From assembly GCA_964483395.1 (NCBI GenBank), contig CAZABT010000001.1:21267-85266 (forward strand): a DNA stretch of 64,000 bases. Reading direction: 5' to 3'. The position numbers were made by a program, and so were the translations under genes. The DNA comes from an uncultured Lachnospiraceae bacterium. GTDB lineage: Bacteria; Bacillota; Clostridia; Lachnospirales; Lachnospiraceae. Shown piece after piece: positions 1-64,000 of the stretch (the first letter of the stretch is position 1; each line of letters begins with the position of its first letter). The notes under the pieces are model-generated. The model ran no database searches. It was not told the DNA's origin and saw only the letters and a list, made by a program, of their open reading frames with translations.

Positions 1-638
1 AGACTGTTTTTGTAACAGGCTCTCCGATGCGTGAGGTACTGCGGGATCATATGCCGCAGATTGAAGAAAGCGACGTACTTACAAGACTGAAGCTTGAAAA
101 GAGGAAGTATATCCTTGTGTCAGCGCACAGGGAGGAAAATATAGATTTGGAAGATCATTTCATGGATCTGATGAATGCCATCAACCGTATGGCAGAAAAA
201 TATCAGATGCCGGTCATCTATTCGACCCATCCGCGTTCCATGAAATTCATAGAACAGCGTAAGTTTCAGTTTCATCCGCTTGTATCCAATATGAAACCCT
301 TTGGCTTTTTGGATTATAATAAGCTGCAGATGAATGCATACTGTGTACTTTCCGACAGCGGAACTTTGTCAGAGGAGTCTGCAATGCTGCATTTTCCGGG
401 TGTACTGATCCGAACCTCAACCGAACGTCCCGAGGTGCTGGACAAGGGTACCATTGTCATAGGCGGCATCAAGGGCGAGGATGTGGAGCGTGCCACAGAA
501 CTGGCGGTTGCCATGTATGAAAACGAAGAAGAGGTGGTTATGGCAGAAGATTATGCAGATACCAATGTATCCGTCAAGGTTGTCAAGCTGATACAGAGCT
601 ACACGGAAATTGTAAACAAAACAGTGTGGGGTAAATGA
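1..638 (+). CDS. UDP-N-acetylglucosamine 2-epimerase family protein (WecB/NeuC type), C-terminal part; 5' end lies outside the window
   Basis: The frame is open from the window edge (..VFVTGSPM..). Family motifs are present: SAHREEN, YSTHPRS, SDSGTLSEE, RTSTERPE. I cannot tell hydrolysing from non-hydrolysing type. Confidence 0.85.
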   Translation, partial: TVFVTGSPMREVLRDHMPQIEESDVLTRLKLEKRKYILVSAHREENIDLEDHFMDLMNAINRMAEKYQMPVIYSTHPRSMKFIEQRKFQFHPLVSNMKPFGFLDYNKLQMNAYCVLSDSGTLSEESAMLHFPGVLIRTSTERPEVLDKGTIVIGGIKGEDVERATELAVAMYENEEEVVMAEDYADTNVSVKVVKLIQSYTEIVNKTVWGK

Positions 639-639
639 T

Positions 640-1761
640 TTGAGAATAGTAGTCAATGACATAGCCGCCAGCAAAACCGGCGCCCTGTCGATCCTGACAG
701 ATTTCTATCATTATATTGCAGAACATGACACTGAAAACGAGTGGATATTCCTGCTCGGCGGCGCTTATATAGAAGAAACAGACAGCATCCGGGTGCATAT
801 TATGCAGGAGGTCAAAAAAAGCTGGCTGAACCGTTTGAAATTTGATCTCTTTACAGGGGCATCCTACATACGTGCTTTACAGCCGGATGTTGTGTTATCA
901 CTGCAGAATACGATTACCTTCGGCTATCAGGGCAGACAGATTGTCTATGTTCATCAGCCTCTCGGTTTCCAAACCATAAAACGTTTTTCTTTGTTTCAGC
1001 CCAGAGAACGAGAGTATGCCATATACCAGTATTTCATAGGGGCTATGATCAATGCTTCTATCCGAAGGGCAGATCAAGTCATTGTTCAGACGAAGTGGAT
1101 GCGTGATGCCGTAGCACGGAAAGCACACGTCTCAAAAGACAAAATTGTTCAGATTCTGCCGGATGTAGAAAACTTGAATGCATATAAGACAGAGGGAATC
1201 AGAAAATCCAATCAATTTTTTTTCCCCTCTGGTGTCATGCTTTATAAAAATCATGAGTGCATCCTGAAAGCCTGCACCCTTTTAAATCAAAAAGGAATCA
1301 CTGATTTCAATGTCCTTTTCACAATCAGCGAGGAAGATCTGAAAACGGTTACAGCTTACGAGTATGATAATCGCTATGGAAACATCACCACAGATGGCCG
1401 CTTGGCCAAAAACCAGGTATTGCACGCTTATAATGAGCGAACGCTGATATTTCCGTCCTATATAGAAACCTTCGGATATCCTCTTGCCGAAGCCCGACAG
1501 TTCGAGGCCCCTATTTTAGCCTCAGACTGCCCTTTCTGCCACGAGGTATTGGAAGGCTACCCTCAAAGCCACTACTTTGACCCCTTTCACCCCGAACAAT
1601 TGGCAGCACTCATGCAGCAAAGCATAGAGGAACCTCCAACTACAGAACCCATTGTCACATCCCATACACCTACGGCTATGACAGCTTCTCATCGTGACAG
1701 TTGGTCCGAGGTACTACAAGTAATACTATCCAGCACTAAAATAACGGAGAAACCGATATGA
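640..1761 (+). CDS. glycosyltransferase, GT-B fold (GT1/GT4-like)
   Basis: TTG start 1 nt after the upstream stop. C-terminal E-x7-E-type region FPSYIETFGYPLAEA. Confidence 0.75.
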   Translation: MRIVVNDIAASKTGALSILTDFYHYIAEHDTENEWIFLLGGAYIEETDSIRVHIMQEVKKSWLNRLKFDLFTGASYIRALQPDVVLSLQNTITFGYQGRQIVYVHQPLGFQTIKRFSLFQPREREYAIYQYFIGAMINASIRRADQVIVQTKWMRDAVARKAHVSKDKIVQILPDVENLNAYKTEGIRKSNQFFFPSGVMLYKNHECILKACTLLNQKGITDFNVLFTISEEDLKTVTAYEYDNRYGNITTDGRLAKNQVLHAYNERTLIFPSYIETFGYPLAEARQFEAPILASDCPFCHEVLEGYPQSHYFDPFHPEQLAALMQQSIEEPPTTEPIVTSHTPTAMTASHRDSWSEVLQVILSSTKITEKPI

Positions 1762-3005
1762 GCAACCTCAAAAACACCAACCTATACAACTTCTACTATC
1801 TGGCCGTCATGCTTGCCTATACCCTGACTTTGGCAACCGATCAAATGCATCCCGGCGTTTTTGCGTCTGTTCTGATGTTTGCAGTGGCACTCGAATTACT
1901 GCTGAAGAAGAAAATCAAGATCGCCGGTACACCGGACTACCTGATCATAGCTTATTTGGGCTATAATCTCCTGTCTGTTATCTGGCTGGTTAAAAACGGA
2001 CTTCCCGTTTCAATCTATATAGAAGAATTCTCCAACTCTATTCTGCCCATTGTATTTTATATGGCAGGCAAGACCGTTGCAGACGGGACAGAGAAATTCT
2101 ATCGCTGGTTTCTGACAGCAGTTTTGTATGTGTGTGTCATCGGGCTTGTCTTATACATCTGGGCGCCACAGTTCTATTTGGATTATTTGCTGGATGTTTA
2201 TATTTCCAAAGCAGATGCTGCAACCATGCGAATCCGTATGTCCTCCGTCATCGGGAGCACCTGTCTGGGTGCGCTTGCGGCCTGCGGTATGCTTGCATCC
2301 GCGTACTATATCATGAGGGAAAATAAGAGGCAGAGAGGGGTCGGCATTTTTCTGCTTTTTGTAAATTTTCTTTTTGTTATGATGAGTAATCAGAGAGCAG
2401 CCATGGTAGTGGCATTTCTAATTATTTTGTATATGAACTGGTTGATTTTCTTCACTTTTCGTGCATTTAAAAAGAAATATCTGTGGGTAGAGTTTGGTGC
2501 AGTCCTTGCAGGAATTGCAGGAATCTGCATCATAAACATAGAGGTATTGCTAAAGATATTCCGCAGGCTTGTTTCATTGCCGGGTGCCATTGGACAGCGT
2601 AGTGAGCAGTGGGTTGTAGCAATGAATACTTTATATAATACATGGCTGGGGAACGGACTTGGAGCCAATGGTCATAAAGCCATAGAGTATGAGGGCGCAC
2701 ATGTCATTGCGGACGGCGGGCTGGTAAAGCTGTTCTGTGAGGAAGGAGTCATAGGTTTTTCGATTTTTCTGTTCCTTCTCTTTCTGGTGTGTAAGGCGGC
2801 TGCCAAGAATATGCGGGAATACTATGTGGAGATCGGCATGATAGCGATTACACTTCTTTCATCGATTGGTTCTAATATCATTGCATTTCAGTTGACAACG
2901 CCGATTTTTTGGTTTGCAGTCGGCAGATGTGCTTCTGCGATCGCAGCAGAAGGACAAGGATTTACGGCACGGGAAATCAAGAATACAGGAGAAGCTGACA
3001 CATGA
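1758..3005 (+). CDS. O-antigen polymerase/ligase family membrane protein (Wzy-like)
   Basis: About 10 or more hydrophobic segments with a large loop near the C-terminal third, in a Wzx/PGT locus context. ATGA overlap with the upstream gene. Confidence 0.65.
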   Translation: MSNLKNTNLYNFYYLAVMLAYTLTLATDQMHPGVFASVLMFAVALELLLKKKIKIAGTPDYLIIAYLGYNLLSVIWLVKNGLPVSIYIEEFSNSILPIVFYMAGKTVADGTEKFYRWFLTAVLYVCVIGLVLYIWAPQFYLDYLLDVYISKADAATMRIRMSSVIGSTCLGALAACGMLASAYYIMRENKRQRGVGIFLLFVNFLFVMMSNQRAAMVVAFLIILYMNWLIFFTFRAFKKKYLWVEFGAVLAGIAGICIINIEVLLKIFRRLVSLPGAIGQRSEQWVVAMNTLYNTWLGNGLGANGHKAIEYEGAHVIADGGLVKLFCEEGVIGFSIFLFLLFLVCKAAAKNMREYYVEIGMIAITLLSSIGSNIIAFQLTTPIFWFAVGRCASAIAAEGQGFTAREIKNTGEADT

Positions 3006-4099
3006 AAGTAATCTGCATGTATTTACCGCAATATCATACATTTCCGGAAAATGACGAGTGGTGGGGCAAAGGATATACCGAGTGGACTGCGGTTAAGCGT
3101 GGGACACCGCTCTATCAAGGTCATATGCAGCCGAGAGTACCTTTGGATGGCAGATATTATGATCTGCTGAACGATGCCGTTGCGACATGGCAGTGGCAGG
3201 CTGAGCTTGCCAGACAATATGGGGTATATGGTTTCTGTATCTATCAGTATTGGTTTCGAGGCCGACAATTGATGGAAAAGCCTATGGAGATTTTGCTGCA
3301 GCATCCGGAGATTGACCTGCATTACACGATTTGCTGGGCAAATGAATCATGGACGAGGACATGGTATGGAATTGAAGAAGAGATTTTGATGCAGCAGGAG
3401 TATGGTGAAGAAGCCGACTGGAGACGGCATTTTGAATATCTGCTTTCCTTTTTTCGGGACAGCCGTTACATTCAGATTGATGGCAAACCGGTGCTGCACA
3501 TTTACAAGACCTCGGACATAGAGTGTTTAGAGCAGATGCTGGCATGTTTTCGGCGCTGGGCAACGGAGGAGGGATTTGCTGGTCTTTATATCGTTTCAGC
3601 GAAGACGGCAGCAGAGCAGGAGACAAGAGCTGAACTGATAGACGGATATTACTATTTTGAGCCGGGCTATACTTTGAAACATGATTTTGGATTGTTCCAT
3701 CAATTTTACTACAACACAAGCGTATTTATTAAAACACGATTGAATAAAATGAAAAAAAAGAAGATGTTGGAAAGAGCCATCCCGTCAAGATGGATTTTGG
3801 ATAAAATTGAGGCCAGAAGCTATGAAGCAGAAAATGAATTTCCGGGGCTAATACCTGATTGGGATAACACACCGAGGCGCTCCTACAAGGGCTTGGCATA
3901 TACGAACACCTCACCGAAGCAGTTCGAGAAGGTACTGCGGACGATTGGACAGAAAATCGAGCATAAAAAGTTAAACCATGTTTATATAAATGCTTGGAAT
4001 GAATGGGGAGAAGGCGCAATGCTGGAACCGGACGAATATAGAAGGTATGGATATCTGGAAGCCATCCGCAGAGTGATCGATGAATTAGAGCAATCGTAG
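3002..4099 (+). CDS. WbsX-family (GH99-like fold) polysaccharide biosynthesis protein
   Basis: N-terminus MYLPQYHTFPENDEWWGKGYTEWT and C-terminal NAWNEWGEG are typical of the Glyco_tran_WbsX family. Confidence 0.7.
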   Translation: MKVICMYLPQYHTFPENDEWWGKGYTEWTAVKRGTPLYQGHMQPRVPLDGRYYDLLNDAVATWQWQAELARQYGVYGFCIYQYWFRGRQLMEKPMEILLQHPEIDLHYTICWANESWTRTWYGIEEEILMQQEYGEEADWRRHFEYLLSFFRDSRYIQIDGKPVLHIYKTSDIECLEQMLACFRRWATEEGFAGLYIVSAKTAAEQETRAELIDGYYYFEPGYTLKHDFGLFHQFYYNTSVFIKTRLNKMKKKKMLERAIPSRWILDKIEARSYEAENEFPGLIPDWDNTPRRSYKGLAYTNTSPKQFEKVLRTIGQKIEHKKLNHVYINAWNEWGEGAMLEPDEYRRYGYLEAIRRVIDELEQS

Positions 4100-4166
4100 A
4101 AATGAAGCAGCACGATATAGAAGCAATGTAATGATAACGCATGTTACTGAACGAGAGGGAAAACAG

Positions 4167-5207
4167 ATGGAGAATGAGAAGAATCCGAAGGTCAGTGTGA
4201 TTGTAATTGCATATAAGGTAGAACGGTTTTTAACACAGTGCCTGGAGTCGGTTGTTCATCAGACCTATCGGAATCTTGAAATCATCATCGTGCTTGGAAG
4301 TACGGATGAGGCCTGCGTTCGGATTGCGGATACATATGCGGCACAGGATGACAGAATCCTATTGATCAAAGAAGAACCTAAGGGCGTGGCCGTTGCCAGA
4401 AATCAAGGGATTGCTGCAGCAACGGGAGATTATATAGGATTTGTGGATGGGGATGACTGGGCAGACCGGGATATGTTTGAGGTCATGGTCACAGCCGCGG
4501 TACGCCACGATGCAGATATTTCGGTCGTGGGAAAATACAATGCTTATGTGAATGGAAACGAAGGAATACATGATAATACGGAAACAGTTCTGACAGAGAA
4601 GGAAGCCTTTGAGCAGATTCTGTATCAAAAAGGTTTTTTCCTGCATCTATGGGACAAGTTATACAAAAGAAGAATTTTTGAACAGGTAAGATTTCCGGTC
4701 GGCGAGCGGGTAGAGGATCGCAAGATCGGCTATCATCTGTTGAGCATGGCAAATAAGATCGTATATAACTCGGCTTCTAAGTATTACTTCAGAGTCAGTG
4801 AAGACAGCGGTTCCAGAGTGGCGGATAATCTTGTTCTTTCTATTAAGAATGATTATGAGATGTGTGATTATGTACGGCTGAAATATCCGGAGCTGGAGCA
4901 GGCGATCCAATATTTTCTGGTCTATGAGAATATGAGTGTGATACAGAACAACATTTTATTCGGAACCTACGATCGCAAAACCGATCGACAGTATTCCGGA
5001 TATGTACGCAGGCATGCACGCAGCGTGCTAAGCAATCCACATGTGGACAGGAGCATTAAGGCCAAGGTGCTCTTATGTATTTTCAGTCCGAAGCTGTTTG
5101 GGCAGATTACGGTAGCAAGACGAGAACGCTTCTTAAAGCGAAATATTTCTTTTCAAACCGGCGCAGACTGGGTGCAGACATTTGAGAAACTGGAAAAGGG
5201 GAACTGA
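4167..5207 (+). CDS. glycosyltransferase family 2
   Basis: VSVIVIAYKVERFLTQCLESVVHQTY and the GFVDGDDW DxD region. Start moved from ORF-track 4131 to the ATG at 4167, which has a GAGAGGGAA RBS. Confidence 0.8.
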   Translation: MENEKNPKVSVIVIAYKVERFLTQCLESVVHQTYRNLEIIIVLGSTDEACVRIADTYAAQDDRILLIKEEPKGVAVARNQGIAAATGDYIGFVDGDDWADRDMFEVMVTAAVRHDADISVVGKYNAYVNGNEGIHDNTETVLTEKEAFEQILYQKGFFLHLWDKLYKRRIFEQVRFPVGERVEDRKIGYHLLSMANKIVYNSASKYYFRVSEDSGSRVADNLVLSIKNDYEMCDYVRLKYPELEQAIQYFLVYENMSVIQNNILFGTYDRKTDRQYSGYVRRHARSVLSNPHVDRSIKAKVLLCIFSPKLFGQITVARRERFLKRNISFQTGADWVQTFEKLEKGN

Positions 5208-5210
5208 TTC

Positions 5211-6836
5211 ATGCAGAAGAATCATCTGACAGGAAAGAAAATTTTATTTGTGTGCAGAGAGACTTATTCCATGCCTCTTTGGTTTTTGGCAGAGGAACTG
5301 CGTCATGACAATGATGTGGCGGCCTTCTATATTATGTCCACAGAATGCAGCTATCATAAATGCTACTACAATCAGAATTCTTATTACAAATTCAAAGAGG
5401 AATTACCGGATGTAAAGCTATATGATGTCAAGGATATCTGCAAAACCTACGTAGACGGCCTGAAGCAGGGAAAGCAGGCAGGAACATCGCCGGTGGATTT
5501 TACCTATCTGAACAGGATTGAGCAGGAATATACTCATTTTAAGAATCTGAATCTTCAACTGATGAGTTCGCAGGAGAATACCAAGCATTATCATTTCCGT
5601 TATTATTGGTCCGTGACCGATTATGACGAGAATATGTATTGGCTGGAATTGAATTATAAGAAGATTTTATCCATATTTGATGAATTTCAGCCGGATATGA
5701 TTCTTGATTTTGATAATGCCGAATTGCAGCGCACGATTATCAATGAGGTAGCGTACAAGAGAGAGATTCCGTATATTACAATTGAATACTCCAAATTTGG
5801 TCTTTATAAATATCCGACCTTACAGAATACAGTCGGGATTGATCCTTATGTAGAACGTATTTATAGGGAGAATCTGAAAAAAAGTAAAGAAGAATTGCAG
5901 GAAATGTACGATTATATCGAAAAATACCGTGCAGAGACTTCTATTATGAATCGGGAATTTGCAGGAACGGTTACGGCACAGTACAAGAAAAGTTCTCTGC
6001 TCTGGATTGCCAGAGTCATGCGCGGTAAGCTGCATTACTTTTGGAATATGGATATTACAAAAAAGAATCTCAAGATCAAACGCACCAGCAAGGTATTATA
6101 TGCGCCCAGTCTTCCGTATATTCGCCATTATCTGCAGGTGGAGCTGCGCAGAAGAAAATATATGGGACAAAACAGCCTTTTTGAAAATCCCGTCGAGGGT
6201 GAGGATTATGTATATATGCCGCTGCATTTGATTCCGGAATCTACGGTGTTTGTTAAGGCCTCTTATTATGTAGATGAGTGTAATTTGATCGAGCAGGTAT
6301 CGAAGTCACTGCCGGTCGGCTGGAAGCTGTATGTGAAGGAGCATCAGGCAATGCTCGGAGAACGCAGCATAGAGTTTTATAAAAAAGTTAAGGAGCTGCA
6401 TAATGTGCGGCTGGTACAGGTCAACTATTATGATGATCCGAAGCCCTGGCTTGTAAAGGCGAAGGGGGTTGTCACAATTGTAGGCACAACGGCTTTTGAG
6501 GAAGCACTCCTGGGGAAGAAGTCCATTCTATTCGGGGATGTTCCGTTTATGCTGATAGACGGAATTACAAGAGCCAGAAGCTTTGAGGATCTGCCGGAAC
6601 TGCTACGAGCCTTTGGAGAGATTGACAATATGCATTCCTGCGCTGCATATCTGCAGACCATCAGAGAAATCGGATACGAGCTGAATGTGTTCTATCTGAT
6701 GGGACAGGCAGAGAAGATTTTGGGCGGCAAGGAACAGAAGGATGAAAAGTTCACAAAGGAACTTGCAGTGCTGAAGGAATTCTATAACAGCGGATATGAG
6801 CGTTGGCTCTCAGAGCATAATCGTATCATGGGATAA
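5211..6836 (+). CDS. capsular polysaccharide biosynthesis protein, Capsule_synth (KpsS/KpsC)-like; function uncertain
   Basis: The central segment YVYMPLHLIPESTV..KLYVKEHQAM resembles the PLQ..D.Q core of KpsS/KpsC-type proteins. GGGGA RBS. No TM segments. Confidence 0.45.
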   Translation: MQKNHLTGKKILFVCRETYSMPLWFLAEELRHDNDVAAFYIMSTECSYHKCYYNQNSYYKFKEELPDVKLYDVKDICKTYVDGLKQGKQAGTSPVDFTYLNRIEQEYTHFKNLNLQLMSSQENTKHYHFRYYWSVTDYDENMYWLELNYKKILSIFDEFQPDMILDFDNAELQRTIINEVAYKREIPYITIEYSKFGLYKYPTLQNTVGIDPYVERIYRENLKKSKEELQEMYDYIEKYRAETSIMNREFAGTVTAQYKKSSLLWIARVMRGKLHYFWNMDITKKNLKIKRTSKVLYAPSLPYIRHYLQVELRRRKYMGQNSLFENPVEGEDYVYMPLHLIPESTVFVKASYYVDECNLIEQVSKSLPVGWKLYVKEHQAMLGERSIEFYKKVKELHNVRLVQVNYYDDPKPWLVKAKGVVTIVGTTAFEEALLGKKSILFGDVPFMLIDGITRARSFEDLPELLRAFGEIDNMHSCAAYLQTIREIGYELNVFYLMGQAEKILGGKEQKDEKFTKELAVLKEFYNSGYERWLSEHNRIMG

Positions 6837-6876
6837 AATAGTAAAACAGCAGCAGTCTGTATACAGACGGGGAGAA

Positions 6877-7953
6877 ATGAAGATGGAAAGTACAATTTGC
6901 AAAAGACTTGAACAGGGCCAATTTGTATTGATTGCGGAAATCGGGGTAAATTATTATGATATAGCAGTCAAGGAAGGCATTACGCCCATGGAGGCGGCCA
7001 AGCAGATGGTGAAGGAAGCCAAGGAAGCCGGTATCCATGCGGTAAAGTTTCAGACCTATAAGGCGGGGACTCTGGCGGCAAAAGCATCTCCATCCTATTG
7101 GGATACGACAGAGGAACCTACGACTTCTCAGTATGAGCTTTTTAAAAAGTTCGATCGCTTTGGATATTCGGAATACAAGGAACTGAAGCAGTATGCGGAT
7201 ATGCTGGACATAGAATTTCTGTCTACCGCGTTTGACTATGAATCAGCGGACTATCTGGACGAACTGATGGATGTCTATAAGATTTCCTCCTCTGATTTGT
7301 CCAATCTGCCCTTCATTGAACATCAGGCCAAAAAGAATAAGCCTATCCTGCTGTCAGTGGGTGCCTCTGAACTGCCTGAAATCGAGGCGGCAGTGGATGC
7401 TATTCGTAAGCACAATGATCAGATGATCGTGCTGCTGCACTGCGTGTTGGAATACCCGACACCGCTTGCAGATGCAAATCTGAATAAAATCGCATCCCTT
7501 GCAAAGCAGTTTCCGGATCTGATCATCGGATATTCCGACCATACGAAGCCGACAGAGAGCTGTGATGTGATTAAGACAGCCTATAATCTGGGTGCTTTGT
7601 GTATTGAGAAGCATTATACGCTCGATAAAACGCTGACGGGCAACGACCATTATCATGCAATGGACCCGGAGGATGCAAAACGTATTCTTGCAGGAATTGA
7701 ATTTCTGAATTTGATTCGCGGTGACGGAGAGATTAAATGTCTGGAAACAGAACAGACTGCACGCAGAAATGCAAGGCGTTCGATTGTGTCCGCAGTGGAT
7801 ATACCGGAGGGAGCTGTCATTACGGAAGATATGCTGACCTTTAAGAGACCGGGAACAGGAATCTCGCCTGCAAGGATTGCAGAAATCCTTGGAAGAACAG
7901 CGACAGTCATGATTGAGGAAGATACCATCATGACGGATGGGATGATTAAATAG
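6877..7953 (+). CDS. NeuB-family nonulosonic acid synthase (NeuB/LegI/PseI/SpsE type) with C-terminal SAF domain
   Basis: IAEIGVN, AVKFQTYK, LHCVLEYPTP, GYSDHT. C-terminal ARRSIVSAVDIPEGAVITEDML is SAF-like. Start set at the ATG after a GGGGAGA RBS rather than ORF-track 6796, which overlaps the upstream gene. Confidence 0.85.
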   Translation: MKMESTICKRLEQGQFVLIAEIGVNYYDIAVKEGITPMEAAKQMVKEAKEAGIHAVKFQTYKAGTLAAKASPSYWDTTEEPTTSQYELFKKFDRFGYSEYKELKQYADMLDIEFLSTAFDYESADYLDELMDVYKISSSDLSNLPFIEHQAKKNKPILLSVGASELPEIEAAVDAIRKHNDQMIVLLHCVLEYPTPLADANLNKIASLAKQFPDLIIGYSDHTKPTESCDVIKTAYNLGALCIEKHYTLDKTLTGNDHYHAMDPEDAKRILAGIEFLNLIRGDGEIKCLETEQTARRNARRSIVSAVDIPEGAVITEDMLTFKRPGTGISPARIAEILGRTATVMIEEDTIMTDGMIK

Positions 7954-9378
7954 ATGACACAGGAATCAAGGGGCAGAACTGCCATTAAGGCGGGAATCTG
8001 GTATACGATTGCGAGCGTCGGAATCAGGGCGGTCGGAATCATAACTTCACCGATTTATACGAGAATGTTGACTCCGGGAGACTATGGGATAGCCAACATT
8101 TTCAATTCATGGATTGAAATCGTAAATATTTTCACCTGTCTGTGTATTGTATACAGCATTGGCAGGGCGAAGCTGGATTTTAAGGACAAATTTGATGAAT
8201 ATATGTCGGCACTGCAGTCATTGTCGAGTAGTTTTGCATGTTTGGTATTGGTTTTGGCAATTATTTTTCGGAATCAGTTGTCTGTGTGGATGCAATATGA
8301 AGTGCCGTTAGTGATTGTGCTGTTTGCCTATCTGGTCATTTCACCATCGGTCGAGTATATGCTGCAGAAGTATAAGTATGAGTATAATTATCGAGGCAGT
8401 ATTTTGGTATCTGCAACGATATGCATTGGAACAGTGATTTTGTCAATCGTATTGATGCTGGTATTTAACAATGCCAGATATGTCGGTAAGATTTTGGGCG
8501 CATTGAGTATGACCTTCTTGCTGGGATTGTATTTTTATTTTAAAATCTTAAAACAGGGAAAGGTCTTCTACAATAAAGAATATTGGATTTATGCTTTGAA
8601 GATGGGACTTCCAATGATTCCCCATGCGCTTGCGCTTGTTGTGCTTGGTCAGGTAGACCGCATTATGATCAAGGATATGATCGGCGATGCGGAAGCCGGA
8701 CTCTATGCATGGGGTTACGGGATTGCAACGCTGCTTTCCATTTTCACCAATGCCATTGGACAGGCATGGCTGCCGTGGTTCAATGAACAGTTGGATGAGG
8801 ATCGACGTGCAGAAATCAGAGAAGCCAATAAGAAGCTGATCGTACTCGGTGTATTTCTGACACTCGGATTTATAACGGTGGCACCTGAAATCGTATGCAT
8901 TCTCGGCTCGCAGGATTATTGGAGTGCCAAGATGATCATTCCCGCAATCGCACTTGGAACACTGGCACAGTATTTCTATACCAATTACGTTAATTTAGAG
9001 CTGTTCTATAAGAAAACACCGCTGATCGCAATCAGCTCCGTACTGGCGGCACTTATGAATTATGTATTGAACTGGATTGCAATACCGCGCTTTGGATATG
9101 AGGCGGCCGCCTATACGACGCTGCTTAGTTATCTGTTCCTGATGCTGTTTCATTATATTGCGACACGCTTTATTGTTGGAAAGAGGGTATATGCAAATCT
9201 GTTTATATTTAGTATGATGGCATTATCGCTTGCATTAGGCATAGCACTTCTGTTATGCTATGATACGATCATCCTGCGATATATACTGGCAGTTGTAATC
9301 TTAGGAGTTTTTGCAATTATAAAAAGAAGTGATATACTGTATGGTATAGGAATCCTGAAAAAGAGGTTTGGAAAATGA
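7954..9378 (+). CDS. wzx: MOP-superfamily oligosaccharide flippase (Wzx-like)
   Basis: 474 aa with about 12-14 TM segments. The N-terminus (GIWYTIASVG..SPIYTRML) is typical of polysaccharide biosynthesis proteins. Confidence 0.75.
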   Translation: MTQESRGRTAIKAGIWYTIASVGIRAVGIITSPIYTRMLTPGDYGIANIFNSWIEIVNIFTCLCIVYSIGRAKLDFKDKFDEYMSALQSLSSSFACLVLVLAIIFRNQLSVWMQYEVPLVIVLFAYLVISPSVEYMLQKYKYEYNYRGSILVSATICIGTVILSIVLMLVFNNARYVGKILGALSMTFLLGLYFYFKILKQGKVFYNKEYWIYALKMGLPMIPHALALVVLGQVDRIMIKDMIGDAEAGLYAWGYGIATLLSIFTNAIGQAWLPWFNEQLDEDRRAEIREANKKLIVLGVFLTLGFITVAPEIVCILGSQDYWSAKMIIPAIALGTLAQYFYTNYVNLELFYKKTPLIAISSVLAALMNYVLNWIAIPRFGYEAAAYTTLLSYLFLMLFHYIATRFIVGKRVYANLFIFSMMALSLALGIALLLCYDTIILRYILAVVILGVFAIIKRSDILYGIGILKKRFGK

Positions 9379-11021
9379 AAGCATTGATTGTAATTCCCGC
9401 TCGTGGCGGTTCAAAGAGAATACCAAGAAAAAACGTCAGGCTGATGTGCGGCAGGCCGTTGATTTATTATGCGTTGCAGAATGCCAAGAATCTGAAGGAA
9501 TCTATGGATGTGGACATTGCCGTATCTACGGATGACGAGGAGTTGGGCGGTATTGTGGCCAAGCTGGGAGTTACGGTGGTCAACCGTCCGAAGGAGCTGG
9601 CAACAGACAGAGTGACGCTCGATCCGGTTATCTATCATGCGTTGCTGGAGATGGAAAAAGTACATCAGGTCAGATATGATATTGTCATCACGATGCAGGC
9701 AACTTCCCCCACCTTACAGACGGAAACGTTGAAGCGGGCAATTGACTTTTTCACGCACTCAGATTATGACACTATTATTTCTGCAATGAATCATCCCCAT
9801 TTGTCGTGGCGTGAGGAAAGCGGGCAGATTGTAAAGAATTATGAGAAACGACTGAATTCTCAAGAACTTCCGAAGAACTATGTGGAGACCGGTGGCTTTT
9901 TAATGACACGCCGCGAGTGTGTGTCCGAATCGGGAAGAATCGGTCAAAGAATCAATATATTCGAGATATCGGCAGATGAGGCCATAGACATTGATACAGA
10001 GGCTGACTGGATCGTAGCTGAGAGCATTATGAAGCGGAAGAAGATCATCTTTCATACGGTCGGAAAACCACAGCTTGGTATGGGACATATTTATCGCTGC
10101 CTGACTTTGGCATATAAGCTGACAGGCCATCAATTCCTCTTTGTGATTGACAAGGATTCGGAGATGGGAATCAAGAAGCTGAAGGAATCCTTTTTCCCGG
10201 TGAGGGTTGTCGAGGACGATGCAGAATTTGAGCAGGTGCTTGCGGAGTACCGGCCGGATATTCTGGTCAATGATATCTTGAATACAACAGAAGATTATAT
10301 GAAAATGGTCATCAGGTATGCAGAACGTGTCGTAAACTTTGAGGACATTGGGACAGGAGCAAAATATGCAGATGCCGTGATCAATGCATTGTATGAAAAA
10401 GGTGAAAAGCTGCATAATGAATACTATGGGTCGAAATACTTCTGCATCAGGGATGAATTTTTGGAGGAAGCACCAAAGGACTTCTCTGAGACAGTTGAGA
10501 ATGTCATGGTGATATTTGGTGGGGAAGACCCTTCGAATCTGACAGGACGACTCTATGGAATCTGCCGTAAGCTGCATGACAGATACCCAACCGTTAGCTT
10601 TCATTTTTTGATTGGCTTTGCCTATGGAAATAAGGATCAGATGAAGGATGATGCAGCACACAACATCTTCGTACATACAGATGTGAAGCGTGTGAGTGCA
10701 TATATGAACAAGATGGATCTTGCAGTCACCTCTCAGGGAAGAACGGTCTATGAGCTTGCCAGCATGGGGGTTCCGGCAATTGTACTGGCACAGAACGAAC
10801 GTGAAGCAGAGCATGTATTTGCAGGCATCCAGAATGGTTTCATCAATCTGGGTATCGGCAGTGAACAAGATGAGACAACAATCATCCAGACTGTCAGATG
10901 GCTTATTGATACGCCGAAGGTTCGTAAGGAAATGAGAAATCTGCAGTTGGCAAAGGAATTTCATAAGGGACAGCAGAGAGTCATAAGGCTGATATTGGGG
11001 GAAACAGAGGACGAGCAGTGA
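9375..11021 (+). CDS. fusion protein: CMP-nonulosonate synthetase-type cytidylyltransferase (N) + PseG/SpsG-like nucleotide-sugar hydrolase (C)
   Basis: N-terminal part: IPARGGSKRIPRKN, MQATSPT. C-terminal part: GMGHIYRCLTLAYKL, IFGGEDPSN, a GT28-C-like end. Confidence 0.8.
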   Translation: MKALIVIPARGGSKRIPRKNVRLMCGRPLIYYALQNAKNLKESMDVDIAVSTDDEELGGIVAKLGVTVVNRPKELATDRVTLDPVIYHALLEMEKVHQVRYDIVITMQATSPTLQTETLKRAIDFFTHSDYDTIISAMNHPHLSWREESGQIVKNYEKRLNSQELPKNYVETGGFLMTRRECVSESGRIGQRINIFEISADEAIDIDTEADWIVAESIMKRKKIIFHTVGKPQLGMGHIYRCLTLAYKLTGHQFLFVIDKDSEMGIKKLKESFFPVRVVEDDAEFEQVLAEYRPDILVNDILNTTEDYMKMVIRYAERVVNFEDIGTGAKYADAVINALYEKGEKLHNEYYGSKYFCIRDEFLEEAPKDFSETVENVMVIFGGEDPSNLTGRLYGICRKLHDRYPTVSFHFLIGFAYGNKDQMKDDAAHNIFVHTDVKRVSAYMNKMDLAVTSQGRTVYELASMGVPAIVLAQNEREAEHVFAGIQNGFINLGIGSEQDETTIIQTVRWLIDTPKVRKEMRNLQLAKEFHKGQQRVIRLILGETEDEQ

Positions 11022-11043
11022 GCATGCCGTCGGGAGTATATAG

Positions 11044-12360
11044 ATGGATAGATTTGAAATTGATAATACAATTGAACAGGTAGATGTGCTGACGCAGGAA
11101 ACGATTGGTGCACTTAATGTTATGGAGAACAGAAGAGTTCTCCTGGTGAATACTGTGTGTGCTTCGGGCAGTGTCGGACGTATTATGACAGGTCTGTATG
11201 ATGTGCTTGAGGAGCATGGCTATACCTGCATGCTCGCGTACGGAAGGGGTACGGCACCGGAGGGCTACCGCGCATATAGGATCGGAAATGATCAGGAGGT
11301 CTATTTTCATGGTGCCATGAGCAGACTGTTGGATCGGCAGGGCTTTTTTTCAGCGCACGCAACACGTGAATTTATTAAAATGATTGAGAACTTCAATCCT
11401 GATATAGTACACCTGCACAATGTGCACGGTTATTATCTGAACATAAAGCTGCTGTTTGAATACTTGAAGGGCTCCGGCAGGAGAATCATATGGACGCTTC
11501 ATGATTGCTGGAGTTTTACGGGGCATTGCACTCATTTTGAGTATATCGGCTGTAATAAATGGATGACCGAATGTGATGGCTGTGAACAGTTGGCAGAATA
11601 TCCGAAGTCATGGTTTATGGATCATTCCAAGAAGAATTATATGCAGAAGAAGGAATTGTTTACCGGATTTGAGGATTTGACAATCGTAACACCTTCTCAT
11701 TGGCTGGCATCCAAGGTGCAGCAGTCGTTTCTTGGACGTTATCATACAGTGGTCATTCCGACAGGCATTGAACTGGAACGTTTCCGTCCGATGCAGGAGG
11801 AGCGTAAGGATGAAAATATTATTTTTCAGTTAAAGAATCAATTGAATCTGCGCGGAAAGTTTATTCTGCTTGGGGTGGCAAATCCATGGCGTGAGCGTAA
11901 GGGCCTGGCACAGTTTGAAGCATTGGCCAAGTCTTTGAGTGAAAAATATGCGATTATTCTGCTTGGCTTGAATGATGAACAGCTGTCTCAGCTGCCGGAA
12001 TCCATCATCGGATTGTCCAAAACGGACAGCATCGAGGAGCTGGCAGCATTGTATTCCATGGCGGATGTCTATGTGAACCTGACTTTGGAGGATACTTTCC
12101 CGACAACGAACATCGAGGCACTGGCATGTGGTACACCGGTCGTGACCTTTAAGGCGGGCGGAAGTCCGGAAAGTCTGGATGATACATGTGGTATTGCCGT
12201 GGACCGCAACAGCATACAGGGTGTGCTCGCGGCCATTGAGCGGATCATTGCCCAAAGGGGTGTCAATTACACGCGTGAGCAGTGTGTCAGCCGTGCGAGA
12301 CTTTATAGTAAGGAAAAGCGTTATACGGAATATATTTCAGAAGTGTATGATGCATTTTGA
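11044..12360 (+). CDS. glycosyltransferase, GT-B fold (GT4-like) with Cys-rich insert
   Basis: LEDTFPTTNIEALACGTPVV is an E-x7-E motif. Cys cluster HDCWSFTGHCTHF..CNKW..CDGC. GGGAG RBS. Confidence 0.75.
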   Translation: MDRFEIDNTIEQVDVLTQETIGALNVMENRRVLLVNTVCASGSVGRIMTGLYDVLEEHGYTCMLAYGRGTAPEGYRAYRIGNDQEVYFHGAMSRLLDRQGFFSAHATREFIKMIENFNPDIVHLHNVHGYYLNIKLLFEYLKGSGRRIIWTLHDCWSFTGHCTHFEYIGCNKWMTECDGCEQLAEYPKSWFMDHSKKNYMQKKELFTGFEDLTIVTPSHWLASKVQQSFLGRYHTVVIPTGIELERFRPMQEERKDENIIFQLKNQLNLRGKFILLGVANPWRERKGLAQFEALAKSLSEKYAIILLGLNDEQLSQLPESIIGLSKTDSIEELAALYSMADVYVNLTLEDTFPTTNIEALACGTPVVTFKAGGSPESLDDTCGIAVDRNSIQGVLAAIERIIAQRGVNYTREQCVSRARLYSKEKRYTEYISEVYDAF

Positions 12361-12369
12361 GGATAAGGC

Positions 12370-13761
12370 ATGAAGAAGAACTATACGTGGAAGGAAATCT
12401 GCACAAAATTTGAAAAGAGTATCATACTTTTCTTTGAATTCATCATGTATGTTGCGGCACTTGCAGCATTTTTTCTGCTGTTTGCAATTGACAATCCGGA
12501 AATCATCACGCTGTCCAGAACAGCCGCCATTACACTGTCTACCTATGTAATCATATTATTTCTGCTGACCTGCATCTACGGAAAGTATGATGTCGGAATT
12601 CGCAAATCCAGACAGATTATCTTCTCATTGGCTTTGGCCGGGAGTATTACGGATCTGTTTACATACTTCCAGTTGATTATCATGAAGACGAATGATGCTA
12701 ATAATCGTACCTTTAAGATAGAAAATCTGGGGATTCTATTTCTTGTTCTTGCAATACAGATCATTATCTATATCTTAATGACGTATGCAGGAAATGCCTT
12801 TTACTTTTGGATCAAGGATCCGGAGGCATGTCTGATCATCACATCAGACACGGAGGAGGCAGCACGTGTGGCAGAGGCGTTGTCAGACTTTCGGAAACGT
12901 TATCGGGTGACGGAAATCATAGACTATCAGCGTGAGGATCTGGAGGCTCGGATGCTCGAAGTCAATACGGTCTTTCTGTATGATGTTCCGGTGGATGACC
13001 GGACGAGAATTGTGGATTTCTGTTATCAGAATTTGAAGAATATTTATTTTAATCCGCAGATTGCGGATATTTTGGAGCGTAATTCCAAGCAGGTCATTCT
13101 TGATGATATGTCTTTCTTTTCTTCACAGTTTCATACGATTACTTATGAACAGCGTATTATCAAGCGGCTGATGGATATCTTTATTTCAGCGGCCGCCTTG
13201 ATCATTACAAGTCCGATTTTATTGATCAGCGCAGTCTGTATTAAGAAAAACGATGGCGGGAGCGTATTGTTCAGGCAAAAAAGAGCAACAGTCAACGGCA
13301 AAGTGTTTTTGATTTACAAATTCCGTACCATGAAAGAAAATGTTGAAAATTATTCCGTGACAGGTGATGATACAAGAGTGACTACGGTCGGCAAGTTTTT
13401 ACGGAAATATCGGATAGACGAGCTTCCGCAGTTCTACAACATTCTGAGGGGCGATATGAGCTTGGTAGGCCCGCGTCCGGAAATGCTGGAGAACGTAGAG
13501 GATTATACGAAGGAAATGCCGGAATTTCGCTATCGTCTGCGTATGAAAGCAGGTTTGACAGGGAATGCACAGATCATTGGAAAATATAATACATCTTCGA
13601 GAGATAAGCTGATGTTAGATTTGATGTATATAGAGAATTACAGCATACTGAAAGATATTCAGCTGTTGTTCCAGACCATTCTCGTACTGTTCAATGCGGA
13701 TGATTCCACAGCCGCATTTTCAAGAGGAACGACGCAAAAGGATTCGGAAGGAAAACTGTGA
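12370..13761 (+). CDS. polyprenyl-phosphate sugar-1-phosphate transferase (Bac_transf, WbaP/CpsE-like priming enzyme)
   Basis: N-terminal TM block, then [27 protein letters not shown]. Confidence 0.85.
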   Translation: MKKNYTWKEICTKFEKSIILFFEFIMYVAALAAFFLLFAIDNPEIITLSRTAAITLSTYVIILFLLTCIYGKYDVGIRKSRQIIFSLALAGSITDLFTYFQLIIMKTNDANNRTFKIENLGILFLVLAIQIIIYILMTYAGNAFYFWIKDPEACLIITSDTEEAARVAEALSDFRKRYRVTEIIDYQREDLEARMLEVNTVFLYDVPVDDRTRIVDFCYQNLKNIYFNPQIADILERNSKQVILDDMSFFSSQFHTITYEQRIIKRLMDIFISAAALIITSPILLISAVCIKKNDGGSVLFRQKRATVNGKVFLIYKFRTMKENVENYSVTGDDTRVTTVGKFLRKYRIDELPQFYNILRGDMSLVGPRPEMLENVEDYTKEMPEFRYRLRMKAGLTGNAQIIGKYNTSSRDKLMLDLMYIENYSILKDIQLLFQTILVLFNADDSTAAFSRGTTQKDSEGKL

Positions 13762-14516
13762 TGGAAATGAGGGACAGGAAAACAACAGTCAGTATCATCA
13801 CGGTAACCTATAACAGTGCGGCAACGGTTCGTGATACAATCGAATCGGTTTTGAAGCAGACTTATTTGCCAAAGGAATATATCATTGTGGACGGTCTGTC
13901 ATCAGATGAAACCCTTACAATTGTGAAATCCTATGAACAGAAGTTTCAGGAGAGAAACATAAACTATATCGTAATATCCGAAAAAGACAAGGGAATCTAT
14001 GATGCCATGAACAAGGGAATCCGTCTGGCCACGGGAGAGCTGGTTGGGATGATTAACAGTGATGACTGGTATGAGCCATGCGCACTTGCATGTGCGGTTT
14101 CCTGTTATGAGAAAACGGGCTATGATCTGTTCTTTGCAGATCTTCGGATGCATTTTCCCACAGGAAAGACCTTTGTTAAGCATGCCAGAAACCGTCAGTA
14201 TGCGACTTCACGGGATTGGAATCATCCAACGACCTTTATTACGAAGGAAATGTATCGACAGTATGAATATAAATGCAATACCATTCATGATGATTATGAT
14301 TTAATTCTGCGTTTGAAAAAGAACGGTGCACACATAGAAGTTGTGAATGAGGTACTGGCGAATTTTCGCATGAACGGAACAAGTCATGAAAAGAATCTCA
14401 GAAAAGCAGTCGGGCGTATCCGGATAAAATACCGGATTTACCGGGACAATGGGTATTCCCCCTTTTATTTGCTGGAATGCATTGCAATGGAAGTGGCAAA
14501 GCTGATTGCGAGATAG
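13761..14516 (+). CDS. glycosyltransferase family 2
   Basis: VSIITVTYNSAATVRDTIESVLKQTY and INSDDWY. The start may be GTG 13758 or ATG 13761; both overlap the upstream stop. Confidence 0.8.
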   Translation: MEMRDRKTTVSIITVTYNSAATVRDTIESVLKQTYLPKEYIIVDGLSSDETLTIVKSYEQKFQERNINYIVISEKDKGIYDAMNKGIRLATGELVGMINSDDWYEPCALACAVSCYEKTGYDLFFADLRMHFPTGKTFVKHARNRQYATSRDWNHPTTFITKEMYRQYEYKCNTIHDDYDLILRLKKNGAHIEVVNEVLANFRMNGTSHEKNLRKAVGRIRIKYRIYRDNGYSPFYLLECIAMEVAKLIAR

Positions 14517-14565
14517 GTATATTATGATATAGTTTGATGGATGCATCTTGAAAGGATTTTGCTGT

Positions 14566-15741
14566 ATGCAGATTAGGACATTGACCTTTTATTCAAATTA
14601 TTATAATCATCATCAGAAAGCGTTATGTGATGAATGGTATCGGCTGTTGGGGGATGGCTTTGTATTTGTGGAGACGATGCCCATGGAAGCATTTCGGGCA
14701 GGAATGGGCTGGGGCAGTGAGGACATTCCGGCATATGTGCTGAAGACGCACAGCAATGAGGAAAACCATATCCGTGCGCTGGCGTTGGGTATGGACAGTG
14801 ATGTAGTGGTTATGGGAACGGCGCCGGAGGAATACATTGAGGCAAGGCTTCAGGCAGATAAGCTGACCTTTCGATATTCAGAGCGTCCGTTGAAGGAAGG
14901 TTTCATCAAATTTCTGATTCCACGGCTGACGAAAAAGTATTATCATCTGCACATCAGAAACAGAAAGAAGAACCTGTATATTTTGGCGGCCAGTGCTTAT
15001 ACGGCATATGATTACCGCAAGATGCATTGCTATATCGATAAATGTTATAAATTCGGTTATTTTCCACAGCATTTGGAGTATGATATCGACCAGTTGATGC
15101 AGGATAAGCCACACGGAGAAGTGACAAAAATTTTGTGGGCAGGAAGGATGCTGAAGCTGAAGCGTCCTGATCTTGTGATTGAGGCTGCGGCCAGGCTGCG
15201 GGATAAAGGCTATCGTTTTACCCTGACCCTGATTGGGGAGGGAGAGGAACGAGAGCATATCAGAAAAATGGTGAAGCATTATCGTTTGAATCAGATTACG
15301 ACTTTTGTGGATTTTCTGTCGCCATTGGAAGCGAGAGCAGCAATGGCGCAGGCCAATGTGTACGTTATGACGAGTAATTTTTGGGAAGGCTGGGGTTCTG
15401 TGATTTATGAGGCATTGAATGCAGGCTGTGCTGTGGTAGCAAGCCATGCATGTGGTGCCACTCCATGGCTGGTCAGACACCACGAAACAGGACTGGTGTT
15501 TCAGAGCGGCAGTGTGGAGAGTCTGACAGAGAATTTGGAACTGCTTCTTAAAAATCGGAATCTGCAGGAGGTTTATGGGCGTGCGGCATATGACCAGATG
15601 CACCAATGGTGGAATCCGCGCGTGGCAGCGGAAAGCGTGCTGCATCTGGCGGAACGTCTGGAGGCCGGTCAGGACACAGATCTGCAGGAGGGACCCTGCA
15701 GTAAGGCCGGTATTTTAAAAAATCACTGGTTTCACGGATGA
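14566..15741 (+). CDS. glycosyltransferase, GT-B fold (GT4-like)
   Basis: FWEGWGSVIYEALNAGCAVV is an E-x7-E motif. The ATG at 14566 has an AAAGGA RBS; the ORF track starts at TTG 14548. Confidence 0.75.
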   Translation: MQIRTLTFYSNYYNHHQKALCDEWYRLLGDGFVFVETMPMEAFRAGMGWGSEDIPAYVLKTHSNEENHIRALALGMDSDVVVMGTAPEEYIEARLQADKLTFRYSERPLKEGFIKFLIPRLTKKYYHLHIRNRKKNLYILAASAYTAYDYRKMHCYIDKCYKFGYFPQHLEYDIDQLMQDKPHGEVTKILWAGRMLKLKRPDLVIEAAARLRDKGYRFTLTLIGEGEEREHIRKMVKHYRLNQITTFVDFLSPLEARAAMAQANVYVMTSNFWEGWGSVIYEALNAGCAVVASHACGATPWLVRHHETGLVFQSGSVESLTENLELLLKNRNLQEVYGRAAYDQMHQWWNPRVAAESVLHLAERLEAGQDTDLQEGPCSKAGILKNHWFHG

Positions 15742-15785
15742 TTTTTGGATTTTGGAAATCGAAAGTAGCATTGACGGAGGCTGAT

Positions 15786-16940
15786 ATGTCATATAAAGTA
15801 TTGTATTTAATGGAATATCCGATCGATCTGCCCGGCGGCGCACAGATGTCTACGCAGACCTTATGCGAAGGACTGATGGGTACTGAGTTTGAGCCGGTGG
15901 TAGTCTGCCCGACCCTGCTTCATGCACATAAGGAAGATTTCCCATTTCGTATAGTGGAATTTCCATCAGATGAAAACCGCGAGGACAGCAAAGGAAAGCG
16001 TATCAAAAACTTCATAAAGCGAATCGGTTCCTTTCGACGTGCAATCCGGGCAGAGCGGCCGGACATCATCCATATCCAGATGTCTGAATCGCTGATTACC
16101 TTTGGTTTTTTGAGATGCCTTGGAATGTTTGCAAAAATACCGTTTGTTTATACAGACAGAAGTCTGTATTTTGGGTATCGCATTCATTCTATGACATGCA
16201 TCAAGGCAGTGTTGAAGCATGCGGCAAGAATGATATGTACGACACAGTTTAATAAAGAACTGTGGCTGAAGCATTCCGGTTTTGACCGAATTGACGTGAT
16301 TTCCAATACGATCAGTACAGCATTTACCCCTTATGATGCGGAGAAACGGAAACAACTGCGTGCGGAAGCCGGACTTGAAGAATCGGACTTTGTCATCGGA
16401 TTTGCAGGCAGAATATCAGAGGAGAAGGACTGGCCATTTGTGAAGGAGCTGGTGGAATCCTTTTGCGAAAGAGATATCAGTTTTAAGATTGCCCTTGTGA
16501 TTTCAGTCTATGAGGAGCAGGATATGGCAATTGTGGCAGATCTGAAGAATTCCATAGCTGCCATGATCGGTGAAGAAAATTTGATTTATATGCAGGATCT
16601 GCCGCAGGCAGGGATTGCAGATTACTATTATCTTGTGGATGTCTTTGTTATGAGCTCTATGTTTGAATCCTTTGGCAAGGCCGCCGTAGAAGCGATGAGC
16701 CGCAAGTGTGCAGTTGTTTCCACAAGCGTAGGCGGTCTGACAGAGGTCGTGCACAAGAGAGATAATTTATATACGAAAGAGAAATATACACAGTGCGCAG
16801 ATAGAATTGAAAAGCTATATCATGATAAAGCAGAACTTGACTTTGATAAAGATTACTTTTATCATCGTTATCTGGACAATTATACGAGGGAAATCTGCCT
16901 GCAGAAGCATCTGCGATTGTACAAAGAAATCCTGCTGTAG
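15786..16940 (+). CDS. glycosyltransferase, GT-B fold (GT4-like)
   Basis: MFESFGKAAVEAMSRKCAVV is an E-x7-E motif. The ATG at 15786 follows a strong GGAGG RBS and gives MSYKVLYL; the ORF-track start 15738 is also possible. Confidence 0.75.
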   Translation: MSYKVLYLMEYPIDLPGGAQMSTQTLCEGLMGTEFEPVVVCPTLLHAHKEDFPFRIVEFPSDENREDSKGKRIKNFIKRIGSFRRAIRAERPDIIHIQMSESLITFGFLRCLGMFAKIPFVYTDRSLYFGYRIHSMTCIKAVLKHAARMICTTQFNKELWLKHSGFDRIDVISNTISTAFTPYDAEKRKQLRAEAGLEESDFVIGFAGRISEEKDWPFVKELVESFCERDISFKIALVISVYEEQDMAIVADLKNSIAAMIGEENLIYMQDLPQAGIADYYYLVDVFVMSSMFESFGKAAVEAMSRKCAVVSTSVGGLTEVVHKRDNLYTKEKYTQCADRIEKLYHDKAELDFDKDYFYHRYLDNYTREICLQKHLRLYKEILL

Positions 16941-16973
16941 TATACTGTATCTTTAAGAAAGACGGAAAAGGAA

Positions 16974-16992
16974 AACCGTAATCAACCGTAAT
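16974..16992. repeat. tandem 9-bp direct repeat AACCGTAAT x2 (10-bp phase), with a degenerate third copy AACCGTGAAAT at 17017-17027
   Basis: Read directly in the 111-nt gap upstream of the aminotransferase gene. Confidence 0.5.
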
Positions 16993-17051
16993 TAACATTG
17001 AAACAATGAAAAGCTGAACCGTGAAATGAAAGCGCGAGGAGAGAGAGCCAG

Positions 17052-18170
17052 ATGGAGAAAATACAAGCAAACCGCCTAGACAGGGGCTTCTTTAAATATC
17101 AGGAGGAGTTTGAGCAGAAAGCTCTTCAGGTGCTGCGTTCGGGTTGGTATGTACTTGGCAATGAAGTCAAGACGTTTGAAGAGGAGTATGCGGCCTATAT
17201 CGGAGCGAAGTATTGCGTCGGACTGGCAAGCGGACTGGATGCACTTTGGATGGCATTCCGTGTACTTGGAATCGGTGCCGGCGATGAAGTGCTTGTACAG
17301 GGGAATACTTATATTGCCAGCGTCATGGGGATTACGATGAATGGTGCGACACCTGTTTTTGTAGAGCCAAACGAATATTTTAACATTGATACATCAAAGC
17401 TTGAAGAGAAGATTACCGATAAGACCAAGGCAGTTCTGGTCGTGCATCTCTATGGACAGGCCTCCAAAATGGATGAGGTCACTGCACTGTGTAAGAAATA
17501 TAAGCTGCGGCTGGTTGAGGACTGTGCACAGTCACATGGTGCTGCCTATAACGGACAGGTGACGGGAACCTTTGGAGACATCGGCTGCTTTTCCTTTTAT
17601 CCGTCCAAGAACATCGGCGCATTTGGTGACGGCGGCGCGATTGTGACAAATAATGAGGAAATTGCGACAGATATGAGAGTGCTTCGAAACTACGGAAGCG
17701 AGAAACGATATTATAATAAGATTGTAGGAACCAATTCCAGACTGGACGAGATACAGGCCGGGCTGCTGCGTATACGGCTTGCACACGCGGATGAGCTGAT
17801 GAAGGAAAAACAGGAGATTGCAGCGAGATATCTGAAGGAACTGCATAATCCCTTGATTGAGCTTCCGAGGATTCAGGAGGGTGCAACCCACATTTACCAT
17901 CAGTTTGTGATTCGTTCTAAGATGCGGGATGCCTTAATGAAATATCTGGAGGAGCATGAGATCGGAACGATCATTCATTATCCGATTCCGCCTCATTTGG
18001 CAGAAGCATATCAATATCTTGGCTATCATGAAGGCTCCTTTCCAATCACAGAGAGCTGTGCAAGGGAAGTGCTGTCTATTCCGATGTATAATGGAATGAC
18101 AGAGGAAGAACAGACGAAGGTCATTGCTGTATTGAATGCATTCGGACAAAATCAGGAGGACACCCAATGA
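17052..18170 (+). CDS. DegT/DnrJ/EryC1/StrS-family PLP-dependent sugar aminotransferase
   Basis: SGWYVLGNEV, GLDAL, DCAQSHGA, FSFYPSKNIGAFGDGGAI (the PLP lysine region). GAGGAGAGAGAG RBS. Confidence 0.9.
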   Translation: MEKIQANRLDRGFFKYQEEFEQKALQVLRSGWYVLGNEVKTFEEEYAAYIGAKYCVGLASGLDALWMAFRVLGIGAGDEVLVQGNTYIASVMGITMNGATPVFVEPNEYFNIDTSKLEEKITDKTKAVLVVHLYGQASKMDEVTALCKKYKLRLVEDCAQSHGAAYNGQVTGTFGDIGCFSFYPSKNIGAFGDGGAIVTNNEEIATDMRVLRNYGSEKRYYNKIVGTNSRLDEIQAGLLRIRLAHADELMKEKQEIAARYLKELHNPLIELPRIQEGATHIYHQFVIRSKMRDALMKYLEEHEIGTIIHYPIPPHLAEAYQYLGYHEGSFPITESCAREVLSIPMYNGMTEEEQTKVIAVLNAFGQNQEDTQ

Positions 18171-19102
18171 GCAAGATATCCATCATCATACCGGTATATT
18201 ACAATGCCGATACCCTGATGCTGTTATATGAAGATATGAAGGAGAAGATTCTGCATAAACTGGGCGATTATGAACTTGTTTTTGTAGATGACGGTTCCGG
18301 GGATCATTCATGGGAAGTCATGAATCAAATCAGGGAGCTGGATGAAAATGTTAAGTGTGTGAAGCTTTCCAGAAATTTCGGCGAGCATGCGGCGATACTT
18401 GCAGGACTGTCAAGCTGTACGGGTGACTGTGCAGTGACAAAGCAGGCAGATCTGCAGGAGGATTCCGAATTGATCTTAGATATGTATGAGAGCTGGAGGC
18501 GAGGAAATAAAGTGGTTCTGGCGGTTCGGGCACAGCGTGATGATTCGGCAATCAAGAAGTTTTTTGCCAATCTGTATTATGCAATTGTACGGAAGTGTAT
18601 TGAAAAGACAATGCCCATCGGCGGCTTTGACTGTTATCTTTTGGATCGTCAGGTCATAGAAGTTCTGCAGATGCTGGATGAGAAAAATTCTGCGCTGACA
18701 TTACAGGTATTATGGGTCGGATTTCAGTCGGAGAAGATTTATTTTCATAGAAAGGATCGGGAAATCGGTGAATCCAGATGGACCTTTTCCAAGAAGTTTA
18801 AGCTGGTGCTGGATTCCATGATGAGCTTTTCTTACTTTCCGATTCGCTTTATGTCGGGTATTGGTGTGGTTTTTGCAATCATTGCTTTTTTGTGGATCAT
18901 TGGTGTTGTATTGGAGCGTTTGATCGTAGGAACGCCAATTGCAGGCTGGGCATCTCTGATGTGTCTTGTACTGTTTTCTACCGGATTGATTCTTCTGATG
19001 CTTGGGATTTTGGGTGAATATCTGTGGCGTACGCTGGATGCCAGCAGAAACAGACCGCCATTCCTGATCGATCATGTCGAGGAGTGCAGAAAGGAAGAAT
19101 AG
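18167..19102 (+). CDS. polyprenyl-phosphate glycosyltransferase (GT2, GtrB/ArnC/CsbB type) with two C-terminal TM helices
   Basis: ISIIIPVYYNA, VFVDDGSGD, SRNFGEHAA, and a C-terminal TM pair ending GEYLWRT..RNRPPFLI. ATGA overlap with the aminotransferase gene. Confidence 0.85.
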   Translation: MSKISIIIPVYYNADTLMLLYEDMKEKILHKLGDYELVFVDDGSGDHSWEVMNQIRELDENVKCVKLSRNFGEHAAILAGLSSCTGDCAVTKQADLQEDSELILDMYESWRRGNKVVLAVRAQRDDSAIKKFFANLYYAIVRKCIEKTMPIGGFDCYLLDRQVIEVLQMLDEKNSALTLQVLWVGFQSEKIYFHRKDREIGESRWTFSKKFKLVLDSMMSFSYFPIRFMSGIGVVFAIIAFLWIIGVVLERLIVGTPIAGWASLMCLVLFSTGLILLMLGILGEYLWRTLDASRNRPPFLIDHVEECRKEE

Positions 19103-19111
19103 AGGTTTAGC

Positions 19112-20569
19112 ATGGGAGAGAAGAAGCAGGGCAATCTGGTGAAAAGCTTCATAGAGTATTTTTACGGCAACTTTGTAGTGCTGCTGCTTGGCTTTGTTTC
19201 ACTGCCGCTGACGACAAGGCTGCTGGATACGGATGAATATGGAAGGACTGCCCTGTTTACCTCGGCAGTCTCTGTTATTTATATATTTGCGATTCTGGGT
19301 CTGGATCAGGCCTATATCCGCTATTTTTATCAGAAGGGCATTCGTCGCCGCAGATTGTTTCTGCAATGCTTGATTCCACCGGTCATCATTGTATTGTTTT
19401 TGTCAGCCCTGTATGTTGTGGGGGCGGATACTTTTAATGGGATTCTTTTTGGCAGAAGCAGTCTGGACATTACGATGCTTGTGATAGGATATACGATTAT
19501 TTCTGTTTTTGAACGATTCTTGTTTCTGAATATCCGTATGGAGCAGAGAGGAAGGTTATATTCTAATCTGAATATCCTCTCCAAGGTCATCAATATCTCT
19601 CTGCTCATCTTGTTTGCACTGCGTCTGGGCAATGATTTTCGGGTCGTTCTGTATGCCATGACATTGTCTCTTGGGATTGTGACGCTCATCGTGGGGATAC
19701 GATACATCTGCAAGGTACACAAAGAGCCGGCAGTACAATCGGACGAAAAGACGGAGGTAACAGAGAGAGAACTGCTGCGGTACAGTATTCCCTTTATCAT
19801 GATGCTGATGATGGAGTGGCTGCTGTCCTCTATGGATAAATGGTCGATTCGATTCTTTTGTGATTTCAATGAGACGGGAATTTATTCTGCTGCGATGCAG
19901 ATCATGACCGTAATTTTGACTTTTAAGATAACCTTTGTGGCATTCTGGTCACCGGTTGCAATGGAAAAATATGAAAAAGAAACAGAAGAAACCAATAAAC
20001 TGTTTTTTGCGGATATATTCCGTAAGGTGCAGTTTCTGTGCATGGTGGCGGCATTTGGCGTGACGATATGCCGCGGTATCATCGTGTTGATTCTGGGCAG
20101 GGGCTATCGTGGAGCGATTTCCGTCATACCGTTTCTGACGCTGATGCCGGTATTGAGTATTCTTTTCGAGATGATGAGCCAGGGCATCAAGTTCAAGAAA
20201 CAGGTTCGATACATTAATTATGCGTCTGTTGTTGCCATTTTCTGCAATCTTGCAGGCAACACCCTGCTTGTTCCCATTTTAGGAGGAAGAGGTGCTGCGA
20301 TGGCAACGGCCGTTACCTATATTGTCTATTTCTTTCTCGGAACCTTTTTTGCAGAAAAATGCTATCCGGTCGGTTATCCGCTCAGAACGCTGATCATCTC
20401 GCTGCTTCTGTACGTGGGCTATGCTTTTTATGCAACCTTCTGTACAGTAGAATGGCTCAGTGTCACAGTGGGAATCCTGCTGCTGGCAGTGGTATGTCTG
20501 CTGAATCGTGTTGTATTGATGGATCTCTGGAAATTTTTATATGGTATTGTGAAGCATAAAGATATCTAA
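19112..20569 (+). CDS. MOP-superfamily polysaccharide flippase (second Wzx-like protein)
   Basis: 485 aa, polytopic. N-terminus FYGNFVVLLLGFVSLPLTTRLL. AGAGG RBS. Confidence 0.7.
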   Translation: MGEKKQGNLVKSFIEYFYGNFVVLLLGFVSLPLTTRLLDTDEYGRTALFTSAVSVIYIFAILGLDQAYIRYFYQKGIRRRRLFLQCLIPPVIIVLFLSALYVVGADTFNGILFGRSSLDITMLVIGYTIISVFERFLFLNIRMEQRGRLYSNLNILSKVINISLLILFALRLGNDFRVVLYAMTLSLGIVTLIVGIRYICKVHKEPAVQSDEKTEVTERELLRYSIPFIMMLMMEWLLSSMDKWSIRFFCDFNETGIYSAAMQIMTVILTFKITFVAFWSPVAMEKYEKETEETNKLFFADIFRKVQFLCMVAAFGVTICRGIIVLILGRGYRGAISVIPFLTLMPVLSILFEMMSQGIKFKKQVRYINYASVVAIFCNLAGNTLLVPILGGRGAAMATAVTYIVYFFLGTFFAEKCYPVGYPLRTLIISLLLYVGYAFYATFCTVEWLSVTVGILLLAVVCLLNRVVLMDLWKFLYGIVKHKDI

Positions 20570-20577
20570 GAAACAGA

Positions 20578-22371
20578 TTATCTCCGATAGAGGACACCGC
20601 AGGGCACGTCGATGATTTCATAGCCTTCTTCAGTCACGTAGTTGAGGAGAAATCCACCGATTTCGTTTTCATTGGGTGTCGGATCGGCTACGACATCACC
20701 GCAGGTGTTATAGGAGCCATATTCGTCATTGAGCACCAGAATCATATCCGGATAGCGATCCGGATTGATGGTGTAGTAATCTTCCAGTCGTGTACTGCTG
20801 AATTTGGTACGCCAGGAAGTTGGAGAGCCACATTTCAAATCAGAACACATATATCCGAACGGCAGCAGCTTTGTGATGAAGAGGCTGCCGTTATTTTCTT
20901 TGGCAGGATTCAGATCGTCTGACTGACAGTAATCTGCCAATACCCCGTATACAGTTTCATACATAGAAGCATGCTCTGGAGTGGTATATAATCCGGCAGC
21001 AGGCCCGACAGTAATTTTTGTGGTCAGTTCCGGCAAAGGTGCATCACGATATACGTTTACAAAGCGTAATGTAATTGTTTGCAGCAGTGCAACCAATACA
21101 ATGCAGGTACATAGAACGGATATCGTTTCCAAAAGACTACTGTCCGTGTCAGCATTGCAGATTTCCTGCTTAAAATCATAAATCATCATGACACTTCCGA
21201 TGGAAGCAATAGAATGTCCCATTGAAAGAATATACAGATATCCATTCGAGGAATAGCTGTAGACCATAGAAAATATCATGCCCGAAGCAAACAGAAGAAA
21301 GAAAGCTCTTGCATGCCTGTCGGAGGTCAGGAAGAACAGCGGCAGTGCAAACATGCACAAAGCAGTCTGGATATAGCCGGTATGTCCGATGCTGCAAATA
21401 AAATACGCAATGAACAGCAGAATATCAATGCCGCAAAGGACTATTTTCACCCATCGGCCAATTGCTTTCTTATGCAGTTCGATCAATGCCAGCAGTGCTG
21501 TGACAATTATCAGAAGATAACCGAGGTAAGCTGCATAGCCGTAGACTTCATTGATTCCAATGAAAAATTTCTTCAGTGGATAGACCAGACTTGTGCCATG
21601 CTCCTCATCGGAGAGTACATACGGAATGGCCTGTATAAAATCAGAAAGCTGTACATTGGTCAGCAGAAAAATACCAAACACGATTGCAGGGATACAGATG
21701 CCCAAAAGAGTATATCCGCAGACGGTGGTCAGATGCCCTTGTCCGACAGCGTGTTTAATCCATACAGGGAGCGGCAGAAAACGGCATGCCAGCAGCAGAA
21801 GTATCACAATTACTATGATCAGTACATAGGCAACAGCCATTGTAGGAAGTGCAAGTACGGAAAGTGCAAAGAGGATACCTCCTAAGACAAGATACCGGCG
21901 CTGTTCTGTCTGACCATAATGCCAGATAAGCAGCATGGCAAGCAGGAAGAAGCCGACCGACATCGTATAATAGGACAGAGTAGCAATGTTCAGGTGTGTA
22001 TAAAAAAGGTAGAGCAAGGCGCAGATCAGTGCGATCCATTGCGGATAGGAAAATTTGATGATACGGTAGATGACGATACTGCAAATAACAGCATAAATTA
22101 CGAAGCAGATGCGAAAGAATAAAATCACACCAGTGGTAGAACCGACAGCATTGACAAAGAGAGAAAAGAGCGGAAGCAGCATAACGGAAGACAATTGTGT
22201 TGGAAACCAGTCATGCTGAAAAATGCTGTCTCCCTGATAGAAACGATATGCAGTGGAAAAGTAAAAGGTCTCATCCGACCAGCAGAAGCTGTAAAAGCAT
22301 TTCAGCAGCAACAGGATTCCGGATGTCAGCAGGATCAAGTAAGGAACATATTTCTTCATGGATTGTTTCAT
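20578..22371 (-). CDS. large polytopic membrane protein, GT-C-like (ArnT/PMT-style) candidate glycosyltransferase with soluble C-terminal domain
   Basis: The acidic motif WSDETFYF follows the first TM directly. There are about 12 or more TM segments and a roughly 170-aa C-terminal soluble part. Start set at the ATG with an AGAGAGGG RBS; the ORF track extends to TTG 22443. Confidence 0.5.
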   Translation of the reverse strand: MKQSMKKYVPYLILLTSGILLLLKCFYSFCWSDETFYFSTAYRFYQGDSIFQHDWFPTQLSSVMLLPLFSLFVNAVGSTTGVILFFRICFVIYAVICSIVIYRIIKFSYPQWIALICALLYLFYTHLNIATLSYYTMSVGFFLLAMLLIWHYGQTEQRRYLVLGGILFALSVLALPTMAVAYVLIIVIVILLLLACRFLPLPVWIKHAVGQGHLTTVCGYTLLGICIPAIVFGIFLLTNVQLSDFIQAIPYVLSDEEHGTSLVYPLKKFFIGINEVYGYAAYLGYLLIIVTALLALIELHKKAIGRWVKIVLCGIDILLFIAYFICSIGHTGYIQTALCMFALPLFFLTSDRHARAFFLLFASGMIFSMVYSYSSNGYLYILSMGHSIASIGSVMMIYDFKQEICNADTDSSLLETISVLCTCIVLVALLQTITLRFVNVYRDAPLPELTTKITVGPAAGLYTTPEHASMYETVYGVLADYCQSDDLNPAKENNGSLFITKLLPFGYMCSDLKCGSPTSWRTKFSSTRLEDYYTINPDRYPDMILVLNDEYGSYNTCGDVVADPTPNENEIGGFLLNYVTEEGYEIIDVPCGVLYRR

Positions 22372-22495
22372 AACAGGGCGGCCCTCTCTTTGTATCGGAC
22401 ACAGCAGTGTTTCCGGGTCTGTGTCGCTGTTTGATTTCACCAATAATAGTATAATACTGCTCCTGAAAACGCAAGAACTAAATATGGCTGTAAAA

Positions 22496-22524
22496 TTGAC
22501 ACAAACTGTGGATTACTATATAAT
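22496..22524 (+). promoter_or_regulatory. sigma-A type promoter, perfect consensus
   Basis: TTGACA (22496-22501), exactly 17 nt, TATAAT (22519-22524). It sits 46 nt upstream of the ATG at 22571. Confidence 0.8.
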
Positions 22525-22570
22525 TGAGGTCAGTAAAAACGGGTGATTCAATCACTCCGGAGGACGGAGC

Positions 22571-24115
22571 ATGGCAGCAGAAGTAGGCATACTAAAAGAG
22601 AATCGATATGTAAGAGGATTTTTACGGCACTACAGGATAGAATACCGGGAATTTGAAACGGCACAGGAGATGTTGGAGTCAGAGATACCGGTGCTTTTTT
22701 GTGATACACCGGTGGATATTGCTGCAGCGGTGAAGAACGGAAAGTTCATCATTGTCAATCATGCAGTGCTGATGGATTTTATAGGGAAGCCGGTGCAGAG
22801 GGCACCGGGCTATGATTATGTTATGAAGGATTTTGTGTTTGGAGAACGCAGCTTCTATATAGATGAGCCGGTTTATTGCTGCGACCCCAGTATGAATACC
22901 GTGGCACCAAAGCTGCAGCATTGGATCAGGGAGCAGGACTTTTTTGATGTGGGAGAGACCTTTTCCCCATCTAATGAGATGATACCGGGTGCCTGTATTC
23001 TGGCAGGACGGCAGGTGATTTCACTTCCGTGGAAACTCAGCAGTCTGGATCGATTGAAAAAGATTTCTTTAAGACCTCAATATAGAAAGAAGAGTAACCG
23101 CTATTCTGTCAGACTGCTACCGAATGTTGATTTTTCGGGACTGCGGCAGCTCCTGCTGGCATTGCTTCGTTATGCTTATCGCAGGCAGGAACTGTGGATG
23201 CCGGAATATCATTTTGCCAGCATCCGGATGGGAGATCAGGATATAGAGTTCATATATCCACCGGAGAAGATCATGGCAGAGACTGAACAAAAAAAGAAGC
23301 TGGCAGCAGTGCTTAGATTTGCACTGCCGATTGTGGTCATGCTGCTGTTTTTGGGTGCGGTTCTTAGTTTTACCTCACCATTGTTTGCAGCGGTTATGCT
23401 GGGCATTATGGTGGGTATGTGCATTACATTGCACATCTGCCGCAAGAAGCGTCCGTCTGCAATGAAATACCTGCTTGGAGCTTTTGCCGTGGCGGTGATA
23501 GGAATCAATCTGCTGTATAATGTACGCAGTCTTCCGACAATCTATCCGTTGTATCGTTCGGGGGTGCAGAGCCGCTATATTCCGGATTTTCTGGAGGAGG
23601 GGCTATATGCAGATTCATTGCTGCAGCTGCTTGTAAAAGACAAGACCGTTACAGTACACGATACCGGAGATGCCTATGAGCATCCTGTCTATGAGTATTA
23701 TGAGGAAGGTGATCCGCAGGTAAAATATGCGGTGGCACATGATCCCAAATATTATTACGGACGTGATTATTATAGATTTTTTGAGAAATTTGCAAAGGCT
23801 GTTCAAGTGGATGCAGCACTGGCAGCGAAGGATACCTTCGACTTTACCGCACTTCGGGATTCCGGAGGGATGTCTCCAATTGGGTTCAGCAACGATATGG
23901 CGAGGTATACGTTCTTGATCAATGAAGACGAGATCGAGCAGGCTTCTTATTTCTGGTATGATTTTGTATATCGAGAGGAATCGCCGACGATGTATGTATA
24001 TATGGAAAACGAACTGCCTTCTGACTGCGAGGAGCTGGTAGTCCTGTGGGATACAGAGAACAATCTGTATATTATGAGCAGGACATTCTACGAACAGGAG
24101 GTGCAGGTACAATGA
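22571..24115 (+). CDS. hypothetical membrane-anchored protein (soluble N-domain, about 3 central TM helices, acidic/aromatic C-domain); no family recognised
   Basis: A 514-aa ORF follows a consensus promoter and a GGAGGA RBS. Its stop overlaps the next start (ATGA). Confidence 0.6.
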   Translation: MAAEVGILKENRYVRGFLRHYRIEYREFETAQEMLESEIPVLFCDTPVDIAAAVKNGKFIIVNHAVLMDFIGKPVQRAPGYDYVMKDFVFGERSFYIDEPVYCCDPSMNTVAPKLQHWIREQDFFDVGETFSPSNEMIPGACILAGRQVISLPWKLSSLDRLKKISLRPQYRKKSNRYSVRLLPNVDFSGLRQLLLALLRYAYRRQELWMPEYHFASIRMGDQDIEFIYPPEKIMAETEQKKKLAAVLRFALPIVVMLLFLGAVLSFTSPLFAAVMLGIMVGMCITLHICRKKRPSAMKYLLGAFAVAVIGINLLYNVRSLPTIYPLYRSGVQSRYIPDFLEEGLYADSLLQLLVKDKTVTVHDTGDAYEHPVYEYYEEGDPQVKYAVAHDPKYYYGRDYYRFFEKFAKAVQVDAALAAKDTFDFTALRDSGGMSPIGFSNDMARYTFLINEDEIEQASYFWYDFVYREESPTMYVYMENELPSDCEELVVLWDTENNLYIMSRTFYEQEVQVQ

Positions 24116-25692
24116 CAACAGAACAGATGAGCGTTTTGCTGGAGGGACTTTCATCAGGCTGCTATATCAGGCAGGTACTTGCGATCATGCTGCTGTTTCT
24201 GACCGGTATTGCCTTTTTGTATGGATGCAGTGAAACGATGGAGAAAAGGTGGCTGTATCTGCTGGCCTATCCGATGGGACTTGCGATATGGTGTGTGACA
24301 GGTTTCCTGTTACTGACTGTCGGAATTCCGTTCCGGTGGTATACACAGCTTCCTGCAATGGTGCTGGTGGTTCTTGCAAATGCAATATTTCCCCGGCTGC
24401 GTCACAGAATTGGTTTGAGGAAAGATGTATTTGGAAGGAAAGGCACAACACTGCTTGCGGCATTGGCCGTCATGCTTGTGGCCGCCTGTGTGGCAACCGG
24501 CGGAATCAGCAGCTTCAGTGTATCCAATGATACGATGTATTATTATATGTATTATCCGGAGATACTCGTTCAAAATGGAGCTTATCTTAGTTCTTATGAT
24601 GTATTCCTGTCCGACGTGGGACCGATGGCGGCTTTGATCGGAACCATTCCGGCGATGCTTGGATTTGACCAGTTTTACGGAATCCAGCAGGTATTTCATT
24701 TGAATTTCATTCTGATTTTTGCCTTGTTAGTATATGAACGTGCCCGGACAAAGCTGCAGCATAAAACGGCAGTCGGCCTGACAGTGGCAGTCACGCTTTT
24801 ACTTGCGACCACAACACCCTATGTGGTGCTTTCCAAGTGGATTCTGGCAAATGTATATGTCATGAGCTACTGCTTCATACTCTTTGGACTGGCTTACAAA
24901 ATGGATACAGAGAGAAAAGAGGGAGAGCAGAGTCCGCGAGACTATCTGGCAGTCATTATGATATTGTCTGCAATGATTTCCATGCTGCGTATGGAGGGCG
25001 GCATGCTGATGTGCTTTATGATTGTATGTATATCAACACTCGGCTTCAGCAACAAAGAACTGAACATCAGGTTTTTGCTGCCGGCGGCAATGATGCCGTG
25101 CCTATACTATATTCGATATTTTCTGTTCTTAAAGGTGTCACCTGTCTATAGCTTTCTGACGTGGCAGAAGGCGGCGGTTGCAGTCGGAGCCATAGTATTG
25201 CTGGGACATTATATCGGTGCGGTCAGGGGAAAAAGACTGCTTAGGCTGCAGCAGAAGACAGGCTGGCTGATCCTGCTTGGCTTGCTGGCTGTGAATGCCG
25301 GACTTTGTGCAATGGCGCCATCGGCCTATATGGTTGTACTGAAAGCATTCTGGCAGAACATCATATACCAGGAGGGGTGGGGATATTCCATTTATCTGCT
25401 GGTTGCATGCATGATTGCAGTTTGTATGGTGAAGTCTCATAGAAAACCGGGAGACTCTATTCACTATGAAACGCTGGTCCTTTTAGGCTATGTTTTGTTT
25501 ACGCTGGCGGTCAGCTTTGCAAGAGGAGGAGGACTCAGACGCGGTATTGGCGATTCAGGAAATCGTGTGATGCTGCAGGTCATTCCATTTCTAATCTATG
25601 TGCTTGCCTGCAAGGCAATTGACCTGATCGAGAGTACCGAGGAACATAGAATGGAACAGAAACAGGAGGAAACAGATTCATGCCACTTGTGA
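24112..25692 (+). CDS. polytopic membrane protein (about 14 TM), unknown family; candidate GT-C/polymerase-like
   Basis: The ATG at 24112 overlaps the upstream TGA. The sequence is hydrophobic throughout. The ORF-track start 24046 lies inside the upstream gene. Confidence 0.55.
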   Translation: MTTEQMSVLLEGLSSGCYIRQVLAIMLLFLTGIAFLYGCSETMEKRWLYLLAYPMGLAIWCVTGFLLLTVGIPFRWYTQLPAMVLVVLANAIFPRLRHRIGLRKDVFGRKGTTLLAALAVMLVAACVATGGISSFSVSNDTMYYYMYYPEILVQNGAYLSSYDVFLSDVGPMAALIGTIPAMLGFDQFYGIQQVFHLNFILIFALLVYERARTKLQHKTAVGLTVAVTLLLATTTPYVVLSKWILANVYVMSYCFILFGLAYKMDTERKEGEQSPRDYLAVIMILSAMISMLRMEGGMLMCFMIVCISTLGFSNKELNIRFLLPAAMMPCLYYIRYFLFLKVSPVYSFLTWQKAAVAVGAIVLLGHYIGAVRGKRLLRLQQKTGWLILLGLLAVNAGLCAMAPSAYMVVLKAFWQNIIYQEGWGYSIYLLVACMIAVCMVKSHRKPGDSIHYETLVLLGYVLFTLAVSFARGGGLRRGIGDSGNRVMLQVIPFLIYVLACKAIDLIESTEEHRMEQKQEETDSCHL

Positions 25693-26453
25693 TCAATGCT
25701 GATGATTTCGGCAGAACCGAGGAAATCAATCAGGCAATTTGCGAATGCTTTCAATTGGATTATATTGACAGAACAACATTGATGGTGAATATGCCCTTTG
25801 CGGACATGGCTGTAGAGACGGCCCGGAACAATGGATTTATAGACAAAGTCGGACTGCATCTGAATCTGACGGCAGGCAGTCCGCTGACAGAAGCAATCCG
25901 CAGCAATCCGCTTTTTTGCGATGCAGAGGGAAATTTTCATGCAGGCTTTCATAAGAGTCTGAAAACAAGATTATTCATGAGCCGGACGGATATGGAGCAG
26001 ATCGGAGAAGAACTGGAAGCACAGATCGGAAAGTATCTGCAGTATGGATGTATGCTGCGGCATGTAGATTCTCATCATCACGTGCACACAGATCTGCCGG
26101 TTCTGAAGGCACTGAAGCCATTGCTGCAAACATATGAAATGAGATCCATCCGGATTGGGCGCAACTTATTCCGGGGAGGCTCATTGTTCAATAGAGGTTA
26201 CAAACGCTTTTATAATGCACAGCTAAAGAAGACCGGACTTGAACAGACAGACTATTTCGGTTCCATGCAGGATCTGCGTACCTATGTCAGGACCTGCGGA
26301 GCGGCCGGAAAGCTTTTTGTAAAGCAATATCAGACAGAGATCATGACACATCCGATGTACGATGAGGACGGCATGCTGGTGGATACCAGCGAGCCGATGA
26401 CAGATACGTGGTGCATGGAATTCGGACGATCACAAAGAGGAGAACAGATTTGA
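25680..26453 (+). CDS. YdjC/ChbG/HpnK-family carbohydrate deacetylase
   Basis: MPLVINADDFGRT, GLHLNLT, VDSHHHVH. AGGAGGAAA RBS. No signal peptide or TM. Confidence 0.85.
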   Translation: MPLVINADDFGRTEEINQAICECFQLDYIDRTTLMVNMPFADMAVETARNNGFIDKVGLHLNLTAGSPLTEAIRSNPLFCDAEGNFHAGFHKSLKTRLFMSRTDMEQIGEELEAQIGKYLQYGCMLRHVDSHHHVHTDLPVLKALKPLLQTYEMRSIRIGRNLFRGGSLFNRGYKRFYNAQLKKTGLEQTDYFGSMQDLRTYVRTCGAAGKLFVKQYQTEIMTHPMYDEDGMLVDTSEPMTDTWCMEFGRSQRGEQI

Positions 26454-29251
26454 ACCGAGAATCCCGGAAGGCTGCATTGCAGCAGTATATGCTTCCGCCG
26501 GCGGCAACCTTGCTCATTGTCGGCATTGTGCTATGGCTGAAGCAGATTTTTCCGTTTGGCGGGAATACAATTGATTATTATGATATGGGGCAGCAGATTG
26601 CCGCATTTTATTATCATGTTTATGATGCCCTGCATGGGACAAAGTCCTTGTTTTACGATTGGTACAGTGCTCTGGGTACGAACATGACGATGAACACATC
26701 AGGCTGCAGCAGTATCAGCTTGTTCAACCTGCTGCTGTACTTTGTGCCGCGTGAGGGTATTTTGCAGGCACTATCCATTTTTACAATGGTTAAGATGGCT
26801 TGTATGTCCCTGACAATGTATCATTTTCTGCATAAGACGATCAAGGCAGCATATGTCTGGGAATTTTGCTTTTCTGTCTGCTACGGAGTCTGCGGCTTTG
26901 CCATGATGTATTATATCACGAACCAGTGGCTGGATGTGGCTGTTTTCCTGCCGCTTTTGGCAGGTGCGGCAGTACGTCTGTGTAAAGAAAAGCGCATGAT
27001 GTCTTATGTGGTATATCTGACGATCTGTCTGACCGGCAGCTATTATCAAAGCTTTATGATTCTGATTTTTATTATGTTGGCGGTCGGAGCCTATTATTTG
27101 ACAGTCGGTGCATCTGAACGCGAAGAACGCAAGGCGGCGGTGTGCAGACTGGCGCTTGGTACGGCGCTGGCGTTCGGCCTGTCTGCTTTTATTTTGCTTC
27201 CGCAGCTGATACAGACCTTTGGTTCGACACGATTTGAAAACAATAACAAGGAAGGCAATTTTTATCTGAACATTTTAAAGCAGGTGAAGGGAGTCTATAC
27301 AACGAGGTGGTGGAGTCTGCTCGGCTTGTCACTGCCGTTTGCGGTGATCCTCCGAGGAATCTGTACCGGAATCCGCCGTTCGGGTTCATGGAAACAATAT
27401 CGTACAGGTGGGTACTTCAAAAAAGATTTATTTTTTGTATTGATGATTGTAATGATGTGCTTGGAACTGCTGCTTGAAAGTGTCAATCTGATGTGGCATT
27501 TTGGATCCTATGTCGGGTATCCGATCAGAAATGGGTTTATCATCAGTCTTATGGTGTTGACAGCGGCATGCTATTATGCAAAGCGTCAGGAAATCAGCGA
27601 ACAGGAGGACGGAGAGAATTGTTTGCTGTATAAGCTGCTGTTAGGCAGTGTTTCAACAGCTATCATTGCGGGACTTGTGATCTGTGCATACCGGAGCCGT
27701 ACGGACTGGGTGCTGCGCAGTGTGTTTCATATGACGGCATTGATTTGCGGAATCAGTTTTTTACTCTATTCTCTGCTTTTGTGGAGTTATACTGCTGCAA
27801 TCAGAGCAGGACTCAGCGGAAAGCGGATATTCCAGCGGGCGGCAATCGTGAATCTGCTTTTGGCAGAACTGGTTGTATTTGCATATATGATGCTTGGAAA
27901 ACCCGATTATACGACGGGCTATTCTGAGCAGGCAGAGCAAAGTGGTGATTATATTGCGGAGACCAATGAACTGGTAGAAGAACTGCACATCACAGACTCT
28001 GCAACAGAAAGAATCAAAAATCCAGATACGGAGTTGAATGCGAATTATCCGTTTGTCATGCGTCATGCATCACTCAGTAACTGGACGCATATGATAGAAC
28101 CCTCCTTTCAGAAGGGAGCAGTAGACTGGGGCTACTCTATCCAGTATATGCGAGTGCTGGATGCGGGCGGTACGGTATTTTCTGATGCATTGCTGGGCAT
28201 CCGTCAGGTACTCAGTGTTAAGGAACAGCCGGAAGAACTTTATGAAGAGGTTGGAGGCACAACGGTAGGAGAAGGCAGTGAAGCGAAAGAATACAAGCTG
28301 TATCAAAGCAAATATACCTTACCGTTTGGAATTGTAATAGAAGGCTATGACAATGAAACCTATGAGACTCTGAGTGCAGAGGCTGATGATCGATTTGCAG
28401 TGCAAAATGCACTTTATAAGCAGATGCGGCCTTCAGAAGAGGCTCCGCTGATAGAGACGGTCTGTGCCGGTGAGGGAGCAGCGGATGCGCAGCAGAGCAT
28501 CAGGATAACAGGACAAAAGGTACTTTATTTTTCCGGAGCAAGCGTGGACAGTGATGAGGGAAATATGATTATATCGGTGAATGGCAGGCAGGTTGCAGTG
28601 CCAACGATCGGGAGTCCGGAGCAGGTGAATTATCCGGCATATTTCAATAATAATTTCATCTGTCTGGGGGTATTCGAGAATGAAACCGTTCAGATAGATA
28701 TAGAGTTTTTGGATGTTGAGGAAGCTAAAAGAATGGATCGTGATGAGTGCTTTTCCATTGGAGCACTCGATCTTGAATTGCTGCAGGAGCTTTGCAGCAG
28801 TGAAGCAGAAAAGGAAATGGTAACAGAGCCGGTTACAGACAATACGAGTCTGACGCTTACGGTGAAGGATGCGCCCGAAGGAGGCACGTTACTGCTTCCG
28901 GTCAAATATGATCGGGGCTTTGCCGTGCAGGGGAATGCCATGGAAGTCCGAACGGAGCAGGGGTATGGTGTGTTTACTGCAATTCCGCTGCAGGAAGGTG
29001 ACAATCGGATTGTCATGAAGTTCTTCCCCACTGGAATGCGTATAGGCTGTATCCTCAGTCTCTTGACAATGCTCCTTGCAAATGCATTGTTGTATGCCGT
29101 AAAAAGAAACAGGCTGCTGCTGTCGAATCGGACAGAGCAGGTGCTTCACAATGTAGTGTGGAAGTTATTTTTGGCCGTATGGGCCGCCGCAGTGCTGGTA
29201 ATCTATATCATACCGGTTTTATATGCACCGTTTGGGCTGTTGCTGAAATAG
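26450..29251 (+). CDS. YfhO-family GT-C membrane glycosyltransferase
   Basis: FPFGGNTIDYYDMGQQIAAFYYHVYDAL..SLFYDWYSALGTNM is a typical YfhO N-terminus. The protein has many TM segments, a large extracytoplasmic domain and a C-terminal TM. TTG 26450 has a GAGGAG RBS at 8 nt; the ORF-track start is GTG 26408. Confidence 0.75.
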   Translation: MNRESRKAALQQYMLPPAATLLIVGIVLWLKQIFPFGGNTIDYYDMGQQIAAFYYHVYDALHGTKSLFYDWYSALGTNMTMNTSGCSSISLFNLLLYFVPREGILQALSIFTMVKMACMSLTMYHFLHKTIKAAYVWEFCFSVCYGVCGFAMMYYITNQWLDVAVFLPLLAGAAVRLCKEKRMMSYVVYLTICLTGSYYQSFMILIFIMLAVGAYYLTVGASEREERKAAVCRLALGTALAFGLSAFILLPQLIQTFGSTRFENNNKEGNFYLNILKQVKGVYTTRWWSLLGLSLPFAVILRGICTGIRRSGSWKQYRTGGYFKKDLFFVLMIVMMCLELLLESVNLMWHFGSYVGYPIRNGFIISLMVLTAACYYAKRQEISEQEDGENCLLYKLLLGSVSTAIIAGLVICAYRSRTDWVLRSVFHMTALICGISFLLYSLLLWSYTAAIRAGLSGKRIFQRAAIVNLLLAELVVFAYMMLGKPDYTTGYSEQAEQSGDYIAETNELVEELHITDSATERIKNPDTELNANYPFVMRHASLSNWTHMIEPSFQKGAVDWGYSIQYMRVLDAGGTVFSDALLGIRQVLSVKEQPEELYEEVGGTTVGEGSEAKEYKLYQSKYTLPFGIVIEGYDNETYETLSAEADDRFAVQNALYKQMRPSEEAPLIETVCAGEGAADAQQSIRITGQKVLYFSGASVDSDEGNMIISVNGRQVAVPTIGSPEQVNYPAYFNNNFICLGVFENETVQIDIEFLDVEEAKRMDRDECFSIGALDLELLQELCSSEAEKEMVTEPVTDNTSLTLTVKDAPEGGTLLLPVKYDRGFAVQGNAMEVRTEQGYGVFTAIPLQEGDNRIVMKFFPTGMRIGCILSLLTMLLANALLYAVKRNRLLLSNRTEQVLHNVVWKLFLAVWAAAVLVIYIIPVLYAPFGLLLK

Positions 29252-29266
29252 CAGGAGGGATTTGGA

Positions 29267-30970
29267 ATGCATAAAAATGAAAAACTCAGGGAGCTTCTGA
29301 AAAAACCGTTTGTCATTGCTGCGATACAGAATATCGTCTGTCTGTTATCCTCGTTGTGTCTATTTCATCCGCACTTTGAGGAAAATGATGATGTCATCAT
29401 CGCATTTATTGCGGAAGGGGTATATGGGGCAAGAGACAGTCATCTTGTCTATGTGAATCATTGTCTGGGAGATTTTCTGAAGTTTCTGTACAGCCTGTGC
29501 GATGGAGTACGCTGGCATTCCGTGCTGCAGTATGTGGGAGTGTTTACTGCTTTTACAGTTTTATCCTATATCCTGATCCGTGAAAAAAAGCATGGCGGGC
29601 TGTTGTCTGCGTTGTTTCTGCTTTGCACGTTCTATGAGGCATATGTTTCCCTGCAGTACACAAAAACAGCGGCGATTCTTGTGGCAATTGGTTATGTGAT
29701 CATTTTCTACTGTCTAAAAATCGTTCGGCGCGGAGAAAAAAGCATTGAGGGACTCATGGCAGTGGGAGCCATTTTGCTGTTTTACGGAGCATTGCTGCGT
29801 ATCAGTTGCTTTTATATGGCTACGGCAGTATTTATTCTGCCCGCTGTGAATGAAGTTTTCAAGATATGCAGAGAAACGGCAGTCGGCCACAAGAAAAAAC
29901 TTTTGTTCGCTTATCTGGCTGTGTTTGCGGCAATTTTTATGGCAATCTGTGCTTTTGGCTATGTTGATCGTCAGGCATATGTATCAAATGAAGGCTGGGC
30001 ACGCTATAAGACCTTTAATGCGAATCGCATGAAGCTGTTGGATTATCGTTATGATCTGATGAATTATGAAACGTATGGTGAGGAATTGGAAGAACTGCAT
30101 GTATCGGAGAATGATGCCCTGCTTTATCTTACCTGGCAGTTTGGTGACAGCAGTGTGTTTAACAATCAGCTCATCAATGAAGTTATTAAGGATGCTGCAC
30201 CCCGACCGCTTGACATAGGGATGCTGAAGCGTCTGGCAGCACATATCTTTGAGGAATTGTATGGGCTGAATGCTTATATGATAGGAATTTTGGGCGTGGG
30301 TCTTTGGATGCTTCTGAATCGAAAAAAACAGACCGTTCTGCTTGTGCTTTACCTTGGAGCTGTATTAACGGCAGTGCTTTGCTATTACGAGTACAGCGGC
30401 AGATGGAATCACAGAGTTGTTTTTGCAATACTTTTTACTGTTTTGCTCATGCTGCTCGCATACGATGGAGGCGAAGAAAAAAAGCTGATGCAAATGCTGA
30501 TTGGAATTTGTCTGATGATCAATGTGGGCCTGTTTTTGAAGGATTCCTTCGATTATAACCGCTATGTGCGGGAGGAAGCATCGGGAACAGCGCAGTTGAC
30601 GGCATATACGGAACAACATGAGGACAATCTATATCTGATTGACCCGTTTACAGATCAGACGGCATATCAGTATGATGTATTCAAGGCTTATCCGGAGGGT
30701 GCATTTAAGAATCGCACCTATTTTGGCGGATGGCTGTCCAATTCTCCGGTTTATGCGGAAGTGCTGAAGCGGTACGGGTACAGGAATGCGTTTCAGGCGT
30801 TGAAGGCATCGCCGTCGGATGAGCGGATTTATTTGATAGATAATTGCTATCCGGAAGAAAAACTGCTTTATTTGCAGGAGCACTATGGGAAAAAGCTTGC
30901 TCTGGAAAAGGTGGAGTGTGTAGGTGGATATACGATTTACAGAGCGATCAAAGCAACTGGAGAAAATTAA
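29267..30970 (+). CDS. polytopic membrane protein with soluble C-terminal domain, unknown family; GT-C-like candidate
   Basis: An acidic loop HFEENDD follows the first TM. About 10-12 TM segments and a roughly 130-aa C-terminal soluble part. AGGAGGG RBS. Confidence 0.55.
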   Translation: MHKNEKLRELLKKPFVIAAIQNIVCLLSSLCLFHPHFEENDDVIIAFIAEGVYGARDSHLVYVNHCLGDFLKFLYSLCDGVRWHSVLQYVGVFTAFTVLSYILIREKKHGGLLSALFLLCTFYEAYVSLQYTKTAAILVAIGYVIIFYCLKIVRRGEKSIEGLMAVGAILLFYGALLRISCFYMATAVFILPAVNEVFKICRETAVGHKKKLLFAYLAVFAAIFMAICAFGYVDRQAYVSNEGWARYKTFNANRMKLLDYRYDLMNYETYGEELEELHVSENDALLYLTWQFGDSSVFNNQLINEVIKDAAPRPLDIGMLKRLAAHIFEELYGLNAYMIGILGVGLWMLLNRKKQTVLLVLYLGAVLTAVLCYYEYSGRWNHRVVFAILFTVLLMLLAYDGGEEKKLMQMLIGICLMINVGLFLKDSFDYNRYVREEASGTAQLTAYTEQHEDNLYLIDPFTDQTAYQYDVFKAYPEGAFKNRTYFGGWLSNSPVYAEVLKRYGYRNAFQALKASPSDERIYLIDNCYPEEKLLYLQEHYGKKLALEKVECVGGYTIYRAIKATGEN

Positions 30971-30980
30971 CATATTCCAT

Positions 30981-31013
30981 CCAAATGTTACATTTAGATA
31001 ACCAAACATTACA
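30981..31013 (+). promoter_or_regulatory. pair of direct repeats in 21-bp phase; candidate LytTR response-regulator binding site
   Basis: CCAAATGTTACA (30981-30992) and CCAAACATTACA (31002-31013) match at 10/12 positions. The start-to-start distance is 21 bp. Confidence 0.45.
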
Positions 31014-31019
31014 ATTCTA

Positions 31020-31048
31020 TTGTTATTTCAATATACATATAGTATAAG
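31020..31048 (+). promoter_or_regulatory. candidate promoter of the LytTR/kinase operon
   Basis: TTGTTA, 17 nt, TATAAG. The -35 element starts 6 bp after the second direct repeat. Confidence 0.45.
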
Positions 31049-31096
31049 AAAATACAGAGATTGCATCTCAACAACCTGTGTTTATTTCTTATATGG

Positions 31097-31118
31097 CTCG
31101 CGGCTCATCCCCGCGAGC
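31097..31118 (+). other. GC-rich hairpin in the roughly 160-nt leader / inter-operon gap
   Basis: GCTCGCGG, a 6-nt loop, CCGCGAGC (8 bp perfect). No good U-tract follows directly. A weaker stem plus T6 follows at about 31128-31155. Confidence 0.35.
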
Positions 31119-31213
31119 TGTATTGCGTCTGTAATCTGAGACCGACAGATTTTTTGCTTGCCAATGTGTCGGACTGTATGAGAAAATAATGTGAGTGCAA
31201 GGAGGCGGTCTGA

Positions 31214-31936
31214 ATGATAACCTGTGCGGTATGCGATGATGATTATGTATATGCAGAGCGGATCAAAGAGAAAATTCAGGAATATGCGCTTCAAAAGGAT
31301 ATTCAGTGTGCTGTTGATGTATATGGCAGCGGTGAGGAACTGCTGGAACAGAAAAATAAAAAATACAGTGTTTATTTTCTGGATATGCAGATGAAGGAAA
31401 TTGACGGAATGAAGGTGGCCGGAGCAATCCGAGAGGCAGACGAGAGAGCGGTCATTGTATTTATTTCCGGCTATATTCAATATGCGGCAAGGGGCTATTG
31501 CGTCAATGCAGTCAGATATATTCTGAAGCCACAGCTTGAGGAGGAATTTGCGGACTGCATGGATGCAGTGGTTGAGCATTTATCCAATATTGATGAAACA
31601 CTGAGTATACATATCGGAACAAGAGACATCGAGTTAAAGCTGGATGATATCGTATATATAGAAAATGATAAGCGCAAGGTTTTGATTCATATGAGTGAGG
31701 AACAGGTGATTTACGAGACTTATGCGAAAATCTCGGATTTGGTTGAGCGCCTTCACCGAAACGGTTTCATTTATTGTCATGCGGCTTATCTGGTCAATGC
31801 GAATAAAATTACGGAAATAGGTCCGACAGAATTTTTGCTGGTCACCGGGGAGAGGGTTCCCATCAGCAGACAGAAATATCTGCAGGCACAAAAGGAATAC
31901 TATTTCTGCAAAGTGAAGTCTAATGTGTTTCATTAG
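31214..31936 (+). CDS. LytTR-family (LytR/AlgR/AgrA-type) response regulator
   Basis: Receiver residues are present (CDDD, FLDMQM, VFISGY, ILKP). The C-terminal LytTR domain shows DIVYIE..RKV.IH..YAKISDL. AAGGAGG RBS. Confidence 0.9.
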   Translation: MITCAVCDDDYVYAERIKEKIQEYALQKDIQCAVDVYGSGEELLEQKNKKYSVYFLDMQMKEIDGMKVAGAIREADERAVIVFISGYIQYAARGYCVNAVRYILKPQLEEEFADCMDAVVEHLSNIDETLSIHIGTRDIELKLDDIVYIENDKRKVLIHMSEEQVIYETYAKISDLVERLHRNGFIYCHAAYLVNANKITEIGPTEFLLVTGERVPISRQKYLQAQKEYYFCKVKSNVFH

Positions 31937-31965
31937 CAGAGATTGCAAAGGGGGCTGAGATTTCA

Positions 31966-33276
31966 ATGGACACGATCTGGCATGCGATACCGCATTTACA
32001 GATGATTTTCCTGCCGCGCATATTGGAAGCGATTGCAATCAGGGAGTTTATGGACATTGTAGTTGTCAGAAGATATAAAAGACAGGTGTACTATATTATA
32101 TGGTATCCTGTTTTCGTTTTGTGGCTGTACGCAGTCTCACTGCTTGCAATACCGGAGCCGGCAGAGCTTTTGGTCAACATGCTTTTTTCTCTGTTTACAG
32201 TATCACTGCTGTATACGGGAAGTAAGGTGCAGTATTTGGCAGCTGCGGTCATAGCAATTGCGGGAAATAAGCTTTTTGATATCTTTATGACGCAGGGTTA
32301 TGCGCTGCTGTTTCACATTGATATAAAAAGTGTCGCAGCCAACAGTGTTGAGCTGTTCGGAGTGATCATGCTGACAAAGCTCACGGAAATGCTGCTTGTT
32401 AAGATTATGCGAGGAATCGTGGGCTGCCGGAGAATTAAGGGCTTAAAGAATGAGGATTACTTCTTGTACTTTCTCATGCCGATTGTCAGTGTTGTCGTTA
32501 TGAACCTGCTGTTTGCCGATTGTGTCCGGCACGGAACCATGTCAGATATACTGATGTATGCAATGCTGGGAATTGTGGTGCTGGATATTGCAATCTTCCA
32601 CATGATGCACAGAATGGAGTCTTATTATAAGTCAGAGAGCAACCTGCGTGTTTTGTACAGTCAGGCGACGGCGCAGATGGAAAATATAGCGGCAGTAGAA
32701 CAGACGCATAAAAGGCTGCGGCAGATTTCACACGGAATCACAACACAGCTGTCAGCGATCGAAACGCTGCTGAGACATCATAAATATCAGGAAGCCGAGG
32801 ATTATCTGAAGAGCATAACGGATACGGTTGAGCAGGATATGCTTCCGATTCATACAAACAATGTCGTTGTAGATGCCCTGCTGAACCAGAAATATATTCT
32901 GGCTCATGCTAAGGGAATCAAGATGCAGTTTGACATTCAGGACTTACAGAATCTTCGGATCAGGACGACGGACATGGTATCGATCCTGTCCAATGGATTG
33001 AATAATGCAATAGAAGCCTGTCAGGCTGTTGAGGGAAACCGGATGATCGAACTTAAAATCATCAATGGAGATTCGGAACTGTTGATTTCGATTCAGAATA
33101 CGGTTCGGCAGGATATTGCAATCGAAGGCAGTCTGATTCCGACATCAAAAGCAGATAAGTTTCATCATGGCTTGGGTCTGGAAGGCATCAATGCCGTTGT
33201 AAAACGATATAACGGAACGTTGTTTTTGGAGTGCGAAAACAGGATTTTTAAGCTGATTGCAGTTATAAACTCCTGA
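31966..33276 (+). CDS. AgrC-like sensor histidine kinase (6-7 TM sensor + GHKL ATPase, HATPase_c_5 type)
   Basis: The N-terminal roughly 200 aa is polytopic. H-box region LRQISHGITTQLSAI. N-box SNGLNNAIEA. G-box HHGLGLEGI..YNGTL. Confidence 0.8.
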   Translation: MDTIWHAIPHLQMIFLPRILEAIAIREFMDIVVVRRYKRQVYYIIWYPVFVLWLYAVSLLAIPEPAELLVNMLFSLFTVSLLYTGSKVQYLAAAVIAIAGNKLFDIFMTQGYALLFHIDIKSVAANSVELFGVIMLTKLTEMLLVKIMRGIVGCRRIKGLKNEDYFLYFLMPIVSVVVMNLLFADCVRHGTMSDILMYAMLGIVVLDIAIFHMMHRMESYYKSESNLRVLYSQATAQMENIAAVEQTHKRLRQISHGITTQLSAIETLLRHHKYQEAEDYLKSITDTVEQDMLPIHTNNVVVDALLNQKYILAHAKGIKMQFDIQDLQNLRIRTTDMVSILSNGLNNAIEACQAVEGNRMIELKIINGDSELLISIQNTVRQDIAIEGSLIPTSKADKFHHGLGLEGINAVVKRYNGTLFLECENRIFKLIAVINS

Positions 33277-33287
33277 AAAAACATAAC

Positions 33288-33307
33288 TGTAAACAAATTG
33301 TAAACAA
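33288..33307. repeat. direct repeat TGTAAACAA x2 in 11-bp phase, with an inverted related copy (TGTTTATTTACA) at 33315-33326
   Basis: Read directly. It lies upstream of and overlapping the candidate promoter of the Spo0A-C gene. Confidence 0.5.
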
Positions 33308-33320
33308 CATTTCATGTTTA

Positions 33321-33349
33321 TTTACAAGAAATGTATCAAATGGTAAAGT
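33321..33349 (+). promoter_or_regulatory. weak candidate promoter for the Spo0A C-domain gene
   Basis: TTTACA, 17 nt, TAAAGT. Confidence 0.3.
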
Positions 33350-33404
33350 TTCTCTGGGGAGTAAGCGAGAATGCTGTCTGACGGCAGACCGGGGGGTCAA
33401 TTCA

Positions 33405-33785
33405 GTGGTTGAATCAGCAGCGGATCTAGAGATTCATGTAACAGAAGTATTACGGCAGGTGGGAGTACCGGCCAGGCTGACGGGCTATCATTATCTGCGG
33501 GAAGCGATCATGATGCTTGTGGATGATATGGAGATTTCCCATTCTATCACTAAGGTATTGTATTATGATGTGGCAAAAAAGCACCATTCAACAACGGAGA
33601 AGGTTGAGAGAGCCATACGTACGGCAGTGGAGGTCTCTTGGGAAAGAGGTAATTCCCAAGTGTTTGAACAGATATTTGGATATTCTGTGATCAGCGGACG
33701 AAAAAAGCCCTGCAATTCGGAATATATGGTTCAGATTGCTGATCAGATACGGTTAAAGAGAAAATATCAAACACCCTTGATTTAA
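33405..33785 (+). CDS. stand-alone Spo0A C-terminal (DNA-binding) domain protein, no receiver domain
   Basis: GVPARLTGYHYLREAI, ..EKVERAIRTAVEVSWERGN..FGY..KPCNSEYMVQIADQIRLK aligns by eye with the effector domain of Bacillus Spo0A. GTG start after a GGGGGG RBS. Confidence 0.85.
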   Translation: MVESAADLEIHVTEVLRQVGVPARLTGYHYLREAIMMLVDDMEISHSITKVLYYDVAKKHHSTTEKVERAIRTAVEVSWERGNSQVFEQIFGYSVISGRKKPCNSEYMVQIADQIRLKRKYQTPLI

Positions 33786-33803
33786 TTCAGGGGTGTTCTT
33801 TTT
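33770..33803. terminator. bidirectional rho-independent terminator shared by the convergent Spo0A-C and zinc-ribbon genes
   Basis: AACACCCTTGA, a 6-nt loop, TCAGGGGTGTT (11 bp including one G-U), then CTTTTTG on the + strand and TTGATATTTTCT on the - strand. Both stop codons lie inside the hairpin. Confidence 0.7.
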
Positions 33804-34045
33804 GTCCAGGTCTGATACCGTTTGGTTCGCTTGGAAAAGCGATAGGTGGCGTGCATGGCACGGCGGAAGTGCTCATCAGACAGCCGGGATAATATTTGAG
33901 TGCGTTCTGTCGGAGAATAATTCACATAATCATTAAACTGCAGCTTCATTTCCTGCAGCTGCAGTCCGCATTTCAAACATTCATGCTGATGTCCGCTGAG
34001 CATGAAGATCTGATGACAATTATGGCAGTAGTGTAAATACATCAT
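33782..34045 (-). CDS. small zinc-ribbon protein (CxxC..CxxC), hypothetical
   Basis: 87 aa with CHNCH..CLKCG. GGGAGG RBS 8 nt upstream. It has its own TTGACA promoter, and its stop lies inside a bidirectional terminator. Confidence 0.6.
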   Translation of the reverse strand: MMYLHYCHNCHQIFMLSGHQHECLKCGLQLQEMKLQFNDYVNYSPTERTQILSRLSDEHFRRAMHATYRFSKRTKRYQTWTKRTPLN

Positions 34046-34077
34046 AACTTAACCTCCCTGATACTGTTTCCATGTAA

Positions 34078-34106
34078 ATTTAAATATAAATTCATGTTGC
34101 TGTCAA
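34078..34106 (-). promoter_or_regulatory. candidate promoter of the zinc-ribbon gene
   Basis: On the minus strand: TTGACA (34106-34101), 17 nt, TTAAAT (34083-34078). About 30 nt upstream of the ATG. Confidence 0.5.
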
Positions 34107-34166
34107 TTGCGTACAAATAAATAACAGGAGAATACAGAAAATCATTGTGCCTGAAATGCTGTTTTA

Positions 34167-34173
34167 TGTCGAA
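34167..34173 (+). promoter_or_regulatory. perfect Spo0A-box heptamer TGTCGAA
   Basis: Exact match to the Bacillus 0A-box consensus TGNCGAA, about 40 bp upstream of the rfbB -35 element. It is a single copy, so support is weak. Confidence 0.3.
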
Positions 34174-34208
34174 AAAGCGCCTCTGCGAGCGTAAGAGATG
34201 TGCTTTTT
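34172..34208. terminator. weak bidirectional terminator-like hairpin (A5-stem-T5)
   Basis: AAAAAGCGCCTCT..AGAGATGTGCTTTTT. The stem is imperfect, with one mismatch and one G-U. Confidence 0.3.
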
Positions 34209-34210
34209 GG

Positions 34211-34239
34211 TTGTAATATCCGGCAGTTAATGTTATAAT
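34211..34239 (+). promoter_or_regulatory. strong promoter of the rfbB-led operon with extended -10
   Basis: TTGTAA, 17 nt, TGtTATAAT. About 38 nt upstream of the rfbB ATG. Confidence 0.75.
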
Positions 34240-34277
34240 ACTACGAGATTATGTAAATTGACCGGAGGAGAAATCAT

Positions 34278-35351
34278 ATGAGGACTTATTTGGTAACAGG
34301 CGGAGCCGGATTCATTGGTTCAAATTATATTCAATATATGTTTCATAAGTATGATCAGGAGATTCGCATCATCAATGTGGATGCACTGACCTATGCGGGT
34401 AATCTTGAAAATTTAAAGAATGTAGCAGAAAGGGATAATTATACCTTTATTAAGGCTGATATCTGCGACAGACAGGCAATCGAAGCGATTTTTGCCAAAT
34501 ATGATATCGACAGAGTGGTTCATTTTGCAGCAGAAAGTCATGTAGACAGAAGCATTAAGAACCCGGAGATATTTGTACAGACGAATGTTTTAGGCACACT
34601 TGTGATGCTGAATTGCGCAAAGAAGGCATGGGAAACCGAGGAAGGCTTCAAGGAAGGAAAGAAATTCCTTCATGTATCGACGGATGAAGTGTATGGCTCA
34701 CTGGAAAAGGAAGATGAATATTTCTACGAGACGACTCCTTATGATCCGCACAGTCCCTATTCAGCCAGCAAGGCATCCTCTGATATGATTGTAAAGTCGT
34801 ACATTGATACCTTCAAGTTCCCGGCAAATATTACAAACTGCAGTAATAATTATGGGCCGTATCAGTTTCCGGAGAAGCTGATTCCACTGATCATCAACAA
34901 TACCCTTCAGGGCAAGAAGCTTCCAGTATACGGTGATGGCAAGAATGTGCGTGACTGGCTTTATGTAGAAGATCATGCCAAGGCTATTGATATGGTGCAG
35001 GAGCAGGGCAGACTCGGACAGACCTATAATATCGGCGGACATAATGAAAAGCAGAATATTGAAATTATCCATATCATTATTGATACCATTCATGATATGC
35101 TTTCGGATTCTGATCCGAGAAAGGCACATGTCAATACAGATCTCATTACTTATGTGGAAGACCGCAAGGGTCATGACAGACGTTATGCGATTGCACCGGA
35201 TAAGATCAAATCAGAGATCGGCTGGCAGCCGGAAACCATGTTTGCCGAAGGTATTAAGAAGACAATCCAGTGGTATTTTGAAAATGAAGCATGGATGAAC
35301 AATGTCACCAGTGGTGATTACCAGAAGTATTATAAGGAGATGTATCAATGA
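34278..35351 (+). CDS. rfbB: dTDP-glucose 4,6-dehydratase
   Basis: [36 protein letters not shown]. Confidence 0.95.
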
Positions 35352-36217
35352 AAGGAATCATATTAGCCGGAGGTTCGGGCACAAGACTGTATCCGCTGAC
35401 CAAAGCTGTCAGCAAACAGATGATGCCGGTTTATGACAAGCCGATGATCTACTATCCGTTGTCTATTCTGATGTTGGCCGGAATACGGGAAATATTGATT
35501 ATATCGACGCCAAGAGACCTGCCGATGTTTGAAAATCTTTTCGGTACGGGAGAGCAGCTTGGCTTGAAAATGTCCTATGCGGTACAAACGGAGCCGAGAG
35601 GGCTTGCGGATGCATTTATCGTTGGTGAGGAATTTATCGGGAATGACAGAGTGGCTTTGATTCTGGGCGATAATATTTTTTACGGACAGAGCTTTTCCAA
35701 AATGCTGCGGGAGGTTGCAGCCAGAGAAAAAGGTGCAACGATCTTCGGATACTATGTCAGAGATCCGCGTGAATACGGTGTTGTGGAATTTGATGAGAAC
35801 GGTATGGCGATTTCCATAGAGGAAAAGCCGGAGAAACCAAAATCAAATTATGCAGTTCCGGGGCTTTATTTCTACGATCGGGATGTCGTGGAAATCGCCA
35901 AAAATGTGAAGCCCTCAGCCAGAGGGGAGATTGAGATTACAAGTGTGAACAATGCATATCTGCTGAGGGGCGATTTGCATGTACAGACATTGGGCCGTGG
36001 ATTTGCATGGCTGGATACGGGTAATCATGATATGCTTTTGGATGCGGCAGATTTTGTGGCGGCATTTCAGAAAAGGCAGGGTATGTATATTTCCTGCATC
36101 GAGGAAATCGCATACAGAAGAGGTTTTATAAACAGGGAGCAGTTGATTTCGCTGGCACAGCCGTTACTCAAGACAGAATATGGACAATATTTAATCGATG
36201 TGGCAAACGGGTTATAG
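35348..36217 (+). CDS. rfbA: glucose-1-phosphate thymidylyltransferase
   Basis: [51 protein letters not shown] overlap with rfbB. Confidence 0.95.
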
Positions 36218-36238
36218 GAAATCGGAGGTAAGGAGTAT

Positions 36239-39064
36239 ATGACGGGAAAAGATAAGGGGAATCTTGACCGGATTTTAGAGGGAAATGCAGAACCGAAAAA
36301 GGTTCGAAGACGTGTCAAGAAGCAGCCGGAGAACAAAAAGACTTCGACAGCAAAAATGAAAAAGCAGCCACAGAAGGGAACGGCTGTAGATTATTATGCA
36401 AACACCGGCTACACACCGGGCAGAGAGTTGACGACAGATGATATCGGGCCGAGTAAATTCCGGCAGAAATCAGCTGACTGGATGTCTGACATGGAGGAGT
36501 CTGTGCGTGAGGAGCACAGGGCACAACAGGAAGGCTTTCAATTCGGAAAGTGGCTTAAATCCCGGACGCCGCTGCAGTGGGCAGCAGGCTTTATGGCAAT
36601 TGTGCTTTTGATTACATCTGTTACGGGTACGGTGGTATATGCAAATTATCAGGGAGAACAGAGGCTGACAGAGGCATTTGCAACTCTTGAGACTTATAAG
36701 GAACTGGCGGCAGCAACTGAGATGACCTCAGCGGTGCTGGAGACGGTTGAGGTGCCGTTGGCAATGGAAGAGGCGCCTGAACAGGAGGAAGCGGACGTGA
36801 AAACGCTTTCTCTTGTACTGACTTCTGTAGAAAAGGATCTGAAAATCAAGGTCGTAGACGGAGAAGATACTCTGGTCAAAGGTGTCCCATGGAAAGTCAA
36901 AGTGACGGATGAAGATGGCAAAGCTACAGAGCTTATAGATGATGATCAGGATGGAGTCATTCATGCAACGGACCTTTCGGCTGGAGATTATTCGGTTGCA
37001 CTGGTGCAGGATGATTCCGTTACAGACTATACATTCCCAACTGAGCCTATGACAGTAGCAGTGAAGGCAAAAGTAGAATATAAGGTGATTCAGGATATTC
37101 GGGATGAAATCAAGAAAGAATCAGAGATCAATGTGGCTGCCGAGGATACAGGCGGCAGACAGGCAGCAGATGTCGAGGCAGCTCCGGTACTGACGGATAC
37201 GGTGGAATTCGTAGAATCCACCAAGACGCCAAAGGGAACATCTGTGGACGGATATGAAGAGGCAAAACCGGCTTATGCGGGTGACCTTTCTTTGGCAAAG
37301 GTTCCGTCTCTGACAATGGCATTTGTCACGACCGTGTTTGACAGACTGCGTGCAGCAGCAACGACAAAGGTATCCTCGGATCAGATTTTAAGCATGCCGG
37401 TTGGTCTGCTGAGTACGAATCCGACCGTTTCAGCAAACGGTATTTCCATATCACCGGCCACCCTGACGATTGTGAAAGGCAGCACAAGCAATCTCAGTGC
37501 AGTGATCACACCAAGCAATGCAACGAATCAGAGTGTCAGCTGGTCTTCGAGCAATGATGCGGTTGCTTCGGTCAGCAATGGTACAGTTACAGCCAAAGAA
37601 GCGGGAACAGCGACGATTACAGCTTCTGTTGAGGGCATTTCCAATACCTGTGTGGTGACGGTTACAGCATCCACGACATATACATTTACGGTGACAGCTC
37701 CGACAGGACTGCGCGTAAAGGGAGCAACCGGAACCATGACTTACAGCGGCAGCGGAAGCAATGGTGAAACAATCAGCTCTGTCACATATGCGGGCTATGA
37801 TACCTCTTTGGTTTCCATTGCCAATCAGACAGTGACTTTACTCAAGGACTGCACGGCGGCAGCAACGACCACCTTTAATGCAACGGCGAAGTACAGTGAC
37901 GGACATCAAGAGACAAAGGCGGTGACGCTGACGGTTCAGCCGAATGATACGAAGTCTTTGACGGTTACAGGGGCAGATACGGTCAAGGTTGGAGAATCAA
38001 TTACCCTGACGGCACAGGTATCACCGACAACCGATACACTGAGCTGGTCGAGCAGTGATGCTTCGGTCGCAACGGTATCAAGTACAGGTGTTGTAACAGG
38101 TGTCAAGGCAAGCAGCAATAAAGTAACGATTTCAGTTACAAGCAGCAGCAATATCACAGCGAAGAAGGAAATTACGGTCACTGCGAAGGCCGCGGATGAT
38201 GCACAATTGTATGATTCTGAAAAGAATGCGTTGTATGTATTGGAAAACGGCACCTATAGACTGGCAAAATATAAAGATTATGCGGCAAATAAGACTCAGA
38301 AATTTTACAGAGCTGCCAAAATAGACGAATATCTCTACACAGGCTGGCAGACGCTTGAAGGCATTACTTATTATTTTAAGAAGGATAATACCAAAGTCAC
38401 CGGCGAACAGATTATTGGCGGAGTAAAATACAGCTTTGCATCAGACGGAGCTTTGTCACAGGGCTCTGGAACACTTGGCATTGATGTATCGAAGTATCAG
38501 CCGAATATCAACTGGGCATCAGTCAAAGCATCCGGCATCAGCTATGTTATCATCCGCTGCGGATATCGTGGAGCATCTACGGGTGCACTGATCGAAGATC
38601 CGTATTTCAGATCACACATCAAGGGAGCGAAGGCGGCAGGACTGAAGGTCGGCGTATACTTCTTTACGACTGCGGTGACAGAGGCTGAGGCAGTTGAGGA
38701 AGCCAGTATGTGTGCGGCATTGTGTTCCGGTTATGGCTTGAATTATCCGGTATTTATGGACTGCGAAAGCAGTGGCAGACCGGGCTATATGAATTTGTCG
38801 GCGGCACAGAGAACGTCTATCATCAAGGCATTCTGCTCAACCATTCGTTCGGCAGGTTATACGCCGGGTGTTTATGCAAATAAGACATGGCTTACAAGTT
38901 ATATGAATACCTCTGAGCTTGGCGGTTACAAGATCTGGCTGGCGCAGTATAACTCAACAGTGACCTATAAGGGCCGTTATGACCTCTGGCAGTTTACCTC
39001 AAAAGGCTCTGTCAATGGTATTTCAGGCAATGTAGATATGAACCAATCGTACCTTGGCTACTAA
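36239..39064 (+). CDS. membrane-anchored cell-wall hydrolase: basic cytoplasmic tail, single TM, Big_2 Ig-like domains, cell-wall-binding repeats, C-terminal GH25 muramidase
   Basis: TM at WAAGFMAIVLLITSVTGTVVYA. Big_2 segments (ISISPATLTIVKGST.., LTVTGADTVKVGES..). Repeats GWQTLEGITYYFKKDN..GGVKYSFASDGAL. GH25 motifs GIDVSKYQ..INW, YVIIRCGYRG, VGVYFF, DLWQFTS. Confidence 0.85.
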   Translation: MTGKDKGNLDRILEGNAEPKKVRRRVKKQPENKKTSTAKMKKQPQKGTAVDYYANTGYTPGRELTTDDIGPSKFRQKSADWMSDMEESVREEHRAQQEGFQFGKWLKSRTPLQWAAGFMAIVLLITSVTGTVVYANYQGEQRLTEAFATLETYKELAAATEMTSAVLETVEVPLAMEEAPEQEEADVKTLSLVLTSVEKDLKIKVVDGEDTLVKGVPWKVKVTDEDGKATELIDDDQDGVIHATDLSAGDYSVALVQDDSVTDYTFPTEPMTVAVKAKVEYKVIQDIRDEIKKESEINVAAEDTGGRQAADVEAAPVLTDTVEFVESTKTPKGTSVDGYEEAKPAYAGDLSLAKVPSLTMAFVTTVFDRLRAAATTKVSSDQILSMPVGLLSTNPTVSANGISISPATLTIVKGSTSNLSAVITPSNATNQSVSWSSSNDAVASVSNGTVTAKEAGTATITASVEGISNTCVVTVTASTTYTFTVTAPTGLRVKGATGTMTYSGSGSNGETISSVTYAGYDTSLVSIANQTVTLLKDCTAAATTTFNATAKYSDGHQETKAVTLTVQPNDTKSLTVTGADTVKVGESITLTAQVSPTTDTLSWSSSDASVATVSSTGVVTGVKASSNKVTISVTSSSNITAKKEITVTAKAADDAQLYDSEKNALYVLENGTYRLAKYKDYAANKTQKFYRAAKIDEYLYTGWQTLEGITYYFKKDNTKVTGEQIIGGVKYSFASDGALSQGSGTLGIDVSKYQPNINWASVKASGISYVIIRCGYRGASTGALIEDPYFRSHIKGAKAAGLKVGVYFFTTAVTEAEAVEEASMCAALCSGYGLNYPVFMDCESSGRPGYMNLSAAQRTSIIKAFCSTIRSAGYTPGVYANKTWLTSYMNTSELGGYKIWLAQYNSTVTYKGRYDLWQFTSKGSVNGISGNVDMNQSYLGY

Positions 39065-39102
39065 AGGAAGCAGGGTATAGAAAAATTTTATATAGGAGCG
39101 TA

Positions 39103-39669
39103 ATGAAAATGGGAAAGATAACAGTGGAGACTTGTCATATTGAAGGACTCAAGGTGATCACACCAACGGTTTTCGGAGACAAGCGGGGATATTTTATGGA
39201 GACGTATAACTATAACGACTTCAAGGAAGCCGGAATCGACATGGAGTTTGTGCAGGACAATCAGTCAGCTTCCAAGAAAGGAGTGCTTCGAGGTCTTCAC
39301 TTCCAGATTCATTATCCGCAGGATAAGCTTGTTCGTGTCATCAGAGGAGAGGTATTTGATGTAGTTGTAGATATGAGAGAAGGCTCTGCAACCTATGGTG
39401 AATGGTTTGGAGTCAGACTTTCAGAAGAAAATAAGAAGATGTTCTTTATCCCAAAGGGGTTTGCACATGGCTTTCTGGTATTGTCCGATTATGCTGAGTT
39501 TGCCTATAAATGTACGGATTTTTATCATCCGAATGATGAAGGCGGCGTACTTTGGAGCGATGAGGAAATCGGAATCGAATGGCCGATTGAAGAGGGTATG
39601 GAGCTTACGATATCCGAAAAAGACACTAAATGGGGTAAACTTTCATGTCTAAAAAAGCAAGAATCATAA
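39103..39669 (+). CDS. rfbC: dTDP-4-dehydrorhamnose 3,5-epimerase
   Basis: FGDKRGYFMETY, QDNQS.S.KGVLRGLHFQ, KLVRV..GEVFDVVVD.R, PKGFAHGF. Confidence 0.95.
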   Translation: MKMGKITVETCHIEGLKVITPTVFGDKRGYFMETYNYNDFKEAGIDMEFVQDNQSASKKGVLRGLHFQIHYPQDKLVRVIRGEVFDVVVDMREGSATYGEWFGVRLSEENKKMFFIPKGFAHGFLVLSDYAEFAYKCTDFYHPNDEGGVLWSDEEIGIEWPIEEGMELTISEKDTKWGKLSCLKKQES

Positions 39670-40628
39670 GCATTGTTTCGGTGTTCGTACTGGCACTGAA
39701 TCTATATATCATCCTGCACCACAATCCGCTGGCGGTGCAGAGTCAGGAAACGGTCAAAAAGGTGATTGCGTGTGTAATATTAAACGCAATCTACATTTTG
39801 TTTCTGGTTCTTTATGAGAAAATCGTGATTCTTCCGGTAGAACTTTATCAGAACAGAAGACTGATCTGGAAGCTGTCCAAGAATGATTTCAAGACTAGAT
39901 ATGCAGGCTCGTACCTTGGTATCGTTTGGGCTTTTGTGCAGCCGGTGGTTACAGTGGTCATGTACTGGTTTGTCTTTGCGGTAGCCATGCCGGCAAGGGC
40001 GGTAGCGGTACAGGGAGATATTGAGGTGCCTTATATACTGTGGCTGATTTCTGGTATCGTACCCTGGTTTTTCTTTTCAGAGGCTTTATCGAACGGAACG
40101 GGGGCTTTGCTGGAATATAATTACCTGGTGAAAAAGGTGGTATTCAAGATCAGTATTCTTCCAATCATTAAGATTATGTCCGCACTGTTCGTGCATATCT
40201 TCTTTGTGGTTTTTTCTTTGATTTTATTTTCATGCTATGGATATTATCCAGATTTATATACACTGCAGGTATTCTATTATTCCTTCTGTATGTTTGTGTT
40301 TGTTCTGGGCCTGTCCTATATCACATGTGCCATAGTAGTATTTTTCAGAGATTTGGGACAGATCATTTCGATATGTCTGCAGGTTGGCATTTGGGCAACT
40401 CCGATTTTGTGGAATATCAATACGATTCCGCAGAATCTGAGATTTATTTTTAAACTGAACCCGATGAATTACATAGTAGAAGGGTATCGTCTGGCACTGG
40501 TGGACAAGGCATGGTTTTGGGAGCACTTTTATTCCACAGCGTATTTTTGGATATTGACGCTGTGTACATTTGCTGTCGGTGCACTGATATTCAAGCGGCT
40601 GAAGGTACATTTTGCCGATGTTCTGTAG
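39645..40628 (+). CDS. ABC-2 type polysaccharide/teichoic-acid export permease (Wzm/TagG-like) with N-terminal extension
   Basis: LIWKLSKNDFKTRYAGSYLGIVWAFVQP is the ABC-2 signature start, followed by 6 TM. About 70 extra N-terminal residues carry 2 hydrophobic segments, so the start is uncertain. Confidence 0.8.
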   Translation: MSKKARIISIVSVFVLALNLYIILHHNPLAVQSQETVKKVIACVILNAIYILFLVLYEKIVILPVELYQNRRLIWKLSKNDFKTRYAGSYLGIVWAFVQPVVTVVMYWFVFAVAMPARAVAVQGDIEVPYILWLISGIVPWFFFSEALSNGTGALLEYNYLVKKVVFKISILPIIKIMSALFVHIFFVVFSLILFSCYGYYPDLYTLQVFYYSFCMFVFVLGLSYITCAIVVFFRDLGQIISICLQVGIWATPILWNINTIPQNLRFIFKLNPMNYIVEGYRLALVDKAWFWEHFYSTAYFWILTLCTFAVGALIFKRLKVHFADVL

Positions 40629-40698
40629 TCTGAGCGCATCAGAACAGAGGACATGGTTCTGTGTGCAGGGTAAGAAAAAAGTTGATCAGAGGTAAGAG

Positions 40699-41976
40699 AT
40701 GGAAGACAATATAGCGATTCGGATTGAACATTTGAATAAAGTATACAAGCTTTATAATCGTAACAGAGACCGGCTCAAGGAAGCACTTGGTCTGAGCAGG
40801 CATGTGAATTATAAGGAACACTTTGCACTGCGCGATGTGAGTCTGTCAGTGAAAACCGGTGAAACTGTCGGTATCATCGGAACAAATGGTTCCGGAAAAT
40901 CGACTATTTTAAAAATTATTACCGGAGTGCTGAGTCCGACAAACGGTGAGGTCAATATCAACGGCAGGATTTCTGCACTGCTTGAACTGGGTGCCGGTTT
41001 TAATATGGAATTTACGGGAATTGAGAACATTTATCTGAACGGAACCATGATCGGCTTTTCGGAGGAAGAAATTGATGAGAAGCTGCAGGATATTCTGGAT
41101 TTTGCAGATATCGGGGAGTTTGTCAATCAAAAGGTGAAGACTTATTCGAGTGGTATGTTCGTGCGTCTGGCATTTGCAGTTGCCATCAACATTGATCCGG
41201 AGATTTTGATTGTAGATGAGGCATTGTCGGTTGGAGATGTGTTCTTTCAGAACAAATGCTACCGCAAGTTTGAGGAGTTCAAGAAGCAGGGCAAGACAAT
41301 CTTGTTTGTCAGCCACGATCTTTCCAGTATCAGCAAATACTGTGACCGTGTGGTACTGCTTGAAAAGGGAGAGAAGATTTCAGAGGGAGAACCCAAGGAA
41401 ATCATAGATATGTATAAAAAAGTGCTGGTCGGTCAGCTCAACCAGTCTTCTGATACGAATAAAAGTGTTGCTTACAGCGGCGAAGGGCATTGGAAGGATC
41501 AGATGTCTCTTAACCCGAATCTTGATGAGTATGGGAGCGGACTGGCTGAGTTTGAGGATTACTGTGCCATTGATGCAGAAGGAATGATTACGAACAGTAT
41601 CATCAAGGGTGAAGAATGTACGATCAAGCTGCGTGTACGTTTCTTTGAGAAGATTCAGGACCCGATTTTTGCAGTATCCTTTAAAAATATGCAGGGTACA
41701 GAAATCACGGGAACGAATACAATGTTTGAGAAGGTCAATACCGGAGCGCCGGAGGCCGGCGATGTTATGGAGGCCTCTTTTACGCAGAATGTAGATCTGC
41801 AGGGCGGGGAATACTTAATCTCGCTTGGCTGTGTTGGCTATCGGGGAGGCGAGTTTACGGTGTATCACAGATTGTATGATGTATTTAACCTGACAGTGAT
41901 ATCCTCCAAGAATTCTACGGGATATTATGATATGAATTCTGAGGTCACAGTGAAGAAGATATCGGACAACCGGTAA
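40699..41976 (+). CDS. polysaccharide export ABC transporter ATP-binding protein (Wzt/TagH-like) with C-terminal beta-sandwich glycan-binding-type domain
   Basis: Walker A GTNGSGKST, signature YSSGMFVRLAF, Walker B ILIVDEALSVGD. An extra roughly 175-aa C-terminal domain resembles Wzt_C. Confidence 0.9.
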   Translation: MEDNIAIRIEHLNKVYKLYNRNRDRLKEALGLSRHVNYKEHFALRDVSLSVKTGETVGIIGTNGSGKSTILKIITGVLSPTNGEVNINGRISALLELGAGFNMEFTGIENIYLNGTMIGFSEEEIDEKLQDILDFADIGEFVNQKVKTYSSGMFVRLAFAVAINIDPEILIVDEALSVGDVFFQNKCYRKFEEFKKQGKTILFVSHDLSSISKYCDRVVLLEKGEKISEGEPKEIIDMYKKVLVGQLNQSSDTNKSVAYSGEGHWKDQMSLNPNLDEYGSGLAEFEDYCAIDAEGMITNSIIKGEECTIKLRVRFFEKIQDPIFAVSFKNMQGTEITGTNTMFEKVNTGAPEAGDVMEASFTQNVDLQGGEYLISLGCVGYRGGEFTVYHRLYDVFNLTVISSKNSTGYYDMNSEVTVKKISDNR

Positions 41977-42008
41977 TATGAGATTAATATAGCGGAAGGA
42001 ATCGGGAT

Positions 42009-44318
42009 ATGCGGGAACAGATCGGGAAAGTAACGTTGGATTACAGCAAATATCCGGGAGAGGATTATTACAGTGAGGGCATCAGTGAGGATGCCCTGCT
42101 TGATGTAGTCAGTCAATATGACGAGTCGGAGTATGATCATGTGATATTAAATACGAGGTCATGGCCGATGCTGTATCATCTTTCTAATGTCAGAACCAAT
42201 GTTGTGACATGGCTGCCGATCACCAATCAGCATAAGGTGTTGGAAATCGGCTCCGGTTGTGGGGCGATTACCGGTGCACTTGCGGATATGGCAGGCAGTG
42301 TCACTTGTATTGAGCTCAGCAAAAAACGCAGCATCATCAATGCAACAAGAAACAAATACAGAAAGAACATTGAGATTCTGGTAGGAAATTTTGAGGATAT
42401 AGAACCGGAATTGCAGGAGAAGTATGATTTTATTACATTGATCGGTGTACTTGAATATGCAGAAAGCTATATCAACGACAATACGCCGTATGAAACCTTC
42501 TTACGTAGAATAGAAAGTCATCTGGCTCCGGGCGGACAGATTGTCATTGCGATCGAGAACCAGTTCGGGCTGAAGTATTTTGCAGGCTGCAAGGAGGATC
42601 ATACAGGACGTTTTTTTGAAGGACTTGAGGGATACAGGCACACCTCGGGCGTGAGAACCTTTTCCAAGAAGGGAATGGAAGAAATACTGACCCGCTCCGG
42701 ACTGACAGGTGAGTTTTATTATCCTTATCCGGATTATAAACTTCCACATACAATTTATTCAGATGCACAGCTTCCGGCAGAGGGTGATTTGACGACCAAT
42801 GTTCGCAACTATGACGCAGATCGTGTGATTGCCTTTGACGAAGGCAGGGTTTTTGACCAGATTATTCGGGAGAAAATGTTCCCACATTATTCCAATTCAT
42901 TTCTGATATTGGCGGCAGCGGAAAAACCGATCAGAAAAGAACGAACAGTTTTTACAAAGTATTCTTCTGAGCGAAGGGACGAATTTTCCATACGCACCTA
43001 TATCACTGAAACGCCGAGTGGAGAGCGACATGTGTATAAGGCAGCGCTGACTCCGAAGGCGAATATCCATATTACGGATATGTCAAATCGGTACGGAACG
43101 TTTGAAACCTGCTATGCACATTCCAAACTGAGACCTAATAAGTGTACGGCATTGCTTAGAGACAATGAATCAGAACTGATTGCCGGAAAGCCGACGACAG
43201 CCAGAGCCAGAATAGAGCTGGAGTATTTGGACGGAGTCAATTTGGAAAAGTTTCTGGATACACTGCAGGAGAGCAGAGCCTATGACAGAATGCTGCAGAT
43301 GATACAGGAATATGTGGCAGAGGTGATGAAGACGGCCTGTCAGCTGCCATTTTCAACCTCGGCAAAGTTTGAAGCGGTATTTGGAAAATGCGGGCTTGCA
43401 GATGGCGGTGCCGCTGCAAATCCGTGCAATTTCGATCTGATATTTTCGAATATTGTACTGACGGGGGCGGATGCAGAACACGTCACCTGGAATGTGTTGG
43501 ATTATGAATGGATATTTGATTTTTTGATTCCCGTTAAATTTATTATCTATCGGGCACTGTTTTATTATCTGGAACGAGAGGAAGTTCAGAAATTTAAGCA
43601 GTATTTGGCGGAACAGAAGATCAATTTGTTTGATAGGTTTGAAATTTCAGAAGCGGAGTTGGAGATTTATTCTGAGATGGAGCATCATTTCCAACTTTAT
43701 ATCATCGGAGAGAAGGCTTCCTTGACACTGCTGAAGGCGATTATGCCGGCAGCAACGGTCAGCTTGGAACGTTTGGTGGAGTCAGGAACTTATCTCAGGA
43801 ATTTGCAGACACCAAAGGTATATTACAGTGCAGGAACTGATTTTGAAGGCAGCAATCAGATTATGACGCTTGCCGAGGTAGATGAGATGGCCAGAGTCAC
43901 CGTGAATATACCACTTGAAAACCGTATGCGATCTATTCGTATTGATCCGACAGAATATCCTTGTGTCGTACAGCTGCGAAAGCTGACCCTGATTACGGAG
44001 GAGGGCGAACAGGAGATCAAGCGTGTTCTGCTCAATGGGTATTTGATCTCTGATACAACATTTATATACGATACAGATGATGCGCAGATCATCATATGCA
44101 ATATACCCCGAAAAGCGCAAAGCTTACAGGTAGAGTACGAAGTGACGATGTTCAGACAGGACTTCTTCACACAGATTGTTGAAATGCTGAAACAGCAGAG
44201 AAGCCTGAAACAAAAAGAGCAGGAATCACTAAAGGAGCGCTTTCTGGTCAAATGCAGGCTGAAGAAAAGAGAAATATTACCGGAAGGATATTGCTACAAT
44301 AGGGAAGGCGAAGAGTGA
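42009..44318 (+). CDS. multidomain class I SAM-dependent methyltransferase with kinase-like middle region and C-terminal coiled coil (WbdD-like candidate chain terminator)
   Basis: Methyltransferase motif I VLEIGSGCGAITGALA, then GGQIVIAIEN. Later HVYKAAL, ELEYLDGVNL, CNFDLIFSNIVL and VLDYEW resemble kinase-fold lysine, hinge, catalytic loop and DxE. The tail is charged and heptad-like. Confidence 0.7.
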   Translation: MREQIGKVTLDYSKYPGEDYYSEGISEDALLDVVSQYDESEYDHVILNTRSWPMLYHLSNVRTNVVTWLPITNQHKVLEIGSGCGAITGALADMAGSVTCIELSKKRSIINATRNKYRKNIEILVGNFEDIEPELQEKYDFITLIGVLEYAESYINDNTPYETFLRRIESHLAPGGQIVIAIENQFGLKYFAGCKEDHTGRFFEGLEGYRHTSGVRTFSKKGMEEILTRSGLTGEFYYPYPDYKLPHTIYSDAQLPAEGDLTTNVRNYDADRVIAFDEGRVFDQIIREKMFPHYSNSFLILAAAEKPIRKERTVFTKYSSERRDEFSIRTYITETPSGERHVYKAALTPKANIHITDMSNRYGTFETCYAHSKLRPNKCTALLRDNESELIAGKPTTARARIELEYLDGVNLEKFLDTLQESRAYDRMLQMIQEYVAEVMKTACQLPFSTSAKFEAVFGKCGLADGGAAANPCNFDLIFSNIVLTGADAEHVTWNVLDYEWIFDFLIPVKFIIYRALFYYLEREEVQKFKQYLAEQKINLFDRFEISEAELEIYSEMEHHFQLYIIGEKASLTLLKAIMPAATVSLERLVESGTYLRNLQTPKVYYSAGTDFEGSNQIMTLAEVDEMARVTVNIPLENRMRSIRIDPTEYPCVVQLRKLTLITEEGEQEIKRVLLNGYLISDTTFIYDTDDAQIIICNIPRKAQSLQVEYEVTMFRQDFFTQIVEMLKQQRSLKQKEQESLKERFLVKCRLKKREILPEGYCYNREGEE

Positions 44319-44322
44319 CAAT

Positions 44323-46314
44323 ATGCTGAAGCTGGGTGCAGGGAAGGCATGCAGACGGCGGTATGAAAGAGAATTACTGCGACAGACGGATGCCTACACA
44401 AGCTGGATAGTTGAAGAGGAAGGAAAAGCAATAAGTGGGAAACAGATAACAGGTGGCCCACTTATTACTGTTGTGCCTTATGGCAGCCCTAACAGATGGA
44501 ACCAGACCTATGCTGCGGCAGAATATTTGCCGGAAGGTACGGATATTCTTGATTTTGCTTCTATGAAGGGTGAGTTTGTCGTGTATCTGAATGGCGACGG
44601 AGCCTTGGAAGAACGAACATTGTCCACATTTGCCGAGAAATCAAATTATGATTTAATATACTGCGACGAGGATTGCATATCGCGCGAGGGGAACAAACGC
44701 CAGAAGCCTTTTTTTAAACCGGATGCGTCACCTGATACCCTGATGTCCTTTTTTTATTTTGGAAACGCCTTTGCCGTGAGACGTTCAATGGCACTGACAA
44801 TTGCGACTATGACAGGGGAAAATGATTTTATTAGACTGTATGATTTTGCTTTGCGGTATATGGAAAAGACAACAAAAATTGCACATATCGCAGAGGTATT
44901 ATATCATAAATACTGTCCGGCCGAGTGCGAAAAAATAACAACCGGTATTAAAACAAGCCTGGATTCAGACCCGGAAATTCTCAGAATTCAAGCGTCTGCA
45001 TATCAGAGACGAAAGGCATCTGCATGTATTTCAAAAACGGAGGAGCCGTTGATATCGGTCATTATTCTGTCGAAGGATCAACCGGAGATTTTGAGGCTGT
45101 GCACGGAAAGCATAAAAATTAAATCTAAATATAACAGAAAAGAAGTTATAATTGTCGATAACGGAAGCACGCAGAAGGTCAAACAGGAACTGGAGCATTA
45201 TGCAGAGACGAATGGGTATACCTATCTTTATCGGCCGATGGATTTTAACTATTCTGTATTATGTAATATCGGTGCAGAAGCAGCGCAGGGGGAATATCTG
45301 CTGTTTTTGAATGACGACATTGAAGCGGGCGATGGAGAGTTTATGGAAAAGATGCTTCACTATGCAGCTTTGCCGCATGTGGGAGCAGTTGGAGCCAAGC
45401 TTCTGTATCCGGGTTCAGATATCATACAGCATGTTGGAATCACAAATCTTCTGTGTGGGCCGTCACATAAGTTGGCAACCTTTTCTGATGCTGAGGAATA
45501 TTATTTTGGAAGAAACAGATGGGATTATGATGTACTGGCGGTTACGGGCGCATGCATGATGGTCTCTCGTGAAAAATACTTCCAAGTTGGCGGATTTAGT
45601 GATAAGATGGGAGTTAGTTATAATGATGTGGACTTGTGCATTTCTTTGTACGAAAGGGGACTGTACAATGTCATATGTAATGCCACATTTTTATACCATC
45701 ACGAGTCTCTGTCCCGCGGCACGGATATTGTCAGCGATGCAAAGCATGAGCGTTTGATCAGGGAGAGAAGACTGCTGTACAGCCGGCATGAGTGGCTGCA
45801 GAACGGAGATCCTTTTTACAATGTCAATCTGGTGCAGGACTCTTTGGAGTACAGGCCTGATGTGCCCTGTGATTTTGACAGATTCGGTTATTACAATCCG
45901 TGTGAAAGGATGACAATCAGCGAGACAGAAATGCGAACTTGTGAGCAGGCACAGATGATGATTGAGAAAACAGAGCGGATTCGAGGCTTTGAAGGCAGTG
46001 CAGAGGACTATTATCTGATTGAGGGCTGGTCACTTCATAAAAAGCGGGACAACGCGCTGCTGCAAAGAAGTCTTTTGCTGGTGCCGCCAACCGGAGATGC
46101 ATTGAAGATCAAGGTCAGTGACCGATATCGTGCAGATGTTTCTGAGGTTTTTCCAAAGGTGAGGAGCAGTGCACTTGCGGGGTTTGTATGTAGGATTCGA
46201 TGCAGTATGCTGAATTCCGGAGCAGTGTATCGTACGGCAATTTTAGCAGAATCGCAGATCACATCTGCAAAATATATGATTTTGGGAGAGCAGTATGAAC
46301 CAACAGGAAAATGA
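44323..46314 (+). CDS. glycosyltransferase family 2, multidomain
   Basis: ISVIILSKDQPEILRLCTESI..IIVDNGS, LFLNDDIE, AVTGACMMVSREKY, NDVDLC. Confidence 0.75.
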   Translation: MLKLGAGKACRRRYERELLRQTDAYTSWIVEEEGKAISGKQITGGPLITVVPYGSPNRWNQTYAAAEYLPEGTDILDFASMKGEFVVYLNGDGALEERTLSTFAEKSNYDLIYCDEDCISREGNKRQKPFFKPDASPDTLMSFFYFGNAFAVRRSMALTIATMTGENDFIRLYDFALRYMEKTTKIAHIAEVLYHKYCPAECEKITTGIKTSLDSDPEILRIQASAYQRRKASACISKTEEPLISVIILSKDQPEILRLCTESIKIKSKYNRKEVIIVDNGSTQKVKQELEHYAETNGYTYLYRPMDFNYSVLCNIGAEAAQGEYLLFLNDDIEAGDGEFMEKMLHYAALPHVGAVGAKLLYPGSDIIQHVGITNLLCGPSHKLATFSDAEEYYFGRNRWDYDVLAVTGACMMVSREKYFQVGGFSDKMGVSYNDVDLCISLYERGLYNVICNATFLYHHESLSRGTDIVSDAKHERLIRERRLLYSRHEWLQNGDPFYNVNLVQDSLEYRPDVPCDFDRFGYYNPCERMTISETEMRTCEQAQMMIEKTERIRGFEGSAEDYYLIEGWSLHKKRDNALLQRSLLLVPPTGDALKIKVSDRYRADVSEVFPKVRSSALAGFVCRIRCSMLNSGAVYRTAILAESQITSAKYMILGEQYEPTGK

Positions 46315-48304
46315 GCAGTTAACAGCATATTATAAGGATTTGTATGAAAAAGAACTGCATAAGAACGAAGCATTGACAGAAACGCTTGTTTCCATTGAAG
46401 CGAAGAATGCAGATCTGACCTATAAGCTGGATAAGATCAGGAACAGTCTGATTTGGAAGTCGATTTATCCTTTTAGACTTTTGTGGAGTCATACGAAAAA
46501 TGCCATTACCCGTGTCAAGCGCTATGGTAATCCGAAGAACTTCCTTCGGAAGCTGGAAAGCAAGCGGATCGAGAAAAAAGCATATAAGAGCTACGGTACA
46601 GAAAGCCTTCCGACTCCAGAGGAAATCAAATGCCAGCGGGAAACAAAATTTTCGAGGGATATCAAGTTCAGCATTTTGGTGCCGCTGTATAATACTCCGG
46701 AAAAGTTTCTGCGGGAAATGATAGAATCTGTTGTGGCGCAGACCTATGAAAAATGGGAACTGTGTCTGGCAGACGGCTCTGATGATGCACATTCTGAGGT
46801 AGAAACCATATGCCGTGCATATTGTGCACAGGATTCCCGCATTCTATATCAGAAGATTGAAAAGAATTTGGGTATCTCAGGCAATACGAACGTGTGCTTT
46901 ACCATGGCGACCGGTGAGTACATAGGGCTTTTTGACCATGATGATCTGCTTCATCCGACAGCTTTGTATGAGTATATGAAAGTGATTTGCGAGCAGGATG
47001 CAGATTATATCTATTGTGATGAGACGACCTTTCAGGGAGAATCCATTGATCATATGGTAACGCTGCACTTTAAGCCGGATTTTTCGATTGATAACCTGCG
47101 GGCCAATAATTATATCTGCCATTTTTCAGTGTTCTCTGCAGAACTTCTTAAAAAAACAGGATTGTTTCGCAGCGAGTTTGACGGCAGCCAGGATCATGAT
47201 ATGATTCTCAGGCTGACGGCGGCCGCACAGAAGATATGTCATGTACCGAAAATTTTATATTACTGGCGTTCCCATGCAGGCAGTGTGGCAGCCGATATCA
47301 ATGCCAAGAGTTATGCCATTGATGCGGCAAAGGGAGCAGTTGCCGCGCATCTGACAGCCTGTGGTTTTGAAGGCTTCAAGATAGAAAGCAGCAGAGCGTT
47401 TGAAACCATTTTCAGAATACGGTATAAGCTGTTGGAGAAGCCGAAGATTTCAATTGTGATTCCGAATAAAGATCATGAGAGCGATTTGCGTCGCTGTATT
47501 GATTCGATCCTGCAGAAATCCTCTTATGAAAATTACGAAATCATCATAGTGGAGAATAACAGTACCGAGGCAGGGATTTTCGCATATTATGAGGGCATTG
47601 AAAAGCATCCTGCAATTCAGGTGGTTACGTATAAAGGAGAGTTCAATTATTCGGCAATCAATAACTTTGGTGTCAGAGCAGCGACAGGTGAATATTTGAT
47701 TCTGCTCAATAATGATACAGAGATCATTACGCGCAATTGGATGGAAGAACTGCTGATGTATGCACAGAGGAAGGATATCGGAGCGGTTGGCTGTATGCTT
47801 TATTACGAAGACTATTCGATACAGCATGCGGGTATTGTACTTGGGCTGGGCGCACACAGAACGGCAGGACATACGCATTATAAAATGGCAAAAGAAAATC
47901 TTGGATATATGGGAAGACTCTGCTATGCGCAAAACGTTTCTGCCGTAACAGGAGCCTGTATGATGACACGCAAATCACTTTTTGATGAGGTGGGCGGTCT
48001 GTCGGAGGAGTTTGCGGTGGCACTGAATGATGTAGATTATTGTCTGCGTCTGCGGGAGAAAGGACTCCTGAATGTATTCACGCCGTTTGCAGAGCTGTTT
48101 CACTATGAATCGGCCTCCAGAGGTTCAGACCTTGCGGACGTGAACCAAAAGAATGCAGAGCGGTATGAGTGCGAAGCGGCACATTTCAGGGAAAAGTGGA
48201 AAGAACTTTTGACAGCGGGGGACCCTTATTACAACCCCAATTTCTCATTGGATTACAGCAACTATACACTCAAAGGCAACAATGTAAAAAGTATGGTTGG
48301 ATAA
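46295..48304 (+). CDS. tandem-GT2 glycosyltransferase with N-terminal coiled coil (polymerising-type enzyme of ABC-transporter-dependent pathways)
   Basis: Coiled coil at about residues 5-50. GT2 domain 1: FSILVPLYNTPEKFLREMIESVVAQTY, FDHDD. GT2 domain 2: ISIVIPNKDH..IIIVENNS, LLNNDTE. Confidence 0.8.
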   Translation: MNQQENEQLTAYYKDLYEKELHKNEALTETLVSIEAKNADLTYKLDKIRNSLIWKSIYPFRLLWSHTKNAITRVKRYGNPKNFLRKLESKRIEKKAYKSYGTESLPTPEEIKCQRETKFSRDIKFSILVPLYNTPEKFLREMIESVVAQTYEKWELCLADGSDDAHSEVETICRAYCAQDSRILYQKIEKNLGISGNTNVCFTMATGEYIGLFDHDDLLHPTALYEYMKVICEQDADYIYCDETTFQGESIDHMVTLHFKPDFSIDNLRANNYICHFSVFSAELLKKTGLFRSEFDGSQDHDMILRLTAAAQKICHVPKILYYWRSHAGSVAADINAKSYAIDAAKGAVAAHLTACGFEGFKIESSRAFETIFRIRYKLLEKPKISIVIPNKDHESDLRRCIDSILQKSSYENYEIIIVENNSTEAGIFAYYEGIEKHPAIQVVTYKGEFNYSAINNFGVRAATGEYLILLNNDTEIITRNWMEELLMYAQRKDIGAVGCMLYYEDYSIQHAGIVLGLGAHRTAGHTHYKMAKENLGYMGRLCYAQNVSAVTGACMMTRKSLFDEVGGLSEEFAVALNDVDYCLRLREKGLLNVFTPFAELFHYESASRGSDLADVNQKNAERYECEAAHFREKWKELLTAGDPYYNPNFSLDYSNYTLKGNNVKSMVG

Positions 48305-48328
48305 TATAGATTAAAGAAGGAGGAAATT

Positions 48329-50053
48329 ATGATGGATTACAAGGAGCAGTACAGATTTTGGATGGAGGATGACTATTTCGATGAGGCGACACATAAGGAA
48401 CTGGCAGCGATAGAAGGTAACGAAGCAGAGATTCAGGATCGCTTCTACAGAGAACTGGAATTTGGAACGGGCGGTCTGCGCGGCGTGATCGGTGCAGGCA
48501 CGAACCGGATGAATCTTTATACGGTCAGAAAGGCAACGCAGGGACTGGCAAACTACATCATAAAGCAGGGCGCGATGGAAAAGGGTGTGGCAATTGCTTA
48601 TGATTCACGTTTCATGTCTCCTGAATTTGCTGATGAAGCAGCACTCTGTCTTGCAGCAAACGGCATAAAGGCATATGTATTTGATGCATTGCGGCCAACA
48701 CCGGAGTTGTCCTTTGCAGTGAGGAAGCTGGGGTGTACAGCGGGCATTGTTGTAACAGCAAGCCACAATCCACCTGAGTACAATGGCTATAAGGTATATT
48801 GGGAGGACGGCGCTCAGATTACCGCTCCAAAGGATACGGAGATCATTACGGAAGTAAAGAATGTAACAGATTATCACAGCGTTAAAAGCATGAGCAAGGA
48901 AGAAGCCATAGCAGGCCGTCTGTACAATGTGATTGGCAGTGATATTGACGATGCATATATGGCAGAACTGAAGAAGCTGATCATTCATCCGGAAATCATT
49001 GCGGCAGTTGCCGGTGAGATCAAGATCGTGTATTCCCCATTCCATGGAACAGGAAACATTCCCGTGCGCAGAATACTTGCGGAACTTGGATTCAAAAATG
49101 TCTATGTAGTACCGGAACAGGAACTGCCTGACCCGAAATTCACAACACTGGCCTATCCGAATCCGGAGGATCCGGCGGCATTTGAACTGGCATTGAAGCT
49201 TGCAAAGGAAAAGGACGCAGATGTCGTGCTTGCAACAGACCCTGATGCGGATCGTCTCGGAATTTATGCGAAGGATGCAAAGACAGGAGAATATGTGCCG
49301 TTTACAGGTAACATGTCCGGTATGCTGATTGCAGAATACATTTTACGTGAGCGCAAAGCAGTAGGAACGCTCCCCAAGAATGCAGCACTGGTCAAGACCA
49401 TTGTGACTACGAACATTGCGGACAGACTGGCAGAGGAATATGGTGTTAAGCTGATTGAGGTTCTGACGGGCTTTAAATATATCGGTGAGCAGATCAAGCT
49501 TTTTGAACAAAACCATACCTATGAGTATGTATTCGGACTGGAAGAGAGCTATGGCTGTCTTGCGGGAACCCATGCCAGAGACAAGGATGCTGTCGTAGCC
49601 GTTATGTGTCTTTGTGAGGTGGCTGCATACTGTAAGCATCAGGGTATCACACTATGGGATCAGATGCTGAACATCTATGAAAAATACGGTTATTACAAGG
49701 AAGGCATGCATACAATTACATTAAAGGGGATTGAGGGAGCAGAACAGATCAAGGCAATCATGGAGAAGCTTCGTCAGGAAAACCCGACCCAATTCGGGGA
49801 ACTTGCAGTTGTGAACTTCAAGGATTATGAAACACACCAGGTTAAGAATCTGAAGACAGGAGCATGCTCCGATACAGGTCTTCCGACCTCTAACGTATTG
49901 TACTTTGAACTGGAAAATGATTCATGGTGCTGTGCAAGACCTTCAGGAACAGAACCCAAGATTAAATTCTATATGGGAATCAAGGGTACTTCCTTACAGG
50001 ATGCTGAAGAAAAGCTGCAGGCGTTGAAAGAGGCAGTCATTGCATTGATTTAG
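48329..50053 (+). CDS. alpha-D-phosphohexomutase (phosphoglucomutase/phosphomannomutase, PgcA-like)
   Basis: GTGGLRG and TASHNPPEYNGYKV (active-site serine loop); DPDADR. AGGAGGAAA RBS. Confidence 0.9.
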   Translation: MMDYKEQYRFWMEDDYFDEATHKELAAIEGNEAEIQDRFYRELEFGTGGLRGVIGAGTNRMNLYTVRKATQGLANYIIKQGAMEKGVAIAYDSRFMSPEFADEAALCLAANGIKAYVFDALRPTPELSFAVRKLGCTAGIVVTASHNPPEYNGYKVYWEDGAQITAPKDTEIITEVKNVTDYHSVKSMSKEEAIAGRLYNVIGSDIDDAYMAELKKLIIHPEIIAAVAGEIKIVYSPFHGTGNIPVRRILAELGFKNVYVVPEQELPDPKFTTLAYPNPEDPAAFELALKLAKEKDADVVLATDPDADRLGIYAKDAKTGEYVPFTGNMSGMLIAEYILRERKAVGTLPKNAALVKTIVTTNIADRLAEEYGVKLIEVLTGFKYIGEQIKLFEQNHTYEYVFGLEESYGCLAGTHARDKDAVVAVMCLCEVAAYCKHQGITLWDQMLNIYEKYGYYKEGMHTITLKGIEGAEQIKAIMEKLRQENPTQFGELAVVNFKDYETHQVKNLKTGACSDTGLPTSNVLYFELENDSWCCARPSGTEPKIKFYMGIKGTSLQDAEEKLQALKEAVIALI

Positions 50054-50077
50054 GACAAGGATTTGAGACAAGGATTT
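50054..50077 (+). repeat. perfect 11-bp direct repeat GACAAGGATTT x2 (13-bp phase) filling a 35-nt intergenic spacer
   Basis: Read directly. Each copy contains an AAGGA Shine-Dalgarno-like core. A further AAGGA follows immediately after the second copy, 8 nt upstream of the ATG at 50089. Confidence 0.6.
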
Positions 50078-50088
50078 AAGGACACACT

Positions 50089-51258
50089 ATGTGGGATAAG
50101 CTATATCATAATCAAAAATTATGGATTGTACTGTATATCGTATTTGGTCTTCTTGCAGCGGTCTCGCTGCTGCAGGGATGCCGGAATGCGATTGCGGTCA
50201 GTCAGGACTTTCAATGGGATGCAGCGAAGGCTTTGACGCTGCAGATCAACCCATATATAGAGTCCATGACACCAACAGGAATACTGGATCAGTACGGTTG
50301 GGAACAATATTGTCTGCAGATGGAAGCCAATCAATTTCCGTCTCTTTTGATGCTGTTGTTTCCGTACACCTTGCTGGCACCGTTGACGGCGCGGTATATG
50401 TGGCTGGCATCAAATCTGATTTTCACGATCCTGATGATCGTGCTGCTGCGCAGAACCTTCCTTGCCAAGATGGATATCCGGTTGTTTGCATTGCTGGTGC
50501 TGTTCATGATTTCAGGAACTCCGTACCGCAATCAGCTGGGAGTGGGACAGCATACCATTTTTTCCTTTATGTTCTTTCTGGCAGCAGTTTGGTGCTGTCA
50601 ACGTGAAGAAACCTCAGGAAAAAGCGGGTATCGTGCTGGAACAGTGATCTGTCTTGCCATCAGCTATTTTAAGTATACACTGACGGTTCCACTGGCCCTG
50701 TATTTTGTTTATAAACGCAAATGGAAGGAATTGATTGCTTCCGTTGCCATTCATGTGATATTGACAATATTTGCTGCATTTTGGCTGAACGCAGGCTTTT
50801 TAGACATGATTCTGCAGCCGCTGCAGGTATCAAGTGCTTTGGCGGCAGAGGGCGGTATCGATTTTGGAGCATTGCTGCAGGGCTCACTTTTTTCATTTGT
50901 ACTGGCGGGTATCGTGATGCTTGGACTGTTCCTTATGGTGCTGCGGCTGCCAAAAGACAGAGAGGTACAGGTCATCGGCATATTAACCTTGTGGTCATTG
51001 ATTGTGACTTATCACCGAACCTATGATTTTTTTATTCTGATTGTGGTGGCAGCTTTGTTTTGCGAAGCAGAGTGGAAAATGAAAGCTATGATGCGAAAGC
51101 CCTTGCTCTATTTCTATATGCTTTTGCTGTTTGCTGTGAATTATGTACTCAGGCTGTTCAGTGAAGCAGTGCCTGCGTTGATTTGTGTGGGTGTATTGTA
51201 TTATGTATTCACGTTTTTAATTACGGGACTTACAGTTCACAGTATGAAAAAAGTATGA
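50089..51258 (+). CDS. polytopic membrane protein, GT-C-like (DUF2029/GT87-like) candidate
   Basis: 389 aa with about 10 TM. An extracytoplasmic first loop is followed by ANQFPSLLMLLFPYTLL. The family call is weak. Confidence 0.45.
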   Translation: MWDKLYHNQKLWIVLYIVFGLLAAVSLLQGCRNAIAVSQDFQWDAAKALTLQINPYIESMTPTGILDQYGWEQYCLQMEANQFPSLLMLLFPYTLLAPLTARYMWLASNLIFTILMIVLLRRTFLAKMDIRLFALLVLFMISGTPYRNQLGVGQHTIFSFMFFLAAVWCCQREETSGKSGYRAGTVICLAISYFKYTLTVPLALYFVYKRKWKELIASVAIHVILTIFAAFWLNAGFLDMILQPLQVSSALAAEGGIDFGALLQGSLFSFVLAGIVMLGLFLMVLRLPKDREVQVIGILTLWSLIVTYHRTYDFFILIVVAALFCEAEWKMKAMMRKPLLYFYMLLLFAVNYVLRLFSEAVPALICVGVLYYVFTFLITGLTVHSMKKV

Positions 51259-51331
51259 GGATGAGCTTACGGTGAAGCAGTTGTTCATATTATGAAGTGA
51301 AAGAAAAATAGATGGAAAAGGAACAGGACAA

Positions 51332-51883
51332 ATGAAGCAGAAAACAAAAAGAGAAAAGTTGATCAAGCAGATTATGAAGTTTGGAGTTGTAGGAGGGCTT
51401 GCATTTCTGATTGATTTCATAGTATACACGATTGTATTGTCGGTACTGGATTGGGAATATGGATATTTGGTGGCCGGATTTGCCGGATTTTCGATCTCAT
51501 TGATTTTTAATTATCTGGCTAGTATGGCGTTCGTATTTACGAGAAAAGAGAATGCAGACAAGAAGCAGGAGTTTGTTGTATTTTTAATGCTCAGTTTGGT
51601 TGGTATGGGGATCAACACTTTGGTATTGTGGCTGTGTGTAGACGTGATTTATGCTTATACCCACTGGATACAGAATGTGGTAGCGGCAGTCTATGATCTG
51701 CTTATGGGTATTGGAATCCGCATCTCTACGGCAGCCGATTTGGCAGCATTGATTGCCAAATGTGTAGCGACAGGTGTTGTAATGGTATATAACTTTATTT
51801 CCAGAAAGAAGTTTCTGGAGAAGAAAGAGGATGATTCTATTGAACAGACAGAAAATGAAAGTCAGACTGAAGAAAAGCAATAA
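51332..51883 (+). CDS. GtrA-family membrane protein (lipid-linked sugar translocation-associated)
   Basis: KFGVVGGLAFLIDFIVYTI, 4 TM, and an acidic C-terminal tail. Confidence 0.8.
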   Translation: MKQKTKREKLIKQIMKFGVVGGLAFLIDFIVYTIVLSVLDWEYGYLVAGFAGFSISLIFNYLASMAFVFTRKENADKKQEFVVFLMLSLVGMGINTLVLWLCVDVIYAYTHWIQNVVAAVYDLLMGIGIRISTAADLAALIAKCVATGVVMVYNFISRKKFLEKKEDDSIEQTENESQTEEKQ

Positions 51884-53018
51884 AATGCAGGCATTGTGTA
51901 TCATACTGCTGCTTGCCGCCCTAATGGCAGGCTGTGGAGAAGGAGCGGCAGGAAATGTGGTGGAGGCAACGCCGATTCCCGTGACCGAAGCTCCTGTCCC
52001 TGAAGCATCGGCAGAGGGCTACGATCCGACAACCGGTAATCTGACGGTGGTGGATGCAGCAGACAAGGTGATTAGCGCAAATGAGCAGCCTGTGGAAGAT
52101 ACTCCGATTCCGACTCCGGTGGTGGAGGAGGAATCAACGGTCATCAAGAAGGATGGCAAGGTCGTTGTGGACATTATCATGTTCATGGGACAGAGCAATA
52201 TGTCCGGCTGCGGCGGAAACGCATCTCAAGCTCCGGTAGTAGTACCGGGAGCCGCTTACGAATTCAGAGCGATATCAGATCCGACGCGTCTCTATTCCAT
52301 TGCAGAGCCATTTGGAATCAATGAGAATCAGATTGGGGGAATTGTAGAGTATCCGGGAGGTAAGAAGGGCTCACTTGTATCTGCCTTTGCCAATACCTAT
52401 TATGAGGAAACCGGCGTTCCGATGATAGCAGTTTCGGCTTCTGCCGGTGCAACGACTACGGAATACTGGTCAAGACAGGCAATTGTAAATGATTTTGTAG
52501 AAAGACACCAGAGAGCTAAAATATGGCTGGAAGGGAATGATTACTATATCAGAAACCAATATGTGATCTGGCTGCAGGGAGAATCGGATGCCGATCAGGG
52601 AATCACCGCAGAGCAGTACACAGAAAACATGGATAACATCATCCGACCGCTTTTCATCAATGGAATCCAAAAGGTTTTCATTATCCGGCCGGGAAGAACC
52701 ATTGACAAGGCACATTATTTTGACGATGTCATTATGGCACAGACGGAAATGTGCAGGACGAGCGGCTATTATGCACTGGCATCGACCATGATGTCCGGCT
52801 TTGGTACAACTTATATGGTGGATCAATGGCATTATAATCAGACGGCTTTGAACATGCTGGGCGCAGATGCGGCTAAAAATGTAGCCTATTATTCAAACAA
52901 TCGTAAGGAAGCCTGCATGTATGATTACAGATATCAGAACACATATATTCCGGACGGATTTGAGTATCCGGCAGATACGGTAGTAGAGCCGGTAACCATA
53001 GAGCCGTTCAAGGAATAG
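51855..53018 (+). CDS. lipoprotein with SASA (sialate O-acetylesterase-like, SGNH-related) domain
   Basis: Signal peptide MKVRLKKSNKMQALCIILLLAALMAGC with a lipobox, then a Pro/Thr/Glu-rich linker, then IIMFMGQSNMSGCGG (GQSNM motif). ATG 51885 is an alternative start. Confidence 0.7.
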   Translation: MKVRLKKSNKMQALCIILLLAALMAGCGEGAAGNVVEATPIPVTEAPVPEASAEGYDPTTGNLTVVDAADKVISANEQPVEDTPIPTPVVEEESTVIKKDGKVVVDIIMFMGQSNMSGCGGNASQAPVVVPGAAYEFRAISDPTRLYSIAEPFGINENQIGGIVEYPGGKKGSLVSAFANTYYEETGVPMIAVSASAGATTTEYWSRQAIVNDFVERHQRAKIWLEGNDYYIRNQYVIWLQGESDADQGITAEQYTENMDNIIRPLFINGIQKVFIIRPGRTIDKAHYFDDVIMAQTEMCRTSGYYALASTMMSGFGTTYMVDQWHYNQTALNMLGADAAKNVAYYSNNRKEACMYDYRYQNTYIPDGFEYPADTVVEPVTIEPFKE

Positions 53019-53032
53019 GCAGGAGGTCTTTT

Positions 53033-53815
53033 ATGAGGGATAAGATTTTGCTTTTCATACCGGGATATAATTGCGAGAAGCAGATAATACGCGTGTTAGG
53101 GCAGTTGGACCGGGAAACGGTGCGGTATTTTACAGAAATCATCATGGTCAATAACAGAAGTACGGATGAGACGGAAGCGGTCGTGAAGCAGTTTATCGAA
53201 AAGCATCCGTATATTCCCCTCAAGCTGCTTCGTAATCAGGATAATTATGGTCTTGGCGGTTCTCATAAGGTTGCTTTTGCGTATGCGAAGGAGCATGGCT
53301 TTGACTATGTAACGGTGCTGCACGGAGACGATCAGGGCACACTGGCAGATATTCTTCCTGTTTTTAAGAAGGGGCTGCACAGAAAGCATGACTGTGTGCT
53401 GGGTGCCAGATTTATGCGCGGTTCACGGCTCACAGGGTATTCTTTGTTCAGAAGCTTTGGAAATGTCGTTTATGATTTTTTGTTTGCGGCGGTGGTAAAA
53501 AAGAAAATTTATGATCTGGGCTCCGGGTTGAACATCTATCGTGTAAAAATGCTGGAGGACTCTTTTTACGAGAAATTTCCGGACAATCTGATGTTTAATT
53601 ATTGCATGATACTGGCAAGCCAGTATTATGCGCATGATATATGTTTTTATCCGATTTCATGGCGTGAGGATGATCAGGTATCGAATGTCAAGATGGTGAA
53701 TCAGGCAGTTACGGTGTTGAAAATGCTCTATGAGTATTGGCGCAATCCGGCAACGATAGAACAGGATTACAGAGAAACTGAAATTGAGGAATATAAGGCT
53801 GAAGTGATTGCATGA
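53033..53815 (+). CDS. glycosyltransferase family 2
   Basis: ILLFIPGYNCEKQI..IIMVNNRSTDET, LHGDDQG. AGGAGG RBS. Confidence 0.75.
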   Translation: MRDKILLFIPGYNCEKQIIRVLGQLDRETVRYFTEIIMVNNRSTDETEAVVKQFIEKHPYIPLKLLRNQDNYGLGGSHKVAFAYAKEHGFDYVTVLHGDDQGTLADILPVFKKGLHRKHDCVLGARFMRGSRLTGYSLFRSFGNVVYDFLFAAVVKKKIYDLGSGLNIYRVKMLEDSFYEKFPDNLMFNYCMILASQYYAHDICFYPISWREDDQVSNVKMVNQAVTVLKMLYEYWRNPATIEQDYRETEIEEYKAEVIA

Positions 53816-54585
53816 AAGTAGTATATGTTTGGACGATACCATTGTTTCTCATCGGCTTTGTTGTAGTACATCTTGCCAAAATGATGAGACTGTATCTGAT
53901 CCTGCTGGAACAAAAAATAGAATTTAAGCGGTTTGTTCTGACGTATTTGAAGACAACCTTCGTGAACCTGCTCATTCCCTTTAAGCTGGGAGAGGTTTAT
54001 AGGATTTTTTGCTTTTCCCGTGAAACGAAGGTATTTCAGATAGGTCTGTTCAGTGTTGCAGTGGATCGCTTTTTTGATACGGTGGCACTTCTTGTGCTCC
54101 TGATTCCGTATGAGGTGGTGATTACGGGAGAGGTAACATGGGTGACCGGTGCACTGACGATACTCGCGGTGCTTGCTGTTTTTATCTTTGTTGTTTTTCC
54201 TGGGATTTATACTTACCTGAACAGATATATTATTATGCATAAGACTTCCGGCCGCTCTATGGCAGCCCTGAGAGGGCTTGAGGTTGCGAAAACCTGGTAT
54301 GATTATGTCAGAAATCTGATTGCAGGCAGATATGCACTGATTATCCTGTTATCCTGTGCAGCCTGGATCGTGGAAGTCGGCGCACTGTGGTGCCTGTCTT
54401 CGATGCGGAATATTACGTTTGGGGCGGCAACCTTTTCGGAATACATTGCAGCGATCTTCTTGTCGGGAGATTCAAAGCTGCTGACGGCTTATACATGGAT
54501 CAGTGCGACTGCGATGGGGGTATTGACGGTGGTCGGATATATTCTGTATTATCTTGGAGCAAAGAGAAGACGGACACAAAAGTAA
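53812..54585 (+). CDS. UPF0104 / LPG_synthase_TM-type flippase-like membrane protein
   Basis: NLLIPFKLGEVYRIF is the P.K.GE..R hallmark. About 7-8 TM. ATGA overlap with the upstream GT2. Confidence 0.7.
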   Translation: MKVVYVWTIPLFLIGFVVVHLAKMMRLYLILLEQKIEFKRFVLTYLKTTFVNLLIPFKLGEVYRIFCFSRETKVFQIGLFSVAVDRFFDTVALLVLLIPYEVVITGEVTWVTGALTILAVLAVFIFVVFPGIYTYLNRYIIMHKTSGRSMAALRGLEVAKTWYDYVRNLIAGRYALIILLSCAAWIVEVGALWCLSSMRNITFGAATFSEYIAAIFLSGDSKLLTAYTWISATAMGVLTVVGYILYYLGAKRRRTQK

Positions 54586-54598
54586 GGCGGTGCAGGCA

Positions 54599-56068
54599 GT
54601 GAAGGATATTATAATCATTTATGATGACAGCGGAAAACCAAATCAGGATATCAGATGTATCACGGGCGGAAAGACCTTCGGTGATACGATCTTTAAAAGA
54701 ATTACGCTCAAGGAGCGTATGGGAAGAGAACTTTCTGAACTTCCCGGAGTCAAGCGTTTTATGGTCGTCCGCAGCATAACCGGATTGGAGAATGAGCTGT
54801 CGGGGCTGGAAACGGAACTGAGCAGAGCCGTGGTCATACATCTGTTTTCAGATTTTGGACTAAGAGACCGGGAGGCACTTCATATTTTGTTTGAGAAGGC
54901 CGGTTTTATCAATGAGAATTATATTGTGGAAAGTGACGGCAGGCCGGCACTTGCAATGTTTCAGGGAGGTGCACAATACCGGACTTTTCTGGAGGGTATT
55001 TCGGATACAGAGGCAGACACTTCGGTGCGTGCGGCACTTGCCCTATCCGGTTACACGAGGATGTCAACCGATGCATTTGTGGATCTGTCGGACATCCATC
55101 ATTTCAGACAGTTCATTACGGGTGGCTTTGAAGCCCGCTTCTTTAATATGCTGGCAGGGGATGCTTATACAGTGACAAAGCAGTCTGTCAATCGGGAAAA
55201 GCTGAAGAGAGAGTATGAATATTACCAGCTTCTTCCGGAGGATATGAAAATGTGGTATGTGAAGCCGTTTCATTATACGGAAGACGAGACAAGTGCCTCC
55301 TATACGATGGAACGTTATCATATGACAGATATAGCCATTCGATACGTGCATGGGGCCATCAGTACCGCTGAGTTTCATGATATCATGGATAAGCTGTTCT
55401 ATTATCTGAAAAACAGAGCAGAAAAAGAGGTGTCGCGCGAGGTATATGAGGAAAATGCAGAAAATCTGTATCTCAGAAAGGTAGAGGAGCGCATTGAGGA
55501 ACTGAAGCAGGCTCCGGCCTACGAACGACTGAACCAATTGGTGAAAACCGGTACGGAGTATGAGGGGATTGATGCGGTGGTAGAGCAGTACCGTCAGGCG
55601 TATCATAGGATTACAGAAAAGAAAGCGTTTCGGAATGTGCTTGTGGTAGGGCATGGAGATCTTTGCTTTTCCAATATCCTGTATCACCAGGACGCTTCCC
55701 TGTTAAAGCTGATTGATCCGAGAGGTGCTTCCTGCGAGGAAGAACTGTATATGAATCCGTACTATGACATGGCGAAGCTTTCTCATTCAATCTGTGGCTC
55801 ATATGATTATTTTAACAGTGACCTCTTTGAAATATCGCTGGAGGATGATATGCATTTTAAGCTGTCTGTTATGGGCGATGTTCATAAGGAACAGTATTGC
55901 AGGATCTTTCGGGATTATTTGGAGCAAAATCAAATAGATTATTATTTAATACGGCTGTATGAGGCATCGCTGTTCCTATCGATGCTGCCGCTGCATATTG
56001 ACAGAGAGAAGAAGGTATTTGCGTTTATCTTAAATGCAATACAGATTTTAAAGGAGATAGAGCATTGA
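54599..56068 (+). CDS. two-domain protein with C-terminal APH/choline-kinase-fold small-molecule kinase domain
   Basis: VVGHGDLCFSNILY and KLIDPRG (Brenner-type catalytic loop plus metal-binding Asp). The N-terminal roughly 190 aa is unassigned. No in-frame ATG lies near the 5' end. GTG 54599 has an AAGGCGG RBS; the ORF track uses TTG 54554. Confidence 0.6.
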   Translation: MKDIIIIYDDSGKPNQDIRCITGGKTFGDTIFKRITLKERMGRELSELPGVKRFMVVRSITGLENELSGLETELSRAVVIHLFSDFGLRDREALHILFEKAGFINENYIVESDGRPALAMFQGGAQYRTFLEGISDTEADTSVRAALALSGYTRMSTDAFVDLSDIHHFRQFITGGFEARFFNMLAGDAYTVTKQSVNREKLKREYEYYQLLPEDMKMWYVKPFHYTEDETSASYTMERYHMTDIAIRYVHGAISTAEFHDIMDKLFYYLKNRAEKEVSREVYEENAENLYLRKVEERIEELKQAPAYERLNQLVKTGTEYEGIDAVVEQYRQAYHRITEKKAFRNVLVVGHGDLCFSNILYHQDASLLKLIDPRGASCEEELYMNPYYDMAKLSHSICGSYDYFNSDLFEISLEDDMHFKLSVMGDVHKEQYCRIFRDYLEQNQIDYYLIRLYEASLFLSMLPLHIDREKKVFAFILNAIQILKEIEH

Positions 56069-56463
56069 TGGATTATGAGGGAATGAGTTTTATATTTGAT
56101 GTGGACGGAACACTTTGTCCGATTAAGAAAAAGGAAGAGGCTTATGAAGATCTTGTCCCGTATGAGGATATGGTGGCGAAGCTGCGTGAATATAAAGAAG
56201 GCGGAGCAAAGATCATCTTGTTTACCTCCCGCAATATGAACAGTTATCATGGAAATATCGGTCTGATCAATGCCAATACGGCAAAAATCATGACAGTATG
56301 GCTGGATCAATGGCAAATTCCCTATGATGAGATTATTTACGGGAAGCCTTGGCCGGGACACAAGGGGTTCTATGTGGATGACAGAACGATACGTCCGGAT
56401 GAATTCCTGAACAAAAGTGTGGAAGAGTTAGAGGAAATATGCAGAAAGAGCAGGTGTGAATAA
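56068..56463 (+). CDS. small HAD-superfamily phosphatase
   Basis: All four HAD motifs are present: FDVDGTL, LFTSRN, YGKPWP, FYVDDR. The start overlaps the upstream stop (TTGATG). Confidence 0.7.
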   Translation: MDYEGMSFIFDVDGTLCPIKKKEEAYEDLVPYEDMVAKLREYKEGGAKIILFTSRNMNSYHGNIGLINANTAKIMTVWLDQWQIPYDEIIYGKPWPGHKGFYVDDRTIRPDEFLNKSVEELEEICRKSRCE

Positions 56464-57190
56464 AGACGTGACGATTGTAATCACCATGGCAGGCTTGGGA
56501 ACGAGATTCCGTAACGCAGGATATACTGTACCGAAATATATGATTGAGGCACGTGGAAAGACGCTGTTTGAGTGGTCGATGGAAAGTCTGGCAGGCTTTG
56601 CGGAGGAAGAGAATCTTTATGTTTTTATCGTAAGGAAAGAAGACGATGCCAGTTCCTTCATCACCAATACCTGCAGTCAGATGGGGATGCTACATACATG
56701 CGTGATTGAGATAGATGCACCTACGGACGGACAGGCAACTACGGCTATGCTGGCAAAACAGGTCTGGAAGGGGGAATCTCCTCTGCTGATCTATAACATT
56801 GATACCTATGTGGAAGCAGGTGAGATGAACGAAAATCAGATTATCGGTGACGGCTTTATACCATGCTTTCATGCGGTGGGTGAGCACTGGAGCTTCGTGA
56901 AACTGGATGAAGCAGGAACGGCAGTCGAGGTACGGGAAAAACAGAGGATATCGGACAACTGTACTTTAGGGGCCTATTATTTTAGCAGCTGTTCTTTGTT
57001 TCAACAACTGTATGAGGAATACTACTCCCTTGATCAAAACCTTGAAAAAGGGGAAAAATATGTAGCACCGCTTTATAATTATTTGATTTCAAAGGGTGGA
57101 AAGGTTCACATTTCCATCGTAGATGCTGATAAGGTTCATGTGCTCGGAACACCGGAAGAACTGCAGGTATTTATCCATGAAGAAAATTAG
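56456..57190 (+). CDS. sugar-phosphate (or alcohol-phosphate) nucleotidyltransferase, GT-A-like NTP_transferase fold
   Basis: VITMAGLGTRFRNAGYTVPKYMI is the G-x-G-T-R nucleotide loop followed by PK. GTG start. Confidence 0.7.
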   Translation: MNKDVTIVITMAGLGTRFRNAGYTVPKYMIEARGKTLFEWSMESLAGFAEEENLYVFIVRKEDDASSFITNTCSQMGMLHTCVIEIDAPTDGQATTAMLAKQVWKGESPLLIYNIDTYVEAGEMNENQIIGDGFIPCFHAVGEHWSFVKLDEAGTAVEVREKQRISDNCTLGAYYFSSCSLFQQLYEEYYSLDQNLEKGEKYVAPLYNYLISKGGKVHISIVDADKVHVLGTPEELQVFIHEEN

Positions 57191-58643
57191 TTCCAGATTT
57201 AACAAACAGAATATTGAACGAGGAATCCGTTATCTGCAGCGCAATGGTATTTCTGAGACGCTTTATAAGGCAACAGAACGTCTGGCACGGGATGATGATG
57301 AGGCGGATTATGAGGCATGGCTCGGGATTCATCTGCCAGATGCAGAGGAATTGAAACAGCAGAGAAATGCTGTTTTTCAGCGACGATATAAGATCAGCAT
57401 TTTGGTGCCGGCTTATGAGACATCTCCCGTTTTTTTAAGGGAAATGATTGAGTCGGTCATTGCGCAGAGCTATACGGAATGGGAACTTTGCATTGCAGAT
57501 GGCAGCAGCAGTGATGTTGTAAAAAACTGCGTGATGGATATGGTGGGGCGATACAGCACGGAACTCGGAGGCAATCGTATCAAGTATCAGAAGCTGGACA
57601 GAAATTACGGGATATCGGTGAATTCCAATAAGGCTTTGGAGATGGCAAACGGTGATTATGTCGGACTTTTGGATCATGATGATCTGTTGACGCCGAATGC
57701 GCTCTATGAGACTGTCAGCATGCTGCAGAGCGGAATCTGTGCAGAAGGATGCATCCTGAATAATAAGATACGTGCGGTTTATTCTGATGAGGATAAGGTG
57801 GATGGCAGTACAGGTCGCCATTTTGATTATCATAAAAAACCCGATTTCAATCTGGACCTGTTGCGAACCAATAATTATATTTGTCATTTCTTTGTGGTCA
57901 GCAGCAGTGCTGCCAAACATGCCGGGGGATTCCGCACGGAATATAATGGTGCACAGGATCATGATTTTATCCTGCGTTGTGTAGAAAATGCACCAAAGGG
58001 AAGTGTTGTGCATATCCCCAAAGTGCTTTATCATTGGCGTGCCCATGAGGAATCTACGGCAGATCATCCGGAGAGTAAGCTGTATGCTTACGATGCGGGA
58101 AAACGTGCGATTGAGGCACATCTGGAGAGAATGGATATTGAGGCACAGGTGCTTTATACGCCTCACCTGGGATTTTTCCGTATCAAATATGCGGCGGATG
58201 AGGAAAAGGTAGCAATTGTTTCCAAGGAGACATGGGATATCATCAAGCAGGCAGGGCTCGAGCAGATCGAGGAGGATTATGTGATGATCCTGAACGGAAA
58301 CCTGCGTCCGCTGACGCCTAATTGGCAGGCAGAGCTGCTGGGACATTTGCTTCGTCCGGATGTTGGTGCTGTGGCAGGTAAGATTTTAGATCGTACAGGA
58401 CATGTGGAAAGTGCAGGCTATTCCAAAAATGAAGAAGGCAGGCTGGTGGCAAATTTCAAGGGACTGAGCAGGCATCATTCCGGTTACCTGCACAGGGCGA
58501 ATCTGCAGCAGGAGGTAGACGGACTTCCTCTGGACTGTATGATGATCAAAAAGCAGGCTTTGATACAGGGAACAGCGGGAATTGCAATGTCGAAAGATTA
58601 TATTGCGGTATATGATCCGTATGCGGTGTTCAGACGCAGATAG
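57177..58643 (+). CDS. glycosyltransferase family 2 (paralogue of domain 1 of the 46295-48304 product)
   Basis: ISILVPAYETSPVFLREMIESVIAQSY, LLDHDDLL. The start is the ATG at 57177, which overlaps the upstream gene by 14 nt. Confidence 0.8.
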   Translation: MKKISSRFNKQNIERGIRYLQRNGISETLYKATERLARDDDEADYEAWLGIHLPDAEELKQQRNAVFQRRYKISILVPAYETSPVFLREMIESVIAQSYTEWELCIADGSSSDVVKNCVMDMVGRYSTELGGNRIKYQKLDRNYGISVNSNKALEMANGDYVGLLDHDDLLTPNALYETVSMLQSGICAEGCILNNKIRAVYSDEDKVDGSTGRHFDYHKKPDFNLDLLRTNNYICHFFVVSSSAAKHAGGFRTEYNGAQDHDFILRCVENAPKGSVVHIPKVLYHWRAHEESTADHPESKLYAYDAGKRAIEAHLERMDIEAQVLYTPHLGFFRIKYAADEEKVAIVSKETWDIIKQAGLEQIEEDYVMILNGNLRPLTPNWQAELLGHLLRPDVGAVAGKILDRTGHVESAGYSKNEEGRLVANFKGLSRHHSGYLHRANLQQEVDGLPLDCMMIKKQALIQGTAGIAMSKDYIAVYDPYAVFRRR

Positions 58644-58662
58644 AGAAAATCAAACAGTTGAT

Positions 58663-59643
58663 ATGATGGGAACCAATAGAATGGAAAAAAAGAGAGCTAC
58701 TGTAATCATACCGAATTATAATGGAAGTGCATATAATGAGAAGTGTCTGGATGCCTTGCGAAGACAAACCTGCAGGGACTTTGACATCATTGTTGTCGAC
58801 AATTGCTCTGAGGACGGCAGCGCCGATCTGATCGCGGAAAAATATTCTGAGGTAAAGCTGATACGCCTGTCACAGAATTTTGGGTTTTCCAGAGCTGTGA
58901 ATGAAGGAATCAGGGTTGCAGATACGGAATATATCATTTTGTTGAACAATGACACGGAAGCAGAGGAGCACTTTGTGGAGGAACTGCTGCGCGCGATTGA
59001 GGGGAAACCGGATGTTTTTTCTGTGGCGGCCAAGATGCTGCAGATGTCTGACCAAGACAAAATAGACGGGGCGGGCGATCTCTACTGTGCACTCGGATGG
59101 GCATTTGCTCTCGGTAAGGGAAGAAATAAGAAATATTACAGCAAAGAGAGTGAGGTATTTTCGGCATGTGCAGGAGCAGCAATTTACAGACGGGCTGTTT
59201 TTGAGATCATTGGATACTTTGATGAGTTTCATTTTGCATATTTAGAGGATGTGGATGTCGGCTATCGTGCGCGGATCATGGGATATCGTAATATTTATAC
59301 ACCTCATGCCGTAGTATATCACGTCGGCAGCGGCTTCTCAGGCTCAAGGTACAACTCCTTTAAAATACGTCTTGCAGCGAGAAACAGCTGGTATGTCATT
59401 TATAAGAACATGCCGTTTTGGCAGATTATCATCAACCTGCCGTTTTTGCTGCTGGGCTTTGGGGTGAAGGCTGTTTTCTTTATCTGCAAGGGGTATGGAA
59501 GAGAATATCTGTCCGGAATGAAACGGGGCTACCTGATGTGTACACAGGGAAAGAAATATCCCTATTCAGGTCGCTTCTTTAAAAATTATGTTAAAATACA
59601 GTTAGAACTGTGGCTGAATATGTTTCGCAGGATTACGGGATAA
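58663..59643 (+). CDS. glycosyltransferase family 2 with C-terminal hydrophobic segment
   Basis: ATVIIPNYNGSAYNEKCLDALRRQT, IVVDNCSEDGS, LLNNDTEA, EDVDVGYR. The start is uncertain (58663, 58666 or 58681). Confidence 0.8.
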   Translation: MMGTNRMEKKRATVIIPNYNGSAYNEKCLDALRRQTCRDFDIIVVDNCSEDGSADLIAEKYSEVKLIRLSQNFGFSRAVNEGIRVADTEYIILLNNDTEAEEHFVEELLRAIEGKPDVFSVAAKMLQMSDQDKIDGAGDLYCALGWAFALGKGRNKKYYSKESEVFSACAGAAIYRRAVFEIIGYFDEFHFAYLEDVDVGYRARIMGYRNIYTPHAVVYHVGSGFSGSRYNSFKIRLAARNSWYVIYKNMPFWQIIINLPFLLLGFGVKAVFFICKGYGREYLSGMKRGYLMCTQGKKYPYSGRFFKNYVKIQLELWLNMFRRITG

Positions 59644-59670
59644 ATTTTATAAAAATTTAATCTCTTAGAG

Positions 59671-61128
59671 TTGCCCTTTGACACGAATTATTGTAATATA
59701 GAGCGATGGGCAGACTTTGAAAAGGTGACCGTTTTGATAAAAGATAATCAGAGAATGTTTAACCAATTACATGTGGTGATTGATGGGATCATAACTGCTG
59801 CTTCGTATCTCTTTGCATGGTATTTGCAGTTTGAGGTCTTTCACGGAGACAAGGGACTTCCTGCGAGTACCTATTTTGAGGCACTCTATTTTGTAGTACC
59901 CGGGTATCTGTTCCTGTATTATAAATTCGACCTATACAGTTCCAAGCGTGCATCAGGACGTAAAAGAGAGCTTTTTAATATTGTAAAAGCCAATACACTT
60001 GGATTAACTGCGTTTATTGTGGTTTTGTATGTGATTAACCAGTCACACTTTTCGAGGCTCATGTTCTTTTATTTTTGGACAACCAATATCATTGCAGAAA
60101 CGCTGGCCCGAAACATTATACGGTATGCACTGCGGTATATCAGACGGCGTGGATTTAATTTGAAGTATGTTCTGCTTGTGGGTTATTCCAAATCTGCAGA
60201 AGCCTATATCAATCGTATCCGATTGAATCCTCAGTGGGGCTATGTTGTCCGCGGCATTTTGGACGATCATATGGAAAGCGGAACAATGTATAAGGGTGTC
60301 AAGGTATTAGGCCGCATCGACAACCTGTTTGTCATTTTGCCGGAAAATAAGCTGGATGAGATTGCAATTACACTGAGTCTGCAGGAGTACGGACGATTGG
60401 AAGAGATTGTTGCGCTGTGCGAGAAATCAGGTGTACACACGAAGTTTATACCGGATTATAACGGCGTCATTCCGAACAGACCATATACCGAGGATATACA
60501 GGGACTTCCGATCATAAACATACGGTATGTACCGTTGAGCAATACATGGAACATGTTGGCAAAACGACTTGTGGATATCCTTGGATCGATCTTTGGAATT
60601 ATTGTGTCGTCCCCGATTATGCTGATTGCGGCAATTGCCATCAAGATGACCTCTAAAGGACCTGTGATTTTTGCACAGGAAAGGGTCGGACTGCATAATA
60701 AACCGTATCAGATGTATAAGTTCAGGACGATGTATGTACAGAGTGAGGAAGTTGAGGAGAAGGCGTGGACGGTCAAGGATGACCCGCGTGTTACGAAGAT
60801 CGGAAAGCTGCTGCGCCGTACAAGCATAGATGAACTGCCGCAGCTGTTCAATATTTTGGTGGGCAAGATGAGTCTGGTCGGCCCCCGTCCAGAACGACCG
60901 CTGTTTGTAGAAAAATTTAAAGAAGAAATACCACGTTACATGGTAAAGCATCAAGTCAGACCAGGTCTGACGGGCTGGGCTCAGATCAATGGACTCCGAG
61001 GGGATACATCCATCGAAAAACGTGTAGAATATGATTTATACTATATTGAGCATTGGACAATGGGCTTTGACCTGAAAATCATGTTTCTGACCATTTTCCG
61101 TGGCTTCATAAATGAAAATGCCTATTAA
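59671..61128 (+). CDS. polyprenyl-phosphate hexose-1-phosphate transferase (Bac_transf, WcaJ/EpsL-like); second priming enzyme in the window
   Basis: 4-5 N-terminal TM, then [37 protein letters not shown]. The start is uncertain (TTG 59671, TTG 59734 with an AAGGTG RBS, or ATG 59755). Confidence 0.85.
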
Positions 61129-61147
61129 AGCAGAGAGGAAATTTAGT

Positions 61148-62272
61148 ATGTCGGATTACAGGAGAGAACAAAATCATAGAGGCGAGGAACCGAGACGCAG
61201 GAGCAGCGGAAACAGTCAGGCAAGGCGCGCAAAGGCAAAAGCAAAGAAGAAAAAGAGAATTATGCTTTTTGTACTGGAGTTTTTGGTGCTTGCGATTATG
61301 ATAGGGGTTCTGATCGTTGTACAGAAAATGGACAAGATTGAAAAGGTTGACATCAATGAAGAAGACATCACCATCAATGAGGAGGTCGCAGAAAAGGAAA
61401 CACTCAAGGGCTATAAAAACATTGCATTATTTGGTGTGGACGTCAGTGAGAATCACAATCTCGGCAAGGGTGCCAGAACTGATACGATCATGATCCTGAG
61501 TCTGAATGAAGATACAGGCGATGCAAGACTTGCATCTGTATATAGAGATACTTATCTGAATGTCGGAAACGATTCCTATAACAAGGCGAACTCTGCATAC
61601 AGTAAGGGTGGTCCGGAGCAGGCACTGAATATGCTGAATATGAATCTGGATTTGAATATTACGGATTATGTGACAATCGACTTTAGGGCACTGACGGATA
61701 CCATCAATGCATTGGGCGGTATTGAGGTTGATGTGCAGGAAGAGGAAATTGTACATCTGAATAACTATCAGATCGGTACGCAGGAGGTTACTGGCGGCGA
61801 TATTGTAGAGGTTACACAGCCCGGTCTGCAGACACTGAACGGCTTGCAGGCAACTTCCTATTGCCGTATCAGATATACCGCCGGAGACGATTTCAGACGT
61901 ACGGAACGCCAGAGAGATGTACTCAAAAAAGTTGCCGAAAAGGCTAAGAAGTCTGATCTAGCTACGGTTAATCAGATCATCAATGATGTTTTCCCAAAGA
62001 TTCAAACAAGCTTCAGCAATGCAGAGATGATCAGCTATGCAGCCAATTTCATGAATTATAATCTGGTTGATACGGTAGGATTCCCTGTTGCCAAGGCAAC
62101 CGGAACAATCGGGAAAAAGGGAAGCTGTGTTGTACCGACGGATTTGAAGGATAATGTCATGGTTCTGCATGGATTCCTCTTTAACTTCGATCCGACAACA
62201 TATGAACCTTCTGATACAGTGCTGCAGATCAGTGAACATATACAGAGTGACACGGCCTCATATATTCAATAG
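61148..62272 (+). CDS. LytR-CpsA-Psr (LCP) family glycopolymer-to-peptidoglycan ligase
   Basis: Basic tail plus a single TM, then RTDTIMILSLN, AYSKGGPE..LNMNL, DYVTIDF..LTDTINALGGIEVDV. GAGAGGAAA RBS before the ATG at 61148. Confidence 0.9.
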   Translation: MSDYRREQNHRGEEPRRRSSGNSQARRAKAKAKKKKRIMLFVLEFLVLAIMIGVLIVVQKMDKIEKVDINEEDITINEEVAEKETLKGYKNIALFGVDVSENHNLGKGARTDTIMILSLNEDTGDARLASVYRDTYLNVGNDSYNKANSAYSKGGPEQALNMLNMNLDLNITDYVTIDFRALTDTINALGGIEVDVQEEEIVHLNNYQIGTQEVTGGDIVEVTQPGLQTLNGLQATSYCRIRYTAGDDFRRTERQRDVLKKVAEKAKKSDLATVNQIINDVFPKIQTSFSNAEMISYAANFMNYNLVDTVGFPVAKATGTIGKKGSCVVPTDLKDNVMVLHGFLFNFDPTTYEPSDTVLQISEHIQSDTASYIQ

Positions 62273-62296
62273 AGCCGGCGGAGCAGGTGATATAGA

Positions 62297-63232
62297 TTGA
62301 AAATAGACGTATGCATACCTACCTATAAACCGGATAAGAACTTTTTGGTGCTGCTGGATCGTCTGGCAGTGCAGACGGAACCGATTCATAAGGTGATCCT
62401 GTTCAATACTGAGGAAAAATATTTTGAGAACCTTGTCATCGGAACCGATTTTTATGATCGATATAAAAATGTTGAGGTTCATCATATATCTGTCCATGAA
62501 TTTGATCATGGACATACACGGAATGAATTGCGGAAACATTCCGAGGCTGATATATTGATTTACATGACGCAGGATGCAATTCCGGCGAATGACCGTCTGG
62601 TTGAGAAGCTGGTTGAACCGCTTCAGGATAATGTGGCTGATATTTCCTATGCAAGACAGCTTGCATCAGAGGATGCCGGAGCAGCGGAACAGTTTACACG
62701 CAGCTTTAACTATCCGCCGGTCAGCCGTATCAAGAGTCTGGTTGATTTGGAACAGATGGGTATTAAAACTTTTTTTTGTTCTAATGCATGTGCCGCTTAT
62801 AAGAGGGAAGTTTTTGAGCAGTATGGTGGCTTTGTGAATCATACGATTTTTAATGAGGATATGATATTTGCTTCAGGAGTCGTGCGGGGCGGTGGGAAAA
62901 TTGCCTATACAGCGGATGCACAGGTGATTCATTCTCATAATTATACAAATATGCAGCAATTTAGAAGGAACTTTGATTTAGCGGTATCACAGGCCAGACA
63001 CCCGGAAGTGTTTGAAGGTATTTCCTCCGAATCGGAGGGAATCAGGTATGTGAGGGCCGCTTATACGTATTTTAAGGAGCATCACTGCCGAAAGGAAATC
63101 ATACCGTTTATCATTGCATGCGGTTATCGTTATATGGGTTATCGGAAAGGCATGAATTACAGAAAGCTGTCCGAAAAGACAATCATGCGTTGTACTATGA
63201 ACAGAGAATTTTGGATAGGCGGTCTGTATTAA
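62297..63232 (+). CDS. glycosyltransferase family 2
   Basis: IDVCIPTYKPDKNFLVLLDRL and YMTQDAIP. TTG start after a GGAGCAGGTGA RBS. Confidence 0.75.
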   Translation: MKIDVCIPTYKPDKNFLVLLDRLAVQTEPIHKVILFNTEEKYFENLVIGTDFYDRYKNVEVHHISVHEFDHGHTRNELRKHSEADILIYMTQDAIPANDRLVEKLVEPLQDNVADISYARQLASEDAGAAEQFTRSFNYPPVSRIKSLVDLEQMGIKTFFCSNACAAYKREVFEQYGGFVNHTIFNEDMIFASGVVRGGGKIAYTADAQVIHSHNYTNMQQFRRNFDLAVSQARHPEVFEGISSESEGIRYVRAAYTYFKEHHCRKEIIPFIIACGYRYMGYRKGMNYRKLSEKTIMRCTMNREFWIGGLY

Positions 63233-63253
63233 GCATTTTAGGAGGAAAGAGTT

Positions 63254-64000
63254 ATGTGCGGAATTGTAGGATACATAGGAAAGAGTCAGGCAGCACCGAT
63301 TTTACTGGATGGTCTGTCCAAGCTGGAATACAGGGGCTATGACTCAGCGGGAATCGCCGTATACAATGGTGAAGAAATTAAGATGGTCAAGGCCATGGGC
63401 CGTTTGAAGGTGCTGGAAGAATTAACACATGGCGGAGAGACTTTGCCGGGCATGGTCGGTATCGGACATACACGCTGGGCAACGCACGGACAGCCTTCCG
63501 ATATCAATTCCCATCCGCATTTCAATACCTCAGGTACGATTGCAGTGGTACATAATGGTATTATTGAGAATTATCTGGCACTTAAAGATAAGCTTGTCAG
63601 AAAGGGCTATGTATTCAAATCCGAGACGGACACAGAGGTGGTTGCCCATCTGATTGATTATTACTATAAAGGAAATCCGCTGGAGGCCATCACTAAGGTT
63701 ATGCACCGCGTGGAAGGCTCCTATGCACTCGGCATTCTTTTCTCAGAGCATCCGGATCAGATTTTCGCTGTCAGAAAGGACAGTCCTCTGATTGTAGGAA
63801 AGAGCGAGGATGGCTGCTTTATTGCGTCTGATGTACCGGCAGTATTGAAATATACACGTGACGTATACTTTATCAACAACCAGGAGGTTGTCAGATTACG
63901 TGCGGATCATATGCATTTTTATTCAGTGGATGAGGAGGAAATACAGAAGGAATCTATTCGCATCGATTGGGATGCTGATGCAGCAGAAAAGGGCGGTTAT
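63254..64000 (+). CDS. glmS: glutamine--fructose-6-phosphate aminotransferase, N-terminal part (3' end outside the window)
   Basis: MCGIVGYIG..LEYRGYDSAGIAV, GIGHTRWATHG, HNGIIENY. AGGAGGAAA RBS. The frame is open to the window end. Confidence 0.95.
   Translation, partial: MCGIVGYIGKSQAAPILLDGLSKLEYRGYDSAGIAVYNGEEIKMVKAMGRLKVLEELTHGGETLPGMVGIGHTRWATHGQPSDINSHPHFNTSGTIAVVHNGIIENYLALKDKLVRKGYVFKSETDTEVVAHLIDYYYKGNPLEAITKVMHRVEGSYALGILFSEHPDQIFAVRKDSPLIVGKSEDGCFIASDVPAVLKYTRDVYFINNQEVVRLRADHMHFYSVDEEEIQKESIRIDWDADAAEKGGY

Follow-up and report, generated by a model that had tools for sequence, protein, structure and literature searches.

A group of five translationally coupled genes in the genome of an uncultured gut-type Lachnospiraceae bacterium would encode the extracytoplasmic half of a wall-sugar decoration system whose general type is already known, and not new machinery. 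Together with neighboring genes, this operon probably serves to decorate a rhamnan-type cell-wall polysaccharide or to build a side chain on it. The system is unusual in combining four membrane glycosyltransferases with a deacetylase that probably frees an amine on a lipid-carried sugar. All coordinates are positions within the window, by which we mean the whole stretch of 64,000 nt that was analyzed.

Organization of the operon and its surroundings

The operon occupies positions 22571-30970 of the + strand. Its genes, here named P1, P2, YdjC, YfhO and P5, and the relevant neighboring features are as follows.

17052-18170, + strand: DegT/PseC/WecE/ArnB-type sugar aminotransferase (PF01041, E=8e-112)
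18167-19102, + strand: polyprenyl-phosphate sugar synthase, GT2 (PgfS/ArnC/CsbB/GtrB type; matches to PgfS and ArnC)
19112-20569, + strand: Wzx-type (Polysacc_synt) flippase (PF01943, E=5.8e-15)
20578-22443, - strand: Pup, a divergent 621-aa polytopic protein (PMT_2, E=1.5e-4, a weak match under the cut-off)
22496-22524, + strand: predicted operon promoter, TTGACA-17-TATAAT (12/12 sigma-70 consensus matches; assigned by match to the consensus only)
22571-24115, + strand: P1, 514 aa
24112 (ATG)-25692, + strand: P2, 526 aa (longest reading frame from GTG 24046)
25680-26453, + strand: YdjC, 257 aa
26450-29251, + strand: YfhO, 933 aa from TTG 26450 (longest reading frame from GTG 26408, 947 aa)
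29267-30970, + strand: P5, 567 aa
31214-31936, + strand: LytTR response regulator (Pfam)
31966-33276, + strand: GHKL histidine kinase (Pfam)

The P1 and P2 genes share an ATGA overlap (24112-24115) and P2 and YdjC overlap by 13 nt (25680-25692), both as given in a preliminary description of this DNA. YfhO most plausibly starts at TTG 26450, which has a AAGAGGAG ribosome-binding site 8 nt upstream and forms a TTGA overlap with the YdjC stop codon; the resulting length agrees with an earlier estimate of roughly 930 residues. An AGGAGG sequence is located inside the 15-nt gap preceding P5. The tight packing described previously is evident for four coupled genes, but the interval holds five genes in all, with P5 after the gap, rather than five plus one more. 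Likewise, P2 had been taken as a 527-aa protein with about 14 transmembrane (TM) helices, of which the length is one residue too long and the helix count falls within the 12-14 predicted here. The promoter is the best match in 17.6 kb and lies 46 nt upstream of the P1 start codon, which is served by a GGAGGA ribosome-binding site (22559-22564). No good terminator was found between P5 and positions 33770-33797.

Each open reading frame has full-length homologues whose order is kept in independent assemblies, and therefore the operon is not a chance arrangement. Indeed, co-conservation extends to relatives with only ~32-45% identity, and our searches did not place the proteins in unrelated roles, in keeping with the grouping that had been proposed from the sequence.

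The module is surrounded by genes for RmlA/B/C, an ABC-2 transporter with Wzt, an LCP ligase and Bac_transf proteins, a context that suggests it sits inside a rhamnan-type wall-polysaccharide superlocus. Genes able to supply the operon from elsewhere in the window had been anticipated, and the aminotransferase, GT2 and flippase genes are found immediately upstream. The GT2 protein aligns with PgfS over positions 2-304 of 308 (E=5.9e-58) and with ArnC over positions 6-311 of 316 (E=1.4e-46), a full-length match in both cases, and has a soluble catalytic domain followed by a C-terminal TM hairpin (residues 221-287). Relatives also keep this gene, which at one locus (L026) is found within the operon proper. 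From these features we infer that GT2 makes the sugar donor of the system on the cytoplasmic side. The DegT protein, whose best NCBIfam matches are to the PseC, WecE and ArnB types, all under equivalog cut-offs, is encoded ahead of the module in every P1-clade locus and is a candidate module member or, alternatively, part of the adjacent Bac_transf/GT4 block. The Wzx gene is also kept beside the module, and in two loci (L020 and L022) lies directly upstream of a short P1 and P2, although it may serve the Bac_transf/GT4 block and not the P1-P5 module.

Pup has a cytoplasmic N-terminus, a first TM helix at residues 32-55 followed by an outside loop carrying W-S-D-E-T-F-Y, and a 156-aa acidic soluble tail at its C-terminal end. 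Its position is kept in all P1-clade loci and in L014. By its sequence features it is a probable GT-C glycosyltransferase, the fourth of the module. The LytTR/GHKL pair, which follows P5 in L015 and in every P1-clade locus, is a candidate regulator.

YfhO and P5 form an invariant pair

The YfhO and YdjC assignments made previously hold, with YfhO matching PF09586 over the whole profile (E=2.1e-99) and YdjC matching PF04794 (E=4.9e-45). YfhO has at least 11 TM helices and an acidic domain of 379 aa outside the cell, and its nearest curated models are PgfM2 and PgfM1, for which it scores far under the cut-offs.

P5 matches no Pfam or NCBIfam family above threshold. Its AF2 model is confident (pLDDT 93, pTM 0.92), and a Foldseek comparison with the PDB, a check that had been proposed for this protein, returned only GT-C enzymes among the top 10, beginning with ArnT (5ezm, E=2.7e-4, probability 1.00). 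Other neighbors are STT3, ALG12, AftD, EmbA/B/C and Pmt1. The EENDD loop pointed out in the preliminary description is present at residues 38-42, directly behind the first TM helix in the first outside loop, and E38, D41 and D42 are invariant in 61 relatives; R178 is invariant as well. Because the model is confident, its PDB neighbors are exclusively GT-C enzymes and an invariant acidic cluster lies in the first outside loop, P5 is, as modeled, a divergent GT-C glycosyltransferase of an unmodelled family. It also appears to be an obligate neighbor of YfhO, the gene for which immediately precedes P5 throughout the P1 clade and in all nine distant loci whose sequence reaches far enough upstream. 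The YfhO family assignment and the predicted GT-C fold of P5 are both consistent with the earlier proposal that the enzymes of the operon work on lipid-linked sugars, either at the membrane or on its outer side.

P2 and the conserved core of P1

P2 is a polytopic protein of 12-14 TM helices without a soluble domain, and matches no Pfam or NCBIfam family above threshold. Its family comprises 818 representatives and has no Pfam model, with weak DUF6541 matches in eight of 50 members. All of its invariant polar residues (N139, D140, D168, R293, E295, R471 and D481-R485) are predicted to be on the outer face. An hhalign comparison of P2 (100-498) with P5 (2-440) places N139-D140 onto N40-D41 and R293 onto R178 with 9% probability and E=0.0035, a score to be read beside the failure of the positive control, P5 against YfhO. 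These features suggest that P2 is probably a GT-C-like transferase or polymerase.

P1 is predicted to have a soluble N-domain of ~240 aa, three TM helices and a Tyr-rich acidic C-domain, and its earlier description agrees in outline. The three parts are as follows.

Residues 1-205: cytoplasmic alpha/beta N-domain, weakly GATase1-like
Residues ~232-317: three TM helices
Residues ~345-514: extracellular C-domain, acidic and Tyr-rich (KR16/DE36)

No Pfam or NCBIfam family above threshold and no PDB sequence match was found for P1, whose AF2 model has a pLDDT of 74.8. The best PDB folds for the N-domain are class I glutamine amidotransferases (E ~5e-3, TM ~0.5 on the target). This domain is an addition limited to the narrow P1 clade; in distant loci P1 is reduced to the last TM helix and the C-domain (HMM positions 273-507). 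The C-domain lies directly upstream of P2 wherever the region upstream of P2 is visible, and in two relatives a P1C-like domain and P2 form a single protein (P0260 and P0270; hhalign 73%, E=3e-5), with scores of 15.5 and 14.8 bits compared to 11.8 bits or less for ~400 shuffled or reversed controls. Because of this adjacency and the occasional fusion, we propose that the conserved core of P1, which consists of the extracellular C-domain and a single TM helix, acts with P2 as its accessory partner.

Three proteins of the operon had been singled out as lacking a family and as the place where a genuinely new activity might be hiding. All three indeed lack Pfam and NCBIfam matches. However, P5 has a predicted GT-C fold and P2 is probably GT-C-like, which leaves P1 alone, and its core would be an accessory to P2. 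The expectation of a new activity is therefore weakened.

A proposed deacetylase for a lipid-carried sugar

YdjC lacks both TM helices and a signal peptide, and its NADDFG, HLN and DSHHHVH motifs are intact. Among curated models it comes closest to ChbG and HpnK, scoring under the cut-off for each. The gene is upstream of YfhO in six of seven informative distant loci, the exception (L016) carrying YfhO-P5 without YdjC or P2. In relatives, a TviB-like UDP-GlcNAc 6-dehydrogenase gene (E ~1e-131) lies directly upstream of YdjC, while the window's clade has DegT in its place. Moreover, YdjC shares a gene string with the PgfS-like GT2 in L026, and in L014 two half-size EamA proteins (114-121 aa, ArnE/F-like) are encoded between YdjC and YfhO. 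By analogy with Francisella NaxD, we propose that YdjC is a cytoplasmic deacetylase of polyprenyl-P-N-acetylhexosamine, which would probably leave the lipid-carried sugar with a free amine. Neither an N-acetyltransferase nor a UDP-GlcNAc 4,6-dehydratase was found in the window, and therefore no source of an N-acetyl group for YdjC is apparent here unless GT2 uses UDP-GlcNAc directly.

Proposed mechanism

At the inner membrane face, the PgfS/ArnC-like GT2 would charge polyprenyl phosphate with an amino sugar taken from a nucleotide donor. Soluble YdjC would then strip the N-acetyl group from the lipid-linked sugar, so that the flipped sugar carries a free amine. A Wzx-type flippase, replaced by an ArnE/F-like pair in one relative, would carry the lipid-linked sugar across the membrane, where the GT-C enzymes would use it as donor. 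Among these, YfhO and P5 would act as the invariant adjacent pair, P2 would work with the membrane-anchored C-domain of P1 as an acceptor-binding or co-polymerase subunit, and the divergent Pup would be the fourth. Because four transferases are matched by one donor synthase, the outcome could be a short amino-sugar chain built extracellularly, or a single sugar placed on several acceptors.

Alternative explanations

A possible, though considerably less probable, arrangement is that P2 and P1 are, respectively, a divergent Wzy-type polymerase and its Wzz-like co-polymerase, with only YdjC, YfhO and P5 forming the single-sugar decoration system. The polymerase would use a repeat unit on polyprenyl diphosphate, which the adjacent Bac_transf/GT2/GT4/GT4 block would make and Wzx would flip. 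Indeed, the conserved Bac_transf-GT2-GT4-GT4-DegT-GT2-Wzx series directly upstream contains no recognizable polymerase, the Wzx, short P1 and P2 genes are contiguous in L020 and L022, and the helix number of P2, its lack of a soluble domain and its invariant Arg residues in outside loops would suit such an enzyme, as would the precedent of lactococcal WpsI/WpsH, a polymerase/co-polymerase pair of similar general type. However, the sole alignment signal of P2 is to the GT-C enzyme P5, with coinciding acidic motifs, and the extracellular domain of P1C is preceded by a single TM helix, where Wzz and WpsH have a two-TM hairpin with a large loop. Also, P1C-P2 is kept in L026 and L014, where no cytoplasmic repeat-unit glycosyltransferase block occurs within 10 kb. 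This arrangement overlaps with our preferred one, since WpsI itself has been called a GT-C-fold protein in the literature. That P1 instead holds new glycan-tailoring catalysis, most plausibly in its cytoplasmic N-domain, is very unlikely. The protein has no sequence family, its N-domain carries many invariant residues (FCD, NH.VLM, Y.MKDF.FGERSF and G.[CS]IL.GRQ.ISLPW), and a weak GATase1-like fold could support hydrolase or amidotransferase chemistry. Yet the fold match is weak (E ~5e-3), the candidate nucleophile C142 is Ser in two of 16 relatives and is modeled in a strand, not a nucleophile elbow, and the N-domain is missing from all distant versions of the module and is therefore dispensable for core function.

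The remaining alternatives concern the substrates. YdjC might act outside the lipid-linked pathway, on a soluble sugar (like ChbG) or a nucleotide sugar, and contribute only to salvage or precursor supply. We consider this unlikely even though its nearest curated model is a chitin disaccharide deacetylase (E=1.4e-32) and EF_3048 and a chitooligosaccharide deacetylase are the closest among solved structures, because the gene is translationally coupled to a polytopic membrane-protein gene on either side, keeps its place beside YfhO across lineages with swapped sugar-nucleotide enzymes, and is directly upstream of the ArnE/F-like pair in L014, and there are no PTS or chitobiose genes nearby. Slightly more doubtful is a Pgf-like protein O-glycosylation system, in which GT2 and YfhO-type enzymes would modify Ser/Thr-rich surface proteins and not wall polysaccharide. 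The best curated matches are to streptococcal PgfS (GT2, E=5.9e-58) and PgfM2 and PgfM1 (YfhO, E=2e-33 and 2e-22), and Pgf-/GtrB-dependent glycosylation of membrane-associated proteins is established in streptococci (PMC12041528). These scores nevertheless fall far under the equivalog cut-offs (196 versus 500 bits and 115 versus 1500 bits), the module has no PgfE-type epimerase, rhamnan genes (RmlA/B, ABC-2/Wzt) adjoin it in all lineages, and no Ser/Thr-rich substrate gene was seen at the locus. Decoration of the wall polysaccharide by the whole module is the reading that we prefer.

Comparison with known systems

The proposed logic resembles that of the Arn pathway (ArnB/C/D/E/F/T), which adds L-Ara4N to lipid A and likewise includes a DegT protein, a polyprenyl-P GT2, de-acylation before flipping, a flippase and a GT-C enzyme. 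The flippase slot is filled by two half-size EamA proteins in L014, and ArnT is the top structural neighbor of P5. However, the module lacks ArnA (decarboxylase/formyltransferase), the window's flippase is Wzx-type, and the transferases are outside the ArnT family. ArnD is a polysaccharide-deacetylase-family enzyme, whereas the de-acylase here is of the YdjC family.

Hexosamine modification of lipid A by Francisella NaxD/FlmF2/FlmK and Bordetella LgmA/B/C provides a parallel to the YdjC step (PMC11279074; PMC4993483). In these systems, undecaprenyl-P-HexNAc from an ArnC-like GT2 is deacetylated to undecaprenyl-P-HexN by a YdjC-superfamily enzyme, and the amino sugar is then transferred outside the membrane by a GT-C enzyme; for NaxD the substrate is undecaprenyl-P-GalNAc, which loses its acetyl group ahead of transfer to lipid A (PMC11279074). 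A PgfS/ArnC-like GT2, YdjC and GT-C enzymes are similarly co-conserved here, a likeness in logic. Unlike those organisms, the Gram-positive host has no lipid A, and therefore the acceptor must be a wall polymer or protein. Also, there are four GT-C-like proteins instead of one, and they are YfhO-type or belong to two unmodelled families rather than being ArnT-like.

Among Gram-positives, multi-component transmembrane glycosylation systems use a GT-C enzyme to act on LTA, WTA or rhamnan, with YfhO as a named member (PMC8035078; PMC9574508). Like the module, CsbB/GtcA/YfhO and GacI/J/K/L combine a GT-A polyprenyl-P sugar synthase, a flippase (Wzx-type here; compare GacK) and GT-C, but with one GT-C per system and not four. 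PMC8035078 makes no mention of deacetylation, and in PMC9574508 it was seen for the rhamnan linker GlcNAc only; a deacetylase of the lipid-linked donor is listed for these systems in neither review. A second, acceptor-binding protein is predicted for small GT-C enzymes (PMC8035078).

Lactococcus lactis Wps, comprising the flippase WpsG, the GT-C polymerase WpsI, the co-polymerase WpsH and the GT-C ligase WpsJ, builds its side chain outside the cell and then attaches it to rhamnan (PMC9574508). As in the module, several GT-C-fold enzymes, a membrane-anchored extracellular accessory protein and Wzx occur beside rhamnan genes. P2 and P1C resemble WpsI and WpsH in concept, and P1C differs in having one TM helix and then a domain where WpsH-type proteins have two TM helices around a loop. 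The YdjC step and the YfhO-P5 pair are not in the Wps model.

Mycobacteria and corynebacteria place GalN on arabinogalactan (PpgS, Rv3632, Rv3779), which requires deacetylation of the lipid-linked sugar (PMC9671496). There too, a polyprenyl-P-GalNAc synthase and a GT-C enzyme put a free-amine hexosamine on a wall polysaccharide, although the taxa and GT-C families are unrelated. The deacetylase and flippase of that pathway are "as yet unidentified" (PMC9671496), whereas a candidate deacetylase lies within the operon described here. Thus, the module is not the undescribed system first supposed, since both multi-GT-C assembly of rhamnan side chains (Lactococcus) and a YdjC enzyme for lipid-linked sugars (Francisella NaxD) have been described; what appears to be new is the combination of these elements in a Gram-positive bacterium.

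Operon structure and genomic context

Five genes, all on the plus strand, occupy positions 22571-30970 in the following order:

P1, plus strand, 514 aa
P2, plus strand, 526 aa, ATG start at 24112
YdjC, plus strand, 257 aa
YfhO, plus strand, 947 aa from the earliest possible start
P5, plus strand, 567 aa

For YfhO, the TTG at 26450 (giving 933 aa) is the more likely start; it follows a AAGAGGAG ribosome-binding site and shares bases with the stop codon of YdjC. The junctions are tight throughout: ATGA is common to P1 and P2, P2 and YdjC overlap by 13 nt, TTGA is common to YdjC and YfhO, and the 15-nt gap before P5 contains AGGAGG. These shared stop/start overlaps, together with the AGGAGG before P5, indicate that the genes are translationally coupled. 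The coordinates, overlaps and 15-nt gap reported in a preliminary description of this interval were reproduced on the five ORFs, and its count of “five genes and one more” is corrected here to five in total.

The predicted promoter is a perfect consensus match, TTGACA-17-TATAAT at 22496-22524, which lies inside a 127-bp divergent intergenic region and is the top promoter-like site across 17.6 kb. The earliest convincing terminator is found at 33770-33797, 3′ of a response regulator gene, a kinase gene and a small gene that encodes only Spo0A_C. The 243-bp gap 3′ of P5 also contains a G+C-rich hairpin (GCTCGCGG...CCGCGAGC, 31096-31120) that was not counted as a terminator because it has no T-run, and that could be an attenuator or processing site. 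The downstream genes (31214-33785) encode a response regulator of the LytTR type, a kinase of the GHKL (HATPase_c_5) type and a 126-aa protein whose sole domain is the Spo0A C-terminal DNA-binding domain, with no accompanying receiver domain. All three are kept at the same place in relatives (loci L001 and L013).

Three plus-strand genes and one minus-strand gene are located directly upstream of the operon:

Upstream, plus strand, DegT sugar aminotransferase
18167-19102, plus strand, GT2 of 311 aa, matched full-length by PgfS and ArnC, with a C-terminal TM hairpin as in polyprenyl-phosphate sugar synthases
19112-20569, plus strand, Wzx-type flippase
Opposite strand, Pup, polytopic, 621 aa, TM1 followed by a W-S-D-E-T-F-Y loop, weak match to PMT_2

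The window as a whole is a wall-polysaccharide superlocus. Further upstream are a Bac_transf/GT2/GT4/GT4 block and a NeuB-containing Wzx cluster. Downstream are RmlA/B/C, an ABC-2 permease with a Wzt ATPase, large GT2 proteins, a GT87 GT-C with a GtrA flippase, a WcaJ-like transferase and an LCP ligase.

Several other features of this superlocus were observed. The upstream Wzx cluster (6796-11021) groups its Wzx flippase with a nonulosonic-acid synthase of the NeuB type and a cytidylyltransferase fusion of 548 aa, indicating that the superlocus makes a sialic-acid-like sugar as well. Two other genes of the upstream cluster (1758-3005 and 5211-6836) encode proteins of 415 and 541 aa that match no family in Pfam or NCBIfam; these are candidates for Wzy-type polymerases or further unmodelled membrane enzymes. 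Between rmlA and rmlC lies the gene for a 941-aa GH25 muramidase with Big_2 and choline-binding-like repeats (36239-39064), and a protein of similar size (868-1017 aa) occupies this position in three relatives (L020, L021 and L026). A 769-aa multi-methyltransferase (42009-44318) adjoins the ABC-2 permease and the Wzt ATPase, which has a Wzt_C domain, and may modify the ABC-exported polymer so as to terminate its chain. A second and separate extracytoplasmic set at 50089-53018 consists of the GT87-family GT-C (389 aa), the GtrA flippase and a SASA-family carbohydrate esterase. Also within the polysaccharide locus is a 257-aa protein matching the TM region of lysyl-phosphatidylglycerol synthase (53812-54585).

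The operon is a conserved unit

Profile HMMs were used to map all components on 28 fetched loci, and the operon proved to be a real co-conserved unit. Closer loci with a full-length P1 (the P1 clade), down to 43% identity, all share a single gene order: Bac_transf, GT2, GT4, GT4, DegT, GT2, Wzx, Pup on the minus strand, P1, P2, YdjC, YfhO, P5, response regulator and kinase. The exception is L012, where the usual place of YfhO holds a fragment (13694-14071); this locus has a second, more divergent YfhO gene (20137-21393) 3′ of the kinase.

Among more distant loci anchored on P5 (32-47% identity), the nine whose sequence extends that far all have YfhO as the immediate upstream neighbour of P5. 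Six of the seven that are informative for YdjC have it in front of YfhO, and five of six contain P2. In the distant versions (L012 11749-17840; L014, L018-L022 and L026), the genes after P5 always encode a DUF6077 membrane protein (~360 aa) and a second, unclassified protein (~300 aa); the window clade lacks both. One such locus (L014, 14003-19669) carries a 1880-aa RHS/YD-repeat toxin-like protein directly downstream of the module.

P5 as a divergent GT-C glycosyltransferase

The family assignments that were made earlier for YdjC and YfhO hold. YdjC matches PF04794 (E=5e-45, 154.9 bits versus a cut-off of 29.7), and YfhO matches PF09586 across profile positions 5-835 of 835 (E=2e-99, 334.5 bits versus a cut-off of 28.5). 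P1, P2 and P5 indeed have no Pfam or NCBIfam family above threshold. Searches of PDB sequences with the P1 and P5 family profiles gave nothing meaningful, those with the P2 family profile gave no match, and nothing was found there for YfhO or Pup.

Relatives of P5 form ~70 clusters in a database of 5.8 billion protein clusters; none is named, and those that are labelled come from Lachnospiraceae or Clostridia. An AlphaFold (AF2) model built from the alignment of these relatives has a pLDDT of 93 and a pTM of 0.92, and its best ten PDB neighbours are all GT-C proteins. ArnT ranks at the top (E=2.7e-4, probability 1.00), followed by STT3, ALG12, AftD, EmbA/B/C and Pmt1, with global TM-scores that are modest (0.3-0.44). 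A K/R-rich cytoplasmic N-terminus and TM1 (residues 13-35) place an acidic loop, residues 36-84, on the outside of the membrane, and E38, D41 and D42 within it are invariant among 61 sequences. This “EENDD” loop is the classic GT-C acidic (modified DxD) motif of the first extracytoplasmic loop. The confident GT-C-like model and the invariant acidic loop together identify P5 as a divergent GT-C glycosyltransferase, of a family that is modelled by no library. Thus, the view that this 567-aa protein belongs to no family stands for Pfam and NCBIfam but not for its predicted fold. Genomic context, in the form of the co-conserved PgfS/ArnC-like GT2 and flippase, would fit a polyprenyl-phosphate-linked sugar as the donor of this enzyme.

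P2 and its proposed extracellular partner

The P2 family is much larger, with 50 relatives found by word-based search and 818 representatives at E≤1e-3 by exhaustive profile search; no Pfam family matches ten of its remote members. A simple topology analysis predicts that all invariant polar residues (N139, D140, D168, R293, E295, R471 and D481-R485) are on the outer face. By hhalign, the best profile-profile partner of P2 is P5, with P2 100-498 collinear with P5 2-440 such that N139-D140 falls on P5 N40-D41 and R293 on the invariant P5 R178. This alignment is suggestive rather than proof, since its probability is only 9% (E=0.0035) and the method misses the P5/YfhO positive control. Probabilities among the P2, P5, Pup and YfhO families are all ≤9%, and because even two confirmed GT-C families are missed, hhalign gives no verdict on the fold of P2. 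When all P2 and P5 family members were compared with Pfam, the only matches were scattered and sub-threshold, to DUF6541, a domain for which our literature search found no mention. P2 is probably GT-C-like, and Pup is a candidate for a fourth GT-C enzyme.

P1 is far rarer, with only 16 clusters of relatives. A motif-based scan that would miss divergent short forms found it in six of 185,579 reference species, all six being uncultured MAGs and five of them labelled Lachnospiraceae. In its model (pLDDT 75), three TM helices separate an alpha/beta N-domain from an alpha/beta C-domain. No structural neighbour was found for the C-domain, and a viral structure library yielded nothing for P1. The N-domain weakly resembles class I glutamine amidotransferases (2ywj and 2ywd; E ~5e-3, target TM 0.45-0.52), and Pfam gave no GATase match in P1. 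The candidate nucleophile, G-A-C142, is placed in a predicted strand and is Ser in two of 16 sequences. A glutamine amidotransferase role was set aside given this weak fold signal, the variable nucleophile and the absence of the domain from most versions of the module.

The part of P1 that is conserved is its last TM helix and extracellular C-domain (P1C). In distant P5-anchored loci, P1 is replaced by a ~236-aa protein that matches only positions 273-507 of the P1 profile, corresponding to this last TM helix and C-domain, and that is encoded directly before P2. A truncated gene before P2 in L014 ends in the same LVVLWD...NLYIM...YYE.EV signature. Moreover, two distant P2 relatives (P0260 and P0270) have an N-terminal TM helix and ~170 aa matching the P1 C-domain (hhalign 73% probability, E=3e-5), with scores of 15.5 and 14.8 bits versus ≤11.8 bits in ~400 shuffled or reversed controls. 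The short P1 forms before P2 and these fusions show that the conserved unit is P1C plus P2, the cytoplasmic N-domain of P1 being a clade-specific addition and P1 itself mainly an accessory partner.

A Wzy-dependent polymerisation unit was considered for the whole interval and rejected for YfhO and P5, given their GT-C family or fold assignments. The same idea is retained as a rival for P2 and P1 only, which could form a Wzy-type polymerisation pair. Neither P2 nor its remote relatives match Wzy/O-antigen-ligase-type models in Pfam or NCBIfam, but Wzy proteins are notoriously divergent; on the other side is the weak alignment of P2 with P5. The preliminary description had proposed that a genuinely new activity is most likely hidden among the three family-less proteins. 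That proposal is not supported, as two of the three are divergent or probable GT-C proteins and the third is mainly an accessory partner.

YdjC and a proposed lipid-linked amino sugar

The YdjC protein of the window lacks both TM helices and a signal peptide. Its metal-site motifs, NADDFG, HLNLT and DSHHHVH, are retained and align with those of EF_3048 (2i5i). Its genomic association is with an ArnC-like GT2 and a GT-C transferase. The window GT2 sits 6.6 kb upstream of YdjC, and L026 has the order P1C, P2, short YfhO-like GT-C, PgfS/ArnC-like GT2 (PgfS 6e-78, ArnC 2.7e-53), TviB-like dehydrogenase, YdjC, YfhO and P5. In distant loci, the gene before YdjC encodes a dehydrogenase closest to TviB, a UDP-N-acetylglucosamine 6-dehydrogenase (E ~1e-131), with UDP-glucose dehydrogenases scoring far below; the window clade has DegT where these loci have the dehydrogenase. 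L014 has two half-size, ArnE/ArnF-like EamA proteins between YdjC and YfhO. No N-acetyltransferase or UDP-GlcNAc 4,6-dehydratase was found among the scanned window proteins. A 68%-identical locus (L001, 3550-7988) has four genes, encoding MatE, a GNAT acetyltransferase, a SpoIIE phosphatase and a HATPase_c_2 kinase, inserted between Wzx and the divergent GT-C gene, and this GNAT could carry out the N-acetylation that the window lacks.

By family or fold, the parts of a three/four-component transmembrane glycosylation system are present: a GT2 of GT-A type that would form a C55-P-sugar, a Wzx-like flippase, and YfhO and P5. We propose that GT2 would load an N-acetylated amino sugar onto polyprenyl phosphate, YdjC would deacetylate the lipid-linked sugar at the inner face, and the flippase would carry the product to the outside. 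The GT-C proteins would then add the sugar to a polymer of the wall, with the rhamnan of the adjacent genes as the most likely acceptor, and P1C would act as the extracellular partner of P2, which has no such domain of its own. This proposal draws on the family or fold of YdjC, YfhO, P5 and GT2, motif topology, gene coupling, co-conservation and the P1C-P2 fusions.

A fuller reading would make the system a Gram-positive counterpart, in Lachnospiraceae, of the Arn/NaxD cationic amino-sugar pathway. The substrate of YdjC would be a polyprenyl-P-N-acetyl-amino sugar, in some lineages a hexosaminuronic acid. After its deacetylation, four GT-C enzymes would use it outside the cell to extend the wall rhamnan with an oligomer that bears amines and may be zwitterionic, much as arabinan is made in mycobacteria from one lipid-linked donor. 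Among these GT-C enzymes, one would be split, with its extracellular domain, P1C, separately encoded; in the P1 clade P1C would be tethered to a cytoplasmic domain that could couple donor supply to outside assembly. Taken as a whole, we consider this reading unlikely.

Should YdjC act in this way, no earlier wall-glycopolymer pathway of a Gram-positive would have been found to use NaxD-type deacetylation of the lipid-linked donor, and abundant gut and rumen Lachnospiraceae would display free-amine sugars on their surface. Free amines alter surface charge, which in other bacteria governs cationic-peptide resistance, phage adsorption and immune recognition. The analysis also defines two unmodelled families of GT-C or GT-C-like proteins, P5 with ~70 clusters and P2 with ~800 representatives, and a conserved extracellular partner domain, P1C. 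Together these provide a concrete case of the “GT-C plus separate acceptor-binding protein” arrangement on which reviewers had only speculated (PMC8035078).

Comparison with known systems

The proposed YdjC step shares its deacetylation logic with NaxD and Arn. NaxD, a member of the YdjC superfamily, deacetylates undecaprenyl-phosphate-linked GalNAc so that GalN is placed on lipid A in Francisella and Acinetobacter (PMC11279074), and Bordetella LgmA/B/C form an equivalent pathway with GlcN (PMC4993483). Mycobacteria have an analogous deacetylase that is still unidentified (PMC9671496), and the YdjC class, if it acts as proposed, would be a candidate for this missing enzyme of the arabinogalactan GalN pathway. 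Neither of two reviews (PMC8035078 and PMC9574508) lists a lipid-linked-donor deacetylase in a Gram-positive system. Our literature search found no paper linking YdjC with YfhO, and YdjC was absent from the top-ranked matches when combined with teichoic-acid or wall-polysaccharide terms.

Although Arn-like in its proposed working, the system falls outside the Arn pathway, since the domains of ArnA (UDP-GlcA decarboxylase/formyltransferase) and ArnD (a polysaccharide-deacetylase-family deformylase) are absent from the scanned window proteins. Nor is it a Pgf equivalog: YfhO scores 115.5 bits versus 1500 and 79 versus 1400 against the PgfM1/PgfM2 equivalogs of NCBIfam, GT-C proteins of Streptococcus protein glycosylation, far below the cut-offs. 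The pattern of the window is that of Lactococcus WpsG/I/H/J, where several GT-C proteins and a membrane-anchored extracellular helper are encoded beside rhamnan genes (PMC9574508). Relative to these systems, what appears to be new is the combination, in a Gram-positive, of a proposed NaxD-like step with YfhO and P5 as an invariant pair and P1C and P2 as a split unit.
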